From assembly GCA_028704885.1 (NCBI GenBank), contig JAQWEN010000001.1, positions 427,999 through 491,998 on the forward strand: 64,000 nucleotides of DNA. The letters are read 5' to 3'. Source of the stretch: Candidatus Shapirobacteria bacterium. GTDB lineage: Bacteria; Patescibacteriota; Microgenomatia; UBA12405. Below the pieces are notes generated by a model. It ran no database searches. It was not told where the DNA came from and saw nothing but the letters and a program-made list of their open reading frames with translations. Positions 1 to 64,000 of this stretch are shown here, one piece after another (position 1 is the stretch's first letter; every line of letters begins with the position of its first letter). A program made the translations under genes and the position numbers.

Positions 1-44
1 TCGTTGATTAATTTTTTAAGACCTTCAAAATCAATGTTCATAAT

Positions 45-1013
45 TTATTTTTTGATTATTTTTTTAATATTGCAATATGTTTGCCACAATTTAAAATATT
101 TGGATAAAAAAATTTTATTTAATTTAATTTCGTCGTTGGAAATACTTCTGTTTATTTCTTCAATCTTTTTAATTAAATCTAAATTTTTTGATTGGTAGTA
201 AGATATCTCTTTATCTATTTCCTTATATATTTTTTCTAACTTTAGGTTTATTTCTGCTTTATAAGTTTGACAAACATTCAAATTAAATGTTTTATCGTAA
301 TAATGGGACCAGATGTCTGGAAAACAAAAAATATTATTTTGTTGAGGTTTTAGAAAGAGGACTCCAAGACCATGAGAATGGAAAAATTCTAGCGAAGAAT
401 ATTTGTTTTTCAGTTCATCCCAAAGTTTATAGACACCAAAGTCTTCTTTTTTTTCCGCAATATCATGAAACATGACAATACCATCTTTTTTTACCTTAGA
501 TATCCAATTATTAAAATCATGCCTAACTGCTTCGTAAGTGTGTAATCCGTCTATGTGTAATAAATCTATTGAATTGTCTTCAAATTCTAAAAGAGCATCG
601 TCAAAATATTTTTTAATTAAATTTATTTTTAGTGATTTATAAAATTTATCTTTTATTTCTTTAACTTCATTTAAAACAGTATTGTCATAAAATCCAGCTT
701 GTTTATCCCCTTCCCAACTATCGATTGCATATAAATTGCAGTCTAATTGCTCATCTTTTACTGCTTGGCACATAGAAAAGAAAGAAGTGCCTTTATGCGT
801 TCCTAATTCAACTATAGTTTTTGGTTTAATATTTCTAACTAAATCATAGGCAAAATATTTATGTCCTGCCCATGGCCAGTCTAAATCTGGAAAGATTGCT
901 TCATATTCAAATTTTGGATTATAAAACTCAAATTTTGTTAATATTTTTATATTATTGTCCATTTGAATATTTTTTAACTGCTGCGGTGGGGGTGGTGTCG
1001 CATTGAATTTCAT
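45..1013 (-). CDS. Class I SAM-dependent methyltransferase (Methyltransf_24-like) with a ~70-aa C-terminal coiled-coil-like tail
   Basis: Motifs IVELGTHKGTSFF (SAM-binding glycine-rich loop), AIDSWEGD and LLHIDGLHTYEAVRHDFNNW...DGIVMFHDI. The C-terminus EINLKLEKIYKEIDKEISYYQSKNLDLIKKIEEINRSISNDEIKLNKIF is heptad-like. It lies immediately downstream of wzt in the same operon. The first 17 aa overlap the wzt 3' end, and an internal ATG at 960-962 (MDNNIKIL) is an equally plausible start. Confidence 0.6.
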   Translation of the reverse strand: MKFNATPPPPQQLKNIQMDNNIKILTKFEFYNPKFEYEAIFPDLDWPWAGHKYFAYDLVRNIKPKTIVELGTHKGTSFFSMCQAVKDEQLDCNLYAIDSWEGDKQAGFYDNTVLNEVKEIKDKFYKSLKINLIKKYFDDALLEFEDNSIDLLHIDGLHTYEAVRHDFNNWISKVKKDGIVMFHDIAEKKEDFGVYKLWDELKNKYSSLEFFHSHGLGVLFLKPQQNNIFCFPDIWSHYYDKTFNLNVCQTYKAEINLKLEKIYKEIDKEISYYQSKNLDLIKKIEEINRSISNDEIKLNKIFLSKYFKLWQTYCNIKKIIKK

Positions 1014-1782
1014 GGTGGTTTAGATAGATGGCACGAGTGCAGAATTTTTCAACTTGGCCAAGGCTATGGGAAACAAAAATTATAGTAATATCTTTTGATT
1101 TTTTAAATTCTTCCATTTTGGCAAAACATTTTTCTTGGAAAGCAGAGTCACCTACCGCAAGAATTTCATCGACAATTAAAATTTCTGGATGAACGTGAAT
1201 AGCCACGGCAAAAGCCAGGCGCATATACATACCTGAAGAATAATGTTTGACTGGTTGGTCTATAAATTCCCAAAGTTCAGCAAAATCAACAATTGATTTG
1301 TAACTTTGATCGATTTCTTTGCGTTTAAGGCCAAGAATGGCACCATTTAGATAAATATTTTCTTTACCAGTTAGTTCTGGATGGAAACCGGCACCAAGCT
1401 CGATTAGAGGTGAGATTTTGCCCTTGACATATACTTTTCCACTAGTAGGCCACATAACACCGGCAATGAGCTTTAGAATAGTAGATTTACCACTGCCATT
1501 GGGGCCGATAATGCCAACCGTCTCCCCTTTTTTTATTTCAAAACTAATGTCATTTAGGGCCGTAAAACTTTCACTAGTTTTTTCGCCGCGAATTAGAGCG
1601 GGAAGAAATTCTTTGAAGGTTTTATGACTTAATTTGCTAAATTGTTTGGAAACATGATCAAATTTAATGACTATTTGATCTGGTTCGCTAGTACGCTGGT
1701 TCGCTAGTACGCTGGAACTTTGAAGTTTTGGTTCGCTAGTTCGCTGGTTCGCTGGAACTTTTGAACTCTGTTTATTGATCAT
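952..1782 (-). CDS. wzt: ABC transporter ATP-binding protein for a polysaccharide exporter (Wzt/TagH/KpsT-like), lacking a C-terminal carbohydrate-binding domain
   Basis: Walker A GIIGPNGSGKSTILKLIAG, the ABC signature YSSGMYMRLAFAVAI and Walker B ILIVDEILAVGD. It sits next to an ABC-2 permease. About 35 aa precede the usual N-terminal IVIKFDHVSKQF motif, and that extension is encoded by a tandem DNA repeat. Confidence 0.8.
   Translation of the reverse strand: MINKQSSKVPANQRTSEPKLQSSSVLANQRTSEPDQIVIKFDHVSKQFSKLSHKTFKEFLPALIRGEKTSESFTALNDISFEIKKGETVGIIGPNGSGKSTILKLIAGVMWPTSGKVYVKGKISPLIELGAGFHPELTGKENIYLNGAILGLKRKEIDQSYKSIVDFAELWEFIDQPVKHYSSGMYMRLAFAVAIHVHPEILIVDEILAVGDSAFQEKCFAKMEEFKKSKDITIIFVSHSLGQVEKFCTRAIYLNHHEIQCDTTPTAAVKKYSNGQ
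1681..1768. repeat. Degenerate tandem repeat with 16-nt periodicity (units tggttcgctagtacgc x2, tggaactttgaagttt, tggttcgctagttcgc, tggttcgc, tggaacttttgaactc), lying inside the 5' end of wzt
   Basis: Read directly from the sequence. It encodes the 48-nt-periodic peptide PANQRTSEP...ANQRTSEP in the Wzt N-terminal extension. A related copy lies at 2142-2170 on the other side of the four-helix-bundle gene. Confidence 0.7.
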
Positions 1783-2134
1783 TGTTATATTTTACCTTAG
1801 TAATAAAAGAATTTAGCATTTTAGCTAATGATTCATATTGATCTAAAAGAGCTTTTGCTTGTGATTTTTCAATATAACCTATGTCTTGGCTAAAAAGTAT
1901 AAAATTTTGAGTTTCATAAAGAGAACCTTTGGACTGATACAGGAATTGAATAAATTCTTTGTTGCCCTTACGTCCAAAACCTTCGGCAATATTAGCAGAG
2001 ATAGAAGTGGATGCTCTTTGTAGTTGAGATATTATTCCAAATATTTCTGATTTTGGAAATGTTTGGGTTATCTTATATATGGAAATAGCTAGTTTATTAG
2101 CTTCTTTCCAAATGTTTAAATCTGTAAAATTCAT
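1772..2134 (-). CDS. Four-helix-bundle protein of the 23S rRNA intervening-sequence protein family (TIGR02436/PF05635-like; same family as DGR Avd)
   Basis: 120 aa with the family hallmarks W.EA..L...IY..T..FPK.E..G...Q..RA..SI.ANIAEG..R....EF..FL..S.GS..E.Q. Its stop overlaps the wzt start by 11 nt. It is bracketed by copies of the GGTTCGCTAGTAC(G/A)CTGGTTCG repeat. Confidence 0.8.
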   Translation of the reverse strand: MNFTDLNIWKEANKLAISIYKITQTFPKSEIFGIISQLQRASTSISANIAEGFGRKGNKEFIQFLYQSKGSLYETQNFILFSQDIGYIEKSQAKALLDQYESLAKMLNSFITKVKYNNDQ

Positions 2135-2141
2135 GTTAATT

Positions 2142-2170
2142 TAGTTCGCTAGTACACTGGTTCGTTAGTT
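2142..2170. repeat. Single copy of the tagttcgctagtacactggttcgttagtt repeat, upstream of the four-helix-bundle gene
   Basis: It matches the 1681-1712 units at about 25 of 29 positions and forms the right-hand bracket of the four-helix-bundle gene. Confidence 0.5.
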
Positions 2171-2190
2171 TTTAATTTTTTAATTTGTAG

Positions 2191-2222
2191 TAGACTAGAA
2201 GTCTAGAGAACTAGAGCTCTAG
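2191..2222. promoter_or_regulatory. CTAG-rich segment with a perfect 12-nt palindrome CTAGAGCTCTAG (2211-2222); candidate operator or protein-binding site
   Basis: tagactagaagtctagagaactagagctctag carries 5 CTAG tetramers in 32 nt. It lies between the wzm stop and the four-helix-bundle gene start. Confidence 0.3.
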
Positions 2223-2234
2223 CGCACTAAAAAT

Positions 2235-3035
2235 CTAAATGTTATCGGCGAAGATTTTTTCGCGAGATTTAAAATAACGAAGACCAAATAAAAGAACAAC
2301 AAAGGAAAGAATAGTGGCAATTATGAGACTAGAATATTTTGGAACTCCACCGCTAAGAATAACTTGACGATAAGCATTAGTAATAACAGCCATAGGATTT
2401 AATTGAAAAATGATCTTATATTTTGCAGGAATCATGTCGGCTGAGTAAATTATCGGGGTGACATACATCCATAAAAGTAAAATCATAGATAATAAATATT
2501 GAACGTCGCGATAAAGAAGATTGGCAGCAGCAAAGAAAAGAGATAGACCGAGAGTGAAAATTTGTTGAATGAAAAAGATTGGAATAACCCAAAGAATATT
2601 AATATTTATGGGCATGTGATAGGCAATCATATAGATGATTAAAACTATGTTGGCAAAAAGGAAATCAATTATTTTGGCGATGATAGTGGAAATTACTAAT
2701 ATAGTTCGGGGAAAATAAATTTTAGTAATTAAACCACCGGCACTAACCAGAGAAGCAGAGGCAGAAGAAAGAGAATTGGAAAAAAGAGTCCACGGTAAGA
2801 GGGCGACAAAAAGAAATATAGAATAAGGAATGTGTCCCGAAGAATAAGTTGGAATGCGCATAATAATGGAAAAGGCAAAAGACATAACCAACATTTGGGC
2901 CAAAGGATTTAAAATTACCCAAAAATAACCAAGAATGGATTGTTTATAGCGGGCTTTAACTTCACGGCCAACCATCTGCCAAAGTAATTCGCGCCATTTA
3001 TGAATAGCTTGGATTTCTTTTATAAGCGATAACAT
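2235..3035 (-). CDS. wzm: ABC-2 type polysaccharide exporter permease (Wzm/TagG/KpsM-like)
   Basis: N-terminus WRELLWQMVGREVKARYKQSILGYFWVILNPLAQMLVMSFAFSII is the classic ABC-2 permease signature. The protein is 266 aa with about 6 TM segments and sits upstream of wzt. Confidence 0.8.
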   Translation of the reverse strand: MLSLIKEIQAIHKWRELLWQMVGREVKARYKQSILGYFWVILNPLAQMLVMSFAFSIIMRIPTYSSGHIPYSIFLFVALLPWTLFSNSLSSASASLVSAGGLITKIYFPRTILVISTIIAKIIDFLFANIVLIIYMIAYHMPININILWVIPIFFIQQIFTLGLSLFFAAANLLYRDVQYLLSMILLLWMYVTPIIYSADMIPAKYKIIFQLNPMAVITNAYRQVILSGGVPKYSSLIIATILSFVVLLFGLRYFKSREKIFADNI

Positions 3036-3074
3036 GCATTAGTTTATCAGATTTCAGATGTCAGATATTAATTA

Positions 3075-3141
3075 AAACCCACTCGCCCTTCGGGCACCCT
3101 CTACCCTCTCCGGGGTATCTATGGACCTTGACAAGGAGGGC
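3075..3141. other. GC-rich structured intergenic element E1 (AAACCCACTC ... CCCTC/GAGGG hairpin ... CTT), with an inner GCCC-TTCG-GGGC tetraloop hairpin
   Basis: About 60% GC in a genome that is about 28-30% GC. It lies between co-directional minus-strand genes, and a related element sits at 5219-5262. Confidence 0.35.
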
Positions 3142-4215
3142 TTAATTATTTTTTACTCTCGATTGACGGAAGAGATTGATGGGATTAATAATAAATTTTA
3201 AAATGATTATGGAAAAGATAATGGAAAAAATAGTGGTGGCGAGACCTAAAAATTGATGTGGCAAAGCAGTGAAATGAGTTAAAATGTCGATGATTAAAAA
3301 ATGAGAAATGTAGACTGGAAATGAAAGTTCGCCGATAAATCGGTCAATTTTATTGTTTTTGAATAAATTGAAGATAAAGGGAATAAAAATAAAACTAAAT
3401 AAGAATAAAACTAATTGTTTGGTGCGTTCATGAGGTAAAAATTGGTAATAAATTAAAAAAGAGAAATAAAAAAGGAAACTATAAATGGATAATTTTTGGA
3501 AATCTTTTGTTTTTAGATATCGATAAATTCGATACATCAAAATTCCTGATAAAAAGAAAATTAATTCAGTGGGAAAAAAGCGATAGTTCCATGGATCATG
3601 ATTTAATCCCCGGCTATACAAAAATAGTCTTAATCCAAAACTTAGAGACATTATTAATAGTAGATACCGATTTTTGAAGCGATTTAAAAATGGAGCCAGA
3701 AAATAAAAAAATAGTTCAAGGCTTAGTGTCCAAGCTTGACTGATAAAGAAAAAATTATAAATTTCTGGTTTAAATAATCGGAAATTGGAAGTAAAAAAAA
3801 GAGAACCGGTGGTGGTGTTTAGGCCAAAAAAAAGCAGAATATCTTGACCAAAAATAATCAAATTACTGGTGATAAAAGTTATAAAAGTGAAAGGATTTAA
3901 GTTGTAGTTTTTGTTAAATAAAGCAAAGACATTTGGAGAATTTTGGTTTAAATAAAAATAAATTAGCTCAAAAATTATGGCAAATATTAAAACCAGCCAG
4001 TAAGTAGGAAATATTTTTAAAAAACGATTGCTGATAAATAATTTATAGTCAGATTTTTTGTTATATTTTTCAGTTAAAATCAAAGCCATGTAAAAACCGG
4101 AAATCATAAAGAAAACTTCGACAGCCATTTGGCCTTGAATAAAATTGAGGCCAAAAATTGGACTAGTGTGGGCAGTGATAACGGAAATAGCGAGTAATAA
4201 TCTGATTAAACCCAT
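3142..4215 (-). CDS. Acyltransferase family 3 (OafA/YrhL-like membrane O-acyltransferase)
   Basis: N-terminus MGLIRLLLAISVITAHTSPIFGL...VEVFFMISGFYMA (the R..L..A.V..H...VFF.ISGF hallmark) and about 10 TM helices over 357 aa. Confidence 0.75.
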   Translation of the reverse strand: MGLIRLLLAISVITAHTSPIFGLNFIQGQMAVEVFFMISGFYMALILTEKYNKKSDYKLFISNRFLKIFPTYWLVLIFAIIFELIYFYLNQNSPNVFALFNKNYNLNPFTFITFITSNLIIFGQDILLFFGLNTTTGSLFFTSNFRLFKPEIYNFFFISQAWTLSLELFFYFLAPFLNRFKNRYLLLIMSLSFGLRLFLYSRGLNHDPWNYRFFPTELIFFLSGILMYRIYRYLKTKDFQKLSIYSFLFYFSFLIYYQFLPHERTKQLVLFLFSFIFIPFIFNLFKNNKIDRFIGELSFPVYISHFLIIDILTHFTALPHQFLGLATTIFSIIFSIIILKFIINPINLFRQSRVKNN

Positions 4216-4223
4216 GTGTAAAG

Positions 4224-4236
4224 TATAATATGAATT
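4224..4236 (+). promoter_or_regulatory. -10 box TATAAT (4224-4229) 7 nt upstream of the yvcK ATG; candidate leaderless promoter
   Basis: The divergent intergenic gap is only 21 nt. There is no Shine-Dalgarno sequence, and the hexamer-to-ATG spacing equals the usual -10-to-TSS distance. Confidence 0.35.
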
Positions 4237-5214
4237 ATGAACAAAAATTTGAAGGTGTGTACGATTGGCGGTGGGTCGGGAATGCCAATTGTAAATAAGG
4301 CCTTAATTAGGGCAGGATTTGAAAATATTAAATCGATTGTGACGACTTTTGACAGTGGTGGAGATAGCGGAAGAATGAGGACAGATGAAAGAGGCAGAAT
4401 TTTAGCTTTTTCTGATTATTGGCGAGCCTTAATCTCTCTTTGGGATGATGGTAAACAAAAAGAAATTTGGACAGAGATGCTTCGATTTAGAGATGGTAGA
4501 GGCAGAAATTTTGGAAATATGTTTTTTCAATTTCTGTCAGAAAAAGAAGGAAAATTGTCCGATGTTGATTCGATGTTTGAGGCTTTAACTGGAGCTAAAT
4601 TAAAAGGGTCAGTAATACCAGTTTCAACAGATTCGGCTAATTTTTGTTTTAAGACAATAAGCGGTAAAGAATATTGCGGAGAACATAATTTAGATGATTT
4701 AAGAATGTCATTAGATAAAGTGGACGATATTTGGTTAACACCAGAAGTTAAAGCAAATAAAGAAGCGATTGATTCTATAATTGAGGCGGATGTAATTATT
4801 GTTTGTCCAGGAAGTATGTATGGATCAATTTTAATTAATTTTTTGCCACAAGGCATGATTGAGGCTTATAAAAAAAGTAAAGCTAAAAAAATATTGATGA
4901 CTAATATTTCATCAGTGGCTAATGAAAACGATGATTTTAATCAAGATGATTATGTGGCCACTTTTGAAAAGTATTTAAAAACCAAATCCCCTTTTGATTT
5001 GATTTTGATGGCTGATATGGACTGTTTGGATCAAACTTTATTAAAAAAAGTTTTAAAACTTTATGCTTTAGAACATTCTTTTCCGATTAAATTTAATAAG
5101 AAAAGCAAGGAAAAAACAGTAATGGTTGATATTGTTAAAATTGAGGAAAAAAATATGAGATTAAGACATAGTGAGGAGAAATTAAGAGAGGTATTTAGAA
5201 CACTGAAACTCTAA
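4237..5214 (+). CDS. yvcK: YvcK/UPF0052 family protein (gluconeogenesis-factor / CofD-like UDP-sugar-binding protein)
   Basis: VCTIGGGSGMPIVNKALIRAGF...IVTTFDSGGDSGRMR matches B. subtilis YvcK VVFGGGTGL...IVTVADDGGSSGRLR, and IIVCPGSMYGSILINFLPQG matches IVIGPGSLYTSVLPNLLVPG. The protein is 325 aa. Confidence 0.75.
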   Translation: MNKNLKVCTIGGGSGMPIVNKALIRAGFENIKSIVTTFDSGGDSGRMRTDERGRILAFSDYWRALISLWDDGKQKEIWTEMLRFRDGRGRNFGNMFFQFLSEKEGKLSDVDSMFEALTGAKLKGSVIPVSTDSANFCFKTISGKEYCGEHNLDDLRMSLDKVDDIWLTPEVKANKEAIDSIIEADVIIVCPGSMYGSILINFLPQGMIEAYKKSKAKKILMTNISSVANENDDFNQDDYVATFEKYLKTKSPFDLILMADMDCLDQTLLKKVLKLYALEHSFPIKFNKKSKEKTVMVDIVKIEEKNMRLRHSEEKLREVFRTLKL

Positions 5215-5218
5215 AACG

Positions 5219-5262
5219 AAACCCACTCCTAAATCCCCTCCCTTGAGGAAATGAGGGGACTT
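5219..5262. other. GC-rich structured intergenic element E2 (AAACCCACTC ... CCCCTC / GAGGGG 6-bp stem ... ACTT), related to E1
   Basis: Stem 5235-5240 pairs with 5253-5258. It lies between yvcK and the TMTC-like gene and shares its 5' decamer and stem chemistry with 3075-3141. Confidence 0.35.
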
Positions 5263-7018
5263 GGTAAAATCAAATATGTCACAGAAAAAACTTAAGAAAT
5301 TAAGAAAATTGGAAGCTGTAAATTTAGTAAAAGAAGTAATTTTGGAGCCGGTTGCGGGTTTTAGGCAAATTATTAAAGAAAATTGGAAATTTTTATTAGC
5401 CTTGATAGTTGGTGTTTTTATATTGTACTTAAATAGTTTGCATGGAGACTTTGTTTCTGATGATTATGCTTCGATAACTCAATATGCTGATATTAAAAAT
5501 CTTTCTGTTGTATTGAAAAAGCCAAATTTACCAGGATTTACTAATAGTGTTTTGGCAATAATATTTGGAATTACTAGCTCTTTTCCTTATCACTTAACTA
5601 ATTTAATTTTATATTTATTGATTTTAATAGTGGCTTTTGTTTTTGTTTTTTTAATAACAAGAAACAAAATAACATCAATGTTAACTTTGGTTTTATATGC
5701 GGTTTTACCTGTTCATGCAGAAACAATTTCATGGATTTCTGGAAGACCTTATCTATTTGTTGCTTTGTTTGTTCTTTTGTCCTTGGATTTGTTAATTTTG
5801 TTTTTAAATAAAAAACAACCTAAATATTTATGGCTAATGTTACCGACTCTAATTCTATTATTTTTGACAGATAGAATTAGAGGGTTTGCAATTGTAATTT
5901 TGTCAGTTTTATATTTCTTGACGTATAAAAATGAACTTGGTTATAAATTTAAAATAGGTAAAATTTTAATTGCAGCAATAGTGGTGACGGTAACCCTAGC
6001 GATTATTTCCTGGCCAATGATTCAGGCCAGAATTGGAGATGTTAATAGTGGTTATAACGGTTCTGAAAGTGTTTTTTATAATCCATTTTTCCAATATCCA
6101 ACTTCAATAGCTAAATATTTGCAAATAATGCTTTTTCCGGTTGATATGACTTTGTATCATACGATGTATATTTTGCCGGTTTGGTTAAATTGGATGATAC
6201 TTTTGACATTTTTAGCTTCGATTGGATATTTTTTCTTTAAAGATAAAAAAATGTTTTTTGCTTTAGCATTTATATTTTTAGCAGCGGCACCATCAATGGC
6301 GCCAGTAAAAGTTAGTTGGCTGGTAGCGGAAAGATATGTATTACTTGGAAGTTTAGGTCTTTGTTTATTTTTAATATTATTTTTTCAAAGATTTGATAAA
6401 AAATGGAAAATTCCATTTTTGATTTTATTTGTAATTTTTACTGGACTATATTCTGCAAGAGTTTATCTAAGAAACATAGATTGGAAAACAAATCACAACT
6501 TGTGGGTTAGTACTTGTCAGTATTCACCAAATAGTCATAATGCTTGGAATAATATTGGGGATGATTACGATAAATTGGCTCAATTAGAAACAACTCCTGA
6601 AGGACAAATGAATCAATATTTGAATTCAATTAAAGGTTTTACTAGATCGACAATTGTTAAAACTAATTATGCTGATGCTTTTCATAATAGAGCTAACATT
6701 TTTTACAAAATAGGAAGATATGATTTGGCTAGAGATAGTTATGAAACTGCTCTTTATTATGGACCAAATCTTTATCAAAGTTATTTTAGTCTTTTACAAA
6801 TCGATTTGAGTGAAAAAAGATATGATTTGGCGATGGATCATTTAAATAAATTACATAAGGCTAAACCAAATGATATTCAGGTTTATTATGTGACGGCAGT
6901 AGTATATGCGAATGCTGGAATGAAAGATGAAGCTAAAAAATTATTGACACAAATATTACAAGCCTACCCTGAATTTCAACAAGCAAAAGATTTGTTAGAT
7001 CAGTTAAATAAAATGTGA
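5261..7018 (+). CDS. TMTC-like GT-C membrane glycosyltransferase (DD-motif N-terminal membrane domain plus C-terminal TPR repeats)
   Basis: GDFVSDDYASITQYADIKN follows TM1 and matches the TMTC/DUF1736 DF..DD motif. About 10 TM helices are followed by TPR-like repeats (YYKIGRYDLARDSYETALYYGPN..., AVVYANAGMKDEAKKLL). The track start is TTG 5261, and ATG 5276 (MSQKKLKK) is more plausible. Confidence 0.6.
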   Translation: MVKSNMSQKKLKKLRKLEAVNLVKEVILEPVAGFRQIIKENWKFLLALIVGVFILYLNSLHGDFVSDDYASITQYADIKNLSVVLKKPNLPGFTNSVLAIIFGITSSFPYHLTNLILYLLILIVAFVFVFLITRNKITSMLTLVLYAVLPVHAETISWISGRPYLFVALFVLLSLDLLILFLNKKQPKYLWLMLPTLILLFLTDRIRGFAIVILSVLYFLTYKNELGYKFKIGKILIAAIVVTVTLAIISWPMIQARIGDVNSGYNGSESVFYNPFFQYPTSIAKYLQIMLFPVDMTLYHTMYILPVWLNWMILLTFLASIGYFFFKDKKMFFALAFIFLAAAPSMAPVKVSWLVAERYVLLGSLGLCLFLILFFQRFDKKWKIPFLILFVIFTGLYSARVYLRNIDWKTNHNLWVSTCQYSPNSHNAWNNIGDDYDKLAQLETTPEGQMNQYLNSIKGFTRSTIVKTNYADAFHNRANIFYKIGRYDLARDSYETALYYGPNLYQSYFSLLQIDLSEKRYDLAMDHLNKLHKAKPNDIQVYYVTAVVYANAGMKDEAKKLLTQILQAYPEFQQAKDLLDQLNKM

Positions 7019-8178
7019 AGATCTTATTTATAGAGCCGTGTTATTTTAATTTTGGGGGTTATTTTAGAGCAATTAATATCTGTACGGCACTTTCAAAAAA
7101 AGGATTTTCTATTGATCTTTTGTTGCCTTCGGATAAAAAATTTTTTTGGAAAATCAGAAAAACAAAAATTAATGAAAATTTGACAATGTATGAATTGCCA
7201 AGATTTTATATAAATTTTTTTGTTCAAGGGCGAATTTTAAGAGGATTTATTGCTACTTTGTTTGGAATTTTTAAAAAATATGATATTGTCCATGCAGCCA
7301 TGCCAGTGGAATTTGAATCGAATATTCCAGCTTTAATATTGAAAATTTTTGGTAAAAAGATTGTGATGGATTGGGACGATAGATTTGAAGACGGGGTTTT
7401 TAGTGGAAATAAAATTTTACATATGTATTTGCGTCTTTGTGAACATGGAATGCCTAAAATAATTAAAAATTATTGTGTGGCTAATGATGTTTTGGGTGAT
7501 TTAGCTAAAGAATATGGAGCTAATAATATAATTAGTATTATTAATGGAGTTAACCTTGATCAGGTTAAAGTTTTGGATAAAAAACAATCGAGAAAGAAAT
7601 TGGAATTAGACAATGAAACTAAATATCTGTTGACTTTTGGGAATACTTTTTCTGAAGAAAGAATTTTTTTATTATTTAAAACTTTGAATTATATTTTTAG
7701 TTTAGATAAAAACACAAAAATAATTTGTACTCTTAATCCTAATAAAATATTGGAAAATAAAAAAATAAAAAAGTTTTTTAATTCAAAATATCTAGATAGA
7801 TTTATAAATGTGAATTATATTCAACCAAATGATTTAGGATTATACTTATCGGCTTGTGATGCTAGTGTTTTTATTGCTGGCGATGATCCGAAAGAAAAAG
7901 TTTGTTTTCCAATAAGAATTGGAACTTATTTATGCGGTGAAACAATAATTGTAATGAATGATGTCAATTCTGAAGTGAATAAAATTTTAGATAAATATAA
8001 ATGCATGGTAATAGATAAAGATTTGGAAAAATTAGCAGCTAAAACAGTAAAAATGCTTTATTCCCCTACGATTCAAAGTGATTTAAAAAAGAAGGTAAAA
8101 TTGGCAAAAAAAGAATTATCTTATGATAATTTAGTGGCAGATTTAATTGGTTACTATCAAAAAATATTAAATGATTAA
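7015..8178 (+). CDS. GT-B fold glycosyltransferase (divergent GT4-like)
   Basis: N-terminus MKILFIEPCYFNFGGYFRAINICTALSKKGF is Rossmann-like, and a C-terminal FPIRIGTYLCGETIIVMND nucleotide-sugar-binding-like segment is present. A GTG start overlaps the previous stop. The call is weak. Confidence 0.4.
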   Translation: MKILFIEPCYFNFGGYFRAINICTALSKKGFSIDLLLPSDKKFFWKIRKTKINENLTMYELPRFYINFFVQGRILRGFIATLFGIFKKYDIVHAAMPVEFESNIPALILKIFGKKIVMDWDDRFEDGVFSGNKILHMYLRLCEHGMPKIIKNYCVANDVLGDLAKEYGANNIISIINGVNLDQVKVLDKKQSRKKLELDNETKYLLTFGNTFSEERIFLLFKTLNYIFSLDKNTKIICTLNPNKILENKKIKKFFNSKYLDRFINVNYIQPNDLGLYLSACDASVFIAGDDPKEKVCFPIRIGTYLCGETIIVMNDVNSEVNKILDKYKCMVIDKDLEKLAAKTVKMLYSPTIQSDLKKKVKLAKKELSYDNLVADLIGYYQKILND

Positions 8179-8956
8179 AGAAACAACAGTTAGTGAATTA
8201 AAAAAGATCTGGAATAAATATAATGACTATTCTGAATTAGATGGATTATTAAAAAATCTTAGAGAGAATGATGGAAAGGAAATTAAAGATTGGTTACATT
8301 TGCCGATTCATTTGCCGTTTATTAAAAAAGAATTAAAAGGTTTAAGTAAAAATGCCAAAGTATTAGAGGCTGGCTGTGGTTTTGGTCATTGGGTTTTTTG
8401 GATGGCAGAGCAAGGTTATCAAGCTGTGGGTGTTGACTTGGCTCCTAAGGCCATTATTACGGCTAAAAATTATGCTAAAAAAAATAATCTTAAAAATTGT
8501 GAATTTATTGAGGGCGATATTCGTAAATTACCAATAAAAGATAATTATTTTGATATTATTTTTAGTTTTGGAGTTATTGAGCATTTTCATAATCCAGAAA
8601 TTATTTTAGATGAATTAAAAAGGGTGTTGAAACCAGGTGGAAAGATATTTTTTAGTGTACCTAATCAATATTCTTTCCATACATTAACGAGAATAATTTT
8701 AAAAGGAATCGGTAAATGGCATTTAGGTTATGAACGCTCATATAGTTCTAAATCATTAAATATATTATTTAGGAAATGCGGATTTGAAGTTTTAAGAGGC
8801 GGAATAATGCCTGGAGGTGAATTGTTTGGAAGAGGGATGAATAATATTCCCTTGATTGGTGATTTTCTGTTTAAATTATTTTCGAAAATAAGTTTTTATA
8901 TAGAAAATCATCAAAAAATTTTTGGTTTTTGGCTTTATGGAGTGGCAAAAAAATAA
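8171..8956 (+). CDS. Class I SAM-dependent methyltransferase (Methyltransf_11/23-like)
   Basis: VLEAGCGFGHWVFWMAEQGYQAVGVDLAP (motif I), FDIIFSFGVIEHF and LKPGGKIFFSVPN. Confidence 0.75.
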   Translation: MIKETTVSELKKIWNKYNDYSELDGLLKNLRENDGKEIKDWLHLPIHLPFIKKELKGLSKNAKVLEAGCGFGHWVFWMAEQGYQAVGVDLAPKAIITAKNYAKKNNLKNCEFIEGDIRKLPIKDNYFDIIFSFGVIEHFHNPEIILDELKRVLKPGGKIFFSVPNQYSFHTLTRIILKGIGKWHLGYERSYSSKSLNILFRKCGFEVLRGGIMPGGELFGRGMNNIPLIGDFLFKLFSKISFYIENHQKIFGFWLYGVAKK

Positions 8957-9780
8957 AAAAAATGAAAAATATAAAAACGAGAAAACAAAAATGGCTCGAT
9001 GCCCAAAAGGGAGAATTAAAGTCTTGGACTATCGGGGATTTAGATTGTAAGGGTTTAATTAACTCATGGAAAAATAGAATTAATAATTATAAAATTGATT
9101 TTTCTGATTTTAAAGTTTCTACAAAAATTTTAGATGTTGGTTGTGGTCCGGTATCAATATTGGAAATATTGCCTAAATCAAAAACAATGATAGCTACAGA
9201 TTCTTTGAATGATAAATATCAAAAATATTTTTTTAGAAAAAATACTAATATTGAATATAAAAATTTTGCTGCCGAGAATATTCCTTATAAAAATAATTAT
9301 TTTGATGTTATTTTCTGCCTTAATGCATTTGATCATTTAGAAAAGCCATTTGTGGCTTTAAGCGAAATGTTAAGAGTATTAAAGACAAGTGGTCGTATTT
9401 ATGTTGAATTTGAAAATACTTCTCCTATGGTTAAATTTTTAAGTAGATTTGGTTATAAAAAACCATTAAGTCAGTTTCATCCACATTTACTTAGTTTAGA
9501 TAATATTGAAAAATATATTAAAAAGAACCATCAAAATGTCAATATAGAAATAATAGATTTAAAGCCAGAATTTAATTTTAATAAAATTATTTATCTTATA
9601 GAAATAATTTTAAGAAAGAAAAAAATGACTAAAAGTGAGACAAATATAAGTGCAATAAGTGCTGGTCCTTTAAGATTTTTTTTCCATTATATAATAATCG
9701 TAATCGAAAGGTTATTTTTTATTTTTAATCCTAAAAAGTATTCGTATTTTAATATTATAGTATTAAAAAAAATAAAATAA
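8929..9780 (+). CDS. Class I SAM-dependent methyltransferase
   Basis: ILDVGCGPVSILEILP, FDVIFCLNAFDHLEKP and LKTSGRIYVE. The C-terminal ~80 aa of this ORF may be read-through and not part of the protein. Confidence 0.7.
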   Translation: MALWSGKKIKKMKNIKTRKQKWLDAQKGELKSWTIGDLDCKGLINSWKNRINNYKIDFSDFKVSTKILDVGCGPVSILEILPKSKTMIATDSLNDKYQKYFFRKNTNIEYKNFAAENIPYKNNYFDVIFCLNAFDHLEKPFVALSEMLRVLKTSGRIYVEFENTSPMVKFLSRFGYKKPLSQFHPHLLSLDNIEKYIKKNHQNVNIEIIDLKPEFNFNKIIYLIEIILRKKKMTKSETNISAISAGPLRFFFHYIIIVIERLFFIFNPKKYSYFNIIVLKKIK

Positions 9781-11283
9781 TTATTTTTTCTTTTGGTTAT
9801 TCTTTCCTTTCCCAAAGAATAGGATTTTTAAAGCTGGGCTTTTCTTTTCTTTTAATACTTTATAGATATAGATAGGATTGAGTAAAACGTATTTGAAATA
9901 AAATTTAAAGTTTAACCATGTAATTAATAATTTTATTTTTAAAATCATTGATAAATATTTTTGATCGTGACGTTTTTCCGGATTAAGAAATACCCTGTCT
10001 TCTAAAAAATAAAATCTATCTTTTTTCCAAAACTCAAAACAAGCTTTAAGTGGAATTTCTGTAAATAAATTATCAACATTCATATTTTTTGATACCAAGC
10101 CCTTTTCTAGTGCATAGTCCCAAATTTTAGTGCCGGGATAAGCAATTAAGATGTAAATGTTGGGATTTTCGATGGGGTGTTTTTTTAGTAATTGATAGGT
10201 GGCTTGCAAATCTTCAATTGTTTCTCCTGGTATAGTGACAATAAAACCACTGGAAACTCCAATTCCATATTTATGACATAAATCTATAGCTTTTATATTT
10301 TGTTCAACTGAAACAGAATTAGCTTTTAAATAATTGAGCATTTTGGAACTAAAACTTTCAAAACCAAAAGATATTCTTTTTACGTTCATACTCTTTAGAG
10401 CCTTAACAACATCTTCGTCGATTAAATCGGCCTTACCAAATCCAGAAAATACAATTTTTTTGTGCCATCCTCTTTTTTTAATTTCATTAGCTAGATGAAT
10501 TAATCTTGCTTTTGGAGCGGTAAAAAAATCGTCAAAAAAATATAGGCCATCGATGTCGTAATTTTTGATTAGATAATCAATTTCTTTAATAATATATTCA
10601 ACAGAATGAAACCTAACAGAACCCCATTGAACATTGGATGCACAATGGAGACAATGGTAAGGACAACCTCTTGATGTCATCATGCCAGTAAGTCTTTTCA
10701 TTCCGTATAAATTGAGTTGACGGCTTAAATATTTTTTTTCCATAGGAACGAATTCTCTTGAAGGTATTGGTAATTGATCAATGTTTTGAATTAGTTTTCT
10801 GGGTTTAGTTTTAATTAACTTATTTTTTTCAAAATATACTAAACCGTCTATTTTAGAATTTTTAATATTATTTTTTTTATCATTTTTATATGCTTCAATT
10901 ATTTCACCAAGTGTTATTTCTCCTTCACCTATAACACCAACATCAAAAACTTTATCAAAAGAATCAGGACAGCCAGTGATATGGGTGCCACCTATTATAA
11001 TTTTAGTTTTAATAGATTGTTTAACTTTTTTTGCTATTGATTTAGTGAAATCGTAGTTAACGGAATCGACAGTAAAACCAACAATATTAGGGTGATATTT
11101 AATTATTTTTTTTAATGGTTTACTATCTTCAATGATTTTTATGTCTACGAAAGGATATTTTTCTTTTATACAACTTCCTAAACACATAAGACCGAAATGG
11201 GGAATATTGTTCCAAACTTTTTCGCAATTAACTAATAATAGCTTTATTTTCTTTTCTTTACGGTTCATGAAATATGATAGCAT
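9781..11283 (-). CDS. B12-binding-domain radical SAM enzyme (class B; putative sugar C-methyltransferase or modifier)
   Basis: The N-terminal Rossmann-like B12-binding region (KIKLLLVNCEKVW...IVGFTV...IIIGGTHIT) is followed by MMTSRGCPYHCLHCAS, the CxxxCxxC cluster. Confidence 0.8.
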   Translation of the reverse strand: MLSYFMNRKEKKIKLLLVNCEKVWNNIPHFGLMCLGSCIKEKYPFVDIKIIEDSKPLKKIIKYHPNIVGFTVDSVNYDFTKSIAKKVKQSIKTKIIIGGTHITGCPDSFDKVFDVGVIGEGEITLGEIIEAYKNDKKNNIKNSKIDGLVYFEKNKLIKTKPRKLIQNIDQLPIPSREFVPMEKKYLSRQLNLYGMKRLTGMMTSRGCPYHCLHCASNVQWGSVRFHSVEYIIKEIDYLIKNYDIDGLYFFDDFFTAPKARLIHLANEIKKRGWHKKIVFSGFGKADLIDEDVVKALKSMNVKRISFGFESFSSKMLNYLKANSVSVEQNIKAIDLCHKYGIGVSSGFIVTIPGETIEDLQATYQLLKKHPIENPNIYILIAYPGTKIWDYALEKGLVSKNMNVDNLFTEIPLKACFEFWKKDRFYFLEDRVFLNPEKRHDQKYLSMILKIKLLITWLNFKFYFKYVLLNPIYIYKVLKEKKSPALKILFFGKGKNNQKKK

Positions 11284-11325
11284 TATTTCTTGTTTAATAA
11301 GGTATTTTTTAAAAAATGTTAAAAG

Positions 11326-12888
11326 TTATTTTAATATCTTATATTTATAAGCGGCTTTAAGACGATGAGTTTTTAGCTCTCCAAATTTAATAGTAGAAAC
11401 AACCATTGATAAATAATTTCTGATTATTTTGACAAGATAACTAAAATCTTCCCAATTATGAATTTTTTTGATAATAGTTGCCGGTTTGATAATGGGACGG
11501 AAAAAACGAGAAAGCATCAATTTTCTTTGGGCTTTATTACGGAGATTTCGAATGTCATTTACAGAAAGATATTTATTTCCCAAACCGGCATAACCAGAAA
11601 ATGTTTTACCAATTTTGGTATTGCTAATGTCAGCTTTTTTTAATAGACCTTCATCTTCTAAAATTTTAGTAACATCTGTTTCGGGAAAAGGCATTAATAA
11701 GATAAAAACAACAAAATCAGAAAGAGATTTAATGGCGTAATTAAAGGTGGTTTCAATAGCTTTTTTGGTTTCATAAGGAAAACCAATTATGTAAGTAGAA
11801 AAAGTCCAAATACCAAGACTATTCGTAAGTTTAATTATTTTTTTGGCTTTTTGTAAATTTAAATTTTTTCTAATAAATTTTTGAGTGACAGGATGACCAG
11901 ATTCAATACCAAAAGTTAATCGATAACAACCACTCTTTTTCATTTTTTTAAGAAGAGATCTATTTAAAGTCCAAATAGCTATGCCATTAGGACAAGTCCA
12001 TTTAATATCTAATTTTTTGGCAATAATTCCGTCGCAGATTTTTTCTAGTCGATCGCGACTGACAGAAATATTATCGTCGAGAAAATGAATTTCCTTAATA
12101 CCATATCTTTTAACTAAAAATTCGATTTCATTAACGATACGCTCAGCACTAAAAGGTCGCCAACTTCGACCCCAAATTCCAGGAACAGCACAGTAAATAC
12201 AATTTCCAGGACAGCCACGGCTGGTAACAACGGTGGTGGCTGGAGAACGCATGTCATAAGTATTTTTACTTTCTGCATAAACCCTAAGATAAACGTCCAT
12301 AGGAAATAAATGTCGAGCTGGAAGCGGTAGAGAATCTAATTTAGCAATCGGAAGACGACGTGGATTCAAAATAATTTCGCCTTGATCATTTCTTATGGCA
12401 GTACCATTTATATTTTGAAGACTTTCCTTATTTTCGAATTTTTTAACTATTTCAAGAATAGTATATTCACCTTCACCAATAACCACGATGTCAACATTAG
12501 GATCATGAAGAACATTTTTATAAAGAATTGAAGCATGAGCACCACCAAAAACAACTAATGTTTTGGGATTGAATTGTTTGACTATTTTGGCAACATCATG
12601 AGAATCGCTGGAATAGGCTGTGAACATAGTGCTGATACCAACAATATCCGGTTTGAAGTATTCTAATCTTTCAAGAATTGTTTTTTCTGATAAACCAACC
12701 CTGGTATAATTTTTGGTTTTTTTGACAATATCGATGCCTTCAGCCAGAGCATCGATAGCAGAAACATTATAACCATTGGTTTCTAAAATGGCACCAATGT
12801 TAGCTAAACCTAGTGGTATGGCGGCACCGGGAGTAGTGGTGTCATTACTTCTAATAGTCATTGGTGGGTAAATAAGGAGGATTTTCAT
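11326..12888 (-). CDS. B12-binding-domain radical SAM enzyme (class B)
   Basis: MKILLIYPP...IVGISTMFT...LVVFGGAHAS is followed by VVTSRGCPGNCIYCAV. Confidence 0.8.
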   Translation of the reverse strand: MKILLIYPPMTIRSNDTTTPGAAIPLGLANIGAILETNGYNVSAIDALAEGIDIVKKTKNYTRVGLSEKTILERLEYFKPDIVGISTMFTAYSSDSHDVAKIVKQFNPKTLVVFGGAHASILYKNVLHDPNVDIVVIGEGEYTILEIVKKFENKESLQNINGTAIRNDQGEIILNPRRLPIAKLDSLPLPARHLFPMDVYLRVYAESKNTYDMRSPATTVVTSRGCPGNCIYCAVPGIWGRSWRPFSAERIVNEIEFLVKRYGIKEIHFLDDNISVSRDRLEKICDGIIAKKLDIKWTCPNGIAIWTLNRSLLKKMKKSGCYRLTFGIESGHPVTQKFIRKNLNLQKAKKIIKLTNSLGIWTFSTYIIGFPYETKKAIETTFNYAIKSLSDFVVFILLMPFPETDVTKILEDEGLLKKADISNTKIGKTFSGYAGLGNKYLSVNDIRNLRNKAQRKLMLSRFFRPIIKPATIIKKIHNWEDFSYLVKIIRNYLSMVVSTIKFGELKTHRLKAAYKYKILK

Positions 12889-12893
12889 ATTAT

Positions 12894-14354
12894 TTATTTT
12901 TTAGATGGAGAAATTAGAAAAACAAAAAGTTTATTAAATAATTTATTATCATAAACTAATTTTCTAGAAAGGTGTCCTAAAATTGGTACACGGGTTAATA
13001 AATAAAAAATAATTCCTAATATTTTGCCGAAACGGAATTGATAAAGCTTTCTTTCGTATAAATTAAAACCTTTTTTCATGATACTAATTCGCTGGTTTTT
13101 GGTAAATTCTTTAGTTTCAAAAATAGGATTAATGTCGCGATAAGATATTTCCTTTAGATATTGATTTTTGGGAATTAAAAAATGAGCGTGTTTAATTGCC
13201 CAGTAATAAACTTCGGTACCAGGATAAGGAACAAGATTATAGAAATTAACATAATTACAATTTAACTTTTTAGCGAAATTAAGAGTTTCTATGGCATCTT
13301 GATAGGTTTCATCTTGGTGGCCAATAATAAAATTAACGGCGTGTTTAATTTTAGCTTGATTAGTAAATTTTACAGCTTGGATAACTTGGTCTAAAGTAAT
13401 ATTTTTTTTGATTCGGTCAAGAATTTTTTGACTGCCTGATTCACAACCATAAGCAATAAAAAAACAACCAGTTTTTTTTAATTTTTTGAGAAGTTTTAGG
13501 GTTATATTATTAACTCTAATGCCGTTGTAAAGTTGAAACTTGAGGTGAAGTTTATTTTTAATGATTAAATCACAAATGGCTTCGGCTCGATTAATATCAA
13601 GAGTAAAACAATCATCATTAAAATCGAAATTGGTAAAACCTTTCTTGTACCAATAAGTAATTTCATCAATAACATTTTGAGGACTACGTGGTCGAAAACT
13701 TTGACCCATAGAGAGGCGGACAGAACAATAATTACAACCATGAGGACAACCACGAGAAGTAATAATAGGAATAATTTTTTCCCGAAAACAAGGGTAGGCC
13801 GACAAATTAAAACTTTCGTAATCTGGGAAAGGTAATTGATCTAGATGTTGAATTAGAGGCGCTGGTGAGTTAATAATTATTTTGTTTTTGTTTTTCCAAA
13901 TGAGATTTGGTACTTTAGAGAAATCTGGTTTTTTTTGAAAAAAAACTTTTAAAAAATCAATAATAGAAGTTTCTGACTCACCGTACATAGCAAAAGTAAC
14001 CTTGGTTTCTTTTAATATTTTATCTTTGGTAGCAGAAACGTGAGGACCACCAAGGATAATGGGGGTAGCAGTAATGGATTTGATTTTTTTAATTGCTTGA
14101 TAAATATATTTATAAGCATAACTAAACCCAGTGACACCAATGATGTCGGGAGAAAAAACTTTTATAATAGTTTTTAATTTAGTTGGCCAATCTTTTTCAA
14201 TTCCACAATCAATAATTTGATATTGATAATTATTGGCTTTGAGGATAGAGACAAGATAGGCAATACCAACATGAGGATGGATAGGAGTCCCCTTTTCGGT
14301 ACCGAACATAGATTTAACTTCCGGAATAACAAATAGTATTTTTTTGGATATCAT
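12894..14354 (-). CDS. B12-binding-domain radical SAM enzyme (class B)
   Basis: ILFVIPEV...IIGVTGFSY...IILGGPHVS is followed by IITSRGCPHGCNYCSV. Confidence 0.8.
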   Translation of the reverse strand: MISKKILFVIPEVKSMFGTEKGTPIHPHVGIAYLVSILKANNYQYQIIDCGIEKDWPTKLKTIIKVFSPDIIGVTGFSYAYKYIYQAIKKIKSITATPIILGGPHVSATKDKILKETKVTFAMYGESETSIIDFLKVFFQKKPDFSKVPNLIWKNKNKIIINSPAPLIQHLDQLPFPDYESFNLSAYPCFREKIIPIITSRGCPHGCNYCSVRLSMGQSFRPRSPQNVIDEITYWYKKGFTNFDFNDDCFTLDINRAEAICDLIIKNKLHLKFQLYNGIRVNNITLKLLKKLKKTGCFFIAYGCESGSQKILDRIKKNITLDQVIQAVKFTNQAKIKHAVNFIIGHQDETYQDAIETLNFAKKLNCNYVNFYNLVPYPGTEVYYWAIKHAHFLIPKNQYLKEISYRDINPIFETKEFTKNQRISIMKKGFNLYERKLYQFRFGKILGIIFYLLTRVPILGHLSRKLVYDNKLFNKLFVFLISPSKK

Positions 14355-15385
14355 TAGACTTTAAGTAAAATTGATTTATTAATTTTGTTTATAATGCTTT
14401 CTTTTTTGTAAATATAGGTAAAAAGTTTTTTGTCGGTTAAAACTCTATTTTTTTGAATTGTTCGTCTTTTTAATAAAGTTTTCTTAATATTTTTTATATT
14501 CCAGATTATACCTAAAATAATATAAAAAGACCCTTTTACTTTAAATTTAATAAATAACAAATAAATAGAATATAGAATAAAAATAGATATTTGTTTTGGT
14601 AAAATTATTATTAATTTGGGTAATGATAAATTTTTTAATATAGTTAAAATATAATTTTTAGTTCCGTGAAAATAGAGGTTATAGTTGGCAAAATTGAAAT
14701 TTAATAATTTAAAACTGCCGGAAAAACCATGATATACAATGGAATTTGGACAATAAACTGTTTTGAAACCTTTTAACCAAGAACGCCAGCATAGATCAGT
14801 CTCTTCCATATAAATGAAATAATCATTGTCAAAACCACTAATTAATTTAAAAACATCTTTTCTAATGAACATGCCAGCTGATTTAGCGGCAAATACAACA
14901 GCTTTTTTATCATATTGACCAACATCAATATCTTTATAGGTGGCTCGGTGGCTTAATAGACCGAATTGATTTAGATAATCACCAGTATAGTCAAATTTAT
15001 TTTTTTCATTTAATAAAAGTAATTTTGATTGGATACAACCTATTTTTTTGTCCTTATCAAATTCAGATTTAGCAGCTTTTAACCAATTTATATCAACTTC
15101 TGTGTCATTATCAAGAAAACTAATTATTTTACCTTTGGCTATTTTAACGCCACGATTTCTAGCAAAAGCTGGACCAAAGTTTTTTTTAAGATCTAAAATT
15201 TTTATTTTGGATAAATTAGACTTAAATTCAAATTTTATTTTTTCTATTGTACCGTCGGTTGAACCATTGTCAGCGATTATTATTTCATAATTTTTATATG
15301 AATTTTTTAGAATAGAGTTAAGACAATTCTTTAAAAGAGAATAACCATTATAGTTAACTATGATAATAGAGACTAATGAATTCAT
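14354..15385 (-). CDS. Glycosyltransferase family 2
   Basis: SIIIVNYNGYSLLKNCLNSIL...YEIIIADNGSTDGT and a DxD in FLDNDTEV. The C-terminus has TM helices. Confidence 0.8.
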   Translation of the reverse strand: MNSLVSIIIVNYNGYSLLKNCLNSILKNSYKNYEIIIADNGSTDGTIEKIKFEFKSNLSKIKILDLKKNFGPAFARNRGVKIAKGKIISFLDNDTEVDINWLKAAKSEFDKDKKIGCIQSKLLLLNEKNKFDYTGDYLNQFGLLSHRATYKDIDVGQYDKKAVVFAAKSAGMFIRKDVFKLISGFDNDYFIYMEETDLCWRSWLKGFKTVYCPNSIVYHGFSGSFKLLNFNFANYNLYFHGTKNYILTILKNLSLPKLIIILPKQISIFILYSIYLLFIKFKVKGSFYIILGIIWNIKNIKKTLLKRRTIQKNRVLTDKKLFTYIYKKESIINKINKSILLKV

Positions 15386-15388
15386 TTT

Positions 15389-16357
15389 TTAAATTTTTTG
15401 TTGACCAGAATAAAAACCCTTACACGAAAAATATAAACTAATAAATAACAAATAAATATTAATTAATGGTAATAATATGACTATTGGTTTTTTGATGCAA
15501 TAAATTAGAGTATTTTTAGTATAAAGAAATGAATAAATTATAATTAAAATTAAAAAAAACAATCTTATATATGGAAACAATAAGCCAATGAGTAGAATTT
15601 CTCGAAAAAAGGTACGAATAAAATGTTTTATATTTAAAATGCCATATTTTTTTAGTAAAGCTCCTTGAGCTTCGGAGTATTGGGCTTGTTTATAAATGAT
15701 TTTTTTGTAATTAAAAGTATCTTCTTGATTATGAATATGAAGTATAGTTGCTTTAGTAGAAACTACTTGGCCGATTTTGTTAAGTTTTAAAAAAATATCC
15801 CCATCTTCACCAGCTCGAAAAAAAATTTTATTATCGAAAAGACCAATTTTAATTAATTCTTTTCGTCGATAACAATCAAATTTACCGTCCATAGCCGATT
15901 GAAGTTTTTTTAATTGCCTGTCGAAAAAAACTTTTTGCCAAAAATTATATTTTTTCCAGATTTTAAATGGATGAATTACTTGATGGTAGCTGGCGATAAT
16001 TTTTTTTTGAGAAAAAGGGGCGACTAAAAGAGATATAGCATTCTTTTGAAGAATTACATCTGAGTGCAAGGTAATGACCAAATCCCCTTTTGAATTTAAA
16101 ATTCCATCATTGTATGAAGCAGATAAACCGATAGATTTGGAATGGTTAATTATATTTTTTTTAATTTTAGTAAAATGTTTTTTAAAATAGGTTTTTATTA
16201 TGGATAAAGATTTATCAGTAGAACCATCATTGATGATGATTATTTCATAAATTAGTTTTTGTTGAGTTGATAGACTCTTTAGAGTATTAAGAATAGTTGA
16301 TTGAGCGTTGTAGACAGGAATTATTATTGAAATCTTGTTCATGTTAATTTTGCCCAA
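15389..16357 (-). CDS. Glycosyltransferase family 2 with a C-terminal membrane anchor
   Basis: ISIIIPVYNAQSTILNTLKSL...YEIIIINDGSTDKS and a hydrophobic C-terminus. Confidence 0.75.
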   Translation of the reverse strand: MGKINMNKISIIIPVYNAQSTILNTLKSLSTQQKLIYEIIIINDGSTDKSLSIIKTYFKKHFTKIKKNIINHSKSIGLSASYNDGILNSKGDLVITLHSDVILQKNAISLLVAPFSQKKIIASYHQVIHPFKIWKKYNFWQKVFFDRQLKKLQSAMDGKFDCYRRKELIKIGLFDNKIFFRAGEDGDIFLKLNKIGQVVSTKATILHIHNQEDTFNYKKIIYKQAQYSEAQGALLKKYGILNIKHFIRTFFREILLIGLLFPYIRLFFLILIIIYSFLYTKNTLIYCIKKPIVILLPLINIYLLFISLYFSCKGFYSGQQKI

Positions 16358-17376
16358 CTAGGTGGTAAATTTTCTTCTATTTCAATATTTTTGAATTTTT
16401 TTGGTTTAATAGGACCGATTTTTTGAGCATAAGCAATCATGCTTTTTAAACCTACCTCCATTTTGGTTTCATTCTTTATATTGAATATTTTTTTTGCCTT
16501 TAAATGATTGGAGAAAGCTTGATAAACTTCGATCCTGGGTGGAAAATGAATTATTTCTGTTTTTTTGGAAAAGTATTGACTGATAATTTCAGCAATTTCG
16601 TTAATAGTATATGGTTTTTCGGAACCAATATTAATTATTTGATTAGTAGCCTGATCATTGGTGGCTGATTGAGCGATGTAGGGAGCGACGTCTTTGACGT
16701 AAGTAAAAGCGCGAGTTTGATTGCCGTCACCAAAAATTGTTAATGGTTTATGCAACATAATATTATTTATAAAAATACCGAGAACATTTCGATAGGGATC
16801 ACCGTGATTTTGTCTTTCACCATAAACATTGTGGGGTCTGAAAATTACATAATTTAAACCAAACATTTTATGAGCAGCTTCTAAATCAAGTTCAATTGCA
16901 TATTTAGCGATACCATAAGGATCTTCTGGTTGAGGAGTTAAACTTTCAACCATTGGAGTTTGATTGGTGCCATATACAGCAATACTTGAAGTAAAAATAA
17001 ATTTTTTAATTTGATGTTTAATTGATGCATTAATTAAATTTATAGAACCGATTAAATTATTTTCATAATTAAAACGACGAATAAAAGGACTTAAACCTTC
17101 AGCTGCATAAGCTGCTAAATGAAAAACATAGTCGAAATTGTATTTATTAAATAAAGAATCGACTAATTTTTGATTAGTAACCGAACCTTTGATAAAGATG
17201 GCTTTAGAATTAATATTTCGAAGAAAACCACCACTTAAATTATCTAAAACAACAACTTTGTAGCCCAAATTTATAAGTTCATCAACTAAATGAGAGCCGA
17301 TAAATCCGGCACCACCAGTAACTAAACAAATTATTTTTTTATTTATATTTGACTGGGTCTTATTGTCAGTATTCAT
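16339..17376 (-). CDS. NAD-dependent sugar-nucleotide epimerase/dehydratase (extended SDR, UDP-hexose 4-epimerase-like)
   Basis: The Rossmann motif ICLVTGGAGFIGSHLVDEL and the catalytic YGIAKYAIE (YxxxK). Confidence 0.8.
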   Translation of the reverse strand: MNTDNKTQSNINKKIICLVTGGAGFIGSHLVDELINLGYKVVVLDNLSGGFLRNINSKAIFIKGSVTNQKLVDSLFNKYNFDYVFHLAAYAAEGLSPFIRRFNYENNLIGSINLINASIKHQIKKFIFTSSIAVYGTNQTPMVESLTPQPEDPYGIAKYAIELDLEAAHKMFGLNYVIFRPHNVYGERQNHGDPYRNVLGIFINNIMLHKPLTIFGDGNQTRAFTYVKDVAPYIAQSATNDQATNQIINIGSEKPYTINEIAEIISQYFSKKTEIIHFPPRIEVYQAFSNHLKAKKIFNIKNETKMEVGLKSMIAYAQKIGPIKPKKFKNIEIEENLPPSWAKLT

Positions 17377-17383
17377 AAACTAA

Positions 17384-18496
17384 TCAAAAAATTGGATTAA
17401 GAGAACAACATCTAAAACAAGCAGGTATTATTTTATTTTTTTGGATGTATTTTTGAAATCTAATAGTTTTTTTGTTATGCCAAATATCTAAAAGCGAATT
17501 TTCTTTTATATTTCCCAAAATATAACCATGACACATCTCAATATCACCATTACCTCGGAGAAAAACTTGATTAAAGGGTGATGTACAAATAGATTCTTTT
17601 TTGGGAATGGCGCCAGTATAAAAATTTTTGATATCCATACTATTTGGCATAGTAATTTTTACTTTTGATTTATTGCTGTTTATTAAGGCTTGAGTTTCTT
17701 TTAATTTTTGAGAAATAGTTAATCTTTCTTTGGCATTAAAAAGAACTTTTTTAGTGCCGTTGTATTCGCCCCAAACATCATTTCCAAACTTAGTTTTTTG
17801 ACTGAATTTTAATTGTTGTTTTCTTATTTTGTCGTAAAAATAAAAATGATGACTAATTGACCATTCATCAACACCTAAATCTTTAATAACTTCGTAAATT
17901 TTGTCAAAATTAGCGATATTTGATTTAGAGATAACAGTGGCAATACGAATATTGGGAAAAGTGTTCTTACCCCTTAATTCAATTATTTTTTTAATGCCTT
18001 TAATTATTTGAGGGAATGAATCTTTAACTAATCCTCTCTGGTATTGAGTTGCTTCATCTGGACCATCAAGAGAAATGGCTAAAAAATCGAGTCCAGAATT
18101 AATTAAATCAGCAGCCATCTTTTCAAGCAACATACCATTGGTCACAAGGCCTTTGACTATTCTTTTTTGATCTAAATATTTTATTATGTCAATAATTTCT
18201 GGGTGCATTAAGGGTTCTCCACCGGCTAATGAAACTGAGGGAGAATAAGGAGCAATATTATCAAAAAACTTTTTTAAATCAGGTAAAGAAAGTTCGTTCA
18301 TATTTTTAAGACGAGAAGTTACAACATGGCACATGGGACAATTAAAATTACAACGTTCCGTAATAAAACAATTTATCGTTCGAGGAAAAGGAGTGGCTTT
18401 ATTTTCATATAAATATTTATCAAAGACAGTATTTTTGGCAGTTGATGGATATTTAATTGCTAATTTAATTTTTTTTTGAAGGTTTAGCTGAGCCAT
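17384..18496 (-). CDS. Radical SAM enzyme with a SPASM/twitch C-terminal domain
   Basis: ITERCNFNCPMCHV (CxxxCxxC) and the C-terminal cysteine cluster CTSPFN...GDIEMCHGY...IIPACFRCCS. Confidence 0.8.
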   Translation of the reverse strand: MAQLNLQKKIKLAIKYPSTAKNTVFDKYLYENKATPFPRTINCFITERCNFNCPMCHVVTSRLKNMNELSLPDLKKFFDNIAPYSPSVSLAGGEPLMHPEIIDIIKYLDQKRIVKGLVTNGMLLEKMAADLINSGLDFLAISLDGPDEATQYQRGLVKDSFPQIIKGIKKIIELRGKNTFPNIRIATVISKSNIANFDKIYEVIKDLGVDEWSISHHFYFYDKIRKQQLKFSQKTKFGNDVWGEYNGTKKVLFNAKERLTISQKLKETQALINSNKSKVKITMPNSMDIKNFYTGAIPKKESICTSPFNQVFLRGNGDIEMCHGYILGNIKENSLLDIWHNKKTIRFQKYIQKNKIIPACFRCCSLNPIF

Positions 18497-18497
18497 A

Positions 18498-19619
18498 TTA
18501 ATAATGTCTGACGATTAATTTTATATTATTGATATTGAAATATTTTTTGGTGTAACTAGGACAATTGTTTTTCATTTGATTAAGTAAAATTCTATCATTT
18601 TTTAGCTTTAAAATTGCAGATTTAAAGTTTTCAACAGTAGGTTTTACTAAAATTGAGACAGATTCATCAACTATTTCGGGAATAGTACCAATATCTGAGG
18701 CAATAACCGGAAGACCAGAAGCGACGGCCTCCATAATGGTTCTAGTGAAACCTTCTTGATATAAGGCTGGCTGAATAAAAACATCGGCGGTTGAATAATA
18801 ATCAATTAATTTGTGGTTATCAATTTTTCCTAGGAAATTAATATTAGATAATTTTTGTTGAGAAATATATTTTGATTCCGGACCAGATCCAATAATTACA
18901 AATTCAATGTTGGGTAGTTTTTTGGCAAGTTTGATAATAATTCTAGTCCCCTTTTTAATAATAAGACGGGAAACAAAAAGAACTTTGAATTTTGAAGGAG
19001 AAATATTTGATTTTTTATTATTGAATTTTTTTGGATCAACCCAATAACGATATAAGGATATTTTTTTACTATTTACTCCCCAATTTATTAATTGATTTTT
19101 TGAGTGAACAGATTGGGCCAAAACCATATCGGTTCGGTTTAAGACAAAACTAGTCAGTTTGGCAGTGAGAGAAGTGGATGAATTATCATAAAGAGCGTGG
19201 GTGCTAGTGACATGTTTTTTGTGGAAGAAAAAAGCTAAAATATTTCCAGCAACAGCTCCATTAAACCCATGAGAATTAATGGTGGTAATTTTTTGATGAT
19301 TGAAAAGCATCCAAAAAAAGGTACGAAGACATAAATAAGGAGTTAAATATAGAAAATCTATAAATGGATATTTTTCAACTTTATGAAAAAGATTTTTGCC
19401 AAACCATCGATATCTGTAAATATTAATATTATTGATTTTTTCTCTTGATTTCCATTCAACATTAGCGGTAGTTAAAGGGGAATAAGTGTGAACATAAACT
19501 GGATAACCCAGGTTATCTAAACCATTAACTAAATCAGTAAGATGAGTTTCAACACCGCCAATATTTGGAGAAAAAAATGGAGTAAGAATTAAAATGCCTT
19601 TTTTAGAATTTATTTTCAT
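18498..19619 (-). CDS. Glycosyltransferase family 4 (GT-B)
   Basis: ILILTPFFSPNIGGVETH and EGFTRTIMEAVASGLPVIASDIGTIPEIV (the E-x7-E motif). Confidence 0.75.
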   Translation of the reverse strand: MKINSKKGILILTPFFSPNIGGVETHLTDLVNGLDNLGYPVYVHTYSPLTTANVEWKSREKINNINIYRYRWFGKNLFHKVEKYPFIDFLYLTPYLCLRTFFWMLFNHQKITTINSHGFNGAVAGNILAFFFHKKHVTSTHALYDNSSTSLTAKLTSFVLNRTDMVLAQSVHSKNQLINWGVNSKKISLYRYWVDPKKFNNKKSNISPSKFKVLFVSRLIIKKGTRIIIKLAKKLPNIEFVIIGSGPESKYISQQKLSNINFLGKIDNHKLIDYYSTADVFIQPALYQEGFTRTIMEAVASGLPVIASDIGTIPEIVDESVSILVKPTVENFKSAILKLKNDRILLNQMKNNCPSYTKKYFNINNIKLIVRHY

Positions 19620-19621
19620 AA

Positions 19622-20692
19622 TTAGTTTAATATTTTTTCAAGGCTGTTTTTGTTGTCGATTATCCATTGATAAATTTCTTGAAAGGTTTGTTCTTTGGTT
19701 TTTTGACAAAACCAATTTGAAATTTTTTTAAATTTTGAACTGTCGGAAATATAAGTTCTAATATCATCTGGTCGATTTTCTAAAGATGAGGAAATATTGA
19801 TTTTGTTTTTAGTTATTTTTTGGCAAAGTTCGGTCATTTCTAATAACGAAAGACTGTTTTCTTGACCGCCACCAATATTAAAAATCTCATTATTGTATTT
19901 ATCAATATTTTCGATTTGAATATTTATGACATCAAATAAATCGTCAATGTCGATAAAATCTCTAACTTGTTTTCCTTTACCACCAAAACCAATATATGAT
20001 AGAGGTTTATTTTTCCATATATGACGGGCAATCCAAAGAGCTATTACTCCTTGATCAACTTTTCCCATTTGCCAAGGTCCAGTAATAATTCCACAACGAT
20101 TGATAACTGCCTTAATTTTAAAATTGTGAATATATTCCTGAATTAAAAATTCGGAACACAGTTTGGTGGCTCCATATAAGGATCGATATTTTCCGAGAGG
20201 GAACTTTTCAGATATACCTTGTGAGGATATTCCTTCTAATGTTTGTTTGTTATCTATTTCGAATCTGGTTTTGCTTTCTTTATATTTAATTTGATTAAGT
20301 TCTTCAATTGGATAAATACGACTGGTTGATAAAAAGATTAGAGTTGAGTTATTTCTTTTGGCAAGTTCTAGACAATTTAAAGTTCCAACAAGATTGGTAT
20401 TAATTGAATATTGAGAATTATCAATACCAGCCAAAACTGATGGCTCGGCGGAACATTCTAATATTAAATCCATTTTTTTGTCAAAATTTAAATCTTCTTT
20501 ATTTCTGACATCACCATGAATAAAATTTATTCCAAATTTAGCTAGTCTGGGAAGATTTAATTCGGATCCGCGTCTTTTTAAGTTATCTAATACAGTTATA
20601 TTGATATTTGGATAATGTTCTTTTAATTTTATGGCCAAATTAGAACCGACAAAACCAGCCCCACCGGTAATTAAAATATTTTTATAATCCAT
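19622..20692 (-). CDS. NAD-dependent epimerase/dehydratase (extended SDR; CDP/NDP-sugar epimerase-like)
   Basis: ILITGGAGFVGSNLAIKL and YGATKLCSE (YxxxK). Confidence 0.75.
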   Translation of the reverse strand: MDYKNILITGGAGFVGSNLAIKLKEHYPNINITVLDNLKRRGSELNLPRLAKFGINFIHGDVRNKEDLNFDKKMDLILECSAEPSVLAGIDNSQYSINTNLVGTLNCLELAKRNNSTLIFLSTSRIYPIEELNQIKYKESKTRFEIDNKQTLEGISSQGISEKFPLGKYRSLYGATKLCSEFLIQEYIHNFKIKAVINRCGIITGPWQMGKVDQGVIALWIARHIWKNKPLSYIGFGGKGKQVRDFIDIDDLFDVINIQIENIDKYNNEIFNIGGGQENSLSLLEMTELCQKITKNKINISSSLENRPDDIRTYISDSSKFKKISNWFCQKTKEQTFQEIYQWIIDNKNSLEKILN

Positions 20693-20694
20693 AT

Positions 20695-21765
20695 TTAAGT
20701 ATGTATTTGGCTACATAATTCCTGAAGTATGTCGTCAATATTGTAAGAGAAATCCCAATTTGGGTATTGGTTTTTAAATTTAGAAACATCTGAAATATAC
20801 CAAATATGATCACCAATTCGATTGGTTTCAACATATTCATAAATAGCTTTTTTATCTAGAATTTTTTCGATTTTTTCAATTGCTTCTAACATGGAAATAT
20901 TAGAATTTCTGGAACCACCGGCATTGTAAACTTCACCACACATTGGATTTTGATGATAATTCCAAAACATATTCACCAAATCATTACAATGAATATTATC
21001 TCTAACCTGCTTGCCTTTGTAACCAAAAATGGTGTATTTAGTTTTGGTTTTAATACATTTAACTAGATAAGCTAAAAAACCATGGAGTTGGGTGCTGCTG
21101 TGATTTGGGCCAGTTAAACAACCACCTCTAAAGACTCCAGTGTGTAATCCAAAATATTTGCCATATTCTTGAACCATAAGGTCAGCAGATGCTTTAGAGG
21201 CACCAAAAATACTGTGTTTTGAATTATCAATACTCATGCTTTCGTCGATTCCGTTTTTAAAGAAGGGATGACTTTTGTCAATTTCATATCTTTTTTCTAA
21301 TTCGACAAGGGGTAATTTATTCGGAGTGTCACCGTAAACTTTATTAGTAGAGGTGAAAATAAAAGTGGCTTCTGGTGAATATTTTCGATAATTTTCCAAT
21401 AAAATTAAGGTTCCAAGAGCGTTAATAGTAAAATCTGTAATAGGCTCTTTAATAGCCCAATCGTGTGATGGCTGAGCGGCAGTGTGAATAATAATATCGA
21501 ATTTATTGGATTTAAATATCTTTTCTATTTTTTCATTGTTTCTAATATCTATGTTGTGATAAGTGTATTGTTTACCATAATCTTTGGAAAGTAACTCATT
21601 ATTCCATTTAGTGCTGCCTTCTGGGCCAAAAAAATACTCTCTCATATTATTATCGATTCCGATAATCTCATAGCCTTTTTTGGCAAAAAATTTAACAGAT
21701 TCTGATCCAATTAGTCCGGCTGATCCTGTTATTAGAGCTTTTTTTGACATATTTATTGACTCCAA
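20695..21765 (-). CDS. NAD-dependent epimerase/dehydratase (extended SDR), paralogous neighbour
   Basis: [18 protein letters not shown]...[13 protein letters not shown], with YxxxK in [10 protein letters not shown]. Confidence 0.75.
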
Positions 21766-22766
21766 TTATTTCTATTAACAGCTTTTATTAAAGCTAATTT
21801 GTATTTTAAATAGATGGTTGAGTATACAATTAGTGTTATATAACAAGCAATTGGATGAAAAAACCAGGCTGAATCTGGTTTATGAAAATATCCCCTAATA
21901 GAATCTATTACTGCCGGAATGATTAATATTGTATAAAATACAAATTTTATAATTCCGTTTTTATTACTTTGATTCCAGTTAAATTGACGAAACTTTTGAT
22001 AGTAAAAATAATCAGTAATGCGACGGTTTTGTTTGCGAATAAATTTTTTGATCGATGATTCACAAAAAGTGTGAATAATCCCCTGTTTAACTTTGGCAAA
22101 ATAAATTGATTTTTTAGTTTTAGATAAATAATTAGTAATAATATCGATATCAAAAAGATAGTCAGAGTTTATGTTGTTTTTTAAAAAATCATTTCTAAAA
22201 ATAGTGCCGTTGGCACCAATAGTAGGAATAAGTGAATTTGATTTTAATTCAATTTTTATATATTTATTTTTATCAATTTGATCTATTTTTAGCCCAGTCC
22301 ATTTGTAATTGATATAATTTTTTCGATCATAAACTCCAGAAACAAAGGCAAATGGATCATTGACTCCGATTAAGGCAGAATACCTTTCAATAAAACCAGC
22401 CTTTGATCGGTAAGTAAAAAATAGTGGTTCGGTGCCAATTAAAGAAGAATCATTTTCTAAAATATCAATATTAGTTTGAAGCCAATTTTTGGTGGGTAAA
22501 ATATTATCAGAATCAATTAAAGCAATGTATTTCCCAATAGCGTTTTTGACACCAATAGCCTTGCCGGCTTCGGCAGTTTTGAGTAAATTTTTAACAATTT
22601 TGACATGATATTTTTTAGCGATTTTAAGAGTGTTATCGGTCGATCCTCCATCGGCGATAATAATTTCGTATTCTTTTTTAGGAAAAGATTGTTTTTTAAT
22701 CGATTTAAGACAGTTTTCTAGAACCGAGTTAGCATTAAGAGTAGGAATAATAAAACTAATTATCAT
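21753..22766 (-). CDS. Glycosyltransferase family 2
   Basis: [22 protein letters not shown]...[14 protein letters not shown] and [10 protein letters not shown]. Confidence 0.75.
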
Positions 22767-24261
22767 TGTTAGAAAAATCTTTTAATTTTTTAAAATATTT
22801 AAAAGCATAATTAAAAAGATGTTTAATATCATCAATAGATCTAATGGAAATTATTTTTTGAAAAATAAATTTTGGAGTAAGAATACCTTTGAATAGATTT
22901 TGAACTAGTTCAATTTGATCGTTTGGAGAAATTGATGATTTAATAACCGGTTGACGCATATCAAAATCATCCCAATTTGTCGATAAAAGTAGATTATTTT
23001 CTTGACAATATTTAAAAAGCGGAGTGCCGGGATAAGGAATTAAAATAGTAGCCTGAAGACTGTCAGCGAGATTATCTTTGAAAATTTTTCTGGCTAAATT
23101 TAAGGTTTTAGCAGCATCAAATTTATCTTCATTTGGATAACCAATAATAATAGTAACATGGGGTTCTAATCTGGCTTGTTTAGCAATTTTTAGGGTTTTT
23201 AGAGCATCACTGGTCTTTTCGTTTTTATTTATAAAATCAAGAGTTTTTTGATTGGCTGATTCGAGACCATATAAAACAAAACGGAAACCAGCTTGGTGCA
23301 TTAGTTGATATTCTGATAAAGATAAAGCGCCAAAGCGCATATTGCAACCAATTTTAACTTTTTTGTTTAAACCACGACTGATTAGGGCTTGGCATAATTC
23401 TTTCAACCAAGGGCCGATAGGAAGGGTGCCTGAGTCATCAAAAATTTCTTTGACACCAAAGTTGTAAACTAAATTTTCGATTTCTTTAAGAGTATGTTCC
23501 ACAGAAAATTGGCGAAAACATTTACCCGGAAAAAGAGTTGTCCAAGAACAAAAAGTGCATTTTCCCCACCAACAATCGCGACCGGACATTATATAAGATC
23601 CGGGTTTGTATTTATAATTAGTGTTGTTGTAGGCATAAAGCTGCCATTGAGTTAATTTGCGATCAATAATTGGCAGTGAATTTAAATCGTGATTTTTGAT
23701 AGATTTATAAATCTTGTTTTTTGGAGCTTGATTTTTATTGATTAATTCGATTAATTCGCTTAATAAAAAATCATAATCACCGCCGACTAGAACGAAATCG
23801 ACTTTAGAATTATTAATTGATTCTTCTGGTAAAGCAGTAACGTGATCACCCATTAAAACAACTATTGGATTCCATTTAAATTCTTTTTTAATTTGATTAA
23901 TTATTTGCCAATGTCTTTTAATTACTGGAGTTTTGCTTTCAATAATAATTAGATCAGGTTTGTTTTTAGAAAGACGTTTAAACCATTCTTGATAAGTTAA
24001 TTTTTGAGCAATGGCATCGTCCCAAAAAACTTTTAATCCCTGACTTTTTAATAAGGTAGCAGCATAAGCAGGAATGACAGGGTAAATTACATTGCCAGTA
24101 TTAGTCCATTGAAATTGACGGTTTTGAGATAAAAACGCAGTGCCTTTATCTGATTCGAGAGGTGGATAAGAAATAGAGACAGATTTAACCGCCAATGTAT
24201 TTGCCAGTTTTTTTATTGAAGGCATGGGCTTTGAATTTAACTTCTTTTTTGAATAGGCCAT
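22756..24261 (-). CDS. B12-binding-domain radical SAM enzyme (class B) with a variant Cx4Cx2C cluster
   Basis: A B12-binding-like N-terminal domain (KPDLIIIESKT...VLMGDHVT) is followed by SGRDCWWGKCTFCSW. The start is uncertain because the ORF overlaps the next gene by 77 nt; an internal M(PSIKK) is a possible start. Confidence 0.7.
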   Translation of the reverse strand: MAYSKKKLNSKPMPSIKKLANTLAVKSVSISYPPLESDKGTAFLSQNRQFQWTNTGNVIYPVIPAYAATLLKSQGLKVFWDDAIAQKLTYQEWFKRLSKNKPDLIIIESKTPVIKRHWQIINQIKKEFKWNPIVVLMGDHVTALPEESINNSKVDFVLVGGDYDFLLSELIELINKNQAPKNKIYKSIKNHDLNSLPIIDRKLTQWQLYAYNNTNYKYKPGSYIMSGRDCWWGKCTFCSWTTLFPGKCFRQFSVEHTLKEIENLVYNFGVKEIFDDSGTLPIGPWLKELCQALISRGLNKKVKIGCNMRFGALSLSEYQLMHQAGFRFVLYGLESANQKTLDFINKNEKTSDALKTLKIAKQARLEPHVTIIIGYPNEDKFDAAKTLNLARKIFKDNLADSLQATILIPYPGTPLFKYCQENNLLLSTNWDDFDMRQPVIKSSISPNDQIELVQNLFKGILTPKFIFQKIISIRSIDDIKHLFNYAFKYFKKLKDFSNNDN

Positions 24262-25165
24262 GTAGGAATAGTATACCGTAGTAAAGGTGAGTTATAGGAA
24301 TAGTAATGGTGGCTAAAAGAGAAACTTTAAGATTATTTTTCTTAGAAAGAAAGATTAATAAAGTAAAAAATAATATTGATAAATATAAATATAATGGAAT
24401 ATACAATAAATAATAATTAAAAATTAACAAATTAATAATTAATATTATTAAATAAAAAACAAAAAATGAAGGTATAAAATAACCAATTTTAAGACTGGTT
24501 TCGGGAAATTTTTTAACAAAAAAGCCTCGTTGAACAGCGTAGCGAGTTATTTGTTGAAGATGGGGAAGGATAACCGATCGACGATGGTGATAAACAATTA
24601 AAGATGGATTATAAAGAATTTTTTTGTTTAAGTTTTTAACTAAATTTAAACAAAGAACAGTATCTTCACCGGGCCAAAAAGAGACATCGAAACCACCAGC
24701 TAAATTAAAATCATTTTTTTTAACAATAAGATTAACTGAAGGGTAATCGTCAACAAAACGGGCTTTTTGAATACTATTTCGATAAATTCCAGCACCACCA
24801 CTGCCAAGCCAACTGCCCCAAACTAAACCAGAAGCTTTTTGATATAAATTGTCTTTTGGAGGGGTAAGACATGGACCACAAAAAGCGGCAAATTTCGGAT
24901 TATTTTCTACTAATTTGAGTGCGTTTTTAAAATAATTTTTATGAGGATAAGAATCGTCGTCAAAAAATACAAGATATTCACCTTTGGCTTTTTGGGCTCC
25001 TAAATTTCTTTTTTCGGAAGGGTTGGCCGAACCAGATACTTTATCAGTTATAATCAAAACTTCAAAATTTTTGAAAGATTGTTTTTTAAGTTTAGAGATA
25101 GTTTCTTGAAGATACTCATTGGTTTTGCGAACCGGAATGATAACAGAAAATTTTGGTGATTTCAT
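24185..25165 (-). CDS. Glycosyltransferase family 2 with C-terminal TM helices
   Basis: FSVIIPVRKTNEYLQETISKL...FEVLIITDKVSGS, FFDDDS and GGF...FWPGEDTVLC. Confidence 0.75.
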   Translation of the reverse strand: MKSPKFSVIIPVRKTNEYLQETISKLKKQSFKNFEVLIITDKVSGSANPSEKRNLGAQKAKGEYLVFFDDDSYPHKNYFKNALKLVENNPKFAAFCGPCLTPPKDNLYQKASGLVWGSWLGSGGAGIYRNSIQKARFVDDYPSVNLIVKKNDFNLAGGFDVSFWPGEDTVLCLNLVKNLNKKILYNPSLIVYHHRRSVILPHLQQITRYAVQRGFFVKKFPETSLKIGYFIPSFFVFYLIILIINLLIFNYYLLYIPLYLYLSILFFTLLIFLSKKNNLKVSLLATITIPITHLYYGILFLHGLFKKEVKFKAHAFNKKTGKYIGG

Positions 25166-25167
25166 GA

Positions 25168-25971
25168 TTATTTTCCAGTGTTAATTCTCATGTCTAATTC
25201 CGGATTATAGATCCATTTTCTTTTATTTTTATCGTCGTAATAATTTAGGATCCTCAGTCGATAAAAAACAGACATAGATTCCATAAAACAACTGTAAATA
25301 ATTTTAAGACCAGTGGCGTGGGTTAAACTACTAAAATCATAAGTTAATTTGATTGGGGCTTCATATATTTTAGTAAAACCTAATTTATTGGCGACAGCTA
25401 ATATCTCCAGATCAAAAGCATAATTTTTTACCATAAGACGAGGAAGAACTTTCACTAAAACTGGACGTTTAAATATTTTTAAACCAGCTTGAGTGTCATG
25501 AACATTGATGCCTAATAAAAATTTAGAAATTATATGGGCTCCAAAACTGACTATTTTTCGACTAGGGGGATATTTAACCATGGAGGCTGGATGTCGTTTT
25601 GAGGCAACGATTATATCGGCGTTATACCATTCCATGTGTTCTAGGACTAAAGAAATGCCGTTGGGATCGATTTCCATACCAGAATCGATAAAAGCGATAT
25701 AATCCCCTTTTGTTTTGGCCATGCCATACCTGACAGCATAACCTTTACCGTGATTGTGCTTGTACCCAAAAACTTTTAAATTTGGCAGTTTAATTTTTTT
25801 GATCTCGGAAAATGATTTATCAATAGAAGTGCCATCAACAACAGCAATAATTTCATAGTCATAACGAATTTGTTTTAAAGTTTCATTGATATTCAAAAGG
25901 TCTTGTTTGATGGTTTTTTCTTGTTTATAAATGGGAATAATAACTGACAAGAAATGATTGTTATTTTTCAT
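25168..25971 (-). CDS. Polyprenol-phosphate sugar synthase (GT2, Dpm1/GtrB/ArnC-like)
   Basis: LSVIIPIYKQE...YEIIAVVDGTSIDKS, GKGYAVRYGMAKTKGDYIAFIDSGMEIDP and HDTQAGLKIFKR (the DTQCGFK-type motif). Confidence 0.75.
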   Translation of the reverse strand: MKNNNHFLSVIIPIYKQEKTIKQDLLNINETLKQIRYDYEIIAVVDGTSIDKSFSEIKKIKLPNLKVFGYKHNHGKGYAVRYGMAKTKGDYIAFIDSGMEIDPNGISLVLEHMEWYNADIIVASKRHPASMVKYPPSRKIVSFGAHIISKFLLGINVHDTQAGLKIFKRPVLVKVLPRLMVKNYAFDLEILAVANKLGFTKIYEAPIKLTYDFSSLTHATGLKIIYSCFMESMSVFYRLRILNYYDDKNKRKWIYNPELDMRINTGK

Positions 25972-27100
25972 CCTTTAAAATTAAATTATAAAGGGCAAGA
26001 GTTTGAATGGCAGTATATTTCCAATCAAAATTTTTAGCGTGAATTAGGCCAAGCTTAATATATTTTTGGCGAAGATCATTATCATTCCAAAATTGAACTA
26101 GAGATTTTTCTAAATCTTTTTGAGAATGAGGATTAAATTTTAAACCATTGGAATCCATAATTTCATCTAAACAAGAGTCTTGACTGTAAGCAACCGGACA
26201 ACCAGATTTCATGGCTTGGACAAGAGGTAGACCAAAACCTTCAGCAAAAGACGGTTGACAATAAATGGTGGCCAAATTATAAAAATAAGGTAAATCTTCA
26301 TCTGGGACAAAACCTGGAAGGATTAGTTCTCTAGTTCGCTGGATCTCTGCTTCTCTAGATTTAGATTGAAGCCAAAGAAGATCTTGTGTCCAAGGATGAT
26401 TGGGAACATCTTTTTTGACAGCAGAAGAACCAACAATAACTAAGGGAAATTTTAATTTTAAACAAGCCTTAACAAGGGTCGGAATATTTTTATTCCAATT
26501 AATATCACCGACAAATAGGATAAATTTTTTGGGTAAGTTATATTTTTTTTGAATTTCGGTTAATTTTTTAGAATCAGAAATAACTTTAAAAGTTGGATCG
26601 GCGGCTAAGTGGGTAACGAAAATATTATTTAAATTGTATTTAGTAATTTGATTAATAATATTTTTAGAATAATGAGAAACAGTTAAGATTTTATCGACTT
26701 TTAAAAGTCGATGTTTTTGAATAAACCATTTTATTTCACCTTTGATTCCGACTGGAAAATGAGATTTAAATTGACGAGGAATGAGGTCATGAACAGTAAC
26801 AACGGTTGGAATATTGGTTTTTTTGGGAAGAGTTAATTTAAATGGGTCGAAATAAGGATAATGAATAAGATCATAGGTATTAGATCTTAGATCGTTGACG
26901 TTGGTTATTAAATCAATTTGGTAATTTTTATAATTAGGATTGGATTTTATTTCGGTTTGAAGTGCCGAAATTAGATTGGAAGTGTAATAGCCGACACCCC
27001 GAACAGCATTACCGTCTTGAGTTGGAGAAATATCGATTGCGATTCTTTTAATTTTCAATTTTAAATTTTTAATTTTTAATTTATTTTTTATCCCAATCAT
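25961..27100 (-). CDS. Glycosyltransferase family 4 (GT-B)
   Basis: EGFGLPLVQAMKSGCPVAYSQDSCLDEI (E-x7-E). Confidence 0.75.
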   Translation of the reverse strand: MIGIKNKLKIKNLKLKIKRIAIDISPTQDGNAVRGVGYYTSNLISALQTEIKSNPNYKNYQIDLITNVNDLRSNTYDLIHYPYFDPFKLTLPKKTNIPTVVTVHDLIPRQFKSHFPVGIKGEIKWFIQKHRLLKVDKILTVSHYSKNIINQITKYNLNNIFVTHLAADPTFKVISDSKKLTEIQKKYNLPKKFILFVGDINWNKNIPTLVKACLKLKFPLVIVGSSAVKKDVPNHPWTQDLLWLQSKSREAEIQRTRELILPGFVPDEDLPYFYNLATIYCQPSFAEGFGLPLVQAMKSGCPVAYSQDSCLDEIMDSNGLKFNPHSQKDLEKSLVQFWNDNDLRQKYIKLGLIHAKNFDWKYTAIQTLALYNLILKDEK

Positions 27101-27908
27101 TTTTTAAATCAATTTTACGATTGGTTTTGACAAGCTCCCAATATTTGGTGTACATGATTGGAAATCTGAGAGCAGAATAAAAGGAAAAAACAAAACCTGG
27201 AAATCCATCAACATAGCCTCGATGTCGGAAAAAAGTTTTTAAAAACCACCAGAGCGGTTTAAAAAGATAAAAGTTCAAAAAACTAATAAAATTAATTGGA
27301 GTATTTTTTTGTTGTAATTCTTGAGCTAAAAGAGTGGTGTAACGATTGTGGCGAAGAAGATATTTAGAGAAAGAAGTGTCAGCATAATGTTCTAAATCAT
27401 TTTTAAGCCAGCCAATCTCCCCTTCTATTTTGGCTTGTTCATGGACGTCGACACAAGGAAGTCTCCCTTTGCCATTTTTATAAAATCTAATGGTTGGATC
27501 GGGATACTGACCACCTTTTTTAAGAAAAGCACCTAAAAAATAATTTTTACGAGGAATCCAAAAAGCATTTTCTTTAACCTCATCAATATCTTTTTTAAGA
27601 TATGAAATAATTTCGTTTTTAAGTTCAGGAGTAACAATTTCGTCAGCATCAAGCTGAAGAATCCAATCACTGGTGCAGCCATCAATAGCAATGTTTTTAT
27701 TGAGATGAAAGATTGGTTTATTGGTGGTTTTAATTATTTTTACATTTTTAAATTTGGAGGCAATTTCAATGGTTTTGTCTTGAGAAGTACCGTCGGCAAT
27801 TATAATTTCATCGACCCAATCAACCACAGCTTCTAAACACTTGGCGATATTATTTTCTTCATTATAAGTGGCGATAGCAACAGATATTGTTTTTAGTTGA
27901 TTTTTCAT
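27081..27908 (-). CDS. Glycosyltransferase family 2
   Basis: ISVAIATYNEENNIAKCLEAV..DEIIIADGTSQDKT and ILQLDADEIVTPEL. It is paralogous to 49981-50769 and 51679-52683. Confidence 0.7.
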   Translation of the reverse strand: MKNQLKTISVAIATYNEENNIAKCLEAVVDWVDEIIIADGTSQDKTIEIASKFKNVKIIKTTNKPIFHLNKNIAIDGCTSDWILQLDADEIVTPELKNEIISYLKKDIDEVKENAFWIPRKNYFLGAFLKKGGQYPDPTIRFYKNGKGRLPCVDVHEQAKIEGEIGWLKNDLEHYADTSFSKYLLRHNRYTTLLAQELQQKNTPINFISFLNFYLFKPLWWFLKTFFRHRGYVDGFPGFVFSFYSALRFPIMYTKYWELVKTNRKIDLKNDWDKK

Positions 27909-29527
27909 AACTTTGAGTAGATTTTAAACCCTGGCTGTCCATTTGGGAAATTAATAATTTTTATAGGTTCAATTGGAACTATTTCGTCGCTGGTTACAAC
28001 TAATGAATTTGAAGGAATTTGATTCCAATCAATTTTTTGAAAATTATATTTGTCGTAATTTAAGACGGTCGAAAAGCCGAAATTATCGGGTGGAGTTAAC
28101 TTTATTTCGGATTGGATTTTTTGAGGTGAATATTTTGAATAAAACAAAAAGAGAATATAGGGTTGGTCGTATTTATTGGTGACATAAATTTGTTTGTATT
28201 GATCTTTTTGTTGTTCTAAATAAGGAACAAGTTGATCGAAACCGTATTGCCAGGCAAAAGGATATCTTTTAGAATAATGAACAAAGTAGGAATCAAGATA
28301 ATAAGCAACGAAATAACCATAAATAAGGATAAATATTATTAAAATTAAATTTTTAATTTTTAATTTATGAACTAGATTAAAAAAAGAATAAATACCCAAG
28401 GCGATTAGAATAGAGAGCGGAATAACCATAGATAAAGCTCTAAGAGCTGATGGAGCTTGAAAAGTTAAGGATGAAGCAATTGGAGCAATTAATAAAAAAG
28501 CAATTAAAAAGATTTTAGATCGTTGATTGTAGATCGTAGATTTCAATAAAAAAATAAGACCGAGAATTAGAAAAGGCAGTTCAATTAAATTAATTTGGCC
28601 CATTTCGGGAACTTTTGATCGAGGAACTTCATCACCATTTAAGGCAAGAAAATTTAAATCAAAATGAGAAGTATATTTTTGACCCCAAGAAATCAAATAA
28701 AGAACTCTTTTATTATGCATTATTCGATTAATTAATTTGACATTATGATGATGATTAATAAGTTCATTGGCTCGCCAAATTGGGCCTTGGTCAGCAGTTA
28801 GACCAACACCGCCAATACGAGCAGTTCCACCATTGTTTAAAAATGAAAAAGCCACAGGTAAGGCTAAAAGAGCACCAAAAAATATCGGAATTAAAATTTT
28901 AGGGAAATTTTTAATTAAATTTTTGAAATAAAGAGTTACTAAAGTTAGAGCTAAAAGAGGGGCAATTAAACGGGCTGAATGATAAATATAAAGTGATAAA
29001 ACATAAAATGAAACAAAGAGACTGAAATTCAATAAAAACTTGTCTTTGATCGATTTGAAGAAAAAATAAGTACCAATGACAATAAAAGAAAGAGCGGCGG
29101 AAGACTCCCAAGCCCCACGACTGAAATGAATATGCCAAGGAGAAAGGGTTAAAACAGCAGCGGTCAAAAGTGAAAGATTATTATTTTTAGATAAAAGTAA
29201 AATTAATTTATATAAAAATAAGATGGTTAGCAGAGAAAGGATTAAATTTGGCAAACGAACAGATAAAGTGTTTAATCCAAAAAATTTGATAAAGGGAAGA
29301 GCTAAATAAACATAACCACCCGGCTTAAAATCGCCAAATGATTTGAAATGAAGAGGCCAGGAAATTCCATGTTCGTCTTTACCAGTTTGGATAAGAGAAT
29401 AAGCATTATAACCAAGAGCGGCTTCGTCTGGATTGAGAGCTGGAGTGGAATTTAAATTAATAAAACGGATTAAAAACGCAACGAAAAGAATTAATAATAA
29501 TGGTAATTTGTTAATTTTGGTAGGCAT
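27905..29527 (-). CDS. PMT_2/GT39/ArnT-like GT-C membrane glycosyltransferase (paralog A)
   Basis: After TM1 comes PALNPDEAALGYNAYSLIQTGKDEHG...FKSFGDFKPGGYVY, with the DE motif in the first loop. More than 10 TM helices. A C-terminal soluble domain carries YVTNKYDQPYILFLFYSKYSPQ. Confidence 0.75.
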   Translation of the reverse strand: MPTKINKLPLLLILFVAFLIRFINLNSTPALNPDEAALGYNAYSLIQTGKDEHGISWPLHFKSFGDFKPGGYVYLALPFIKFFGLNTLSVRLPNLILSLLTILFLYKLILLLSKNNNLSLLTAAVLTLSPWHIHFSRGAWESSAALSFIVIGTYFFFKSIKDKFLLNFSLFVSFYVLSLYIYHSARLIAPLLALTLVTLYFKNLIKNFPKILIPIFFGALLALPVAFSFLNNGGTARIGGVGLTADQGPIWRANELINHHHNVKLINRIMHNKRVLYLISWGQKYTSHFDLNFLALNGDEVPRSKVPEMGQINLIELPFLILGLIFLLKSTIYNQRSKIFLIAFLLIAPIASSLTFQAPSALRALSMVIPLSILIALGIYSFFNLVHKLKIKNLILIIFILIYGYFVAYYLDSYFVHYSKRYPFAWQYGFDQLVPYLEQQKDQYKQIYVTNKYDQPYILFLFYSKYSPQKIQSEIKLTPPDNFGFSTVLNYDKYNFQKIDWNQIPSNSLVVTSDEIVPIEPIKIINFPNGQPGFKIYSKL

Positions 29528-31148
29528 AAAAAGTAGAAATATTATTGATAGGACTTAAAGGTAAAAAATCTTTAAAACTATCAGATTTATCGATTGATTG
29601 ACGATAAATTTCATTGTAATTAAAAATTGCCAAAGTATTCGGTTGAGTTTTGATAAGACTGTAGTCAGGAGTAGTGAATTTAATATTGTCAATTTGTTCG
29701 ACTTTGCCAGTATCACCGGATGAACTTTCAGTTAATTTGGCTTGTTGTTGATAACGTTGAGGTGGATATTTTGAATAAAAAAGGTAATAAATGTAGGCTT
29801 GGCCATAATAATCACTCATAATAATGTTTTTAAATTTATTTTGGTTTTTAATTAAATAATCCATTGATTGTTGATAGCCGTAAAGAAAATCATCGGGACT
29901 TTTTTTAACCATATGGTTTAAATAAAGGTCAGAATAGTAAATAAATGAAATGGAATAAGCAAGAATAATTAAACTGCATATAAAAATATTTTTATATCTA
30001 TTAACGACAACATAAATTCCAAGAGAAATAAAATAAATTAAAGGAATAGAAAAAGACATAGTTCGGACGGCTTGAACAGTGTCTCTGGTTAGAGCGGCAG
30101 GAATTGGGGCCACTAAAAGCCACAAGAAAAAGAAAAGATTAATTTTGTCTATTTTTCGGCGACTTAGAGCAAAAAATATGCCGATGATTAGGAAAATTAG
30201 ACTAGGATAGAGAATAACACCGATATATGAAGCTGAATTTCGAGGATTTTGCCAATCACCTTCGAAGGCTAAAAATTTGGGTGAAAAATGGTTAAAATAA
30301 CGAAGTAAAACATTTCGACCGAAGAAAGATAAATGGTTGTGAAAAATATTGTAATCCAATTGACTGCTTTCATTAATAATAGTATTGGTTTCTTCGGTTG
30401 ATCGAGGATAAGAAAAAAGACTAATAACTTTTAAACGATTGGCATTGCTGCTGAAAAATAATCCATAAATTATTGGAAGTGAAAAAATAAAAAGAGGTAG
30501 AACAAAATTAAGGAAAAGAGATTTGAGGTTTTTTTTATTGACGATATTTAAATTTAATAAAAATAAGATGATGATTAAAAAAAGACTGATCATCTTGCCG
30601 GCTTGATAAGTGAAAAGAGTTAACCCAAATGTAACGGCGGAAAATAATAAATATTTATTTATTTTTTTATTGACATATTTGAAGAAAAAGTATGAAGCTA
30701 AAACTAATTCAAAAGTTAAAATATTGGTTTCCCAGGCGCCGCGAGAAAAGTGAATTGAATAGGGATTAATAATAGTGATAATAGCGGCAATAATGGCAGT
30801 TTTGTGAGCTTTTTGGTTTATTTCTTTGATTAAAAAATAGATCAAAATTGGTAATAAAGATCCAAGAATCACTGATGGTAAACGAGTGGCGGTGGTGGTT
30901 AATCCGAAAAGTTTTATGAAAGGAACGGCAAGATAAATATAAAAGCCAGGTTTGTAATCACCAAATGATTTAAAAATAATAGGTAAAGTTTGACCATATT
31001 CATCTTTGCCGGTTTCGATTAATGAATAAGCATTGTAACCAATGGCAGCTTCATCCCAAAGAAGAGTGGGATATTCCCCTATTTTGTAAAATCTTAAGAA
31101 AAAGGAAATTAGAAAAACAGAAATTAGAAAAATTTTAATTTTGGTCAT
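29511..31148 (-). CDS. PMT_2/GT39/ArnT-like GT-C membrane glycosyltransferase (paralog B)
   Basis: PTLLWDEAAIGYNAYSLIETGKDEYG...FKSFGDYKPGFYIY and a C-terminal YYGQAYIYYLFYSKYPPQ. Confidence 0.75.
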   Translation of the reverse strand: MTKIKIFLISVFLISFFLRFYKIGEYPTLLWDEAAIGYNAYSLIETGKDEYGQTLPIIFKSFGDYKPGFYIYLAVPFIKLFGLTTTATRLPSVILGSLLPILIYFLIKEINQKAHKTAIIAAIITIINPYSIHFSRGAWETNILTFELVLASYFFFKYVNKKINKYLLFSAVTFGLTLFTYQAGKMISLFLIIILFLLNLNIVNKKNLKSLFLNFVLPLFIFSLPIIYGLFFSSNANRLKVISLFSYPRSTEETNTIINESSQLDYNIFHNHLSFFGRNVLLRYFNHFSPKFLAFEGDWQNPRNSASYIGVILYPSLIFLIIGIFFALSRRKIDKINLFFFLWLLVAPIPAALTRDTVQAVRTMSFSIPLIYFISLGIYVVVNRYKNIFICSLIILAYSISFIYYSDLYLNHMVKKSPDDFLYGYQQSMDYLIKNQNKFKNIIMSDYYGQAYIYYLFYSKYPPQRYQQQAKLTESSSGDTGKVEQIDNIKFTTPDYSLIKTQPNTLAIFNYNEIYRQSIDKSDSFKDFLPLSPINNISTFYAYQN

Positions 31149-32794
31149 AGTGAGAGAATGTCAAAGGCGGGTTGATTGTTGAGAAAATAAATAGTTTTAA
31201 GTAAGGTGCTATTGTTTTTATTATAGTTGTCTGGTGAAGTGATTAAAAGAGTCTTTTGATTAATATTCTCGGTTTCCTTTTTAATTTCCCAATCATTTAT
31301 GAATCTAAATTTATCAAAACTGTTAACCCAATACCAATCAGCATGAAAATCCCAGTTTAAACGAGAATCATTTTGATATGATTTTGGATCCCAGGGCCAA
31401 TAAAATAGAACAAATTCATGGGCTTCACCGTATTTTTTAGTGAAAATAATTTGGTCATATTCATTGTAATTAGTTTTTATATAATCGACAACTTCTTTAT
31501 AACCATACTGCCAAGAGCTGGAATAATTTTTAGCATAATCGGTTAAATAATTTTTGAAATAGAAAAATGATTGAATAAGCAAAATTAATACGAATAAAAT
31601 TGTAAATAATGATTTGCTTTTTTGATTTTTAAAAAGTGAAAGAGTCTTTAAAAATCCATAAACTATAAAAATTTGAGGTAAGGGCAAAATGGTCATGGCG
31701 CGAATGATGGGAAAGTCACCAACAGTGACAACGGCAGGAATAAGACCGATTAGAAACCAAGATACAAGAAATAACGAAATCCCTCGATTTTTTATTGATT
31801 TAATTATTAAAATGATTAAGCCAATATAGAAAAATGGAAGACAAATAGGATAAAGAACGCCAGTGTTGGGAATATTAAATTGAAAATTTTGGGTACTGTT
31901 ATAAAACAGCATTTTAGGATTTATAAAACCAAGATAATTTTTGGCAACAGTAGCCGAAAATGCAGTAACTTTATTATATTTTAATTTAGCGATTAGAGGA
32001 TTACCTTGATAATTATTACGATTGTTTTCGATTTGATTAATAGTGGCTGGATTAATAGCAAAAACCCAACGACTGCGAGCCTGAGAGTCTTTATTAAAAG
32101 TACTAATTATTTGAGGAATTAATAAAAATGAAAAAACTAACAGAGTGACTAAAAATATATTTTTATTATTTTGAAATTTTTGTTTGATGTCTTTAAAAAA
32201 GATTATGAGGTAAACAAAAAGTAAAATAGGAACAACAATTTTAGTGTTGTGATAGGCATAAGTAGAAAGAGAAATAAATAAAACTCCCGGTAAAATAAAA
32301 TTTATTTTTTTGATAGCTTTAATTAAAAATAGAATTCCTAAAGAAAGGAAAAATTGAGCAACAGTCGATTGGAAAACGGCTCTGGAGGGAAAAAATGTCC
32401 AAGGAGATAGAGTAACTAAAAACATTAATAAACAAGCTATTTTTTTATCTTTAAAAATTTCTTTTCCTAGAAAATAGGCAACAATTATTAGACCAAAACC
32501 ACAAAGAGCAGAAACAATTCTGGTTGTCCAAGCATTGAGGCCAAAGAAATAAATAAAAGGCATGGAGAGATACATATTAAGAGTGGTAGGATAATCGCCA
32601 TAAGCTCGGAAATTGAAAATAGGCCAGGAAGTTGACCATTGATCTTGACCGGTTTTGATTAAGCTGTAAGCGTTGTAAGCATGGCTAATTTCATCCCAAT
32701 TTAGGCTAACTGGATATTTATCTAGAAAAAGAAAACGAGTTAGGAATCCGATGACTAAAATAATTCCAAAAATAATTGAATAAAGTTTAGTCAT
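31145..32794 (-). CDS. PMT_2/GT39/ArnT-like GT-C membrane glycosyltransferase (paralog C)
   Basis: PVSLNWDEISHAYNAYSLIKTGQDQW and a C-terminal KKYGEAHEFVLFYWPWDPK. Confidence 0.7.
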   Translation of the reverse strand: MTKLYSIIFGIILVIGFLTRFLFLDKYPVSLNWDEISHAYNAYSLIKTGQDQWSTSWPIFNFRAYGDYPTTLNMYLSMPFIYFFGLNAWTTRIVSALCGFGLIIVAYFLGKEIFKDKKIACLLMFLVTLSPWTFFPSRAVFQSTVAQFFLSLGILFLIKAIKKINFILPGVLFISLSTYAYHNTKIVVPILLFVYLIIFFKDIKQKFQNNKNIFLVTLLVFSFLLIPQIISTFNKDSQARSRWVFAINPATINQIENNRNNYQGNPLIAKLKYNKVTAFSATVAKNYLGFINPKMLFYNSTQNFQFNIPNTGVLYPICLPFFYIGLIILIIKSIKNRGISLFLVSWFLIGLIPAVVTVGDFPIIRAMTILPLPQIFIVYGFLKTLSLFKNQKSKSLFTILFVLILLIQSFFYFKNYLTDYAKNYSSSWQYGYKEVVDYIKTNYNEYDQIIFTKKYGEAHEFVLFYWPWDPKSYQNDSRLNWDFHADWYWVNSFDKFRFINDWEIKKETENINQKTLLITSPDNYNKNNSTLLKTIYFLNNQPAFDILSL

Positions 32795-32860
32795 GTTTGT
32801 ATAATCTTAACACTTGAATGATTATAAGAAAAATGGAGTCAAAATGGAAATTAATTAGGC

Positions 32861-32873
32861 TATAATAGTTAAG
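32861..32873 (+). promoter_or_regulatory. -10 box TATAAT (32861-32866) 7 nt upstream of the ATG at 32874; candidate leaderless promoter
   Basis: An 80-nt divergent intergenic region with no Shine-Dalgarno sequence. The spacing is identical to the 4224 case. Confidence 0.3.
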
Positions 32874-34553
32874 ATGAAACGTTATATTTGGATAATTGCT
32901 TTAATTTTATTGATATTACCGTCTTTTATAACGCTTTTAAGACCAGGAATTCATAACATCCAGGATAATATGCAGTATTTTAGGATTTATGAAATGCAGA
33001 AATGTTTTGATGATAAACAAATACCCTGTCGTTGGGTGCCAGATATGGGTTATGGTTTTGGATATCCTTTGTTTTTATATTATTCCCCTGGCCCTTATTA
33101 TCTAGGAACTCTTTTCCATAATATTGGTTTTCAATATATAGATTCGGTAAAAATATTATTTATAGGTGGTTTTTTAATATCTGGAATTGGAATGTTTTTA
33201 TTATTGTCTAGTCTATTTTCTAATCCAAAAACAGCTCTTATTGGTTCATTAATATATGTATATGCTCCGGTTAGAGCAGTACAGGTTTATGTAAGAGGAT
33301 CTTTGGGGGAATTTTTAGCAATGGCAGTATTTCCATTTTTGTTTTTATTTTCATATCGAATTATTAAGGGTATTGGTAAAAATAATATTTTATGGTTGGG
33401 ATTGGCAGTTTTTAGTTTATTAGTGACACATAATTTAATGTCATTAGCCTTTTTTCCAATATTGGGAGCATGGATAATTTTATTGTTGATCCAAGAGAAA
33501 AAAAATAAAAAAATAATCGATTTTTTTTGGGCTTTTTTAATTGGAATCGGTTTAGCTTCTTTTTATATTGTGCCTTTGGTATTTGAGAGAGGTTATATCC
33601 ATTTAGAAAGTATGATTGGTGGTTATTTTGACTATCGACAACATTTTGTAAATTTATATCAACTATTTATTTCAAATCATTTTGGCTATGGTTCGTCTTA
33701 TTTGGGATCAGGTGATGATTTGTCTTTATCAGTGGGACAAGTACAATGGGTTTTAGGTTTAATGGCGGTGATTTTAGCAATAAAAAATTATAAAAAATCT
33801 AAAAAGAATAGTATTATTATTTTTGTTTTGGCCGGACTTAGTTTGCTAACTATTTTTCTTATTCATCAAAGATCATCTTTTATTTGGAATAAATTTAGTT
33901 TTATGGCAATGTTTCAATTCCCCTGGAGATTTTTAGTTATCAGTACTTTTCTTTTATCTTTATTGTCGAGTTATGCGATTAATTATTTTAAAGGTAAATG
34001 GCAAAATATAGTTATAGTAGTGGTTGGATTATCTTTACTTTTTTTATATGGAAGTTTTTTCAGATCGCAAAAATGGCTGAATATTAACGACCAACAATTA
34101 TTGACCGGGCAAGAATTTTTAAAACAACAAACGGCCAGTATTTTTGATTATTTACCCAAAAGTGCTATTTTGCCACCAAATCATCAAGCACCGGAATTAC
34201 CGGAATTAATTGAGGGAGACGTGGAAATATTTACTGATTATCAAAAAGGCAGTAATTGGCAGGCAGGAAAAATAATCGTATATAGTGAAACAGCAATAAT
34301 AAGATTACCAATTTTTGATTTTCCAGGAATGGAAGTAACAGATAATGGTTTTAAAATAGAAATTAATCATGATGAATGCAGGGGTCTTGATTATTGTTTT
34401 GGGCAGGTTAGTTTTAAATTAAACGAGGGAATACACCAAATTAATGTTAAATTAAAATCTACCCTACCAAGAAAAATTGGAGATTTAATAAGTTTAGTTA
34501 CATTGGTAAGTGTGCCAATATTTATGATTATTAAAAAGAAGAAATTTTTATGA
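32874..34553 (+). CDS. Large polytopic membrane protein, DD-motif family member 1 (probable GT-C-fold glycosyltransferase; may correspond to a YfhO or PTPS-related membrane family, unverified)
   Basis: After TM1 comes IQDNMQYFRIYEMQKCFDDKQIPCRWVPDMGYGFGYPLFLYYSPGPYYLG. More than 12 TM helices and a C-terminal soluble domain. It is paralogous to 34550-36190 and 55728-57467. Confidence 0.5.
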   Translation: MKRYIWIIALILLILPSFITLLRPGIHNIQDNMQYFRIYEMQKCFDDKQIPCRWVPDMGYGFGYPLFLYYSPGPYYLGTLFHNIGFQYIDSVKILFIGGFLISGIGMFLLLSSLFSNPKTALIGSLIYVYAPVRAVQVYVRGSLGEFLAMAVFPFLFLFSYRIIKGIGKNNILWLGLAVFSLLVTHNLMSLAFFPILGAWIILLLIQEKKNKKIIDFFWAFLIGIGLASFYIVPLVFERGYIHLESMIGGYFDYRQHFVNLYQLFISNHFGYGSSYLGSGDDLSLSVGQVQWVLGLMAVILAIKNYKKSKKNSIIIFVLAGLSLLTIFLIHQRSSFIWNKFSFMAMFQFPWRFLVISTFLLSLLSSYAINYFKGKWQNIVIVVVGLSLLFLYGSFFRSQKWLNINDQQLLTGQEFLKQQTASIFDYLPKSAILPPNHQAPELPELIEGDVEIFTDYQKGSNWQAGKIIVYSETAIIRLPIFDFPGMEVTDNGFKIEINHDECRGLDYCFGQVSFKLNEGIHQINVKLKSTLPRKIGDLISLVTLVSVPIFMIIKKKKFL

Positions 34554-36190
34554 AAATAAAAGAGTTATTAGTAATAATTTTATTGGTAATACCAGCAACG
34601 TTATCATTGTTTAAAACAGGGTTTTTTGGAGCATCTGATGACATGCATATTGCTTGGCTGCAGCAAATGAATCAATCAGTAAGTGAAGGACAAATACCAC
34701 CAAGATACGTGTCTGATTTAAGTTTTGGATTTGGATATCCTCTGTTTAATTTTATTTTTCCATTACCTTATTATTTAGGAGAAATTTTCCATTTGACTGG
34801 GTTAAGTTTTACTTACAGTATTAAAGCTGTTTTTATATTTAGTTTGTTTGCGTCGGCAATAACGATGTATTTTTTGGCCAGAAAATTATCTGGTAAATTT
34901 GTAGGAACGGCGGCGGCAGTACTTTATATTTATACTCCTTATCGTTCGACTGATATTTACGACAGAGGGGCATTGGGAGAGTCTTTAGCATTTGTTTTTT
35001 TACCATTGATTATATTTTTCCTGATTAAAGTTTTCGAAACAAAAGACAAAAAAGAAAATTATAAATGGATTGCGGGTGGAATTTTGTCAGTGGCAGGATT
35101 AATTTTGACTCACAATATAGTTTCTTATATGTTTATTCCTTTTGCTTTTTTATTTGGATTAATTATTTTAAACAAAAAAATAAAAGAATTATTTATATTC
35201 TTTTTTGGTGGATTATTAGGAAGTGTTTACTTTTGGCTGCCGGCACTATTAGAAAGTAAATTGATGAAATATGAAACCGTCTTTAATTTTTTTGATCATT
35301 TTCCGACAATAAAACAATTAATAACCCCTTTTTGGGGTTATGGAGCTTCGGTTCCTGGGCCATATGATGGAATGTCTTTTTTTATAGGTGAAGTAAATTT
35401 AGTGGTAATAGGAATAGTTTTATTATATGCAATTTTTCATTTTTCTAAGATTTCTTTATTAAATAAAAAAATCTTAACATGGAGTCTTTTTTTAATAGCG
35501 GCGGCGATGGTAATGATGAATTTTAGATCATCTTGGCTTTGGAAAAATATTCCATTAATTGCTTATTTTCAATTTCCTTGGCGCTTTTTAACAATGATAG
35601 TTTTTGGCTCATCATTATTGGTTGTTTTAATTAAAAATTTTAAATATGCAAAAGTATTGGCTGTATTGATTATTATGGTTTCTATAGGTCTAAACATATC
35701 TCGTTTTAGGCCTCATGACTTTTTAAATAGAGATGATAGCTATTATATTAATCGTTATATTCCAGTTCCAACTCCAAGTGAAGAATATTTAGGTCTTCAA
35801 GAAGAATATCTTAGATTGCCAAAAACAACAGAAACTAGGCCAAAAGAAGTTTACGCTCGGATTTATCCGGAAAATAGTGCTGTTAAAAACATAACCTTAA
35901 TTAATAGTTTGGATGCAAAATTTACAATCGAATCGGAGTCTGAACTGACTTTAAACTATAATAAATATTATTTTCCTGGCTGGAAGGGATTAATTGATGG
36001 CAAAAAATTAAATCTGACAAGTGGTACACCTTATGGTCAAATACAATTTACAATACCGAGCGGAAAACATGAAATCATAATTAAATATAGAGAAACTATT
36101 TTTAATAGACTATTGGATGGATTAAGCTTACTAACTGTAGTAAGTTGTTTTTATTTTGTCTTTTCTAAGAAATCAAAGTTGACTAAATAA
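34550..36190 (+). CDS. Large polytopic membrane protein, DD-motif family member 2 (probable GT-C)
   Basis: ASDDMHIAWLQQMNQSVSEGQIPPRYVSDLSFGFGYPLFNFIFPLPYYLGE, in tandem with member 1. Confidence 0.5.
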   Translation: MKIKELLVIILLVIPATLSLFKTGFFGASDDMHIAWLQQMNQSVSEGQIPPRYVSDLSFGFGYPLFNFIFPLPYYLGEIFHLTGLSFTYSIKAVFIFSLFASAITMYFLARKLSGKFVGTAAAVLYIYTPYRSTDIYDRGALGESLAFVFLPLIIFFLIKVFETKDKKENYKWIAGGILSVAGLILTHNIVSYMFIPFAFLFGLIILNKKIKELFIFFFGGLLGSVYFWLPALLESKLMKYETVFNFFDHFPTIKQLITPFWGYGASVPGPYDGMSFFIGEVNLVVIGIVLLYAIFHFSKISLLNKKILTWSLFLIAAAMVMMNFRSSWLWKNIPLIAYFQFPWRFLTMIVFGSSLLVVLIKNFKYAKVLAVLIIMVSIGLNISRFRPHDFLNRDDSYYINRYIPVPTPSEEYLGLQEEYLRLPKTTETRPKEVYARIYPENSAVKNITLINSLDAKFTIESESELTLNYNKYYFPGWKGLIDGKKLNLTSGTPYGQIQFTIPSGKHEIIIKYRETIFNRLLDGLSLLTVVSCFYFVFSKKSKLTK

Positions 36191-37896
36191 AATTCTTCTT
36201 GTTCGGTATATTTTTTATTAACTTTGTCTATTTGGTTGAATTTTATTTTAGTGGAGTGTTTTTTATTATAATTATGCAGACTGTTTTGAACCTTAATTAG
36301 ATCACGATCTGGAATTACAAAAAGAGAGTTACTGGGAAGATTATTAAATAGAATAGACCATTCAATATTTCCGAGATAGTATTTGTTTTCGGTTTGCATG
36401 CCATTAAAAAATTGATTGTTATCAGAAATTAACGAGGCGGCAGGAGATATATTTTTATTTGAAGGTAAATATTCACTATAATTTAAAAAAAATGGAGTAA
36501 AGGGCTCGTAGGAATTAATAAAATAGATTTTGGAGTAGTTAGTATCCTTAATTTTTAAAACAGCCTCTTTCATGCCATAGTGCCATTCTTTGGCGGAAAT
36601 ATTGGGATAATGAAAATAATATTGATGGGAAAAACGACCAAAACAAAGAATATATAAAAACAAGATTAGACTAATAATTATTTTTGATTTGGTAATTTCA
36701 AATATTTGTTTAAGACCTAAAAGAGAAAAAATACTTAAAAATGGCAACATTAAAATTAATCTGGTGGCATGAGGAAAGGCAGAATCTCTGGTTAAAGCAA
36801 AGGGGATTGGAGCACAAATTAAACTAATTAAAAAAAACAAATAAAATTTGCAATTAGATGATTTTTTATAAAAAATAGAAGAAATGCCGATTATTATTAA
36901 AAGTAAATCTGGAAAAAGTAAATTACCAGCAGTCTGAATACCTTGACGAAGGTTACCATCCCCTTTTAAAAATAAAAATTCAGTGGAGAAAGCAGAAAAA
37001 TAATTTTTGATAAACATTTCTGACCATTGAGCTAATTTATTGTGAAAAATTTTGGAAATAAGCATCGGCTTAAGTCCTATTTGTTGTCCAGAGACCATAA
37101 CTGAATCGTCGTAACGAAGATAGTCAACTGTTTTACTGACGGTTGGGTCGCTAAAAATATTGATATAAGAAAAACGATAACCAGAACGGCCTTTTAAGGT
37201 ATCTGATAAAAAAGGAAAAAGAGTTATCAATCCAATTAAGAACAATATTATTTTGGTTTTTAGAGAAATATTTATGATGGTTTTAAACCATAAAATTAAA
37301 AAAATAATAGCAATAAAAAATAAAAATAATTTGGCGGTGCTATAAAAATAAATAGTGAGAACAAAAGAAATTGCTGACGAAATTAAAAATTTGTCATTTT
37401 TCTGATTAATAAATTTAATCCAAAAGTAAAAACCTAAAAGTAAAAATAAAAGCATGCCAGTGGCTTCAAAACCGACTCGACTGTAGTGAAATAACCACGG
37501 AGTAATAGAAAATAAAAATGATCCGATCATGGCCCAGATGGGATTTTTATAAAGATTTTTTAAAATTAGAAAATAGACAAAAACAGAGAGAACTCCAAAT
37601 ATAGCGGCTGGTAATCTAGCAGCAAGATCGACATGGCCAATAAATCTTTGAACTATGGCAATTGAGTAAATATAAAGTGAAGTTCGCCAATCAGAATAGG
37701 AATGAAAATGAATAGGTAATTTATTACCAAAATAATCAGTTCCCCTGTTATTAAAAACAAAAGCCTGATAGTTAGCATCGGCTTCATCGGAAAAAAGAGA
37801 TGGAGGAAAAGAATTCATTTTGTAAAGATAAAGAAATAAAGAAAAGGCAATTAGAAAAATTGGAAAAATTTTGAAAGCGATAGATGTGTATTTCAT
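36151..37896 (-). CDS. PMT_2/GT39-like GT-C membrane glycosyltransferase (paralog D, divergent)
   Basis: PPSLFSDEADANYQAFVF, more than 10 TM helices, and a C-terminal YFINSYEPFTPFFLNYSEY. Confidence 0.6.
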   Translation of the reverse strand: MKYTSIAFKIFPIFLIAFSLFLYLYKMNSFPPSLFSDEADANYQAFVFNNRGTDYFGNKLPIHFHSYSDWRTSLYIYSIAIVQRFIGHVDLAARLPAAIFGVLSVFVYFLILKNLYKNPIWAMIGSFLFSITPWLFHYSRVGFEATGMLLFLLLGFYFWIKFINQKNDKFLISSAISFVLTIYFYSTAKLFLFFIAIIFLILWFKTIINISLKTKIILFLIGLITLFPFLSDTLKGRSGYRFSYINIFSDPTVSKTVDYLRYDDSVMVSGQQIGLKPMLISKIFHNKLAQWSEMFIKNYFSAFSTEFLFLKGDGNLRQGIQTAGNLLFPDLLLIIIGISSIFYKKSSNCKFYLFFLISLICAPIPFALTRDSAFPHATRLILMLPFLSIFSLLGLKQIFEITKSKIIISLILFLYILCFGRFSHQYYFHYPNISAKEWHYGMKEAVLKIKDTNYSKIYFINSYEPFTPFFLNYSEYLPSNKNISPAASLISDNNQFFNGMQTENKYYLGNIEWSILFNNLPSNSLFVIPDRDLIKVQNSLHNYNKKHSTKIKFNQIDKVNKKYTEQEEFYLVNFDFLEKTK

Positions 37897-37926
37897 TTAA
37901 AGATACTTTATTTTATACTAACAAAG

Positions 37927-39240
37927 GTGCAAAATATAATCCTAAACGTTTTTAAAAGTGCGTTGTATCCACCAACAGAAGATCAATTGGCGGTGATTAG
38001 GTATTTTTTTAATAATCTTTGGGTTTTAAGGATTTTTAGTTTAATAATTTTATTATTGGCATTATTTTTTTGGTATAAATTAATAATTAAATTAGCCGGG
38101 AAAAAAGTTTCTCTAATTTCTTGTTTACTTGTTTCTATATCGCCAACTTTTTATATTTTATGGCTAACTTGTCCGACTGAGTGTTTTAAAATATTTCTAT
38201 TAGTATTACTTGTTTTTGTTTTGAATAAAAATAAAAACTATTTTAGGAGATTTATTTTAATTTTGGGAAGTATTTATATAATTTTATTTTCATTTTTAGT
38301 AACAAAAGAAAGATCAAGTTTTGTGCATAAAATAGGTTTAAATGATGCTAAAAATGAAATAATAGAAAGGTTTATAGCTGAAGATTCATTAACTGATCCG
38401 ATAAAAATTCCTCTTAGTGTTAAAAGAATTGTATATAATAAATATTTTATCGAATATAAAGAATTGGTTAATGAAATTATTCCTTTCTTTGATATGGAAT
38501 CTTTGTTTTTCCAGGAAGTTCATCCAACCGAACAGAAATCGATAGTTATTTTTGTTTGGCCAGAGATTTTTTTACTAATTGGCGGAGTTTATCTTTTAAT
38601 TAAAATAAAAGATAAAAAAATTAATTCATTGGTAATATTGATGTTATTTTTTTCTTTAATAAACTTTTTATTTGATCCTTTTATTACTTTTAGAAAATTT
38701 GACTTGATTTTATTTCCATTGAGTTTAATTATGGCTTTGGCTGTTGGAGAAATTTATAAAACAAAAATATTTTTTGGAAAGATTTTTGGATTGGTAATTG
38801 TTTTTCTTTCCTTATATGGAACAATAGCTAATTATTCTGATTTAAATAAAAGACCAGATTTTTGGTTGGACAATAGACCTTATTTTTATGAATTTATTTT
38901 TAATTCGATAAAAAAAAGAGAACCAAATAATTTTGAAAAAATATACGTGACTAGTCTAGTCGGAAAAAGCGAAAGATACTGCAAATATTATCTGACTAAT
39001 TGTGATGAAAATAAATTTGTTTATGATTCGTTTGGATTAGAAAAAAATAAGCCAGGTAGAAATACAATATATGCTGGATTTGCTGGAGAATTTATTGGAA
39101 CTGATTTTAAAAATAATATAAACAAAGATTGGTTAGCTTTAATTAAAGAAAAAGATTTTACTAATATTGAGATAAAGAGTCTAAGGGATACTATTGCTTA
39201 CAAATTCGGGAACAATATAGTTGTTGGGGAGATTAAATAA
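37927..39240 (+). CDS. N-terminally truncated PMT_2/GT39-like paralog (membrane core plus C-terminal domain, no DE catalytic loop); degenerate copy or accessory subunit
   Basis: At 437 aa it is shorter than the 516-581-aa paralogs and starts with GTG. The C-terminal KIYVTSLVGKSERYCKYYLTNCD resembles the paralogs' C-terminal domain. No D-E first-loop motif is present. Confidence 0.4.
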   Translation: MQNIILNVFKSALYPPTEDQLAVIRYFFNNLWVLRIFSLIILLLALFFWYKLIIKLAGKKVSLISCLLVSISPTFYILWLTCPTECFKIFLLVLLVFVLNKNKNYFRRFILILGSIYIILFSFLVTKERSSFVHKIGLNDAKNEIIERFIAEDSLTDPIKIPLSVKRIVYNKYFIEYKELVNEIIPFFDMESLFFQEVHPTEQKSIVIFVWPEIFLLIGGVYLLIKIKDKKINSLVILMLFFSLINFLFDPFITFRKFDLILFPLSLIMALAVGEIYKTKIFFGKIFGLVIVFLSLYGTIANYSDLNKRPDFWLDNRPYFYEFIFNSIKKREPNNFEKIYVTSLVGKSERYCKYYLTNCDENKFVYDSFGLEKNKPGRNTIYAGFAGEFIGTDFKNNINKDWLALIKEKDFTNIEIKSLRDTIAYKFGNNIVVGEIK

Positions 39241-40916
39241 TGAAAAATAAGGTGGAAAAAATAATTATATTAAGCATAATTCTTTTAAGTTTTTTGATTA
39301 AGGTATATGGCTTGGCTAAGTCTCCTCCGAGCGTTAATTTTGATGAAGCAGCACTTGGTTATAATGCTTATTCAATCTTAAAAACTGGAAGGGATGAATA
39401 TGGTAATTTTTTACCTCTGTCATTAAGATCTTTTAACGATTTTAAACCAGCTTTGTATGCCTATTTATCTGTACCATTTATTGCAGTTATGGGCTTAAAT
39501 GAGGTTTCGACCCGAATGGTTTCGGTTACTGCTGGAACTTTTTCTTTATTATTTTTATATTTTTTTCTAAAAGAATTTGTAAAAAAGAAAAAGCTAAGAT
39601 ATTTTATATTTGCAATATTGGCATTTGAGCCATGGAGAATGCATTTTTCTAGAGTGGCTTTGGAAGCTAATTTATCGGGTTTTCTTTTTACTGCTGGTGC
39701 TTGGTTTTTATACAAAAAAAGAAAATTTTTAGCTCCTATTTTTTTTGGCTTAGCGGCTTATAGCTATCATGGAGCCAGGGCGGCGGCACCACTCTTAATT
39801 CTTCTTTTTATTTTTGATCCTTTGAAATTATTTTTTACTAAAAATTTTAAAACGTATAAAAACTGGCTTTTTAAATTTAATTTTAAATATATTTTGTTGT
39901 TTTTAAGTTTTATTTTATTAATATTGCCAATTTTTTTAGCAAACAAAAGTAGTCAAGTTTTAACCAGGTTGAGACAAGAAAATGTTTTTTACCGATATTA
40001 TCCTTTTACTCCAAAAGAATTATTATCAACCGATAAAAGTGTTTGGTTAGACGCTGCTAATAATCCTGTCTATTATTTTTTAGGAATAATGACAGGTCAC
40101 ATGTTGAGTTATTTTTCGCCAATAAATTTAGGGGGTAGAGTTTATCATTGGGTTAGAGGTTCGGTTCAATACATTCCAGAGTTTAGTATGATTGGTTGGC
40201 TAGAGACAGTAATTTTGGTTTTTGGTTTGATTTATTTAATTAAAAAAATAAAAATTAGTTTTAAAAATAGATACTTAGTTTATTGGATTTTGGCGGCGGC
40301 GGCACCAGCAGCATTAACTTGGAATTGGTTTCATCCACTAAGATCTATGAATTTATATCCAGCAATTGAATTAGTAGTGGCTTTGGGTTTTGTTAATTTG
40401 GTTAAAATTTTGAATAAAAATTTACCTAAATCTTTAAATAAAATTATTTATTTTGGGTCGATTATTTTATTTTCTTTGTCGATATTGTTTATCATTATTA
40501 ATGAATACGGATACTCTGTGGCTTTAAATCATGGTGAATATCAACCGGGTGGATTTAAAGAAGGTATTCCATTGTTAATGAAATTACAAGATAATTATGA
40601 TGAAATTATAATTGATAGTCCTCATGCCCAGAGTTATATTTTCTTTTTGTTTTATCAATCTCTTGATCCTAAAATTGTTCAAGCTTATGCCGATAAAAGA
40701 CCAAAACCAGGAATTGAAGGAAATTTAAATTTTGATTTTTATAAATACAAATTTAAGAAATACGACTGGCCGGAGCAAAAGAATAGCTCTAAAATATTAA
40801 TTTGGACATCATCTGAAGTAAAGGAAGAAGAAATTAAAAATACACCTGGAGCCAATTTATTTTGGATACAGAATGCTAGATATAAAAAGGTAACGGCAAT
40901 TATTACTAAAGAATAA
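39240..40916 (+). CDS. PMT_2/GT39/ArnT-like GT-C membrane glycosyltransferase (paralog E)
   Basis: PPSVNFDEAALGYNAYSILKTGRDEYG...LRSFNDFKPALYAY and a C-terminal IIIDSPHAQSYIFFLFYQSLDPK. A GGGGAG Shine-Dalgarno sequence lies 12 nt upstream. Confidence 0.75.
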   Translation: MKNKVEKIIILSIILLSFLIKVYGLAKSPPSVNFDEAALGYNAYSILKTGRDEYGNFLPLSLRSFNDFKPALYAYLSVPFIAVMGLNEVSTRMVSVTAGTFSLLFLYFFLKEFVKKKKLRYFIFAILAFEPWRMHFSRVALEANLSGFLFTAGAWFLYKKRKFLAPIFFGLAAYSYHGARAAAPLLILLFIFDPLKLFFTKNFKTYKNWLFKFNFKYILLFLSFILLILPIFLANKSSQVLTRLRQENVFYRYYPFTPKELLSTDKSVWLDAANNPVYYFLGIMTGHMLSYFSPINLGGRVYHWVRGSVQYIPEFSMIGWLETVILVFGLIYLIKKIKISFKNRYLVYWILAAAAPAALTWNWFHPLRSMNLYPAIELVVALGFVNLVKILNKNLPKSLNKIIYFGSIILFSLSILFIIINEYGYSVALNHGEYQPGGFKEGIPLLMKLQDNYDEIIIDSPHAQSYIFFLFYQSLDPKIVQAYADKRPKPGIEGNLNFDFYKYKFKKYDWPEQKNSSKILIWTSSEVKEEEIKNTPGANLFWIQNARYKKVTAIITKE

Positions 40917-41541
40917 TTAAGATATCTAAAAAGAGAATTAATCCAAAATAAATAAAATTATCGACTATTTTTCTTTGTCGGAATTTATCTAATTGATAAG
41001 CAATATTTTTTTGAAAAGATTCTTTAAAATTTTTACTAGTATAATTGCTTCTAAAATTAATAGATTTGCTTTCATTATCACCATAAATAAAAAATTGATC
41101 ATTTAGTTCGTTATTGGTCGAGACTTTGATATAAAAAATATCACCTTTTTTGGAATCAATATAGGGAAAATTATAAGTAATCCAACTGGGATCACCAATA
41201 CTGAGTCCTGATGTTTCCAATGAATTAATGGTATTTTTATCCTTATCCTGCAGTTCAATGCTAACCATCTTACTTTGACTTTGGGTTTCAATTTCTATTT
41301 GACTTTTGTTAATAATTCCAGGATTTTTTAATAAGACTGAAATTGAACGAAGATTGTCATAATCGGCTATAAATTTTTGAGTAAAACTATGATTAACATC
41401 AAGAGATAAAACGTCACTGTAAGAAGTTTGACTGATTCCATCTCTTTTCTTTATTAAAATTGACGGCAAAATTATTAGCAAAGAAGAGAAAAATAATAAT
41501 TCACCGATTATTAAGATAAATAATTTATTTCTTTTTGGCAT
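40906..41541 (-). CDS. Membrane-anchored hypothetical protein (N- and C-terminal hydrophobic segments)
   Basis: N-terminus LFILIIGELLFFSSLLIILPSILI, with no recognisable motif. Supported only as an ORF in an operon context. Confidence 0.3.
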   Translation of the reverse strand: MPKRNKLFILIIGELLFFSSLLIILPSILIKKRDGISQTSYSDVLSLDVNHSFTQKFIADYDNLRSISVLLKNPGIINKSQIEIETQSQSKMVSIELQDKDKNTINSLETSGLSIGDPSWITYNFPYIDSKKGDIFYIKVSTNNELNDQFFIYGDNESKSINFRSNYTSKNFKESFQKNIAYQLDKFRQRKIVDNFIYFGLILFLDILIIL

Positions 41542-42718
41542 AAAAAAATGAACCGATGATACCTAATAAAAGGAGTATTTGATGAATCTGCTGTTGTAAA
41601 AGAGATGGATTAATTGACGTTTTTAATTTGATTAATTGAAAAGGTGAAGTAATATCAATAAAGGCTGAATCGATTGGAATTAAATGGCCCCAAAAAAGGA
41701 AATTATCATTAAAGAGAAAAATATAAATGTAAATTAAAATAAAAAATAATATTAAATATAATTTATTAAAAATTTTAGAATTGATAAAAATTATTAAAAT
41801 AAAAGGAAAAAACCAAATTAACCATTGGGGATGAAATTTAACTAAACCAATAAAAATTAAAAATGTTTGAGTGACAGCCAACTCAAATTTATATTTTGAT
41901 TTAGAGAAAATATAATTTATTAAAATTAATAAATATAAAATTGGGAAGATTGGTAAATTTAATAGTTTGTATTCTAATATTTTTTGAGTTAGACCGGAAC
42001 CTAAAAATGAACTAATAAAAGTGTTTTGGTTTATAAAAGGAATAACTGTAATAATTAATGGTATTAAGGAAAAACAACAATATTTTAAGTGTTTTAAAAT
42101 GTTTTTCGGTTCATAAAAAAAGATAAATGCAACAAAAATAATGGGATACATTTTTAAGGCAATTGCCAGACCAATTGATAGATAAGAAAAAAGTAATTTT
42201 TGTTTTCTTAAGAAATAAAAAGAAAGAACTGTTAAAAAAGTCGGCAGAATATCGAAATTTCCCAAGACATATATCAAATAAATGGAAATAGGATTAAACA
42301 GCCAAAAATAAAAAATTTTTGAATTATTAAAAATTTTTAAAAGTAAAATAGCTAGGCCAATATCTAAAATAAGATAGGGAATCTTAAGTAAAAACATATA
42401 ATAGATAATATTAATGTAGTTGTTTTTATTTTCACCCCAGTCATTTAACCAAAGATAAAAATCGTTACCTAGAAATGGTTTAGTAATGGCTTGGGTGATA
42501 CCAAAAGTGTAATAAGTTAGAGGTAAATAATTAAAAGTGTCTTTGTAGCCTAAGGTTGATTTATTTTGAGAAAGATATTCATAAATATTAAAAATTCCAC
42601 GAGATAAAAATTGAAAATGATAATGCTGTGACTTAATATCAGGATGATAAAAAAAAGGCATTATTAAAACACGAATCAAAATTGCCAAGAACAATATTTT
42701 TTTATATTTTGACAGCAC
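41525..42718 (-). CDS. Polytopic membrane protein, HxD-motif family member 1 (putative GT-C; motif reminiscent of the GT22 HxDE motif)
   Basis: After TM1 comes FFYHPDIKS. Shared downstream motifs are LKIPYLILDIGLAILL, LFNPISIYL and LKMYPII. It is paralogous to 45833-47143 and 59790-61001. Confidence 0.45.
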   Translation of the reverse strand: MLSKYKKILFLAILIRVLIMPFFYHPDIKSQHYHFQFLSRGIFNIYEYLSQNKSTLGYKDTFNYLPLTYYTFGITQAITKPFLGNDFYLWLNDWGENKNNYINIIYYMFLLKIPYLILDIGLAILLLKIFNNSKIFYFWLFNPISIYLIYVLGNFDILPTFLTVLSFYFLRKQKLLFSYLSIGLAIALKMYPIIFVAFIFFYEPKNILKHLKYCCFSLIPLIITVIPFINQNTFISSFLGSGLTQKILEYKLLNLPIFPILYLLILINYIFSKSKYKFELAVTQTFLIFIGLVKFHPQWLIWFFPFILIIFINSKIFNKLYLILFFILIYIYIFLFNDNFLFWGHLIPIDSAFIDITSPFQLIKLKTSINPSLLQQQIHQILLLLGIIGSFFYAKKK

Positions 42719-42738
42719 TGCTTAATTCTACCTCGAAA

Positions 42739-44406
42739 ATGTTAAACTTGACCATGTGGAAGAAAAATTATATTTTAATATTAATTTTAATTCTAGCCAT
42801 ATTTTTGAGGTTTTTTAGATTGGATTACTTGGAACTTTTTGGAGATGAAATAGACGCAGGATACCAATCCTATTCGTTACTGGAAACAGGACGGGATTAT
42901 AAAGGTCATTTGTTACCGTTATACGCTCAAAGCTTTTCTGAATGGAGAGCACCAATGATGATGTATTTTATGATTCCATTTATTAAAATATTTGGATTGA
43001 ACGAATTTGGAGTAAGAAGTTATTCAGCATTTTTTGGAATAGTAAGTATATTGGGAATTTATTTTTTATTAATGAAAATTGGTGTCAAAAAGAAAATATC
43101 TTTAATGACGGTTTTTTTGATAACTATTTTACCTTGGCATATTCAATATAGCCGATCTGCTTTTGAAGTTACATTAATGTCTAGTTTTATTATTTGGGGA
43201 AGTTATTTTTTGATTGATTATTTTAATAAACATAAATTTTATAAATTATTTTTGGCGGCTGTTTTATTATCTTTAAGTTTTTATACCTATAATACGGCTA
43301 ATATTTATGTTCCGTTATTAATATTGATTATTTTTACTGGAAGAAAATTTTTTACTAAAGAAAAGATATTTAAACCGGCCTTCAAATTACTAATAATAAT
43401 GTTTGTTTTAAGTTTGCCAATTTTATATCAAATTTTTTTTGGAACTGGAGCAGAAAGATTTAAAAAAGTTTCACTTTTTAATAACGATAATTTAGTATCA
43501 GAAATAAATGATTATCGAAAACAGCAAAATTATTCATTAGTGTCAAAAATTTTTTATAATAAAGTTGTTTATTCTGTCAGAATAATCGGAGCTAACTATT
43601 TAAATGCCTTTAGTTCTGATTATTTGTTTGGTATGGGTGATGTGACATTTAGACATTCTTTACATAAAACAGGTAATTTATTTTGGGTTTATGGAATATT
43701 TTTAATTGTAGGAATTATATTTTTTATTAAAAATAAAAAGAAAAATTTTGGAGATTATTTCATGTTGGGTTTTTTAATTATTTCTCCTATTCCGTCAAGT
43801 CTAACAATAGATGGAGCTTATCATGCGACTAGATTATTTTTGATGTTTTTTCCGTTGGCTTATTTTGCTGCAATCGGATTTTGTCGGTTATTTGAGTATA
43901 AAAAATATATTGGAGTATTTTTATCTTTAATATTGTTTTTTGAATTTAGTTATTTTCAATATTATTACTGGAATTCATATAAACAGGATTCTTGGCGCTG
44001 GTGGCATTATGGATATAAAGAGATAATGAAATCAGTGGTTGAATTAGAAAATGATTATGAAAAGGTTTTAATTGAAAATACTTATGAACCAGCTTTGCCA
44101 AGGTATTTATTTTGGTCAAAATATAATCCCCAAAGGGTTTTTTCTTTAAAGGATCAGAATAATGAAAAAATAGATGGATTTGAAGGCTTTTGTTTAGATA
44201 ATAAAGATTGTTTTGTAAATTTTGGAGACGGAATTTTTAATGTTAAAAATATGGTTAATAATCATCTCTATATGATTAGTCAGTCTTTAAATATCGGTGG
44301 TGATTGGTATTGGAATGAAAATCCACCAGCAGGGGTTAAAGTTTTAAAAACAGTAAGAAATCCAATTGGAGAACCATTGTTTTATTTAATAACAAAAAAT
44401 TACTGA
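42739..44406 (+). CDS. PMT_2/GT39/ArnT-like GT-C membrane glycosyltransferase (paralog F)
   Basis: LELFGDEIDAGYQSYSLLETGRDYKG and a C-terminal ENTYEPALPRYLFWSKYNPQ. The track start at 42682 overlaps the divergent gene, so ATG 42739 or 42754 is more likely. Confidence 0.7.
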   Translation: MLNLTMWKKNYILILILILAIFLRFFRLDYLELFGDEIDAGYQSYSLLETGRDYKGHLLPLYAQSFSEWRAPMMMYFMIPFIKIFGLNEFGVRSYSAFFGIVSILGIYFLLMKIGVKKKISLMTVFLITILPWHIQYSRSAFEVTLMSSFIIWGSYFLIDYFNKHKFYKLFLAAVLLSLSFYTYNTANIYVPLLILIIFTGRKFFTKEKIFKPAFKLLIIMFVLSLPILYQIFFGTGAERFKKVSLFNNDNLVSEINDYRKQQNYSLVSKIFYNKVVYSVRIIGANYLNAFSSDYLFGMGDVTFRHSLHKTGNLFWVYGIFLIVGIIFFIKNKKKNFGDYFMLGFLIISPIPSSLTIDGAYHATRLFLMFFPLAYFAAIGFCRLFEYKKYIGVFLSLILFFEFSYFQYYYWNSYKQDSWRWWHYGYKEIMKSVVELENDYEKVLIENTYEPALPRYLFWSKYNPQRVFSLKDQNNEKIDGFEGFCLDNKDCFVNFGDGIFNVKNMVNNHLYMISQSLNIGGDWYWNENPPAGVKVLKTVRNPIGEPLFYLITKNY

Positions 44407-45845
44407 TTTCTTATTTGAAGGTAATAATATTTTATATCTATGTTTAGATTTGTCATACCTTCAATGTAACTTCTATTGGTTAAAAGAATCGATCCTGGAG
44501 GTGGTAGTAAGTCTGGATTAATGTAATTTAAATTATCTGTAAAATAAATAGATTCAAAAAAATTATTAGAAATATTAGTGGCCATATACGGTTTTAGATT
44601 AAGTTCTTCAGATTTAGTTTTTAATTTTTTGAATGATAAATAAGGTTTTAGATCGCCAAGAAAATTTTGGGTCAATTTGCGATAGTCGCCATAATAATGA
44701 TGAAGGAAGTCGTAATAATTGGCTAGAGATAAAAATAAAACAATAAAAATAACAATTTTTTTATAATTAGCACTTATTTTTACTAAATATTGAAAACCGT
44801 AAGTGCAAATAATGGCGTAAAAAGGAATAAGACACATTAGACGGCTGGCACGATGAACTGAGTTAACAGAACCATAGAGAAGTGGAGTGGTAAAGAATAT
44901 GAGAAGAATGAAACGAGAAAATTTATTAGTTTTGATTGATTTATATATTCCAATAAAAAACAATGGCATTGAGGCAAGGAGAAAGAAACCATGATAGCCA
45001 GTGGAATGAAAAAGGAGTTCATCCCCTTTTATAAAAAGAAAAGTGAGATCGTAACTGGAAAAATAAGGATATAAAAAATTATATAAATTATCAAAAACAG
45101 GTCTGGCTCCACCAAAAATAGCACCTGGATAATAATGGTTTAATAACGGTGAAATTAAGAAAAAAGGTAAAGAGAATAGACTGAATATAAAAAATTGTTT
45201 AATATTTTTTAAGATTGGATTTTTAAAAATGTAAATTAAAGATAATAAATACCAAATCGGAAAGACAGCCCGCATGCCCTTGTAAGTATAAAAATTAATA
45301 CCTAAAGAAAGAGCGGAAACAATTAGAAATTTGATATTTTTATTTTTTTCGTAAAGATAAAGAAAATAAAACCAGATAATAGCAAAAGGTATAGTCATAA
45401 TATTGTCTAAACCCATATGACTTTGAATCATTATTAGAGGTGTGGTGAGAAATATTAAAACAGTTAATAAAGAATATTTTTGATCGAAAACTTTTCTGGC
45501 AAATTTATAGAGTAAAAAGGAAGACAATAAAGTAATTAAGATAGAACTAAAACGAAGGAGAAAAACTGAAGGTTTGAAAAGCCAAAATAAAAAAGCTAAA
45601 TAATATTGAGTAATTGGCTGTTTCCAGTCGGTACCATTATTGGCTAAAACAAAAAGAGGAAGAAATCGGCCATTTTCATCATGTCCAGTTTTTGATAATA
45701 AGCTGGCATTATAACCAAAAGCAGTTTCATCGCCAGTTAGACCCATGGGGACATCAAGTAGTTTATAAGAAAAGAAAAGACATAATAAAACAGAAAATAT
45801 TAAAGCAAATAAAATTGGGAAAAAATATTTCTTTATTTTGAGCAT
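44400..45845 (-). CDS. PMT_2/GT39-like GT-C membrane glycosyltransferase (paralog G)
   Basis: VPMGLTGDETAFGYNASLLSKTGHDENG and more than 10 TM helices. Confidence 0.65.
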   Translation of the reverse strand: MLKIKKYFFPILFALIFSVLLCLFFSYKLLDVPMGLTGDETAFGYNASLLSKTGHDENGRFLPLFVLANNGTDWKQPITQYYLAFLFWLFKPSVFLLRFSSILITLLSSFLLYKFARKVFDQKYSLLTVLIFLTTPLIMIQSHMGLDNIMTIPFAIIWFYFLYLYEKNKNIKFLIVSALSLGINFYTYKGMRAVFPIWYLLSLIYIFKNPILKNIKQFFIFSLFSLPFFLISPLLNHYYPGAIFGGARPVFDNLYNFLYPYFSSYDLTFLFIKGDELLFHSTGYHGFFLLASMPLFFIGIYKSIKTNKFSRFILLIFFTTPLLYGSVNSVHRASRLMCLIPFYAIICTYGFQYLVKISANYKKIVIFIVLFLSLANYYDFLHHYYGDYRKLTQNFLGDLKPYLSFKKLKTKSEELNLKPYMATNISNNFFESIYFTDNLNYINPDLLPPPGSILLTNRSYIEGMTNLNIDIKYYYLQIRNQ

Positions 45846-47143
45846 AATGATTTATTTTTAAAATTAAAACTAAAAATTTTAAGAGTAATTAATAAATTAG
45901 TTAAACTTATTAAACGAACAAAAAAATCTTGTTTTAAAATAAAGATCAATGGTTTTATATTTGGTATCCACCACCAATTATATACATTCAATAAATGAGT
46001 TATTGATAATATAAAAAAATATTTAATGAATTTTTTGTCATAAAAACACAACATTAAAAGAGGTATGAGAGCCGGAAAGGTATACCTTTCATGCATTCTA
46101 GTCATAAACATAAAAGTAATTAAAGTTATATTAACTAAACTTAATAATAAATTTTGAATAGTATATTTTTTATATAATTTAAAACAAATTATTAAATAAA
46201 AAATTGAGCAAATTATTAAAGAAAATTGTCGATGAGAAATTAAATTAAAAATTAATGATTTGTCTAGTCTTTGCGGTAATAATCCATAAATTAGAGCCCA
46301 AATATTCATGGCATTGGCAGTTATTTGAGGCATAGCTCCAGGTAAAATTTTAGTAGTCATTGTTTGATAAAACCAAATTAATGGGTTAATCTCAACAGGA
46401 TTAAAAGGAAAACTAATTAACGAAATACAACTAAGTGAAAAAAAAATGGTTACCATTAATTCTCTTATTTTTATTTTGTTCTTTAAAAAACAAACCAATA
46501 ATATCGGTGCCCAAATTAAAAGCGATGGTTTATACAGAACTGAAATTATAAAAAACAAGGAAGAATATATATATTTTTTTTGCCAGGCAAAATAGACACT
46601 TAAAAGAGCAAAAAAATTAACGATACTGTCTCCACTTCCCCAAACTGAACTGTTGTAAATCATTGGAGGATAAAAAGTTAATATTATGGCAATAATTTTG
46701 GCTTTTTTTTCATTAAATTGAATTTTAATAAATTTAAAACTTGTATAAATAATTAAAATATCAAAAATTATCATTGGAAATTTAAGTAAAATTTGATTTC
46801 CATTTAGAAAAAACCATTCCATAAATTTTGAAGGAAAAATTGGTATATTTACATTTAAAAACCAAAAAAAACTATGCAACAAAGAATAAATTTGTCTTAC
46901 TCCTTCGATATAAAAGATATTCAACATCGGCTGGTCTGGACGGCCGTAACCACCAAAATTTATCCAGTCATAAAAGCCTCTAAAACCGAACTCTGAAGTA
47001 AATTGTCCCCACCAATAAGTGACGGTAATATCACCATGAAAAGTCCAAGGTAAAAGTATAAATCTGACGATGAAGGTAAAAATTAAAATATGGTAAATTT
47101 TTATTTTTTTAAAAATATTTTTTGCCATTTTTGACCAGACCAA
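45833..47143 (-). CDS. Polytopic membrane protein, HxD-motif family member 2 (putative GT-C)
   Basis: LPWTFHGDITVTY, LKFPMIIFDILIIYTSF, TFYPPMIYNS and LYKPSLL. Confidence 0.45.
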   Translation of the reverse strand: MVWSKMAKNIFKKIKIYHILIFTFIVRFILLPWTFHGDITVTYWWGQFTSEFGFRGFYDWINFGGYGRPDQPMLNIFYIEGVRQIYSLLHSFFWFLNVNIPIFPSKFMEWFFLNGNQILLKFPMIIFDILIIYTSFKFIKIQFNEKKAKIIAIILTFYPPMIYNSSVWGSGDSIVNFFALLSVYFAWQKKYIYSSLFFIISVLYKPSLLIWAPILLVCFLKNKIKIRELMVTIFFSLSCISLISFPFNPVEINPLIWFYQTMTTKILPGAMPQITANAMNIWALIYGLLPQRLDKSLIFNLISHRQFSLIICSIFYLIICFKLYKKYTIQNLLLSLVNITLITFMFMTRMHERYTFPALIPLLMLCFYDKKFIKYFFILSITHLLNVYNWWWIPNIKPLIFILKQDFFVRLISLTNLLITLKIFSFNFKNKSLCSK

Positions 47144-47901
47144 ATAATAAAATTAATTAAATAATAGTTTAATGGACCGTGATATTTTTTACTGCTAGGG
47201 ATAAGACGGCGCCATTGATTATTAGAATCAGCTAATTTACTACCGCTAGCTCCATGGCGATGAATAATTTGACATTGAGGATAAAAGACAACATCTTTAC
47301 CAATTTTATTTATTTTTCGACATAAGTCCATATCCTCAAAATAGAAAAAATATTTTTCATTCCAAGCACCAATTGATTTAAAAAATGATTTACGAGTAAG
47401 AATAAAACCGCCGGAAACAGCCCAAACCTTAATTGGGTTTTTAGTGCTGGGAATATATTTAGAATATGAATTTTTTTGATTTAACCAAAATTCTTTAAAA
47501 GCATTAAAGGCTGATTGTTTTGGAAAAACTGAGGCTTGAGGAGTGAGATCTGGATTTAGAAATTTTGGGCCGATAATGCCAATATTTTTTTTATCTTTAA
47601 AATAAACAAGTAAATCATTAACGGAATTATCCATTAATTCGATATCAGAATTCATAAAAATAACATATTCATTTGAAGCTTCTTTGAGGCCAATATTGTT
47701 GGCTTTGGAAAAACCTAAATTAGAATTATTCTTTATTATTTTTATATTTTTTTCTTGGGAAAGTAATTCCACTGTATTATCTGTAGATCCATTGTCAACA
47801 AGAATAATTTCTGGATTATCTAGAAATTTATTAATAGTTTGAACACATTTTTTGGTAATTTCGGCAGTATTCCAAGTGACTATTATAATAGATAATTTCA
47901 T
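47101..47901 (-). CDS. Glycosyltransferase family 2
   Basis: LSIIIVTWNTAEITKKCVQTI...PEIILVDNGSTDNT and FMNSDIEL. Confidence 0.75.
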   Translation of the reverse strand: MKLSIIIVTWNTAEITKKCVQTINKFLDNPEIILVDNGSTDNTVELLSQEKNIKIIKNNSNLGFSKANNIGLKEASNEYVIFMNSDIELMDNSVNDLLVYFKDKKNIGIIGPKFLNPDLTPQASVFPKQSAFNAFKEFWLNQKNSYSKYIPSTKNPIKVWAVSGGFILTRKSFFKSIGAWNEKYFFYFEDMDLCRKINKIGKDVVFYPQCQIIHRHGASGSKLADSNNQWRRLIPSSKKYHGPLNYYLINFIIWSGQKWQKIFLKK

Positions 47902-47902
47902 T

Positions 47903-48781
47903 TTAATTATCAGAAAAAAGTTTAAAAAGTTCCCTGTCAGTTATTTTTGAAAAAACTATTGGAGGTTTTGATTTTTTTATTTGTTTTTTAGCGGCTCTGA
48001 TAATTTTTATATAATTTGGACCGGATAAAACACGACCAATAATGGCAAATTTATTTAGAAAAAGAAGTTGAGGATCGGTAATATTTCGCCAAACTGAAAG
48101 TAATCGATTTCTTTCTTTGACATAATTTAAAAGACCTTTGGAAAATTTAGACATAGTTGATTCATGACGATGTTCAACAATACATTTAGGTTCCCATAAA
48201 AGGGTATAACCAGATTTCCAAGCTCTTAGACCTAAATCTAAATCTTCAGAATAAAATGGTTTATAAACTTCATCAAAACCGCCTAATTTTTGAAAAATAT
48301 CTTTTCTGATTATAGAACTACCTCCAGAAAGCCAAGCAGTTATATGAGTTTTATTAATATCGATACCTGGTTCGTGTTGAAGATAGCCATTTTTCCAAAA
48401 AATTCTGGCCCAGTTTTCGTGACCCAATTCAGCAAAACCAACTCCAAATAAATTTGGATCAGAAAAATGTTTAAGGGCATTTTTAATATAATCCTGGTGA
48501 GGGAAAATATCATTATTTAATATAACTACTAAATCACCTTTACTTTTTAAAATCGCATTATTAGAATTTTTACCGAAACCAAGATTATTTTTATTAGCAA
48601 TTAATTTTAATTTTGAATATTTTTTTTGTAATTCTTTAATATAATCAATACTTTTATCTGAAGAAGCATCATCGGCAACAATAATTTCTTCGGCTTCTGG
48701 ACTGACTTTTATTACTTGTTCTAGATTTTTTTTAATTAAAGCCAAACCGTTCCAATTAGTAATAATGACTGATATTTTCAT
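47903..48781 (-). CDS. Glycosyltransferase family 2
   Basis: ISVIITNWNGLALIKKNLEQV...EEIIVADDASSDKS and YSEDLDLGLR. Confidence 0.75.
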   Translation of the reverse strand: MKISVIITNWNGLALIKKNLEQVIKVSPEAEEIIVADDASSDKSIDYIKELQKKYSKLKLIANKNNLGFGKNSNNAILKSKGDLVVILNNDIFPHQDYIKNALKHFSDPNLFGVGFAELGHENWARIFWKNGYLQHEPGIDINKTHITAWLSGGSSIIRKDIFQKLGGFDEVYKPFYSEDLDLGLRAWKSGYTLLWEPKCIVEHRHESTMSKFSKGLLNYVKERNRLLSVWRNITDPQLLFLNKFAIIGRVLSGPNYIKIIRAAKKQIKKSKPPIVFSKITDRELFKLFSDN

Positions 48782-48782
48782 A

Positions 48783-50027
48783 TTATTTTTTAATCAAATC
48801 AAGAAATTCAGATTCAAAATTATCTTTTGAAAATTTTTGACATTTAAAAAGAGCTTTTTGAGACATTCTTTCTAAATCTTGGGGTGAGTCAATTAAACTT
48901 TTAGTCTTAAAAATTAATTCATCGGTAGTTTTCCATAAATAACCATCAATTCCATCTTTTATAATTTCCGGAATGCCACCTTTGGCAATGACAACAGGAA
49001 CTAGTCCAGAAGCCATAGCTTCGACCACAGTCATACCGAAATGTTCGGTATTTTCTGGGTGATTATTTTCATCAACATCAAAACCAGCAGCGTGCCAATA
49101 AATTTTTGATTTGGAATAAATTTCTTTTAAGTTTTCAAAGTTTGGATTAATAATAAATTCAATTGGTAAATCTTGAGCCTTTTTCTGTAGGTATTTAAGG
49201 TAAGAATTTTGACTTGGATCAATTAAACTACCCCCAGCCAAAATCAATTTCCAATTTTTAATATCTTCTTTTTCAAACAAAACTTTAAACGCATCGATTA
49301 AAACATCTTGCTTTTTGGCATTTAAAACATTATCGAATCGGCCGACAGAAAGAATGACATTTTCTTTAACTTTAGAAATTTCAAATTTTTCGACATCGAC
49401 AGGCGGATAAAGGACAGTAATCTTTGAAGGAATTTCATCTTGATAAAATTTGGCGGTGAATTCGGAATTACAAATTATTTTTGAAAATAAGAGTAATTTT
49501 GATTTGGTAATAAATTTGTTAAAAATATTTTTTTTATTTAAAAAAGGGACTTGAATATGAAGAAAATTTTGCTTACCTAAAAGAATGGGAATACTGCCAT
49601 CTCCTAAATAAAAAAAGAGATCATATTTACTGGTTGTTTTTAATTTGCCAACAAAATTGGTAATTTTTTGATGAATTTTTTGAGGATTAAGTGATTTATT
49701 AATGATATTAAATAAATTTTCTTCTTCTTCAAAAAGATCAATTTGCTGTGGTTTTATTTGAAAAATATCCTTAACCAAATTAATACCTTCTAGTTTTAAA
49801 GAAAATCGTTGTTGAGCTTTTTCAATTAAATCTTGATTACCAGACCAAAATAAATCGACTTTGTATCCGTGTTCTAATAATATTTCAGCAACGGTGAGAC
49901 AATACCTTTCACCACCACCTAAAGTATCTAAATAAGGATCATAGATTGCGGCTCTTTTTACCATCAAATTCATGATATCACTAAATCTGTTTATTTTGTT
50001 TTTGTTGAATTTCCCAAAGACGGGCAT
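48783..50027 (-). CDS. Glycosyltransferase family 4 (GT-B)
   Basis: EHFGMTVVEAMASGLVPVVIAKGGIPEII (E-x7-E). Confidence 0.75.
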   Translation of the reverse strand: MPVFGKFNKNKINRFSDIMNLMVKRAAIYDPYLDTLGGGERYCLTVAEILLEHGYKVDLFWSGNQDLIEKAQQRFSLKLEGINLVKDIFQIKPQQIDLFEEEENLFNIINKSLNPQKIHQKITNFVGKLKTTSKYDLFFYLGDGSIPILLGKQNFLHIQVPFLNKKNIFNKFITKSKLLLFSKIICNSEFTAKFYQDEIPSKITVLYPPVDVEKFEISKVKENVILSVGRFDNVLNAKKQDVLIDAFKVLFEKEDIKNWKLILAGGSLIDPSQNSYLKYLQKKAQDLPIEFIINPNFENLKEIYSKSKIYWHAAGFDVDENNHPENTEHFGMTVVEAMASGLVPVVIAKGGIPEIIKDGIDGYLWKTTDELIFKTKSLIDSPQDLERMSQKALFKCQKFSKDNFESEFLDLIKK

Positions 50028-50769
50028 AGATTAAAAATGTGTCGAAGGTTTCAAATAAAACAGAAATCCAACCAACAGTGCCATCGCGCCACATTTTTTG
50101 AATAATAAGACGTTCCCAAATTTTAGTTAACATCATTCTAATAAAACGCCACCAAACTACTGGGGGGTGATTATTTTGAAAAAGAGCCTGGGCTTCCATA
50201 TCAGTCCAAACTAAAGTTTTATTAACCATAGAATTTAAATTTCGATGAGTATAGTGAAGGAGGTCGGATTTTAAATGCTCTAGAGGGCCGATAATGAGCG
50301 GTTCTTCGTGAAGAATACCCTTATAACCTTTGAAATTTTTTCTAAGATAGAGTCTTTTGACATAGTCTGGATAAGAACCACCAAATTTAACTCTTTTACC
50401 TAAGTAATAGTTGGCGCGAGGAATGGCGTAATGAGAAATAGAATTATTTTTTAAATTTATTTTTTTAATTATTTCTTGTTTTAATTCTGGAGTAATTCTT
50501 TCATCAGCATCAACATATAAAATCCAATCTTTAGTGGCGTTTTGAAAACCGAGATTGCGCCATTTGGAAAAATTCTTATTATATTCGTCGGTAGTTTTTA
50601 TTACCTTGATTGAAGGTATGGTTTTTTTGGCAAGAACGACAGTATCGTCAGTAGAATTAGCAGCAACAAGAATAACTTCATCAGTCCAATTGCATGACTT
50701 TAAACAATCGACAATCATCTGTTCTTCATTGCCAGCTAAAATTATAATAGAAAGGTTTTTAGTGTTCAT
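49981..50769 (-). CDS. Glycosyltransferase family 2
   Basis: LSIIILAGNEEQMIVDCLKSC.WTDEVILVAANSTDDT and ILYVDADERITPEL. Confidence 0.7.
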   Translation of the reverse strand: MNTKNLSIIILAGNEEQMIVDCLKSCNWTDEVILVAANSTDDTVVLAKKTIPSIKVIKTTDEYNKNFSKWRNLGFQNATKDWILYVDADERITPELKQEIIKKINLKNNSISHYAIPRANYYLGKRVKFGGSYPDYVKRLYLRKNFKGYKGILHEEPLIIGPLEHLKSDLLHYTHRNLNSMVNKTLVWTDMEAQALFQNNHPPVVWWRFIRMMLTKIWERLIIQKMWRDGTVGWISVLFETFDTFLIYARLWEIQQKQNKQI

Positions 50770-51674
50770 TGCCAGCTCCCCTTGTTCATTTTATGAAGAT
50801 AAAGATCGATTACAGCTTGTTTTTTCCATTTTGATTGACTGAAAAATGTTTTTATTGATTCTCTAAAAATAGCCATTTTTGTTCTTAAACCAGCATATTT
50901 ATAAGCAAAATAAATTCTATTTCTAGTTATAAAGTAGTCGTGTAAGTCGCCGCCACTTTTTGAAGAAGCAGAATTAATATGCCAAATAATTGATTTAGGA
51001 ATACAAGCCAATTTTAAATTAGATTTTTTGGCTCGCTGACAAAAATCAACATCTTCAAGATACATAAAGTAATTTTTATCCAAAAGACCGATAGTTTTAA
51101 AAACACCTCGACTGGCCATAAGACAACAACCACTAATAAAATCAACGTCTTCATTTATTTTTTCAAATTGGCCATGATCAACCTTATCAATGCTAATATT
51201 GCTGCCATAAATATTATTCCAGTCCATTTTTCCACCCATCGACCAAATAACTTTACCCAAATCGTTTTTTTGATAGCGATCTTTATGAAACTCAAAGCCG
51301 GGAGCAAAGTAAATTTTTGGGCCTAAAATATCATAATTATTAGATTCTTTTAATAATTCTTCAATGAAATTTGGATCGACAATAACATCATTATTAATGA
51401 GAACTATAAAATCGAAATTGTTATCAAGGGCATAATTAATACCAAAATTATTACCAACATAACCAAGATTGGCTTTGGTATTTAGAATTTTTACTAATTT
51501 ATTCTTATTATATTTTTTATTAAAAATTTCTAATGAGTTGTCTGATGAACCATTATCGACCAAAACAATTTCATAAGAAAAAGATGGATGATTTATTTTT
51601 AGAAGAGAATCAATAGTATCAACTGTAAGTTTCGGTTGTTTCCAATTTAAAACGATGATGGCAATTTTGGTCAT
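50766..51674 (-). CDS. Glycosyltransferase family 2 (rhamnosyltransferase-like)
   Basis: IAIIVLNWKQPKLTVDTIDSL...YEIVLVDNGSSDNS, LINNDVIV and YLEDVDFC. Confidence 0.75.
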   Translation of the reverse strand: MTKIAIIVLNWKQPKLTVDTIDSLLKINHPSFSYEIVLVDNGSSDNSLEIFNKKYNKNKLVKILNTKANLGYVGNNFGINYALDNNFDFIVLINNDVIVDPNFIEELLKESNNYDILGPKIYFAPGFEFHKDRYQKNDLGKVIWSMGGKMDWNNIYGSNISIDKVDHGQFEKINEDVDFISGCCLMASRGVFKTIGLLDKNYFMYLEDVDFCQRAKKSNLKLACIPKSIIWHINSASSKSGGDLHDYFITRNRIYFAYKYAGLRTKMAIFRESIKTFFSQSKWKKQAVIDLYLHKMNKGSWQ

Positions 51675-51678
51675 GAAA

Positions 51679-52683
51679 CTAAAAATTTTTAGTTAGATAA
51701 TTTAAGGTCAAACGGATTTTGAGAAGTATTTTTTTGAATATATTGGTGGAATATTCATTTTTAAAATATTTATTAAACCAAAAATCATATTCAAAAACAG
51801 TTTCTTGACTAGCAGAAACAAAGGATTCCTTAGTAAGAGGTTTATCTTGGCAACCTTGTTTTTCCCATAATCTAATATAAATTAGACTAATGGCAAAAGC
51901 CTGGAGAAGAGAAAAAACTAAACCATGAAAACCATCTTTATAACCTTCAGCAAAGAAAAAACGACTGTTGAATTCTTGAATTGGTTTTAAGATAAAATCA
52001 CTAGTTTTAATCTTGTAGTCGGCAGCAAATAATTCATCGGCTTGAATACCACTATAACGAAGGGCTCGAGTCACAAATTGGTTAACACTAGTGTAATTAT
52101 TATGTTGAATGGCTAATTTTTCGGAATCAAGAAGAGTGATACCATTACCTTTAACATTTGGCTGACTGTGAATTTCTTTTTTCCAAGTGACAGCACCTTT
52201 TTTAAAAAAACGGATTAAATAATCAGGCCAATGGTTAGAATGACGAATCCATTTACCAAAAATAATATTTTTTCTAGGAATTTTAACGTAGTCAACATCG
52301 CTTCTTTTGGTGATGGAAAGTAATTCTCTTTTTAGGGTTTTATTTAAAAATTCATCAGGATCGAGAAGCAAAATCCACTTTCCGGTGGCTTTGGAAATGG
52401 CAAAATTTCTGGCTGGTTCAACAAATTTCATTGGTCGGTAAGAATAGACCTTGGCTCCGGCATTTTTAGCAATGTCTTGACTACCATCAGTCGAATTCAT
52501 ATCAACAACAATGATTTCGTCAACTAAATTTTTAATGGAGTGAAGGCATTTACTTAAAGATTCAGCTTCATTTTTAACGTTTATAACAGCCGAAATTAAA
52601 GGTTTTTTGTTCATAATTGAATATGATATTCTATCACTTCCTGGTCTGATAGATTCTAACCTGACCATTATTAAAGATTTCAT
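51679..52683 (-). CDS. Glycosyltransferase family 2
   Basis: ISAVINVKNEAESLSKCLHSI...DEIIVVDMNSTDGS and ILLLDPDEFLNKTL. Confidence 0.7.
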   Translation of the reverse strand: MKSLIMVRLESIRPGSDRISYSIMNKKPLISAVINVKNEAESLSKCLHSIKNLVDEIIVVDMNSTDGSQDIAKNAGAKVYSYRPMKFVEPARNFAISKATGKWILLLDPDEFLNKTLKRELLSITKRSDVDYVKIPRKNIIFGKWIRHSNHWPDYLIRFFKKGAVTWKKEIHSQPNVKGNGITLLDSEKLAIQHNNYTSVNQFVTRALRYSGIQADELFAADYKIKTSDFILKPIQEFNSRFFFAEGYKDGFHGLVFSLLQAFAISLIYIRLWEKQGCQDKPLTKESFVSASQETVFEYDFWFNKYFKNEYSTNIFKKILLKIRLTLNYLTKNF

Positions 52684-54343
52684 CTATTTGAAGATCAAAG
52701 GTACTTAGGGTGAAATTTTGGTCAGCGACTAAATAAATATATTTAATATTGTTGTTATTAAGAAAACCTCTGGCGAAAAATTGATCAGCGGTGGAAAAGA
52801 ATTTTTCTTCTTCAGTCCGTCTTTGTTGCCAATTAAAACCAGTAATATCAAGATTCATTTCATCCTCTAAAAATGTTTGTTTATGACTAAAAGCAGAAAC
52901 ATAGGCGGTAGTTTCATAGGCATATAAAGGAATAGGGGTAATCATTTTGTCCTTTTTGTATTTATCGTAGGGAAAAGTTAAGACAAAGCCATTATCTTGA
53001 TTTTTAAGAAAATTAAGAGCCTCAATTTCTGAATTAGGAAGAGAACTGGGAGGTGGATTGCCAAAATAATCTTTAAGAGTGCCGATAGTGGTAATGGAAG
53101 AAATAAACAATAAAAGTATCACTAATATTTTATGTTTTGACCAGTGATTTGATAAAAATTGAGCAAAATAAAAGTTGGCAAAAAAGAGGAAATAATAAAA
53201 AAACTGAATTGTATTCCAAGCAGTCCCCTTTTGAACAAAAAGGAGGGGAATTAGAAATGAAAAAATAAGAACAAAAATAATTAAATTATCAAAGTGATTT
53301 AATTTTTTCTTTAAGATTTTGGAATAAATTTCAAAGAAAGCTAAAAATCGAGTGCCTAAGTTGCCTATTAAAAAAATTAAAACTAAAATAATTTCAATAA
53401 AAATAGAAATAAAAATATTAGTTTGATTAAAGCGGAAAGAAGCTAATTTTGGCCAATATAATTTGTCGATTGATTCAATCATGGAATGAGTGAACCAAAG
53501 TGGCTTAAATTCGAGAAGAGAGTTACCTTGTAATACGCCTAAAAGACCAACTATTAAAAGAGAGACTAAACCGGTTGTTAGACAAACGGTAAAATTAAAA
53601 CCAAATATTTTTTTGGATTTAATGGCATTAAAAAGCCAATGTAAGGATAAAGCCAAGCCAATTAAAATGCCGGCATAAACCTTGATACCACTTAATAAAC
53701 CAAAAATTAAACCTATTAAAATTGCAAATTTAATTGAATTGGAAGAATAATATTTACACCAAAGAGTTAGACCAAACAAAATTAAAATTAAAGACAAGGC
53801 AAAAGGCGGATTTAAGAGAGTGGAAACGGATTGCATTGACCAAAAAAGAGATTCGCCACCAAGTTGGTGATTTTTTAACAAAGTGTAAATCCAGCCAAAA
53901 GATCCAGAAAAATAATTTAAAATAACAAACAAAATACTGGTAATATTGTTTTTGGTGATTAAAAAAGCAAGTTTGAAAGATAAAAAGCCAAGCAAAAGTG
54001 CAAAAACAATCGGCAATATTTGAAAATAAAGAAGAACAGTATCTATTTTGGTTAGGTTGGAAATAAAAGCGACAAAAAAATCAAAACCCCAATGGTAATT
54101 ACTTAATAATTCTCCAGAATAGATTGGGTTTTGGGGTGGAACCTGCTGTTTTAATTGATTTATTAAACTTAAGTGCCAAATAGCATCGTGACCATTTGGG
54201 CCCCAAAAACCTAGACCAAATTGATTTTTTAGGCCACTTCTAAGCATAGTTAAAGAAAAAAGAATGGCACTAAGAGTGATTAAAACAACCAGAATAATTT
54301 TTATTTTTTTTGCCTTAGACATGAAAGTTGATGCCAAAACCAA
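52634..54343 (-). CDS. Large polytopic membrane protein with a C-terminal soluble domain (unassigned; possible polymerase or GT-C-like)
   Basis: About 13 predicted TM helices. The first loop is FGLGFWGPNGHDAIWHLSLINQL. No family was recognised. Confidence 0.35.
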   Translation of the reverse strand: MVLASTFMSKAKKIKIILVVLITLSAILFSLTMLRSGLKNQFGLGFWGPNGHDAIWHLSLINQLKQQVPPQNPIYSGELLSNYHWGFDFFVAFISNLTKIDTVLLYFQILPIVFALLLGFLSFKLAFLITKNNITSILFVILNYFSGSFGWIYTLLKNHQLGGESLFWSMQSVSTLLNPPFALSLILILFGLTLWCKYYSSNSIKFAILIGLIFGLLSGIKVYAGILIGLALSLHWLFNAIKSKKIFGFNFTVCLTTGLVSLLIVGLLGVLQGNSLLEFKPLWFTHSMIESIDKLYWPKLASFRFNQTNIFISIFIEIILVLIFLIGNLGTRFLAFFEIYSKILKKKLNHFDNLIIFVLIFSFLIPLLFVQKGTAWNTIQFFYYFLFFANFYFAQFLSNHWSKHKILVILLLFISSITTIGTLKDYFGNPPPSSLPNSEIEALNFLKNQDNGFVLTFPYDKYKKDKMITPIPLYAYETTAYVSAFSHKQTFLEDEMNLDITGFNWQQRRTEEEKFFSTADQFFARGFLNNNNIKYIYLVADQNFTLSTFDLQIDEIFNNGQVRIYQTRK

Positions 54344-55791
54344 ATAATTTCATTTTTAGAAAAAAGAAAAGTATAAAGACCATAGATTACAATCGAAATT
54401 AAGATTTTACCGATGATATTAAAAAAACTATTAAGATTTAAAGTTTGAAAAACTAAACAAGCAACAATCATTAATAAAGTAGCAATGGTTGGATTAAAAA
54501 TAGTTTTGATAATATGAATGTTAAAAATCCTTTTGGCAACAAACCAAACAATAAAAGAACTGAGACCGACGATTAAGGCTGCCCAAGCAGTACCAACATA
54601 GCCGAACTTATAACTTAAAATTGGAAAAAATATCCAAGTTAAGGTTGTCCACATAATCATGAACTTAGTGGTTAGAGTTATTTTACCGACAGCATTGAAA
54701 GCATTGGTTAGAGGGGTGGTAACAGAGGCGATAGCAACATTAACGGCATAAAGATAAAGAGGAAAAATAGCTGGAGCCCATTTGGTATATTTTGGAATGA
54801 AATTAATGATATCAGAAGAAATTAGGGCAATTCCAGCAGTCATAGGAAACACAAAAAGAGCGATAAAATAAATACTTTTTTCAAGTGATTTTTTTAAAAC
54901 TTCTTTATTATCTTGAAGACGAGCAAAAGTGGGAAAAGTAACTTTCATGATAGCATCCATGAAACTAAGAGGAATTCTAGGGCCTTTTTGAGCCCAAGCG
55001 AGAATACCGTAGGCATCTCGACCAATTATGCCGGCGACAAAAAGACTGGAGAATTTATCTTTAGCGACAGAAATAAATGAATTTAGTTGATAAGGAATGC
55101 CATACTTAAAAAGTAATTTAATTGAATCCAGATGAAGGTCAAAGCCAATTGGCCAAAAACTATATCGATAAATCATAACTAAACCAACAAGACTACGAAT
55201 GAAGGTAGCAATGGCATAGGAATAGGCGCCAAAGCCTAAGAAAGCAAAAATAACTGCAAAAACATAAAAACAGGCATTTTCGACAATGTCGATGGTGGAA
55301 ATTAATTTAAAGTTTAGTTTTCTTTCCAATAAAACAGATGGAACAGTTTTTAAGGAAGCACAAATAAAAGAAAAACAAAGTGAAATAAAAATCCAAAATT
55401 CTTTGGGGCCATAACCTTTGGCTAAGCTAACTTTGGAATAAACAAAATAAATGACAATCAAAGAAATAAAAACTAGGATTTGCTGGATAGTAAAAGTAGT
55501 TTGGAGTTCTTCTTTTTTAATTTCAGCTTTCTTTTGAATTAGAGCGGCAGCCAAACCAATATCAGAAAAATAACCTAAAATACTGACTGATTCTGAGACA
55601 ACAGCAAACAAACCAACATCACCAACACCTAACAAGATGGTTAGTAAAAAGAAACCAATAATAGAAATCCCTTGAATACCAATATTTCTCAAAGAGAGAA
55701 ATAAAACGTTTTTAGTAGTTTTTTGTTTTATTTCTTGGAGATCAATTTCTTCCATAGTGGATTTAATAAATATAAAACTAACCCCAACCAA
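54301..55791 (-). CDS. wzx: Polysaccharide biosynthesis protein / oligosaccharide flippase (Wzx, MOP superfamily)
   Basis: 496 aa with about 12-14 TM helices. N-terminus NVLFLSLRNIGIQGISIIGFFLLTILLGVGDVGLFAVVSESVSILGYFSDIGLAAALIQKK matches the PST-family N-terminus. Confidence 0.65.
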   Translation of the reverse strand: MVGVSFIFIKSTMEEIDLQEIKQKTTKNVLFLSLRNIGIQGISIIGFFLLTILLGVGDVGLFAVVSESVSILGYFSDIGLAAALIQKKAEIKKEELQTTFTIQQILVFISLIVIYFVYSKVSLAKGYGPKEFWIFISLCFSFICASLKTVPSVLLERKLNFKLISTIDIVENACFYVFAVIFAFLGFGAYSYAIATFIRSLVGLVMIYRYSFWPIGFDLHLDSIKLLFKYGIPYQLNSFISVAKDKFSSLFVAGIIGRDAYGILAWAQKGPRIPLSFMDAIMKVTFPTFARLQDNKEVLKKSLEKSIYFIALFVFPMTAGIALISSDIINFIPKYTKWAPAIFPLYLYAVNVAIASVTTPLTNAFNAVGKITLTTKFMIMWTTLTWIFFPILSYKFGYVGTAWAALIVGLSSFIVWFVAKRIFNIHIIKTIFNPTIATLLMIVACLVFQTLNLNSFFNIIGKILISIVIYGLYTFLFSKNEIIWFWHQLSCLRQKK

Positions 55792-57467
55792 GCAAATAAA
55801 GAAATATAATTGGAAATAGTCCTAATAGGAGTGTTCTTTAATTTAACATAAATTTGATGATCACCGGCTTTTAAATTTATTACCATGCGACCAAGATCTG
55901 GTTCAATTTGATAATCTATCTTTTGACCTTTATCGGTAATTTCAAAATTAGGAAAAGCTAATTGGGAAATAGTAACTTTGGCATCTTTATTAAGAAAGAG
56001 ATTAAAAAACAACCAATCAGTTCCTTTTTTTTGGCCAGAAAGATTAATTAGAGAATTTTGAGGATCGATATTGTCGATATACGGGGTAGCAGCTGAGGTG
56101 GGAGCCGACGAAGCAGTTTTTGGTAAATAATCATAAATACTGGCAGAACTTTGGGCAGCCCAAGCTTGTCCAGAAAATTTTTGTTCATCTGTAAGCGGTC
56201 CACTGGTAATTGGATGAAAATAATTTAAATTAATTGAAATTAAAATAATTAAAGTTAAAGAAATAATTATTGTAGTTAGCTTTTTATTAATGTATTTATT
56301 GAAAATAAAAGGCAAAACGCCGATAGATAAGGAAAGGAAAAAGGCAGCGTTGTTTAAAAAACGCCAAGGGAATTGAATTTTTTGAATAGGAGAAAATATT
56401 TGCCAAATTATGGTTGATTTGTTGTGGACCATAAAAATGGAAAATAAACCCATAATCGAAAGAAGTAGAGAAATAATTATTTTTTTGTCTAAAATCTGTT
56501 TTTTAATTAGAAGAAAAATAGAAAAGAAGATTATTAGTAAAGGAATAATCCAATGAAGATAACCAATCATAAAAGACATACCATCATTAGGGCCCCAAAT
56601 TGAGCCACCGTCACCCCAAAAATTACTGATAAACAATTGATAGAGCGAAGCAAAATGAGCTGAATAATGATAATAACCCTCAAACATTTTTTTAAATTGG
56701 GTTAAATTACTTTCAAAAAGAACTGGTAAAGTAAAAAAGGCGGTTAACGATAAAGCGAAAATTCCAGAAAATAAAAATTTAAGGAACAAAGGTAATTGTT
56801 TAATTATTTTTTTAGAAAAAACAATTTTTTTATCAATAATTAACCAAAACAAAGACCAAGCTAAAAAGAAAGGGGTGAAGGTTAAAACCATAGGATTGTG
56901 GGATAGAAATAAGGCAGCATAAGCCAAGGAAAGGCCAATAATATTTTTATTTTTGCCAGTTTTGATGAGCTGATAGGAAAAATAAAAAATTAAAGGAAAG
57001 AAAACAGCAGCCCAGGCTTCGTTGTAGGCACCACGAACATAAATATTAAGAGCATGATAAGGCGCGTAGGTATAAAATAAAGCGGAAAGTAAACCTCCAA
57101 ACTCACCAAATAAAGTTTTGGCTAAAAGATACATAAAAAAAGCAGCTAAAATTATTTGAGTTACAGCGATTAATTTGGCAGAATTTACAAAAGAAAAGCC
57201 TAGTGTTCGATATATTTGACCGACGATGTAAGGCATGGGTGGATAAAAGTTAAAAAGAGGATAGCCATATTCGTAACCAAGATCTGGAGACCAACGACAA
57301 GGTATTTGACCATCTTTTAGACATTTTTCCATTTCTAATTGGCGAATCATCTGCATATCATCATGCATGTTGTAATAGCCAGGTTTTAATAATGAGAAAA
57401 AGGCCGGAATAACGGCTATTAAAAGAATTAAGGGAAAAATATTTTTTTTAATTAGATTGAATTTCAT
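55728..57467 (-). CDS. Large polytopic membrane protein, DD-motif family member 3 (probable GT-C)
   Basis: NMHDDMQMIRQLEMEKCLKDGQIPCRWSPDLGYEYGYPLFNFYPPMPYIVGQ, colinear with 32874-34553 and 34550-36190. Confidence 0.5.
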   Translation of the reverse strand: MKFNLIKKNIFPLILLIAVIPAFFSLLKPGYYNMHDDMQMIRQLEMEKCLKDGQIPCRWSPDLGYEYGYPLFNFYPPMPYIVGQIYRTLGFSFVNSAKLIAVTQIILAAFFMYLLAKTLFGEFGGLLSALFYTYAPYHALNIYVRGAYNEAWAAVFFPLIFYFSYQLIKTGKNKNIIGLSLAYAALFLSHNPMVLTFTPFFLAWSLFWLIIDKKIVFSKKIIKQLPLFLKFLFSGIFALSLTAFFTLPVLFESNLTQFKKMFEGYYHYSAHFASLYQLFISNFWGDGGSIWGPNDGMSFMIGYLHWIIPLLIIFFSIFLLIKKQILDKKIIISLLLSIMGLFSIFMVHNKSTIIWQIFSPIQKIQFPWRFLNNAAFFLSLSIGVLPFIFNKYINKKLTTIIISLTLIILISINLNYFHPITSGPLTDEQKFSGQAWAAQSSASIYDYLPKTASSAPTSAATPYIDNIDPQNSLINLSGQKKGTDWLFFNLFLNKDAKVTISQLAFPNFEITDKGQKIDYQIEPDLGRMVINLKAGDHQIYVKLKNTPIRTISNYISLFAWLGLVLYLLNPLWKKLISKK

Positions 57468-58998
57468 AGAGAATTAGTTTGTCGTTGTCAGGCTTATTAA
57501 ACGATTTAATTAATTTTAATCGACTTTGATCAATTATTTTAAGGCGAGATTGATTAATCAGAAGATAAACTTCATCACCATATTTTTTAGCATTGGCTAA
57601 GTTGGCGGGCAATTCGGTAAAACCAAGACCAAGGCCAATAATAGTTAAATGAGGAATTTTATTGCCATAAATTTGAAGACCATCTGGAAGAGTGCCAAAA
57701 GCACCTTCGGTTCCAACAATTACATTGGCTGATAAAGATCTTTGTTTTAGAAAATCAGCTGATTCTTTAATTCCCCACCCTGAAGTCCAATCAGATAAAT
57801 AACCTTGTTCAGTGGAAGTTAATTTTTGATGAAAAGGATCAATCGAAATTTTATAGATAAATTTTAGATTTAAAATAGAAATGGCGATAATAAAAATTGT
57901 TTTTAAGAAATTAGGTTTAATTTTGGTTAAAAAATTTAAAAAGCCAATAGAAATTAAAATAATTAAAGGTGGAAGAGTAAAGAGAATATAACGGGCAGTA
58001 AAAACTTTGGCAAGAGCAGCATTGGCAATTAAGGGTAAAATCCACCAACAAATTAGTATTAAATATTTAGTATTTAGTGATTTAGATTTTTTTTGGTTTT
58101 TTAGAAATAAAATTAAACCAATAAGAGCAAAGATCAAAAGTGGCCAAGAAATATATTGATTGTAAAGAGAAAGAGTGTTTAATAAATGAGGTTTAAGAGG
58201 ATCTAACGGATGTTTTAAAATTTCGGAAATTGACCAAATATAATCTTTATTTCGAATGGCAATCTGACTGAACTGGGGCCCAAGACGAAGAATATTGTAG
58301 ATTAAAAAAGCTAGGATAGAAGAAATTATAGGAAAAATTGTTAGTTTAATTTTACGAAAATTAAATAATAAAAAGGTGGTCAGAGATAAAACTATAAAAT
58401 AAATAGCTGGAGATTTAGTAAGCCAAGAAAGACCTAAAATAAAGCCCAAAATTAAGGATATATCTAATCTGGGATATTTGGCCAAAAGTAAAGAAAGAAA
58501 TAGAGCTGAAAGGCCAAAAAATGAAAGCAAAGTGTCAGCCAAAGCCATACGGTCAAAAAAGAAGGAAAAAGGCAGAAAACAATAGATTAAAGAAGGAAAT
58601 AGTGATTTGTAGAAATTTTTATTAATACTGTCTTTAATAAATTTAAAAATATTTTGATCTTTGGATTCGTAATTTAAAAAAACTGAGGTAGTTAAAAAAA
58701 GTAATAAAACTAGACCAAAACCAGCAAAGACAGAAACAATACGACCGGAGACTAAGGGATCAGAAAACATTTTTAGAGTAACAGCATTAATCCACATAAA
58801 AAGAGGCTGTTTACCGTCAGTTTGAGGAATAAATCGGAGAGATTCTTCTGCTTTAATGATTTGGGCCCAACGGATATAGATAGCTTCATCACCAAAAACT
58901 GGAATTGCAGTTAAATTTTGGAGACGAGAGAAAAAATAAAAAACAATGATTAGGATTGACAAAAACAAAGGAAAAAATTTATTTTTGATCATAAACAC
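57448..58998 (-). CDS. PMT_2/GT39/ArnT-like GT-C membrane glycosyltransferase (paralog H)
   Basis: TAIPVFGDEAIYIRWAQII after TM1 and more than 10 TM helices. It lies immediately downstream of a Dpm1-like GT2, giving an ArnC/ArnT-style pair. Confidence 0.65.
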   Translation of the reverse strand: MFMIKNKFFPLFLSILIIVFYFFSRLQNLTAIPVFGDEAIYIRWAQIIKAEESLRFIPQTDGKQPLFMWINAVTLKMFSDPLVSGRIVSVFAGFGLVLLLFLTTSVFLNYESKDQNIFKFIKDSINKNFYKSLFPSLIYCFLPFSFFFDRMALADTLLSFFGLSALFLSLLLAKYPRLDISLILGFILGLSWLTKSPAIYFIVLSLTTFLLFNFRKIKLTIFPIISSILAFLIYNILRLGPQFSQIAIRNKDYIWSISEILKHPLDPLKPHLLNTLSLYNQYISWPLLIFALIGLILFLKNQKKSKSLNTKYLILICWWILPLIANAALAKVFTARYILFTLPPLIILISIGFLNFLTKIKPNFLKTIFIIAISILNLKFIYKISIDPFHQKLTSTEQGYLSDWTSGWGIKESADFLKQRSLSANVIVGTEGAFGTLPDGLQIYGNKIPHLTIIGLGLGFTELPANLANAKKYGDEVYLLINQSRLKIIDQSRLKLIKSFNKPDNDKLILYEIQSN

Positions 58999-59758
58999 CT
59001 TGGAGGTTGTTTCGAATAACTCTAAAAATTTCCTGCATCATTTGTTTTGATTCTTTTTTGAAACGAGCTGAATCATCACCTTTAGTAGTGCTTAAATCTT
59101 CATTTTTCCAATCAACTTCAACCTCTTTTATTTTATATCCCCATTTTTGGGCCATAAATAAAAGTTCAACATCAAAAGCGGAAACTCGCCAACCTTTTTT
59201 GTCTGATTTATCTTTAAAAAATTGAAGATTGGGAAATATTTTTTTGGCTAAATCGGTTTTTATAGCTTTAAAACCACACTGGGTATCAATTATATTAGGA
59301 AGTAAAAATAAACGACGACCAAAAAGGAAACCTCGAGCCATTATTTTTCTAATTATGGAATTACCTTCTCTGGATATACCACGAGAACCAATTACAACAT
59401 CATAATTTTGATCAAAAAATGGGATTAATTTGGTTAATTCTTTTAATGGAGTAGATTGATCCATATCAGTAAAAAGAGTTAATGGATATTTGGCTTGTTT
59501 AATTCCACCCCAAACGGCTGATGGTTTACCACCATGAGGTAAATCTAAGACTCGAAAACCTTTGTGTTTAGAGACAAAATCTTGGGCTAATTTAAGACTG
59601 TTATCAGTAGATTCATCATTACAAACAATTACTTCCCATTTAAATTGTTGAGTTTTTAAAAAAGCATAAACCTCATTTAAAACTCCATTTTTTAAATTAT
59701 TTTCTTCGTTATAGCAAGGGATTATTATTGAGATAGAGATCATTGGTTTATTATACAA
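58979..59758 (-). CDS. Polyprenol-phosphate sugar synthase (GT2, Dpm1/GtrB/ArnC-like)
   Basis: ISISIIIPCYNEENNL...WEVIVCNDESTDNS, HGGKPSAVWGG, TDMDQSTP, VVIGSRG and IIDTQCGFKAIK. Confidence 0.8.
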   Translation of the reverse strand: MYNKPMISISIIIPCYNEENNLKNGVLNEVYAFLKTQQFKWEVIVCNDESTDNSLKLAQDFVSKHKGFRVLDLPHGGKPSAVWGGIKQAKYPLTLFTDMDQSTPLKELTKLIPFFDQNYDVVIGSRGISREGNSIIRKIMARGFLFGRRLFLLPNIIDTQCGFKAIKTDLAKKIFPNLQFFKDKSDKKGWRVSAFDVELLFMAQKWGYKIKEVEVDWKNEDLSTTKGDDSARFKKESKQMMQEIFRVIRNNLQGVYDQK

Positions 59759-59775
59759 AAAATAAGGGATAATGC

Positions 59776-59789
59776 TATTATAATTTCAT
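59776..59789 (+). promoter_or_regulatory. Extended -10 TGcTATTAT / TATAAT (59773-59784) 5-8 nt upstream of the ATG at 59790; candidate leaderless promoter
   Basis: A 31-nt divergent intergenic gap with no Shine-Dalgarno sequence. Confidence 0.3.
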
Positions 59790-61001
59790 ATGGTTATATC
59801 GAAAAAAGTTTTTTTAGGACTATTTGTAGTAGCTTTTTTATTGAGAATTGGATTAGCAATTAGTACCTATCATTCGGATATCGGATCATTTGCAATGGCG
59901 GGAAAATATATAGTTGGTGAGGGTAAAGTTTTAGGATTTTTTGATGCAGTAACCACCAGAGGAACAAAAGGTGAATTAAAACTTTTTGGCGATCAAATAG
60001 TTTTTAACTATCAACCATTGGCTTATCTAATTCCTTCGGCTATTTATTTACCATTTAGACCGATAATTATTAACACGGCTAGTCAGTTAGTAAACACTAA
60101 TTGGACAGCATTACATCAAAAAAGTATTTACTGGCCACTTTTGATTTACAAATTACCAATGATATTAGCAGATTTGGCAATAGTTTTATTGTTACCTAAA
60201 TTGTTTGAGGATAAAAAGAAAAAAATATTAGCTCAAATATTATGGCTTTTTAACCCAATTGCAATTTATGTTAGTTCGATGATGGGTCAAGTAGATATAA
60301 TAATTGCTTTATTTTTATTATTAGCTTTGATTAATTTAAAAAATAAAAGAAATTATAAAGCAGTAGTTTGGGTGGCATTATCGGCATTAATTAAACCGGC
60401 TGGACTAATTTTGATTCCAATTGTAGCCATAAACGAATTCCATAAAAAAAATAATTGGTTTGATTTAATCAAAACCGCCTTTTTGGGTTGTTTGGTTTAC
60501 GGTTTAGGAGTGGCATCTTATATTTGGTCTCCAGCTTATAGATATTTTTCTTTATTTGCTGAACAAATTGGGAAAAGTACTTTTGCTGGGATAGCAGTAG
60601 CTTCTGGAACAGTAATTCCTTGGTTTTTCATAGCTTTTATTTTTGGTTTATTTTTATTTTGGAAAAAGAAAATTAATATTGAAACTATTTTTGGATTGTC
60701 TTTAATAACAAGTCTAGTATTTACTCATTTTCATCCACAATGGTTGGTTTGGATAATGCCGTGGATGATTTATGAATCAATTAGAAAAGAAGAAATAGTT
60801 CTTTATTTGGGAATGATAGCGGCTTGGTTGGGAATAGTTTTTTCCTTTGATTCAACCCTGCATATTGATATGTTTTTAGCCCGAGGAATGGTAACGGCAA
60901 CTACATTCAGTGGTAATTTAATATCGGAAATAACAATGTTATCTAGAGCTTATTTGGTAGCTATAACTGGATATAAATTTATCGAAAAGAAAGAAAACTA
61001 A
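59790..61001 (+). CDS. Polytopic membrane protein, HxD-motif family member 3 (putative GT-C)
   Basis: AISTYHSDIGSF, YKLPMILADLAIVLLL, LFNPIAIYVS and LIKPAGLIL. Confidence 0.45.
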   Translation: MVISKKVFLGLFVVAFLLRIGLAISTYHSDIGSFAMAGKYIVGEGKVLGFFDAVTTRGTKGELKLFGDQIVFNYQPLAYLIPSAIYLPFRPIIINTASQLVNTNWTALHQKSIYWPLLIYKLPMILADLAIVLLLPKLFEDKKKKILAQILWLFNPIAIYVSSMMGQVDIIIALFLLLALINLKNKRNYKAVVWVALSALIKPAGLILIPIVAINEFHKKNNWFDLIKTAFLGCLVYGLGVASYIWSPAYRYFSLFAEQIGKSTFAGIAVASGTVIPWFFIAFIFGLFLFWKKKINIETIFGLSLITSLVFTHFHPQWLVWIMPWMIYESIRKEEIVLYLGMIAAWLGIVFSFDSTLHIDMFLARGMVTATTFSGNLISEITMLSRAYLVAITGYKFIEKKEN

Positions 61002-61002
61002 A

Positions 61003-62481
61003 TTAATTTTTTGTACCATCTGGGTTTTTGACAAGTTTGAATATTTTTATGCCGTTGATCTCCCATTGATTATCAATTTTGGCCCAGCCAAAAGCAGCAA
61101 CTGACCATTCTGGATTACCGATAGGATTACATTCTATTTGGAAAGGTTCACAAACAACAAAAAGCTGGTCAGCTAATTTCTCTGGTAAATTGACTATTTT
61201 AGCCTGTTTAGTAGCTAAAATATAACGATATGGAGGATCATAGTTTTGTTTAGCAAGAAGGGCAAAATTAAAATCTTGGTTATTAGAATTGGCAATAATA
61301 GTATCAGCAATTTGATTAACAGTTTTTAGTTGAGAGTTAGGTTGGTAACGAAATGGATTATTAGTAAAAGAAAAGATAGTTATTAGGATAAAAAATGGAA
61401 CACCAATAAGTTTAAATTTATTAATTAAAAAAGCAGCAAGAATAAAAACTGAAGGAAAAAGGAAAGCAAAATAATGAGCATAGATATGTTGTTTATAAAG
61501 AGCCAAAGCAATTAATCCTGATAAGTACCAGAAAAAAATAATCCAAAAAGAAGATTTTTGTTTTTTATATTTAAGAAGAAGAGGTATAAGACAAAGAGTA
61601 AAAATAATACTAATTATTATGCCGACAGTTTTGTCTCTGCCAGTAAGAAGATCCGTATTAACTTGATTAAAGATACTTGGGAGCTCAGGAATGGCTTTGT
61701 AGGCTTTAATATTAACAGTGGTTTCACGATAAGTGAAAAAATTCAAAAGAGCTTTGGCGTTTTGACCATTGTGCTTGAGATCAAAAAGAACCTGAGGAGT
61801 GAGAGAAATAATAAAAATTAAAGCGGCTAAAAGGGTATATTTTATGAAGGGTTTTAAATTTGGTGATTTTGTTTTGATAAATTTAACAAGGTTATAAAGC
61901 CAAAAAAGACCAGTAAATGGTAAAAGGGCCAATCCAAGATAATGACTATTCATCACCATAACAAAAGCTATAGAAGCATATAGGAAATAATGAAATTTTT
62001 TGGATTTGAAGCTTTCAAAAAAGAAATAAATAAAAAGGAGACTGAAAAAAGGCATGATATTGGGATTCCAGATGAAATTGGAATATTTGATAGTTACCGG
62101 AGAAATGGCATATAAAAAGGCAGCAATATAGGCGGTTTTTGGATTAAACCATTTTTTACTGATAAAAAATATAAGAGCAACTGTGGCAATACTTAATAGA
62201 GCAATAAAGATAGCGGGGCCAACTGGGTTGTAATTGGCTAATAATAAGGAAGGAGCGATTAAGTAATAAAAATAAGGGCCAAGATACATGTTGCCAATAC
62301 TAGTTTGAGGGCCGATAAAGAATAAATTACCATGTTGAAGAAAATCTTTAATAATAACCACATCTCGGCCTTGATCACCCAAGAATTCCATATAGTCAGA
62401 AATTCGGTAAAGACGAAAGAAAGAGGCAATTAAAAGAATGATTATTAAAAGCCAATATTTTTTAAGAATTTTTTTAAGCAC
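61003..62481 (-). CDS. PMT_2/GT39-like GT-C membrane glycosyltransferase (paralog I, DxxRD variant)
   Basis: YMEFLGDQGRDVVIIKDFLQHGNLFFIGPQTSIGNMYLGPYFYY and more than 10 TM helices. The track start (TTG at 62595) overlaps the upstream GT2 by 122 nt; an in-frame GTG at 62479-62481 gives an 8-nt overlap and is preferred. Confidence 0.6.
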   Translation of the reverse strand: MLKKILKKYWLLIIILLIASFFRLYRISDYMEFLGDQGRDVVIIKDFLQHGNLFFIGPQTSIGNMYLGPYFYYLIAPSLLLANYNPVGPAIFIALLSIATVALIFFISKKWFNPKTAYIAAFLYAISPVTIKYSNFIWNPNIMPFFSLLFIYFFFESFKSKKFHYFLYASIAFVMVMNSHYLGLALLPFTGLFWLYNLVKFIKTKSPNLKPFIKYTLLAALIFIISLTPQVLFDLKHNGQNAKALLNFFTYRETTVNIKAYKAIPELPSIFNQVNTDLLTGRDKTVGIIISIIFTLCLIPLLLKYKKQKSSFWIIFFWYLSGLIALALYKQHIYAHYFAFLFPSVFILAAFLINKFKLIGVPFFILITIFSFTNNPFRYQPNSQLKTVNQIADTIIANSNNQDFNFALLAKQNYDPPYRYILATKQAKIVNLPEKLADQLFVVCEPFQIECNPIGNPEWSVAAFGWAKIDNQWEINGIKIFKLVKNPDGTKN

Positions 62482-63238
62482 GGTGAAAATTAATTTTATA
62501 CCAAAGCTTAAATAAATCAGAAAAGCTTTTAATGATAACTTTAATGTTTCTGCCCGTAGCTTGACCTTCAACCCGAGGATAATGATGAACTCCAACTTCG
62601 CTGATTTTGAAGCCAGCCTTTTTGGATTTGATTAAGAATTCACTACTAATAAAGGCTCCCCTTTCAGCTTCTAGCTTGGGAACAGTGTCAACAACCTTCT
62701 TATTGATTAGCTTGAAACCACAATCAATATCGGTGACATGAAGACCAAAAAGAACAAAAACGATGAGTTCCCAAATTTTGCTGGTAACAATGGCAGCTTT
62801 TGAGACTTGACGGGCCAAATAGTAGCCAATAATAATATCAGAATTAGTTTTTTGCTGCTTTTCAATGAGCTTAGTGATCTCAGTAAAGTCAAACTGACCA
62901 TCGGCATCAGTGAAGGCAATCCACTGATATTGAGCATTATAAAGGCCACTTTTAAGGGCGGCACCATAGCCACGATTTGGGTTGTGAGTGATGATTTTTA
63001 CTTGTTTTGGATAGTCTTTTTTAATTTCTTCTAAGACTTTGGCAGTGTTATCTTTGGAACCATCATTAATTAAAATAATTTCCCATTTTTCGGCTATTTT
63101 TTGAAGAACGGGGATGGTTTTACTGATAGTATTTTTAATGTTTTTCTCTTCGTTATAACAAGGAAAAAAGACAGAAAGCTCATTTATTAAAAATTTATTC
63201 ATGGCTAAAGTATAAGGCAAAAGAGGCTTAAAATACAA
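62474..63238 (-). CDS. Polyprenol-phosphate sugar synthase (GT2, Dpm1/GtrB/ArnC-like)
   Basis: LSVFFPCYNEEKNIKNTI...WEIILINDGSKDNT, NRGYGAALKSG, TDADGQFD, IIIGYYLAR and TDIDCGFKLINKK. Confidence 0.8.
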   Translation of the reverse strand: MYFKPLLPYTLAMNKFLINELSVFFPCYNEEKNIKNTISKTIPVLQKIAEKWEIILINDGSKDNTAKVLEEIKKDYPKQVKIITHNPNRGYGAALKSGLYNAQYQWIAFTDADGQFDFTEITKLIEKQQKTNSDIIIGYYLARQVSKAAIVTSKIWELIVFVLFGLHVTDIDCGFKLINKKVVDTVPKLEAERGAFISSEFLIKSKKAGFKISEVGVHHYPRVEGQATGRNIKVIIKSFSDLFKLWYKINFHRA

Positions 63239-63255
63239 GGGAAATGGGGCCTATC

Positions 63256-63284
63256 TTGACAAATTGGTGAATTGGACATATAAT
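63256..63284 (+). promoter_or_regulatory. Perfect sigma70 consensus promoter TTGACA-N17-TATAAT
   Basis: TTGACA at 63256-63261, a 17-nt spacer, then TATAAT at 63279-63284. The -10 box overlaps the track's ATG at 63283, so translation probably starts downstream. Confidence 0.5.
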
Positions 63285-63312
63285 GGCCTATAATTATATA
63301 TTAATAACGCAG

Positions 63313-63933
63313 GTGAAACACAAAATATTAACTATCAGCTTTGTATTTGGGGCAATGGCGATATTATTCTTATCGTTATTCAGTCCTTCTAAGGCCTATG
63401 GTCAATCTTATTCTCAAGGTGAAAAAGCCAAACTTTCAATTGATAAAAAGATCCGATCTGTTGGTGATACTCAATATTATGACAATATTGAAGCTTCTAA
63501 TAAAACTTTTTATGAAAATGATGTAATCGAGTTTCAAATTAGAATCGAAAATATCAGCACTGAAGTGGTCTATAATATTAATACAAAAGATATTTTACCT
63601 AAATATTTAAGCTTAATCTTTTATCCTGGCACTTTTGATAAAGATCAATATATTGTTGAATGGAATATTGATAAATTAGAAGCTGGTGAAAGTAAAACAT
63701 ACTTAATTAGAGCTAAAATTAAAGATGCTACCAAGTTTAATGCTTTAACTAAACAAACTAATAAAGCTGAAGCTTGTGGTGGTGGTTCTTGTGATCAAGA
63801 CTATGCCAGTTACTTTATTGGCAAAACAACTGTACCAGCTACTGGTGCTTCTGATATAGCTTTAAAAACAATTTTAGTTATCTCAATTGCGGCTACTGGA
63901 TTTTATTTCAGAAAGTTAGCTAGAGAATATTAA
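63313..63933 (+). CDS. Secreted DUF11-like surface protein with a C-terminal sorting-signal-like tail (VPATG motif, hydrophobic helix, basic tail)
   Basis: With a GTG start at 63313 the N-terminus is (M)KHKILTISFVFGAMAILFLSLFSPSKA/YGQ, a textbook signal peptide. AGGTGA at 63311-63316 is complementary to the 16S 3' end. The mature domain resembles DUF11-type cell-surface repeats (VIEFQIRIENISTEVVYNINTKDILPKYL). The C-terminus is TVPATGASDIALKTILVISIAATGFYFRKLAREY. The track ORF starts at 63283. Confidence 0.55.
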   Translation: MKHKILTISFVFGAMAILFLSLFSPSKAYGQSYSQGEKAKLSIDKKIRSVGDTQYYDNIEASNKTFYENDVIEFQIRIENISTEVVYNINTKDILPKYLSLIFYPGTFDKDQYIVEWNIDKLEAGESKTYLIRAKIKDATKFNALTKQTNKAEACGGGSCDQDYASYFIGKTTVPATGASDIALKTILVISIAATGFYFRKLAREY

Positions 63934-63950
63934 TCTAAATTAAACCTTTG

Positions 63951-63984
63951 AAAATCCCCTGTCGAAAGATGGGGGATTTTTATT
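63951..63984 (+). terminator. Rho-independent terminator
   Basis: aaaatcccc-tgtcgaaagatg-ggggatttt forms a 9-bp stem (5 G-C pairs) that extends into a GAAA-tetraloop hairpin and is followed by a T-run. It lies 18 nt after the stop of the surface-protein gene. Confidence 0.6.
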
Positions 63985-64000
63985 ACCACATAATACGTAT

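Follow-up and report, generated by a model that had tools for sequence, protein, structure and literature searches.

The YfhO proteins have their role in the addition of GlcNAc to LTA in Bacillus subtilis and Staphylococcus aureus and to WTA in Listeria monocytogenes, and the B. subtilis protein is roughly 860 aa long, against about 560 aa for the family described here. Enzymes of the GT-C(A) class take their sugar from an isoprenoid-phosphate-linked donor, and the PMT/GT39 enzymes are known for protein O-glycosylation in actinobacteria and eukaryotes. The genomes of the Patescibacteria (CPR), to which the present locus belongs, are tiny.

The B. subtilis YfhO crosses the membrane about 13 times; a large extracytoplasmic domain separates the last two TM helices, the final one being a terminal anchor (PMC5836110). 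The GT-C(A) class is recognized by a first extracytoplasmic loop (EL1) with two helices, the first of which bears the catalytic acidic residue (PMC13503287), and the oligosaccharyltransferases (OST; STT3/AglB/PglB, GT66) are defined by a WWD(YG) motif together with a D-x-D/E motif in EL2 (PMC7226087). The YfhO-domain proteins PgtC2 and PgfM1 of streptococci act as glycosyltransferases on disordered regions rich in Ser and Thr (bioRxiv 10.1101/2024.05.05.592596). Bacterial YfhO-like GT-C proteins also make up 'Component 27', a large, mostly unannotated and functionally dark family, which is related to YfhO, STT3 and PglB and some relatives of which are named 'glycosyltransferase family 39 protein' (Durairaj et al., bioRxiv 10.1101/2023.03.14.532539). 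The literature was searched for the function of PF10131/PTPS_related and for Patescibacterial GT-C or OST enzymes, with no relevant result.

Three paralogs in the window

The window is a stretch of 64,000 nucleotides of contig JAQWEN010000001.1 from a Candidatus Shapirobacteria bacterium, and it carries three related genes, here called A, B and C.

32874-34553, + strand: paralog A, YfhO/PTPS_related-like GT-C protein, 559 aa, 12 TM helices, N-in/C-in
32964-33098, + strand: EL1 motif of A, residues 31-75, exact match to the regular expression
34059-34463, + strand: ectodomain of A between TM11 and TM12, residues 396-530, 135 residues, extracytoplasmic
34550-36190, + strand: paralog B, 546 aa, with D30-D31 and with QIPPRY against QIPCRW
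34637-34771, + strand: EL1 motif of B, residues 30-74, one mismatch to the regular expression
55728-57467, - strand: paralog C, 579 aa, with D36-D37
57228-57362, - strand: EL1 motif of C, residues 36-80, exact match to the regular expression

The original prediction of a three-member family was borne out, with full-length open reading frames exactly at the predicted positions. Pairwise alignment gave 31-36% identity among A, B and C over the full length, and BLASTP gave E values of 6e-65 for A-B and 7e-110 for A-C, so the three are true paralogs and do not resemble each other by chance. The predicted tandem of two copies on the plus strand consists of A and B, in which the stop codon of A and the start codon of B share a 4-base ATGA overlap, and B is translationally coupled to A through this overlap. 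A promoter scan near A-B found 27 sites against 23.1 expected, which is not above chance, and therefore no expression signal is claimed. Scans for tRNAs and tandem repeats gave nothing relevant.

The motif proposed to follow TM1 is present in all three proteins; it is exact in A and C, but in B an Ile stands where the pattern has [YF]. In the six-frame translation of the window, its core QIP[CP]R[WY].[PS]D occurs just three times.

Fold, profile matches and conserved residues

On the structural models, A, B and C are integral-membrane proteins of the GT-C(A) class with the GT-C fold. They have 12 TM helices, both termini in the cytoplasm and a 65-residue EL1 with two helices, as the class definition describes. 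In the model of A, this loop spans residues 23-87 with helices at 34-46 and 73-83, and D31 is the N-cap residue of the first one, a position judged from secondary structure and not from active-site superposition. The N-terminal conserved module of seven TM helices superposes on solved GT-C enzymes, which also belongs to the definition of the class. In the fold comparison, the best structural match of the family was AftD, and the TM domain was as similar to the monosaccharide transferases AftD, Pmt4, ALG12 and ArnT as to OSTs, in agreement with the GT-C likeness first suspected. The PDB sequence and profile searches, made with B, with a 47-sequence profile and with the profile and domain of the gene at 52634-54343 (listed below), gave nothing useful; the link of these proteins to solved structures comes from the fold comparison.

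The ectodomain of A contains a beta-sandwich at about residues 444-527 with a coupled Cys502/Cys508 pair. The beta-sandwich is similar to accessory domains of carbohydrate-active enzymes, and the ectodomain probably binds the glycan acceptor. AftD and Emb also carry an ectodomain of the carbohydrate-binding type (PMC11127046). As in YfhO, the ectodomain is placed between the last two TM helices, but the present family has 12 TM helices instead of 13 and an ectodomain of 135 aa instead of 389 aa (PMC5836110).

PTPS_related (PF10131), a family of the GT-C clan without known function, is the top Pfam match of all three paralogs, with 16.9 bits for A, 26.2 bits for B and 14.2 bits for C, all below the gathering threshold of 26.4 bits. 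At E<=1e-3, 37 of the 47 family members match PF10131, and 39-53 bits are reached by orthologs and by paralogs in sister genomes; A, B and C are therefore homologous to this family, though divergent. The match begins after EL1 and takes in positions 1 to about 300 of the 621-position model, so that the motif with the putative catalytic Asp lies outside the Pfam model. For YfhO (PF09586, threshold 28.5 bits), A, B and C gave no match at E<=1, and the GT-C core of orthologs at about 50% identity reached 30-46 bits over model positions 63-387. The suggested likeness to YfhO or PTPS-related proteins is supported by orthologs that pass PF10131 and PF09586, though A, B and C individually stay below the thresholds. 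GT39 PMTs are recognized by a PMT/PMT_2 match above threshold together with the DE motif, and A, B and C do not qualify: the PMT_2 model matched C only, with 22.9 bits where 26.1 bits are required. Profile-profile comparison with the GT39-like genes of the window gave a probability of 95.9% at 15% identity, a relationship that is real but distant, and no NCBIfam model matched A, B or C.

The EL1 of A contains D31, the pair Cys44/Cys52, Q49-x-P51-x-R53, D57 and G63-Y-P65. D31 (A numbering) is kept in 443 of 447 relatives and is the putative catalytic base, as judged from the model. A DD had been named in advance as the hallmark of GT-C catalysis; of this pair only the first Asp is conserved, and the second position is variable across the 447 relatives and is Asn in A itself. 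The two cysteines of EL1 are coupled in the same set (both in 334, neither in 112, one in 1), and a disulfide is predicted for them as well as for Cys502 and Cys508. The other invariant polar residues among the relatives all fall on the predicted outer face, and the invariant basic or polar residues at the outer membrane boundary are R53, R141, E146, H186, H257 and Q348-x-P-W-R352 in A numbering.

The GT39 PMT/ArnT-like enzymes and AftD have the GT-CA fold in common with the present family, as well as an acidic residue that opens the first loop helix, 9 residues past TM1. With the GT39-like proteins, hhalign also found a common R-G-x3-E element. The differences are an identity of about 10%, the lack of PMT or MIR domains in the present family, and a variable module and C-terminal anchor that are unlike its own. 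The placing of D31 on the 'DE' motif of GT39 by hhalign was discarded, because in the alignment to the GT39-like genes this motif lands three residues off D31. A PDB search with the GT39-like profile, made to place D31 via solved PMT/ArnT structures, gave nothing useful.

Gene neighbourhood and arrays in relatives

The following genes of the window accompany the three paralogs.

27905-32794, - strand: three tandem GT39-like (PMT) GT-C genes, divergent from A-B, PF02366 above threshold
36151-37896, - strand: GT39-like GT-C, convergent with B, PMT_2 30.6 bits
52634-54343, - strand: Pfam-dark GT-C with an oligosaccharyltransferase-like fold by fold comparison, conserved cassette partner, with an invariant Y476-E477-T478
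54301-55791, - strand: Wzx-type (Polysacc_synt_3) flippase, directly downstream of C, PF13440 2.4e-43
57448-58998, - strand: GT39-like GT-C, directly upstream of C, PMT_2 E 1e-4 and below the Pfam threshold, aligns with the GT39-like paralogs of the window
58979-59758, - strand: GT2 of the polyprenyl-phosphate glycosyltransferase type (GtrB/DPMS/ArnC-like), 259 aa, without TM helix, PF00535
62474-63238, - strand: second GT2 of the polyprenyl-phosphate glycosyltransferase type (ArnC/PpgS-like), by sequence matches

As predicted, C adjoins a GT39-like gene followed by a Dpm1-like one. The best solved relatives of this GT2 are GtrB (5EKE, 3e-13), the Pyrococcus dolichol-P-mannose synthase (DPMS; 5MLZ, 5e-13) and ArnC; its NCBIfam matches, of which PgfS is the best, are all far below the cut-offs. 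Judged from its sequence, it likely makes the lipid-phosphate-sugar donor. The pairing of C with a GtrB/DPMS-type GT2 two genes upstream and a Wzx-type gene directly downstream recurs in related loci. The YfhO-type three-component pairing with a GT-A synthase and a flippase is thus present for C; A and B have no such genes immediately adjacent. Linkage to a GT-A/GT2 gene for the lipid-phosphate-sugar is a further likeness to YfhO, but YfhO is one gene paired with csbB, whereas the family in Patescibacteria comes as 3-4 tandem sub-functionalised paralogs. No GtrA-type flippase was found among the window genes scanned, and the window showed no teichoic-acid genes. The island also carries many cytoplasmic GT2/GT4 enzymes and sugar epimerases/dehydratases, and this bacterium gives about 35 kb to about 17 membrane glycosyltransferases of the GT-C type. 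A DUF11 surface-repeat protein lies at the island edge.

The family is real and very large, with over 5,000 clusters when grouped at 50% identity (E<=1e-30) and no characterised member, and it belongs to a known GT-C class and is not a new enzyme type. Its public annotation is inconsistent ("hypothetical", "GT39 family", "PTPS-related"), and some A homologs are named 'glycosyltransferase family 39 protein' at NCBI. Compared by description, Component 27 has a median length of 665 aa against about 560 aa here. In Microgenomates, the family is abundant, and 3-4 sub-functionalised paralogs stand together in conserved tandem arrays, whose neighbours are GT-Cs of the GT39-like and GT87-like kinds, GT2s of the polyprenyl-phosphate-sugar-synthase type and a Wzx-like flippase. 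A belongs to subfamily 'cluster 2', which takes the first slot in the arrays of relatives, and B to 'cluster 4', which takes the third. C falls in the subfamily cluster of A, but its slot is that of the copy directly preceding the Wzx-like gene. The closest relative (L001) has the same arrangement of three GT39-like genes and A-B. In 28 of 50 related loci, the gene directly upstream of the array is GT39-like and points the same way; 40 of the 50 full-flank loci have a Wzx-like gene, which in 23 comes directly after the last copy.

Natural two-unit fusions of family members exist. The fused N-terminal GT2, considered as a sign of donor coupling, was rejected, since it is a generic glycan-building GT2 and not a polyprenyl-phosphate sugar synthase; the fusion itself is thus no proof of such coupling.

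Proposed function and alternative readings

A, B and C belong to the GT-C class, on the YfhO/PTPS_related (PF09586/PF10131) branch, each in effect a 'mini-YfhO', and are most likely glycosyltransferases that use a lipid-phosphate-sugar to extend or decorate a glycan of the envelope on the outer side of the membrane. The analysis itself gave the paralogy, the GT-C fold, the PF10131/YfhO homology, the conservation and outer-face location of residues and the gene context, and we infer which donor is used, what the residues do in catalysis and what accepts the sugar. By analogy with the family, a cytoplasmic GT2 (58979-59758 and/or 62474-63238) would put a monosaccharide on polyprenyl phosphate, and the product would be flipped, possibly via the Wzx-type protein (54301-55791). 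Each paralog would then move the flipped sugar to a glycan acceptor at the outer face, where the invariant Asp capping the first loop helix (D31 in A, D30 in B, D36 in C) may activate the acceptor hydroxyl and the boundary residues listed above, from R53 to R352, may bind a metal ion or the phosphate of the donor. In concert with the GT39-like and GT87-like GT-Cs beside them, the paralogs would extend or decorate a glycan of the envelope that is linked to a lipid or to the wall. Because the order of the subfamily genes is fixed across Microgenomates, each paralog probably adds a different sugar or linkage in sequence.

The cytoplasmic GT2/GT4 enzymes, the epimerases/dehydratases and the Wzx-type flippase are typical of oligo- or polysaccharide building, the beta-sandwich resembles accessory domains of carbohydrate-active enzymes, and no candidate protein substrate was identified. 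These points make it unlikely that the paralogs use the same chemistry to O-glycosylate Ser/Thr-rich regions of surface or membrane-associated proteins, for which PgtC2 and PgfM1 are a precedent (bioRxiv 10.1101/2024.05.05.592596) and with which the surrounding GT39-like (PMT) genes, the PgfS match of the adjacent GT2 and the DUF11 protein would agree. It is highly improbable that they act like an OST or ligase, with a ready-made glycan passed en bloc from its polyprenyl-diphosphate carrier to the final acceptor. OST identity was rejected because A, B and C lack the WWD and D-x-D/E motifs; the C-terminal domain is a small beta-sandwich and not the OST globular domain, and the TM domain is equally similar to monosaccharide transferases. 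In addition, 3-4 serial copies speak against a terminal transfer step, and the gene at 52634-54343 next door is a better OST candidate. A role without catalysis, be it as GT-C-fold subunits of the PIG-U/GAB1 kind or as a flippase or scaffold for the lipid-linked donor, is scarcely credible, since none of the three subfamilies departs from the putative catalytic Asp and about ten polar residues of the outer face, which is unexpected for degenerate subunits, and active enzymes are the best structural matches at much higher Z.

For the preferred reading, as lipid-phosphate-sugar-dependent enzymes of glycan building, a wider and much more speculative form is a Microgenomates-wide extracytoplasmic assembly line. 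Its members, sub-functionalised and in the conserved order A-X-B-C, would work in turn on a flipped lipid-linked oligosaccharide, with GT39-like, GT87-like and ALG6/8-like GT-Cs alongside and en bloc transfer of the finished glycan by the protein of 52634-54343; given the natural two-unit fusions, they may act as hetero-oligomers. If true, minimal-genome organisms would have a bacterial equivalent of the pathway that leads from ALG3/9/12 to OST in the ER lumen.

With the branch assignment, the short list of invariant residues on the outer face and the conserved cassette, these proteins are open to direct tests. The results point to extensive extramembrane glycan construction as a major, unexplored part of the CPR envelope, which is likely important for the episymbiotic lifestyle.

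Three membrane proteins and their conserved outer face

Three open reading frames of the AT-rich window (GC about 29%) encode polytopic membrane proteins, and their coordinates agree with the original prediction:

32874-34553, +: A, 559 aa
34550-36190, +: B, 546 aa
55728-57467, -: C, 579 aa

The first two genes are joined by an ATGA overlap, and pairwise alignment shows that the three proteins are collinear end to end with 31-36% identity (BLASTP: A-B 6e-65; A-C 7e-110). A Candidatus Shapirobacteria MAG (contig JAQUEN010000001.1) encodes a hypothetical protein with 100% identity to A. Searched as a regular expression, the motif predicted behind the first transmembrane (TM) segment fits A and C in full and B at all positions but one, where Ile stands instead of [YF]. 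Its core, QIP[CP]R[WY].[PS]D, occurs only three times in the six-frame translation of the window, in A, B and C.

The helices of the structure model predict 12 TM segments and place the N- and C-terminus inside; the short cytoplasmic loops comprise 26 residues, with 11 K/R and zero D/E. The modeled extracytoplasmic parts are as follows (A numbering):

23-87: first loop (EL1), with two helices, 34-46 and 73-83
242-288: loop of 47 residues
331-351: loop of 21 residues
396-530: domain of 135 residues with a beta-sandwich, followed by the terminal TM anchor

In YfhO the ectodomain is inserted between the penultimate and the final TM helix (PMC5836110); the modeled layout is of this kind, but much shorter. 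In an alignment of 447 sequences (A, B, C, ORFs of 80 related loci and database homologs), conservation is highest in the outer loops. H186 is present in 447/447, R141, E146, Q348 and R352 each in 446/447, R53 in 445/447, H257 in 430/447, D57 in 414/447 and W351 in about 100%; the model places all of these on the outer face together with D31. Of the proposed "DD" hallmark, the first Asp (D31) holds in 443/447, but the second position is variable (D 348, N 30, E 15) and is Asn in A itself. By secondary-structure position, D31 lies nine residues past TM1 and N-caps the first helix of EL1, a place that is also taken by the DE in GT39-like proteins of the window; GT-CA enzymes have their catalytic base there (PMC13503287). 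Furthermore, C44/C52 are both present in 334 sequences, both absent in 112 and single in 1, and C502/C508 are both present in 172, both absent in 275 and never single. Such strict coupling is the pattern expected of extracytoplasmic disulfides, which the two pairs would form.

Kinship with GT-C glycosyltransferases

In Pfam, A, B and C reach 16.9, 26.2 and 14.2 bits with PF10131 (PTPS_related), below the cut-off of 26.4; C also has a sub-threshold PMT_2 match (22.9 bits), and no NCBIfam model matched the three proteins. The predicted PF10131/YfhO relationship is seen above threshold in their relatives instead. Orthologs at about 50% identity pass the gathering scores of both PF10131 and PF09586 (YfhO), covering YfhO model positions 63-387, and among 47 aligned family members PF10131 is matched by 37, PF09586 by 15 and PMT_2 by 8. 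Taken as a whole, the family is clearly tied to these models. The Pfam GT-C clan includes PF10131 (PMC7801869).

Fold comparison with solved structures gave the following scores:

AftD, 21.3
STT3B, 20.0
AglB, 19.9
Pmt4, 19.5
ALG12, 18.9
AftA, 18.6
ArnT, 18.1
PglB, 17.6

The Foldseek result is consistent with these GT-C matches. Searching the PDB by sequence or by profile returned no match for the family, indicating that solved structures exist for none of its close relatives. The family profile aligned with the window's GT39-like paralogs over 374 columns (profile-profile probability 95.9%, E 5.6e-9), with R141-G-x3-E146 set against S-R-G-A-W-E.

On these comparisons, A, B and C are homologous to YfhO-type GT-C enzymes and would work like them. 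All three miss the Pfam thresholds of PF10131 and PF09586; the most fitting description is a divergent, compact subfamily of the YfhO/PTPS_related lineage. Component 27, a published "dark" YfhO-like family, is comparable. Our search found no functional literature on PF10131.

Family arrays and the glycan island

At E<=1e-3 the three-paralog profile recovered 16,541 cluster representatives (50% identity), of which 5,114 remained at E<=1e-30. Guided by the motif, a scan with a single genome for each species located at least 565 related loci. The best 80 of these are all Microgenomates (Woesebacteria, Daviesbacteria, Shapirobacteria, Collierbacteria). Forty of the 80, including L005, L007 and L008, are titled "uncultured Gammaproteobacteria/Pseudomonadales" (binchicken); these labels are probably wrong, because the records carry the Microgenomates cassette (36-51% identity) at a low mean GC of 36.6%. 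Gene context was counted in 50 loci with full 8-kb flanks:

Tandem family copies, 45/50
Three or more family copies, 39/50
GT39-like gene, 47/50
Wzx-like gene, 40/50
Polyprenyl-phosphate-GT-type GT2, 31/50
Homolog of 52634-54343, 31/50
GT87-like gene, 28/50

Clustering resolved three main subfamilies in a fixed gene order, A-type first, X-type second and B-type third, often with a further A/C-like copy directly before Wzx; the commonest cluster patterns over the 80 loci are 2-1-4 (32 loci) and 2-1-4-2 (8 loci). The X-type (cluster 1), second in most arrays, is clearly above the PF10131 threshold. No X-type paralog is present within the 64-kb window; it may have been lost or be encoded in another part of the genome. 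In the window, A-B is split from C, which retains the ancestral place between the GT39-like gene and Wzx.

A typical cassette, L003 from Daviesbacteria, opens with a fusion of GT2 and GtrA/DPMS TM domain, followed by a predicted fusion of a polyprenyl-phosphate-GT-type GT2 with a PMT_2 GT-C (3322-5520, 732 aa), a GT2, a PMT_2, four copies of the family, two of which exceed the PF10131 threshold, and Wzx. Other natural fusions, counted as predicted polypeptides in which gene-calling merges are possible, join an N-terminal GT2 to the family domain (about 820-830 aa; P0083, P0126, P0127, P0172), an A/X-type to a B-type unit, two or more family units (1093-3329 aa; P0121, P0123, P0143, P0189), or the family domain to PMT. 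The GT2 of the GT2-family fusion was rejected as a lipid-phosphate-sugar synthase, since it matches the generic glycan-building type.

The Dpm1-like neighbor predicted for C proved most similar to GtrB, DPMS and ArnC, and has no TM segment. Together with the Wzx-type gene, it recalls the proposed Streptococcus pyogenes system of soluble GT-A, Wzx-type flippase and GT-C (PMC8035078). The neighbors of C and other genes of the window are:

58979-59758, -: GT2, two genes upstream of C
54301-55791, -: Wzx-type flippase
52634-54343, -: Pfam-dark gene, OST-like fold
27905-62595: about 17 GT-C-type genes in 35 kb, an extraordinary density (about ten PMT/PMT_2-like, A, B, C, 52634-54343, two GT87-like, one ALG6/ALG8-like)
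41525-42718, 59790-61001: GT87-like
45833-47143: ALG6/ALG8-like (27.8 bits, cut-off 25)
9781-14354, 17384-18496, 22756-24261 (-): four B12-binding and one SPASM radical SAM genes, embedded among GT2/GT4 genes; may perform unusual sugar modification, e.g., C-methylation
16339-17376, 19622-21765: three NAD-dependent sugar epimerase/dehydratases
5261-7018, +: 585 aa, "SDD" after TM1, a GT39-like TM core matched by hhalign to the profile of the GT39-like proteins (probability 82.5%) and TPR repeats at the C-terminus, a TMTC-like architecture of GT-C plus TPR
37927-39240, +: 437 aa membrane protein without Pfam match; the match to the GT39-like profile is confined to a short internal stretch of it (probability 94.6%, 52 columns), TM1/EL1 seems missing, perhaps a GT-C that is truncated or degenerate
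63283-63933, +: DUF11 repeat protein, 216 aa, at the island edge; may be a surface protein and candidate glycosylation substrate

Proposed reaction and acceptor

The reading with the best support is that the proteins carry out an inverting-type GT-C transfer at the outer face, dependent on a lipid-phosphate-sugar. In this reaction D31 would act as the catalytic base, and the invariant Arg, His and Glu at the membrane boundary would be ligands of the donor phosphate or a metal ion. That the A-, X- and B-type subfamilies keep a fixed order suggests that they perform distinct, probably sequential, steps.

As acceptor, a lipid-linked or wall-linked glycan is favored, because the entire window is a glycan-building island of GT2 and GT4 genes, sugar epimerase/dehydratases and radical-SAM enzymes. 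The main rival is protein O-glycosylation, which is known for the YfhO-family proteins PgtC2 and PgfM1. An OST-like role of A, B and C is unlikely, since both the WWD and DxD motifs are missing from them, and a non-catalytic role is likewise unlikely, the invariant residues being kept in all subfamilies. The 52634-54343 protein has neither WWD nor DxD and carries an invariant Y476-E477-T478 behind the last TM helix; its features hint at a possible OST-like terminal step of the A/B/C pathway. No literature on GT-C arrays in Patescibacteria was found, and the tandem, sub-functionalised arrays are noteworthy, though not categorically new.

Follow-up and report, generated by a model that had tools for sequence, protein, structure and literature searches.

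Do the two glycosyltransferase gene pairs at this locus modify the small secreted protein encoded beside them, or do the neighbours merely share an address? The locus lies in a 64-kb stretch of DNA, hereafter the window, from a Microgenomates CPR bacterium of the Shapirobacteria/Woesebacteria type. It closes, on the downstream side, an island of cell-envelope glycan genes that measures about 53 kb and has the two pairs as its last genes. The host is an uncultured, ultra-small member of the CPR. A first-pass annotation had proposed a dedicated protein-glycosylation module with the secreted protein as its substrate. The reading preferred here, to which we assign a probability of roughly 0.55, is that the pairs act on a glycopolymer and that the protein, named here for its CLIPPER (DUF11, PF01345) domain, is an independent surface protein whose adjacency reflects a clade-wide frozen gene order and not a demonstrated functional coupling. 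The genes of the pairs and the gene between them are as follows.

57448..58992, minus strand: GT-C H, 514 aa, candidate polytopic membrane glycosyltransferase with a GDE motif after TM1
58979..59743, minus strand: GT2_a, 254 aa, soluble Dpm1/GtrB-like candidate polyprenyl-phosphate sugar synthase with a DMD motif at residue 93
59790..61001, plus strand: GT87/Alg-like polytopic membrane protein in a "variable slot" between the pairs (Pfam GT87, 22.9 bits, sub-threshold)
61003..62481, minus strand: GT-C I, 492 aa, ArnT-like GT-C glycosyltransferase with D36 in GDQGRD after TM1
62474..63202, minus strand: GT2_b, 242 aa, Dpm1/ArnC-like candidate polyprenyl-phosphate sugar synthase with a DAD motif at residue 99

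Both Dpm1-like genes are present as first annotated, except that their starts are at 59743 and 63202 (NCBI gene calls) and not at 59758 and 63238; 22 species keep the ATG at 63202. Each is followed by a GT-C gene as claimed, with overlaps of 14 nt (GT2_a/GT-C H) and 8 nt (GT2_b/GT-C I) that are kept in orthologous loci, and both pairs are translationally coupled. GT2_a and GT2_b match Pfam Glycos_transf_2 with 88 and 110 bits, respectively. Their best PDB sequence matches cover the whole catalytic domain, with GtrB 5EKE and DPMS 5MLZ (E~7e-13) for the former and ArnC 9BHC/8VXH (E~5e-18) together with GtrB for the latter; these best solved relatives of the two (ArnC, GtrB sll0501 and Pyrococcus DPMS) are all polyprenyl-P glycosyltransferases. 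Against the NCBIfam models for ArnC, PpgS and DolP-hexose transferase GT2_b scored below threshold but over the whole domain, and PgfS was among the NCBIfam matches of both GT2s, far under its cut-off.

With 40.7 bits, GT-C I lies above the Pfam PMT_2 cut-off of 26.1, and its AlphaFold2 (AF2) model (pLDDT 86.7) has an ArnT-like GT-C fold for which Foldseek returned ArnT (5F15/5EZM) as the best match, ahead of OSTs, ALG12/9, Pmt4 and Emb; D36 is invariant in orthologues and paralogues. GT-C H, with nine hydrophobic segments and a weak Agl23 match among NCBIfam profiles, reaches only a sub-threshold 23 bits against PMT_2, a family for which its orthologues are flagged. The earlier label "GT39-like" is therefore only loosely right. 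The ArnC/ArnT-type logic fits both pairs, given the ArnC/GtrB/DPMS homology, the DxD motifs, the coupling, the ArnT-like model and the invariant Asp after TM1; transfer from a polyprenol-P-sugar by a GT-C is supported. Homology and fold are observed, whereas chemistry, sugar identity and acceptor are inferred. In each pair the soluble GT2 would attach a monosaccharide to polyprenyl phosphate on the cytoplasmic side; once the lipid-sugar had been flipped across the membrane, the coupled GT-C would hand its sugar to an external acceptor. Neither a GtrA/GtcA-type nor an ArnE-F-type flippase gene turned up in the window.

The content of the island bears on the acceptor. Its putative GT-C genes number about 15 (seven PMT/PMT_2 paralogues, three PTPS_related-like, three GT87/Alg6-like, H and I), and it further holds one Wzx flippase, an ABC-2 exporter, many GT2/GT4 genes, epimerases, methyltransferases and radical-SAM enzymes; the variable-slot gene has paralogues at 41525 and 45833, and the slot is occupied in other species by 0-2 different GT-C genes on either strand. 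Only three Dpm1-like GT2s, the candidate lipid-sugar synthases, occur in the window, and this ratio to the GT-Cs points to glycopolymer assembly or decoration. Taken with the Wzx flippase, the abundance of GT2/GT4 genes and an LCP ligase gene close by, which lies four genes downstream and keeps this place in most species, it suggests that the likeliest acceptor would be a wall or membrane glycopolymer built by the rest of the island. No priming phosphoglycosyltransferase was found in the window, leaving the pathway to a glycopolymer incomplete within its bounds.

The pairs might instead glycosylate proteins more generally, as an O-glycosylation system of the type known from GtrB/PgtC2, Pgf or actinobacterial Ppm1/Pmt; the targets would then be disordered, Ser/Thr-rich linkers in several envelope proteins anchored to the membrane, and not the CLIPPER protein. 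About 9 kb downstream, a cyclophilin PPIase lipoprotein (L001 16885-17487) carries a Ser/Thr/Pro/Asn-rich linker of 30-40 aa, whose composition, though not its sequence, is kept in most of 15 full-length orthologues, and a 164-aa neighbour (u164) has a Ser/Thr/Pro-rich N-terminal region; a streptococcal GT2 and GT-C pair modifies such regions in PrsA, PBP1a, LytR and PknB (PMC12041528), and the GDE motif of GT-C H is typical of PMT loop 1. However, GT-C I falls below the cut-off of the PMT family itself (PF02366), and roughly 15 further putative GT-C genes in this genome would suit such a role just as well. We regard a general system as possible but unlikely.

The features around the secreted protein are listed below.

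63209..63238, minus strand: candidate GT2_b operon promoter, TATACT 6 nt before the ATG and a weak -35 box TTGTAT at N18
63256..63284, plus strand: sigma-70-type promoter of the CLIPPER gene, TTGACA-N17-TATAAT, 12/12
63287..63296, plus strand: CCTATAATTA element just 3' of the -10 box, in 22/22 species
63313..63933, plus strand: CLIPPER gene, 206-aa surface protein, GTG start (NCBI gene call)
63949..63984, no strand assigned: intrinsic terminator hairpin with a 15-bp stem, a GAAA loop and A- and U-tracts on its flanks

The perfect promoter reported earlier is confirmed: it was the sole 12/12 site of a consensus scan of the 64 kb, and its boxes are exact in 19 of 22 species although the spacer sequence varies, which is far beyond chance. 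The CCTATAATTA element may be a second TATAAT or a conserved start-site region. An ATG at 63283 was rejected as start codon since the -10 box overlaps it, and the GTG at 63313 was accepted. On the other strand TATACT/TTGTAT is a candidate promoter of the GT2_b operon, missed by the consensus scan, that would yield a leaderless-like mRNA; the 22 aligned species conserve its GAGTATAA block. The strong terminator also holds. It was found by reading the sequence and is not called by a simple scan tool; its stem occupies about 63949-63982, the 90-nt segment that contains it folds at -21 kcal/mol (RNAfold), and 18 of 22 species have the hairpin, their sequence differences leaving the stem intact. 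It is probably bidirectional, serving the convergent CLIPPER and FtsEX-hydrolase genes. The CLIPPER gene is thus an independent monocistronic unit with its own promoter and terminator.

Its product is, as first described, a small secreted protein encoded divergently from the second pair, with a signal peptide from residue 1 to about 30. The description as a repeat-domain protein does not stand, because a single CLIPPER/DUF11 Ig-like domain spans residues ~41-170 (Pfam DUF11, 42 bits, above threshold; AF2 pLDDT above 90 across 41-170); apart from the DUF11 repeat model, no NCBIfam profile matched at E<=0.01. The C-terminus consists of V174-P-A-T-G178, a hydrophobic segment and RKLAREY, and this [VI]PxTG, hydrophobic and RK sorting signal is invariant across the family. 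Sortase is near-ubiquitous in Microgenomates (PMC6744442). The ortholog alignment has K45, E73, D93, N150, P175 and G178 as invariant residues; the conserved Lys/Asn/Asp set suggests an isopeptide bond, which would probably link Lys45 and Asn150. Between species, identity is 37-80% for the CLIPPER protein against 60-89% for GT2_b and 79-90% for BipA at the same loci, making its gene the fastest-evolving of the locus, as expected of a protein abundant and exposed on the surface. Promoter, sorting signal and modelled domain agree with the proposed abundant surface protein, its abundance being probable. It is not of the S-layer type, being a sortase-type anchored Ig-like domain of ~16 kDa.

Foldseek matched the model to CLIPPER structure 9IFR and to the Gram-positive major pilins BcpA, SpaD and EbpC. 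The protein could accordingly be a sortase-polymerised pilin to which the neighbouring glycosyltransferases are irrelevant, and the sortase-type signal, the invariant Lys45 and the very high predicted expression would suit one. Known pilins have at least two domains, however, and this protein has one, with neither a YPKN-type pilin motif nor an E-box (its conserved FYPGT lacks Lys); no pilus-specific sortase or accessory pilin gene occurs in the locus, and the CPR pili so far solved (PamA/B) are two-domain donor-strand pilins unrelated to it. A pilin is therefore very improbable.

Would GT-C I and/or H, using the lipid-sugar of the paired GT2, O-glycosylate the CLIPPER protein outside the membrane? 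O-glycosylation in bacteria does not always require a Ser/Thr-rich tract. The protein is exported and anchored at the surface, its mature N-terminus holds a conserved Tyr33-Ser/Asn stretch, and Ser/Thr commonly stands directly before its [VI]PxTG motif; in S. mutans the pgf genes (PgfS/PgfM1/PgfE/PgfM2) adjoin that of their LPXTG substrate Cnm (PMC5856776). Nevertheless, the search for acceptor sites gave little: no Ser/Thr-rich disordered tract is present (at most six Ser/Thr per 20 residues, in the sorting signal), no N-x-S/T is conserved among the orthologues, and the mature domain has only one conserved Ser. The gene is also transcribed separately, and by structure GT-C I comes closest to ArnT, an enzyme with a lipid acceptor, and not to a PMT. 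Better acceptor candidates are a glycopolymer or else Ser/Thr-rich linkers in further envelope proteins, for instance the PPIase lipoprotein.

Nothing other than the conserved neighbourhood marks the protein as target of the pairs. The CLIPPER gene and GT2_b/GT-C I occur together in every one of some two dozen species loci and were never found apart there; the divergent arrangement was invariant in every locus examined, down to 37% protein identity, and no insertion separates them, whereas insertions occur in the variable slot, after the CLIPPER gene (L024) and between u164 and LCP (L010, L016). Conserved synteny, which the first-pass annotation had offered as a check, is thus real, but the entire region from Wzx to BipA, including FtsEX, LCP and RF2, is collinear in all loci of the clade, so that the adjacency carries little functional information; glycosyltransferase genes are moreover the bulk of the neighbourhood, and a place beside one of them is to be expected. 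With no acceptor tract, separate transcription, a collinear clade and about 15 GT-Cs, the glycosylated-substrate proposal is not specifically supported, and we consider a dedicated surface-glycoprotein module improbable.

The LCP enzyme, by virtue of its conserved place, could also be thought to move the island's lipid-linked glycan onto the CLIPPER protein before sortase anchoring, for which the protein carries the signal; LcpA acts in this manner on GspA in Actinomyces oris (PMC6381275). The default role of LCP is nonetheless ligation of glycopolymer to peptidoglycan, and two loci (L007, L018) keep the CLIPPER gene without LCP, leaving such a transfer highly unlikely. We retain the glycopolymer as the likeliest acceptor for the pairs, and the CLIPPER protein would be a Sec-secreted, sortase-type anchored single Ig-like domain produced from a species-conserved consensus promoter.

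The glycopolymer role is modelled on GacI/GacL, CsbB/YfhO, Gtr or mycobacterial arabinan/mannan assembly. The Gram-positive pairs CsbB/YfhO, GtlA/GtlB (lipoteichoic acid) and GacI/GacL (group A carbohydrate) combine a GT2 polyprenyl-P-sugar synthase with a GT-C to decorate a wall polymer extracellularly, and lie in or beside polysaccharide clusters with LCP ligases near. Their likeness to the present pairs is one of general description, and the island has far more GT-C paralogues (about 15), in which its general character is nearer to arabinan-mannan assembly by mycobacterial Emb/Aft/PimE; the weak GT87/Alg6-like matches agree. ArnC/ArnT (lipid A Ara4N modification) and the GtrB/GtrC-type bactoprenol-sugar systems share the operonic GT2 and GT-C and the two-step, two-sided membrane logic, but ArnC and GtrB have two C-terminal TM helices that the GT2s here (242-254 aa) lack, GT2_a having no C-terminal TM helix. 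CPR bacteria have been described as without a Gram-negative outer membrane (PMC7143001), so that a lipid A acceptor is unexpected. Pgf, GtrB/PgtC2 and Ppm1/Pmt likewise join a GT2 and a GT-C, acting on surface or membrane proteins (PMC5856776, PMC12041528), but the acceptors known for them are Ser/Thr-rich disordered regions, of which the CLIPPER protein has none, and the pairs here contain no epimerase. The CLIPPER protein itself shares its Pfam and fold match with the isopeptide domains of fibrillar adhesins (PDB 9IFR), in which the triad is K715/N806/D748 (bioRxiv 10.1101/2025.04.25.650565); K45 in the first strand, N150 in a C-terminal strand and the acidic D93/E73 fit it. Most CLIPPER proteins known are very long and repeat the domain many times in tandem, whereas this one has a single copy, in which strand 1 is followed by a 20-residue insertion; a profile search returned thousands of giant CLIPPER proteins and, among the best 150 matches, only ~12 clusters of ~205-aa single-domain proteins. 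With Gram-positive sortase substrates it shares the tripartite C-terminal signal of motif, hydrophobic segment and basic tail, the motif being [VI]PxTG in this family and LPxTG in theirs.

Nearly all of the window between ~9.8 kb and 63.2 kb was resolved by all-against-all comparison and Pfam scans into one envelope-glycan island, and the stretch with two glycosyltransferase pairs (GT2_a with GT-C H, GT2_b with GT-C I) and a divergent surface-protein gene comprises the final six genes of this far larger system, a setting on which the first-pass annotation is silent. The GC content of the window is ~30%, and the nearest relatives of its genes occur in metagenome-assembled genomes (MAGs) labelled Candidatus Woesebacteria or Shapirobacteria (Microgenomates, CPR). 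The features on which the analysis rests are as follows:

952-3035: ABC-2 exporter
Within the island: many GT2 and GT4 genes, epimerases and methyltransferases (Pfam)
25168, 58979 and 62474: three short Dpm1-like GT2s, the last two being GT2_a and GT2_b
27905-45845: seven PMT/PMT_2-type GT-C paralogues
32874, 34550 and 55728: three PTPS_related-like polytopic proteins
41525, 45833 and 59790: three GT87/Alg6-like proteins
54301-55791: one Wzx flippase (Pfam scan and all-against-all comparison)
57448-58992: GT-C H
58979-59743: GT2_a
59790-61001, opposite strand, between the two pairs: GT87-like membrane protein
61003-62481: GT-C I
62474-63202, minus strand: GT2_b
63256-63284: promoter TTGACA-N17-TATAAT
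63313-63933, plus strand: gene of the 206-aa surface protein with a CLIPPER (DUF11, PF01345) domain, here the CLIPPER gene
~63949-63984: terminator hairpin

The putative GT-Cs, located at 27905-45845 and 55728-62481, total ~15 (the PMT/PMT_2, PTPS_related-like and GT87/Alg6-like proteins, H and I). Such a density in 64 kb is extraordinary and makes this an unusually GT-C-rich island, notable for a CPR genome, which is expected to be small. Four B12-binding radical SAM paralogues and one rSAM-SPASM enzyme are interspersed among the glycosyltransferases (9781-14354, 17384-18496 and 22756-24261) and suggest unusual sugar modifications, e.g. C-methylation or epimerisation. The paralogy pattern had pointed to Wzx flippases for the ORFs at 9781-14354 and 22756-24261, an assignment rejected when Pfam identified them as B12-binding radical SAM proteins. 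The ATPase and permease genes of the ABC-2 (Wzt/Wzm-like) exporter are separated by a gene at 1772-2134 whose product is a '23S rRNA intervening sequence protein' (PF05635, 132 bits), and at the upstream island edge a CofD-like gene (2-phospho-L-lactate transferase family) adjoins an Acyl_transf_3 acyltransferase gene (4237-5214).

All of the elements described in the first-pass annotation were found to be present, i.e. two GT2/GT-C pairs, a divergent secreted gene, its promoter and its terminator. Both GT2s are full-length GT-A domains (DMD93 in GT2_a, DAD99 in GT2_b) that score 88 and 110 bits against PF00535 and are devoid of C-terminal TM helices. Their top PDB sequence matches were ArnC, GtrB (sll0501) and the Pyrococcus dolichol-P-mannose synthase, aligned over nearly the entire catalytic domain (residues 6-216 of 242). 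The two proteins hence combine a GT-A domain, a DxD motif and a closest similarity to known polyprenyl-P sugar synthases. NCBIfam matches comprised ArnC, PpgS, DolP-hexose transferase, AglJ and PgfS, every one of them far under its cut-off (ArnC 80 bits vs 529, PpgS 62 vs 370). We regard both as candidate polyprenyl-P-sugar synthases, for which the use of a lipid carrier is predicted from these resemblances; at such scores the matches define neither a subfamily nor a sugar. The genes of GT2_a and GT-C H overlap by 14 nt and those of GT2_b and GT-C I by 8 nt, and the overlaps recur at orthologous loci; GT2 and GT-C are translationally coupled. The proposal that a cytoplasmic GT2 feeds a GT-C outside the membrane is therefore borne out as regards family, fold and coupling, while the lipid intermediate would follow by similarity. 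A conserved TATACT is located 6 nt upstream of the GT2_b ATG (63202), with a weak -35 TTGTAT at N18 (63203-63238, minus strand), and because it is so close to the ATG, the glycosyltransferase operon may give rise to an mRNA with no leader or almost none.

GT-C I scored above the Pfam PMT_2 threshold, and its Asp36, in the GDQGRD motif directly after TM1, is invariant in orthologues and in the window paralogues. It possesses a polytopic N-terminal membrane module, with this conserved Asp in the first loop outside the membrane, as is typical of the GT-C fold. A PDB sequence search gave no meaningful match and only the fold search was informative: the AF2 model (pLDDT 86.7, pTM 0.87) ranked ArnT (5F15/5EZM) first in Foldseek, followed by oligosaccharyltransferases (AglB, PglB), ALG12/ALG9, Pmt4 and Emb. 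By this model, GT-C I is a GT-C enzyme closer to ArnT than to GT39. The earlier 'GT39-like' label is only loosely right; membership of the GT39 protein O-mannosyltransferases is not supported, given that PF02366 (PMT) scored 21.1 bits against a cut-off of 22.7 and that the Pmt structures were not the closest, with Pmt4 and Pmt1-2 ranking 20th or lower, after ArnT and the oligosaccharyltransferases. GT-C H is polytopic with a GDE motif after TM1 and a sub-threshold PMT_2 score of 23 bits, and its orthologues are flagged PMT_2, sequence evidence for a putative GT-C fold. The slot between GT2_a and GT-C I, occupied here by the GT87-like gene, varies with the species, other loci (L007-L032) having zero to two GT-C/GT87-like genes of different kinds and in either orientation, and extra GT-C insertions were found after the CLIPPER gene (L024) and between the LCP gene and u164, the gene of a 164-aa protein near it (L010, L016). 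The GT-C repertoire consequently differs among species.

The promoter of the CLIPPER gene, described as perfect in the first-pass annotation, is the sole 12/12 site in the window; with one mismatch allowed there were two sites against 1.7 expected. The intergenic region upstream of the gene was aligned from 22 species. Both hexamers are almost invariant, being exact at N17 in 19 of the 22, whereas the 17 nt between them and the sequence on either side vary. A second element, CCTATAATTA, is kept right behind the -10 box in all 22 species and is a candidate tandem -10, start-site region or operator. The stretch at 63285-63312 contains a GC-rich [AG][GT]CC discriminator and this second TATAAT, both conserved in 22/22 species, and much of the sequence of the short A/T-rich leader is conserved. 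Rfam and tRNA scans of the window gave no match, so no riboswitch or RNA element accounts for the conserved 5' region. The conservation of the promoter exceeds that of the protein that it drives.

The start codon had earlier been placed at ATG 63283 (a 216-aa ORF), which cannot serve because the -10 box overlaps it; an exact-sequence look-up of that ORF found no match, and the recorded product begins at GTG 63313. The GTG start is preceded by no Shine-Dalgarno sequence and yields a textbook signal peptide (MKHK, hydrophobic core, SKA-YG). Downstream, the strong terminator noted at first pass proved to be a 15-bp hairpin with a GAAA loop and A- and U-tracts on either side; a folding energy of -21 kcal/mol was obtained for the 90 nt around it. 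It recurs in 18/22 species with sequence changes that preserve the stem, and is probably bidirectional since it lies between convergent genes. The CLIPPER gene is thus a self-contained monocistronic unit, presumably very highly expressed.

The encoded protein carries one CLIPPER/DUF11 domain (42.1 bits vs a gathering cut-off of 24.6 in Pfam), so that its earlier description as a small secreted repeat-domain protein is right in size and secretion and wrong in implying repeats. A PDB sequence search with the family profile gave no meaningful match and again only the fold search was informative. The AF2 model is an Ig-like sandwich of the CnaA type (pLDDT > 90 at residues 41-170), which matched the CLIPPER domain 9IFR (target-normalised TM-score 0.67), the Gram-positive pilins BcpA, SpaD and EbpC, and antigen I/II C-domains. 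The family comprises 89-234 members of ~205 aa each, confined to this CPR clade among the matches listed. When 1.84 billion representative proteins were searched by profile, thousands of giant multi-repeat CLIPPER adhesins came back, and single-domain proteins of ~205 aa made up no more than about a dozen clusters within the best 150 matches. In a 31-sequence alignment, D44, K45, N58, F66, E73, N80, D93, P96, F103, P105, G106, R133, N150, D163, P175 and G178 are invariant. An isopeptide triad of Lys, Asn and Asp has been described for CLIPPER domains (bioRxiv 10.1101/2025.04.25.650565), and K45 in the first strand, N150 in a C-terminal strand and D93/E73 would fit it, predicting a Lys-Asn isopeptide bond.

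At the C-terminus an invariant [VI]PxTG is followed by a hydrophobic segment and RKxxRGY at the extreme end. Together with the N-terminal signal peptide, these are the parts of a sortase substrate (xPxTG, hydrophobic segment, basic tail), and on such anatomy the C-terminus is read as a sortase-type sorting signal by which the protein would be anchored. Sortase is reported to be near-ubiquitous in Microgenomates (PMC6744442). That the protein is a sortase-polymerised pilin, as the pilin fold matches might suggest, is highly improbable; neither a YPKN-type pilin motif nor an E-box occurs in the 31 sequences and there is no sortase gene at the locus. Pam-type CPR pilins were likewise rejected, PamA/B being two-domain proteins of 39-55 kDa assembled by donor-strand exchange. 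The S-layer role once proposed is contradicted by how small the protein is, by its having one Ig domain and by its signal for covalent anchoring. Between-species identity at the same loci spans 37-80% for CLIPPER, 60-89% for GT2_b and 79-90% for BipA; having the lowest range, the CLIPPER gene is the fastest-evolving at the locus, as expected of an exposed surface protein.

Synteny was compared across about two dozen species-level loci and two further loci obtained via GT-C I orthologues (65-67% identity; 141-kb and 739-kb contigs). Insertions excepted, all loci spanning the region share the order Wzx, GT-C G, GT-C H, GT2_a, variable slot, GT-C I, GT2_b and divergent CLIPPER gene, followed by a convergent block of coiled-coil hydrolase, FtsX, FtsE, u164, LCP, RF2, two small ORFs, cyclophilin PPIase, C39_2 peptidase and BipA. 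The surface-protein gene and the glycosyltransferase pairs accordingly co-occur at every such locus, in agreement with the synteny expected from the first-pass annotation. However, the order is conserved equally into the housekeeping genes, so the adjacency probably reflects shared ancestry within one collinear clade and not independent co-occurrence. Homologues among the best 120 matches (CLIPPER at least 40% identity, GT-C I at least 64%) all belong to this clade; CLIPPER and a GT pair are always adjacent there, in the sole clade having the CLIPPER protein. Moreover, a glycosyltransferase neighbour is expected by chance since most local genes encode glycosyltransferases.

Just past the window end, at 10671-13368 of the source-contig locus L001, an operon converges on the CLIPPER gene and encodes FtsX, FtsE and a protein of 389 aa. 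This protein carries a coiled coil at its N-terminus, and its relatives have a Peptidase_C39_2- or M23-like domain at the C-terminus; it appears to be a PcsB/EnvC-type cell-wall hydrolase under the control of FtsEX. Among the MAGs with this Microgenomates-type locus, many bear the name 'uncultured Gammaproteobacteria bacterium' in their records and one is entered as 'Candidatus Parcubacteria bacterium' (L013-L015, L018-L020, L023, L024, L026, L029, L030, L028), which are probably taxonomic mislabels in public records.

The first-pass annotation took the CLIPPER protein to be the dedicated substrate of the glycosyltransferase pairs. A precedent for GT2/GT-C machinery beside its substrate gene exists in pgf-cnm, and the CLIPPER/GT2_b junction is never broken despite insertions elsewhere (L010, L016, L024). 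Against it, the 31 CLIPPER sequences contain no conserved Ser/Thr tract and no conserved N-x-S/T; the densest Ser/Thr stretch, 6 in 20 residues, falls on the sorting signal, and within the mature domain no Ser other than S42 is conserved. With the adjacency itself expected from a collinear clade and GT-dense surroundings, the protein-glycosylation module is possible but speculative, without support beyond its neighbourhood, and we consider dedicated CLIPPER glycosylation unlikely.

The Ser/Thr-rich disordered region required of a Pgf/GtrB-PgtC2-type substrate is missing from CLIPPER and present in a nearby protein. At L001 16885-17487 (JAQUEN010000001.1), outside the window and ~9 kb downstream of the CLIPPER gene, lies a cyclophilin-type PPIase lipoprotein (lipobox LFSAC) whose catalytic domain is preceded by a linker of 30-40 residues rich in Ser/Thr/Pro/Asn. 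Most of the 15 full-length orthologues keep the composition of the linker but not its sequence. The N-terminal region of the 164-aa neighbour protein is also Ser/Thr/Pro-rich. Streptococcal GtrB/PgtC2 and Pgf glycosylate exactly such Ser/Thr-rich regions (PMC12041528), and by analogy with streptococcal PrsA the linker is a textbook candidate acceptor for O-glycosylation by GT2/GT-C. General O-glycosylation of Ser/Thr-rich linkers in envelope proteins is therefore a tentative alternative, though a rather unlikely one. LCP-mediated transfer of glycan to the sortase substrate, which has a precedent in A. oris GspA (PMC6381275) and would by analogy act here on the CLIPPER protein, is very doubtful.

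Extracytoplasmic building or decoration of glycopolymers is known from the GacI/GacL, CsbB/YfhO and mycobacterial Emb/Aft/PimE systems. By analogy, three candidate lipid-sugar synthases for ~15 putative GT-Cs, near Wzx and an LCP ligase, argue for the same kind of process here. We favour, at a probability of about 0.55, a joint explanation in which the GT2s of the pairs would produce polyprenyl-P-monosaccharide donors, the sugar would be moved outside the membrane onto the glycopolymer of the island as the likely acceptor, the CLIPPER gene would be an independent unit for an abundant, sortase-anchored surface protein, and the adjacency would be frozen gene order. Besides the unbroken junction and the pgf-cnm precedent, it is countered by the fact that neither a priming transferase nor a GtrA-like flippase turned up in the window.

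To our knowledge, CPR/Patescibacteria envelopes are almost uncharacterised, and a literature search on Microgenomates glycosyltransferases in the cell envelope yielded no paper. Because the consensus promoter is conserved more strongly than the protein sequence, the CLIPPER protein is a good candidate for the major wall-anchored protein of these ultra-small cells, be it antigen, attachment protein or phage receptor. A bolder reading, which we judge quite improbable, makes it the dominant coat protein, sortase-anchored and isopeptide-locked, and either decorated outside the membrane by the divergent GT2/GT-C pair or given the island glycan via LCP; if true, it would be the first defined CPR surface-glycoprotein system, with strain-specific glycoforms arising from the variable GT-C slot. 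In practice, these results can guide metaproteomic work that looks at how abundant the protein is, whether its peptides show glycan mass shifts and whether the isopeptide cross-link occurs.

Known families cover all components (GT2 polyprenyl-P sugar synthases, ArnT-like GT-C, CLIPPER and sortase-type signal), and none reached an equivalog-level assignment. The ~205-aa single-domain sortase-anchored CLIPPER protein with its invariant consensus promoter is a clade-specific variation for which no prior description was found in the literature searched, and it represents the CLIPPER domain in a minimal, naturally single form. The assembly predicted for the island, fed by lipid-linked monosaccharides and carried out outside the membrane, would be alike in its logic to that of mycobacterial arabinan and mannan.

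Follow-up and report, generated by a model that had tools for sequence, protein, structure and literature searches.

Gene, promoter, and surroundings

Close to the end of the window (the whole stretch of DNA that was analysed, 64,000 nucleotides in length) lies a gene whose product is listed as "hypothetical protein PHE32_02650" of Candidatus Shapirobacteria bacterium (MDD2482734.1/MDD4410572.1). The gene, the parts of its product and its immediate neighbours are as follows:

62474–63202, minus strand: divergent GT2 glycosyltransferase of 242 aa, the last gene of a large glycan locus, conserved next to this gene
63256–63284, plus strand: perfect sigma-70 consensus promoter (12 of 12 matches)
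63313–63933, plus strand: coding sequence, 206 aa and stop, with a GTG start (supported by orthologue starts)
63313–63402, plus strand: Sec-type signal peptide, aa 1–30 (hydropathy, AF2 helix, orthologue conservation)
63433–63819, plus strand: single CLIPPER (DUF11, PF01345) Ig-like beta-sandwich, aa 41–169 (Pfam, AF2, Foldseek)
63832–63846, plus strand: VPATG pentapeptide, aa 174–178, an LPXTG-type motif (column conservation 0.81)
63847–63909, plus strand: polar spacer ASDIALKT, then the hydrophobic membrane-spanning stretch ILVISIAATGFYF (hydropathy, AF2, alignment)
63910–63930, plus strand: basic tail RKLAREY on the cytoplasmic side, better conserved than any other segment of the protein (column conservation 0.84)
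63949–63982, no strand assigned: 15-bp hairpin with flanking A and T runs between two convergent genes (folding)
63983–64000, minus strand: 3' end of a convergent gene for a 389-aa coiled-coil protein, the remainder of which lies beyond the window (gene table of locus L001)

A preliminary description of this DNA had correctly reported an open reading frame at 63283–63933 (plus strand) that ends in VPATG, a hydrophobic helix and RKLAREY, but had placed its start at position 63283. The ATG at this position falls within the −10 hexamer of the promoter and was rejected as a start codon for this reason. Translation almost certainly begins at the GTG at 63313 instead, with which the starts of the orthologues align (many of them have ATG there), yielding the 206-aa protein.

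The promoter consists of TTGACA (63256–63261), a 17-nt spacer and TATAAT (63279–63284), and no second perfect sigma-70 match is present on either strand of the 64-kb window. When the scan was extended to a total of 454 kb of fetched DNA (the window and related loci), 22 fetched loci each showed an identical element, always upstream of the orthologous gene and at no other site. The conservation of a perfect consensus promoter across orthologues was an unexpected additional observation. Downstream of the gene, the hairpin at 63949–63982 has a folding energy of −21 kcal/mol (z = −4.6), with an equal fold in none of 200 shuffled sequences, and is likely a bidirectional intrinsic terminator. The monocistronic layout, taken together with the perfectly conserved consensus promoter, suggests that the small CLIPPER-domain protein is an abundant structural component of the envelope.

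Synteny around the gene is almost invariant among the orthologues, and its position between the glycan locus (>70 kb) and a block encoding FtsEX, a hydrolase and an LCP protein is kept in every orthologous locus. The adjoining 389-aa protein has an N-terminal coiled-coil signal, its orthologues carry Peptidase_C39_2 or M23 domains, and it is likely an FtsEX-partner wall hydrolase.

Signal peptide and CLIPPER domain

The N-terminus of the protein shows the three parts of a Sec-type signal peptide, namely the n-region VKHK, the h-region ILTISFVFGAMAILFLSLF and the c-region SPSKAYG. By hydropathy, the hydrophobic stretch spans 19 aa between the basic VKHK and AYG|Q, and the AF2 model has a helix at residues 3–23. 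Cleavage is predicted, on the basis of the A-x-G rule, to occur before Q31.

Nearly all of the remaining protein up to the tail is taken up by the CLIPPER domain. Its fold class is shown by sequence and structure models: PF01345 matches with E = 1.2e-10 (42.1 bits versus a gathering cut-off of 24.6), TIGR01451 stays just under its cut-off on the same protein (21.6 versus 24), and residues 41–169 were modelled by AF2 with pLDDT > 90 throughout. No significant match emerged when the family profile was run against PDB sequences. The best structural match obtained with Foldseek against the PDB was 9IFR, itself a CLIPPER domain (E = 3.7e-6, target TM 0.67), followed by pilins (BcpA, SpaD, and EbpC among them) and antigen I/II domains.

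The structure 9IFR stems from an Acinetobacter fibrillar adhesin and contains a K715/D748/N806 isopeptide bond as well as a CxxC disulfide (PMC12617251). The Shapirobacteria protein resembles it in the PF01345 match, the fold, the invariant Lys, Asn and acidic residues and a Cys pair (C155/C160). In 50 aligned sequences, K45 in the first strand, E73, D93 and N150 in a late strand are invariant, and these residues represent a candidate set for a Lys–Asn isopeptide bond with its catalytic acid; some DUF11 domains are without such a bond, according to the source paper of 9IFR (PMC12617251). Two further lysines outside this putative site, K64 and K135, are nearly invariant in the alignment. In contrast to CLIPPER adhesins, in which the domain is typically repeated in tandem within very long stalks, one CLIPPER domain here makes up approximately the whole mature protein (~147 aa), which lacks an adhesive head and has hardly any stalk.

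The C-terminal tail

The protein ends in ...GKTT-VPATG-ASDIALKTILVISIAATGFYF-RKLAREY, a tail of 33 aa, V of VPATG and final Y included, and not 34 as had been given at first. The helix had been put at roughly 20 hydrophobic residues; the 21 residues between the G and the R in fact comprise a short polar spacer (ASDIALK) and a hydrophobic core of ~14 aa. The hydrophobic segment TILVISIAATGFYF, followed by RKLAREY, is evident from hydropathy and from the AlphaFold2 model, in which residues 180–204 (206-aa numbering) form one helix. The K185–T186 pair of the spacer is nearly invariant, and the family consensus of the basic end is RKxARGY with R200, K201 and R204 invariant. Judged from the motif, a sortase is predicted to cleave between T177 and G178.

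More than 125 orthologues (39–90 % identical) were found in Microgenomates-group CPR bacteria, and across them the motif [V/I]-P-x-T-G is located exactly 33 residues from the C-terminus. Among 90 homologues, this spacing is kept in 88; P and G of the pentapeptide never vary, 87 homologues have the T, and position 1 is occupied by V in 58, I in 29, A in two and L in one. Mean column conservation is highest in the basic tail (0.84) and the motif (0.81), followed by the folded domain (0.68) and the hydrophobic core (0.53). Motif and basic tail are thus more conserved than the domain while the core is variable, as one would expect of a recognition signal.

The VPATG tail of the window itself matches neither TIGR01167 (LPXTG_anchor) nor Pfam PF00746 (Gram_pos_anchor), even at E ≤ 10, and the latter matched none of five tails. 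The orthologue tails with LPETG (21.0 bits) and IPKTG (16.3 bits), however, pass the TIGR01167 cut-off of 15.9, an IPNTG tail falls just under it (15.7 bits) and another orthologue tail reaches 13.7. In addition, the orthologue P0113 bears the IMG name "LPXTG-motif cell wall-anchored protein". The tripartite layout is conserved, VPATG occupies the place at which orthologues have LPETG or IPKTG, and the sortase (LPXTG)-type signal, one of those proposed in the preliminary description, is supported. Like the LPXTG signal described by TIGR01167 (e. g., in S. aureus protein A), the family has a Sec signal and a pentapeptide in which P and G are invariant and T nearly so, followed by a polar spacer, hydrophobic residues and positive charge at the C-terminus. 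It differs in position 1, where 87 of the 90 homologues have V or I and a single one has L, and in the fact that the tail is conserved in its very sequence down to the last residue (RKxARGY) and not merely in character.

The exosortase (PEP-CTERM) and archaeosortase (PGF-CTERM) alternatives that had initially been entertained are not supported, as no PEP, PGF or GG signature precedes the helix in the window tail and the PEP-CTERM and PGF-CTERM NCBIfam models gave no match at E ≤ 10. More generally, it appears very improbable that the protein is a substrate of a non-sortase enzyme, be it an exosortase, an archaeosortase, a rhombosortase or an unknown peptidase, for example, one of the neighbouring C39-like cysteine peptidases. 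The tripartite layout is admittedly common to all such systems, two Peptidase_C39_2 genes are situated in the conserved downstream block, and a GlyGly-CTERM model, the lone non-LPXTG sorting model seen, scored below threshold on one orthologue tail (14.7 bits versus a cut-off of 19.7). However, no exosortase-like polytopic protein is annotated in the flanks, CPR cells are without an outer membrane (PMC6744442), and the C39_2/M23 neighbour combines a coiled coil with a hydrolase domain, as do wall hydrolases under FtsEX control.

The non-canonical VPATG had also been taken as a hint at a divergent anchoring enzyme. V and I at position 1 are known from accepted sortase substrates, as in the pneumococcal RrgC (VPDTG) and RrgB (IPQTG; PMC5640630), so that no exotic enzyme is needed; the exact form VPDTG occurs in seven members of the present family. 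While the pentapeptide [V/I]-P-x-T-G is thus shared with S. pneumoniae pilus-1, RrgC and RrgB are multi-domain pilins encoded in an islet together with class C sortases, and the protein discussed here has a single domain.

Since [V/I]PxTG signals are typical of pilins, the protein could also be a minimal sortase-polymerised pilin or a basal pilin, the threonine of which would be joined to K64 or K135 of the next subunit. Such a role would be in line with the structural matches to BcpA, SpaD and EbpC, with the two nearly invariant lysines outside the putative isopeptide site and with the very abundant subunit suggested by the consensus promoter. We nevertheless regard it as improbable, given that neither a YPKN-type pilin motif nor an E-box is visible in the family alignment, that one domain only is present, that no second CLIPPER/pilin gene or pilin-specific sortase occurs in the conserved syntenic neighbourhoods examined, and that the CPR filaments characterised to date are type IV or Pam pili.

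The distribution of the tail was surveyed by a combination of a regular expression (xPx[TSA][GASN]), a hydrophobic stretch and at least two K/R at the end. This screen retrieved one of the 126 open reading frames of the window, and 22 of 697 in 413 kb (window and related loci), all of which belong to this CLIPPER-protein family, with no false positives among ~675 unrelated open reading frames. A profile of the tail alone likewise recovered just this family from 1.84 billion representatives, although a profile of 35 positions has little power. Two observations sit less comfortably with a sortase signal: the extended tail (KT, terminal RGY) shows tighter conservation than a peptide destined to be discarded seems to need, and the signal is not visibly common to other substrates among the 1.84 billion representatives.

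Sortase, probable wall anchoring, and the Microgenomates envelope

The statement that the window holds no sortase gene proved accurate: a phmmer search with S. aureus SrtA, a scan for the TLxTC motif, a five-sequence sortase HMM (built from SrtA and PDB-derived class C and D fragments; best E = 0.2) and Pfam models run on each of the 22 open reading frames of sortase size in the 64-kb window were all negative. No sortase (PF04203) was found in ~84 kb of the 122.7-kb contig (the window and 10 kb on each side), the other fetched loci likewise show none up to 10 kb from the orthologous gene, and the searches across all 454 kb of fetched DNA, as well as a GTDB scan beside the orthologues, yielded none. 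Two unannotated neighbours, of 164 aa (locus L001) and 225 aa (locus L011), were considered as cryptic sortases and rejected, having neither sortase-like sequence nor a TLxTC motif. In a word-indexed search of 5.8 billion proteins with the sortase profile, the best 120 of 3,511 matches were class C, A or D sortases of Firmicutes. The source organism belongs to the Microgenomates group, in which the sortase family fam000526 has been described as "near ubiquitous" (PMC6744442), and a complete Microgenomates genome with an encoded sortase has been reported (PMC7143001).

That no sortase gene was found near any locus examined is compatible with a tail-anchored membrane protein that escapes cleavage and keeps its helix as a permanent anchor. 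P-x-T-G, KT and RKxARGY would then form a juxtamembrane linker and contacts to a membrane partner, conceivably the neighbouring FtsEX–hydrolase machinery or GT-C glycosyltransferases. The unusually conserved, family-specific sequence beyond the pentapeptide and the strict synteny with membrane machineries would fit such an arrangement, and PamC, PamD and PamR have been proposed as CPR envelope proteins anchored by a C-terminal helix (bioRxiv 10.64898/2026.03.03.709456). We consider permanent anchoring unlikely, however: the hydrophobic core, where helix–helix contacts would be expected, is conserved less than any other part of the tail, conservation instead peaks in the pentapeptide and the positive end, both of which are elements read by sortases, orthologues drift to the canonical LPETG and pass the LPXTG model, and the gene and the FtsEX operon are convergent and not co-transcribed.

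Taken together, the architecture of the protein and its conservation make it probable that it is an LPXTG-type sortase substrate that becomes covalently fastened to peptidoglycan. The 206-aa precursor would be exported by the Sec route and lose its signal peptide after G30, and the CLIPPER/DUF11 domain would fold outside the membrane, where the invariant residues point to a probable internal Lys45–Asn150 isopeptide lock. The precursor would presumably stay in the membrane, held by its C-terminal helix and the RKxAR(G/E)Y end, until a membrane sortase reads [V/I]-P-x-T-G, cuts between T177 and G178 and passes the mature protein to a wall precursor. As the anchoring threonine follows the domain after only some eight residues, the domain would come to lie at or within the wall, with no stalk. 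The mechanism is already familiar; what differs is the unfamiliar organism, an uncultivated member of the Shapirobacteria within the CPR.

A possible parallel is provided by GspA of Actinomyces oris, a small surface protein that the LCP enzyme LcpA glycosylates before a sortase anchors it to the wall (PMC6381275). Both are small proteins with a sortase signal and a tie to LCP and glycan-synthesis functions; in the present case, the tie lies in gene context, as an LCP gene and the glycan locus flank the gene in every orthologous locus, with the LCP gene here located ~3–5 kb away on the opposite strand. A GspA-like glycosylation of the Shapirobacteria protein is put forward as a pure conjecture.

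CPR bacteria account for a large share of bacterial diversity. To our knowledge, their envelope is largely uncharacterised, and we know of no study of a Microgenomates sortase. The present family supplies Microgenomates with a specific candidate for covalent attachment to the wall, one that is conserved and probably abundant, along with a defined recognition sequence ([V/I]PxTG, KT, helix, RKxARGY), which together make the Microgenomates sortase directly testable, for example, in a peptide cleavage assay or with a heterologous anchoring reporter. Furthermore, automated LPXTG models miss the dominant VPATG form of the family, and sortase substrates of CPR bacteria are thus probably under-annotated.

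A bolder and rather doubtful proposal is that the family constitutes the main sortase substrate across a large Microgenomates clade, produced at very high levels. The protein would be an Ig module of one domain, locked by an isopeptide bond, that is stapled directly into the wall and forms or carries the outer envelope layer. In one version of this idea, the protein would be a GspA-like carrier for the glycan of the adjoining >70-kb locus, which LCP or PMT-like enzymes encoded nearby would transfer. If true, the promoter, the fixed position and the family-specific tail would reflect a dedicated sortase–substrate pair central to the architecture of the CPR envelope.

Gene, start codon and C-terminal tail

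An open reading frame with a sorting-signal-like end had been described at 63283-63933 (plus strand) in the preliminary description. It proved to be real and terminates in YFIGKTT-VPATG-ASDIALKTILVISIAATGFYF-RKLAREY-stop, with a tail of 33 residues when counted from the V of VPATG to the last Y, not the 34 given there. Stop and tail stand, whereas the start at ATG 63283 does not: GTG 63313 is almost certainly the initiation codon of a predicted 206-aa protein (the numbering used here), since homologues nearly all start at the equivalent codon, many with ATG, and since a start at ATG 63283 would fall within the -10 hexamer of a predicted promoter.

Features of the CLIPPER gene (CLIPPER being the present name of the Ig-like domain DUF11, PF01345)
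63256-63284: predicted sigma-70 promoter TTGACA-17-TATAAT, 12/12 consensus matches
63313-63933, plus strand: CLIPPER gene, from GTG to stop
63949-63982: 15-bp perfect hairpin between convergent genes, bordered by runs of A and T; dG -21 kcal/mol, z = -4.6

The sequence CAGGTG(A/G)A(A/G)CA(C/T) is conserved at the gene start (63308-63321 and orthologous positions in the fetched loci L005, L006 and L021), and gene callers differ between genomes in how they treat it: some let translation begin at its GTG and count two further codons, some place it within a reading frame opened by an ATG farther upstream, and some take AGGTGG for a Shine-Dalgarno-like element serving an ATG farther downstream. Where orthologues have ATG in place of GTG 63313, a Shine-Dalgarno sequence is lacking altogether. 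The protein is deposited as MDD2482734.1 / MDD4410572.1 ('hypothetical protein PHE32_02650', Candidatus Shapirobacteria bacterium, a member of the Microgenomates group within the Patescibacteria/CPR). The window (29% G+C) lies within contig JAQUEN010000001.1 (122,687 bp, assembly GCA_028685145.1), and a second assembly has the protein on a contig of 735 kb. No paper on the family was found in a literature search.

When ORFs were screened for xPx[TSA][GASN], a hydrophobic stretch and at least two K/R at the end, one of 126 was selected in the window and 22 of 697 in 413 kb comprising the window and related loci; all 22 belong to the CLIPPER family, and chance does not explain the tail. Among 5.8 billion proteins searched, 91 homologues (39-90% identity) were found, those named being Woesebacteria or Shapirobacteria, and 90 complete tails were available for motif counts.

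Tail composition (90 tails) and mean column conservation in the family
Commonest pentapeptides: VPATG 44, IPATG 13, VPDTG 7, IPNTG 6, IPKTG 6
LPETG: one member
Position 1: V 58, I 29, A 2, L 1
P and G of the pentapeptide: invariant
T at position 4: 87/90
Motif start exactly 33 residues from the C-terminus: 88/90
Conservation of the pentapeptide: 0.81
Conservation of the basic end (consensus RKxARGY): 0.84
Conservation of the CLIPPER domain: 0.68
Conservation of the hydrophobic core: 0.53

With motif and charged end conserved and the core conserved only in character, the tail has the look of a sortase sorting signal. A 35-position tail profile, too short to detect generic LPXTG-type tails in other proteins, gave 37 significant matches among 1.84 billion representative proteins, always at the extreme C-terminus; as all of them are the same ~200-aa CLIPPER family or fragments thereof, the extended signal (KT seven residues past the motif, RKxARGY at the end) is family-specific.

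Anchor models and the search for a sortase

Orthologue tails lie on both sides of the cut-off (15.9 bits) of the NCBIfam model TIGR01167 (LPXTG_anchor): the LPETG (21.0 bits) and IPKTG (16.3) tails exceed it, and the IPNTG (15.7) and VPDTG (13.7) tails fall below. The VPATG tail of the window gave no TIGR01167 match in the NCBIfam search, and the Pfam anchor model PF00746 matched neither this tail nor any of the four orthologous ones. One LPETG orthologue is labelled 'LPXTG-motif cell wall-anchored protein' in IMG. Compared with canonical LPXTG, V or I instead of L is unusual and yet the norm of the family, and its commonest form is therefore invisible to the curated anchor models. The suggestion that VPATG points to a divergent sortase loses its ground, as V and I at position 1 also occur in pneumococcal sortase substrates, RrgC having VPDTG and RrgB IPQTG (PMC5640630).

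The exosortase (PEP-CTERM) and archaeosortase (PGF-CTERM) alternatives raised earlier found no counterpart either, since no PEP-CTERM, PGF-CTERM or similar NCBIfam model matched. The sole non-LPXTG match was GlyGly-CTERM, sub-threshold and in one orthologue. With the defining motifs absent, processing by an exosortase, archaeosortase, rhombosortase or other peptidase is highly improbable.

That the window holds no sortase gene was borne out by phmmer with SrtA, a motif scan, a sortase HMM (best E = 0.2) and a Pfam scan of 22 sortase-sized ORFs, of which 13 are GT2 enzymes and the others belong to methyltransferase, epimerase, CofD, ABC-transporter and rRNA-IVP families. Nor was a sortase found within 10 kb past either window end or near the orthologous gene in any other locus examined, and a sortase profile run against a large word-indexed protein collection returned only Firmicutes enzymes among the best 120 matches listed. 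Support for a cognate sortase is at the level of the clade only: a sortase family is reported from over half of the CPR genomes and as 'near ubiquitous in Microgenomates' (Méheust et al., PMC6744442), and a closed genome from Microgenomates has a sortase gene (PMC7143001). The lack of a sortase nearby, together with the tight and family-specific conservation of the tail, would also suit an uncleaved, tail-anchored membrane protein; this is unlikely, as conservation is lowest in the hydrophobic core, where contacts would putatively be made, and as the motif drifts towards canonical LPETG among orthologues.

The CLIPPER domain and predicted processing

Read from GTG 63313, the predicted N-terminus has the classic make-up of a Sec signal (VKHK, 19 hydrophobic residues, SPSKAYG|Q), and a single CLIPPER domain is recognized above the Pfam gathering score (E = 1.2e-10).

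AlphaFold2 model from 50 homologues (mean pLDDT 82.5)
Residues 3-23: N-terminal helix
Between this helix and the beta-sandwich: disordered linker
Residues 41-169: beta-sandwich, confident (pLDDT above 90)
Residues 174-178: VPATG motif, borne on a short linker
Residues 180-204: C-terminal helix

Foldseek ranks 9IFR, the recently solved CLIPPER domain, first among PDB structures, followed by the isopeptide-containing pilins BcpA, SpaD and EbpC and by antigen I/II domains. In the published description of CLIPPER (PMC12617251), an isopeptide bond between Lys and Asn (K715-N806, D748) locks a CnaA-like Ig fold, and a CxxC disulfide is close by. The present family keeps K45 in the first strand, N150 in a late strand and also E73 and D93 without exception, and C155/C160 come after N150, so a comparable lock is plausible here, with K45-N150 as the candidate pair. 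Pilin-like fold matches and pentapeptides and a probably high expression would favour a minimal sortase-polymerised or basal pilin, but the protein has no pilin motif and is accompanied by neither a second pilin nor a clustered sortase, so that this reading is quite improbable.

In functional terms, a CLIPPER-domain protein here carries a cell-wall sorting signal of the LPXTG type, and both parts are of known kinds. Architecture, conservation, fold, membership of orthologues in the LPXTG model and the absence of rival signatures are shown by the analysis, and every processing step of what is probably a sortase-processed, wall-anchored protein is inferred. Sec would export the precursor, the signal peptide would be removed after G30, the Ig domain would fold, probably isopeptide-locked, and C-terminal helix and basic tail would retain the precursor in the membrane until a sortase cuts VPAT|G and passes the 147-residue mature protein to a wall precursor. 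Unusually, this mature form would consist of one CLIPPER domain without stalk or head. The spacer from the last strand to T177 is just eight residues long, which would place the domain within the wall or directly on it.

Promoter and genomic setting

The gene is monocistronic, with its own promoter and the hairpin before its convergent neighbour; this hairpin, missed by a simple terminator scan whose loop and stem rules it did not fit, is likely a bidirectional intrinsic terminator. The promoter is the sole perfect sigma-70 consensus (TTGACA-N16-18-TATAAT) on either strand of the 64-kb window, and the 26 fetched loci (454 kb) have no perfect consensus promoters other than those immediately upstream of the orthologous gene, present in 22 loci. 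Because it stays at consensus even where the proteins are ~40% identical, strong, constitutive expression is implied. This suggests a structural component of the envelope made in quantity, not an adhesin produced now and then.

Gene order is strikingly fixed as well, even around orthologues of only ~40% identity.

Gene order around the CLIPPER gene
Upstream, minus strand: long glycan-synthesis run (Polysacc_synt flippase, several 480-580-aa PMT_2/GT-C-like membrane proteins, GT2 enzymes)
End of this run, divergent from the CLIPPER gene: 242-aa GT2
Middle: CLIPPER gene
Convergent block, first gene: 365-406-aa coiled-coil protein with Peptidase_C39_2 or M23 domain
Convergent block, then in order: FtsX, FtsE, ~160-aa membrane protein without known family, LCP (LytR_cpsA_psr) enzyme, RF2
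Convergent block, remaining order: two ~130-aa proteins, PPIase, second C39_2 peptidase, BipA

The convergent block lies at 10671-20163 of L001, the downstream flank of the window, and its order is kept in L002-L010, L024 and L025. Its coiled-coil hydrolase is of the FtsEX-partner type, with a domain that varies by lineage (C39_2 or M23) in a kept position, and one of the ~130-aa proteins has a weak thioredoxin match. Seven GTDB genome records titled 'uncultured Gammaproteobacteria bacterium' (L015, L016, L017, L019, L020, L021, L023) contain the gene, which is specific to CPR, in its CPR gene order, and these MAGs are thus almost certainly mislabelled Patescibacteria.

The glycan locus takes up essentially the whole window (1-63238) and at least 10 kb more upstream, unusually much DNA to commit in a genome of ~0.7-0.8 Mb. 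Besides the GT2 enzymes, the Polysacc_synt flippase and many 480-580-aa PMT_2/GT-C-like membrane proteins, it holds a GT87-like protein, epimerases, methyltransferases and a Wzm/Wzt-type ABC exporter (2235-3035 and 952-1782), and runs on into the 10-kb upstream flank (L026) with B12-radical-SAM enzymes, GT4, an NTP-transferase and a SIS protein. Between the exporter genes, far from any rRNA, sits a 120-aa ORF (1772-2134, minus strand) that matches PF05635, '23S rRNA-intervening sequence protein', at E = 1e-38.

The conserved consensus promoter and the fixed place between glycan locus and FtsEX-hydrolase-LCP block are unusual. By analogy only, they recall GspA of Actinomyces oris, a small sortase-anchored protein glycosylated by an LCP enzyme (PMC6381275). 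It is conceivable, if doubtful, that in this CPR clade the CLIPPER protein serves as the main envelope protein anchored to the wall or as the main carrier of glycan. TIGR01167 and PF00746 overlook VPATG and IPATG, the forms that dominate the family, so annotation of Microgenomates genomes is likely to miss sortase substrates systematically.
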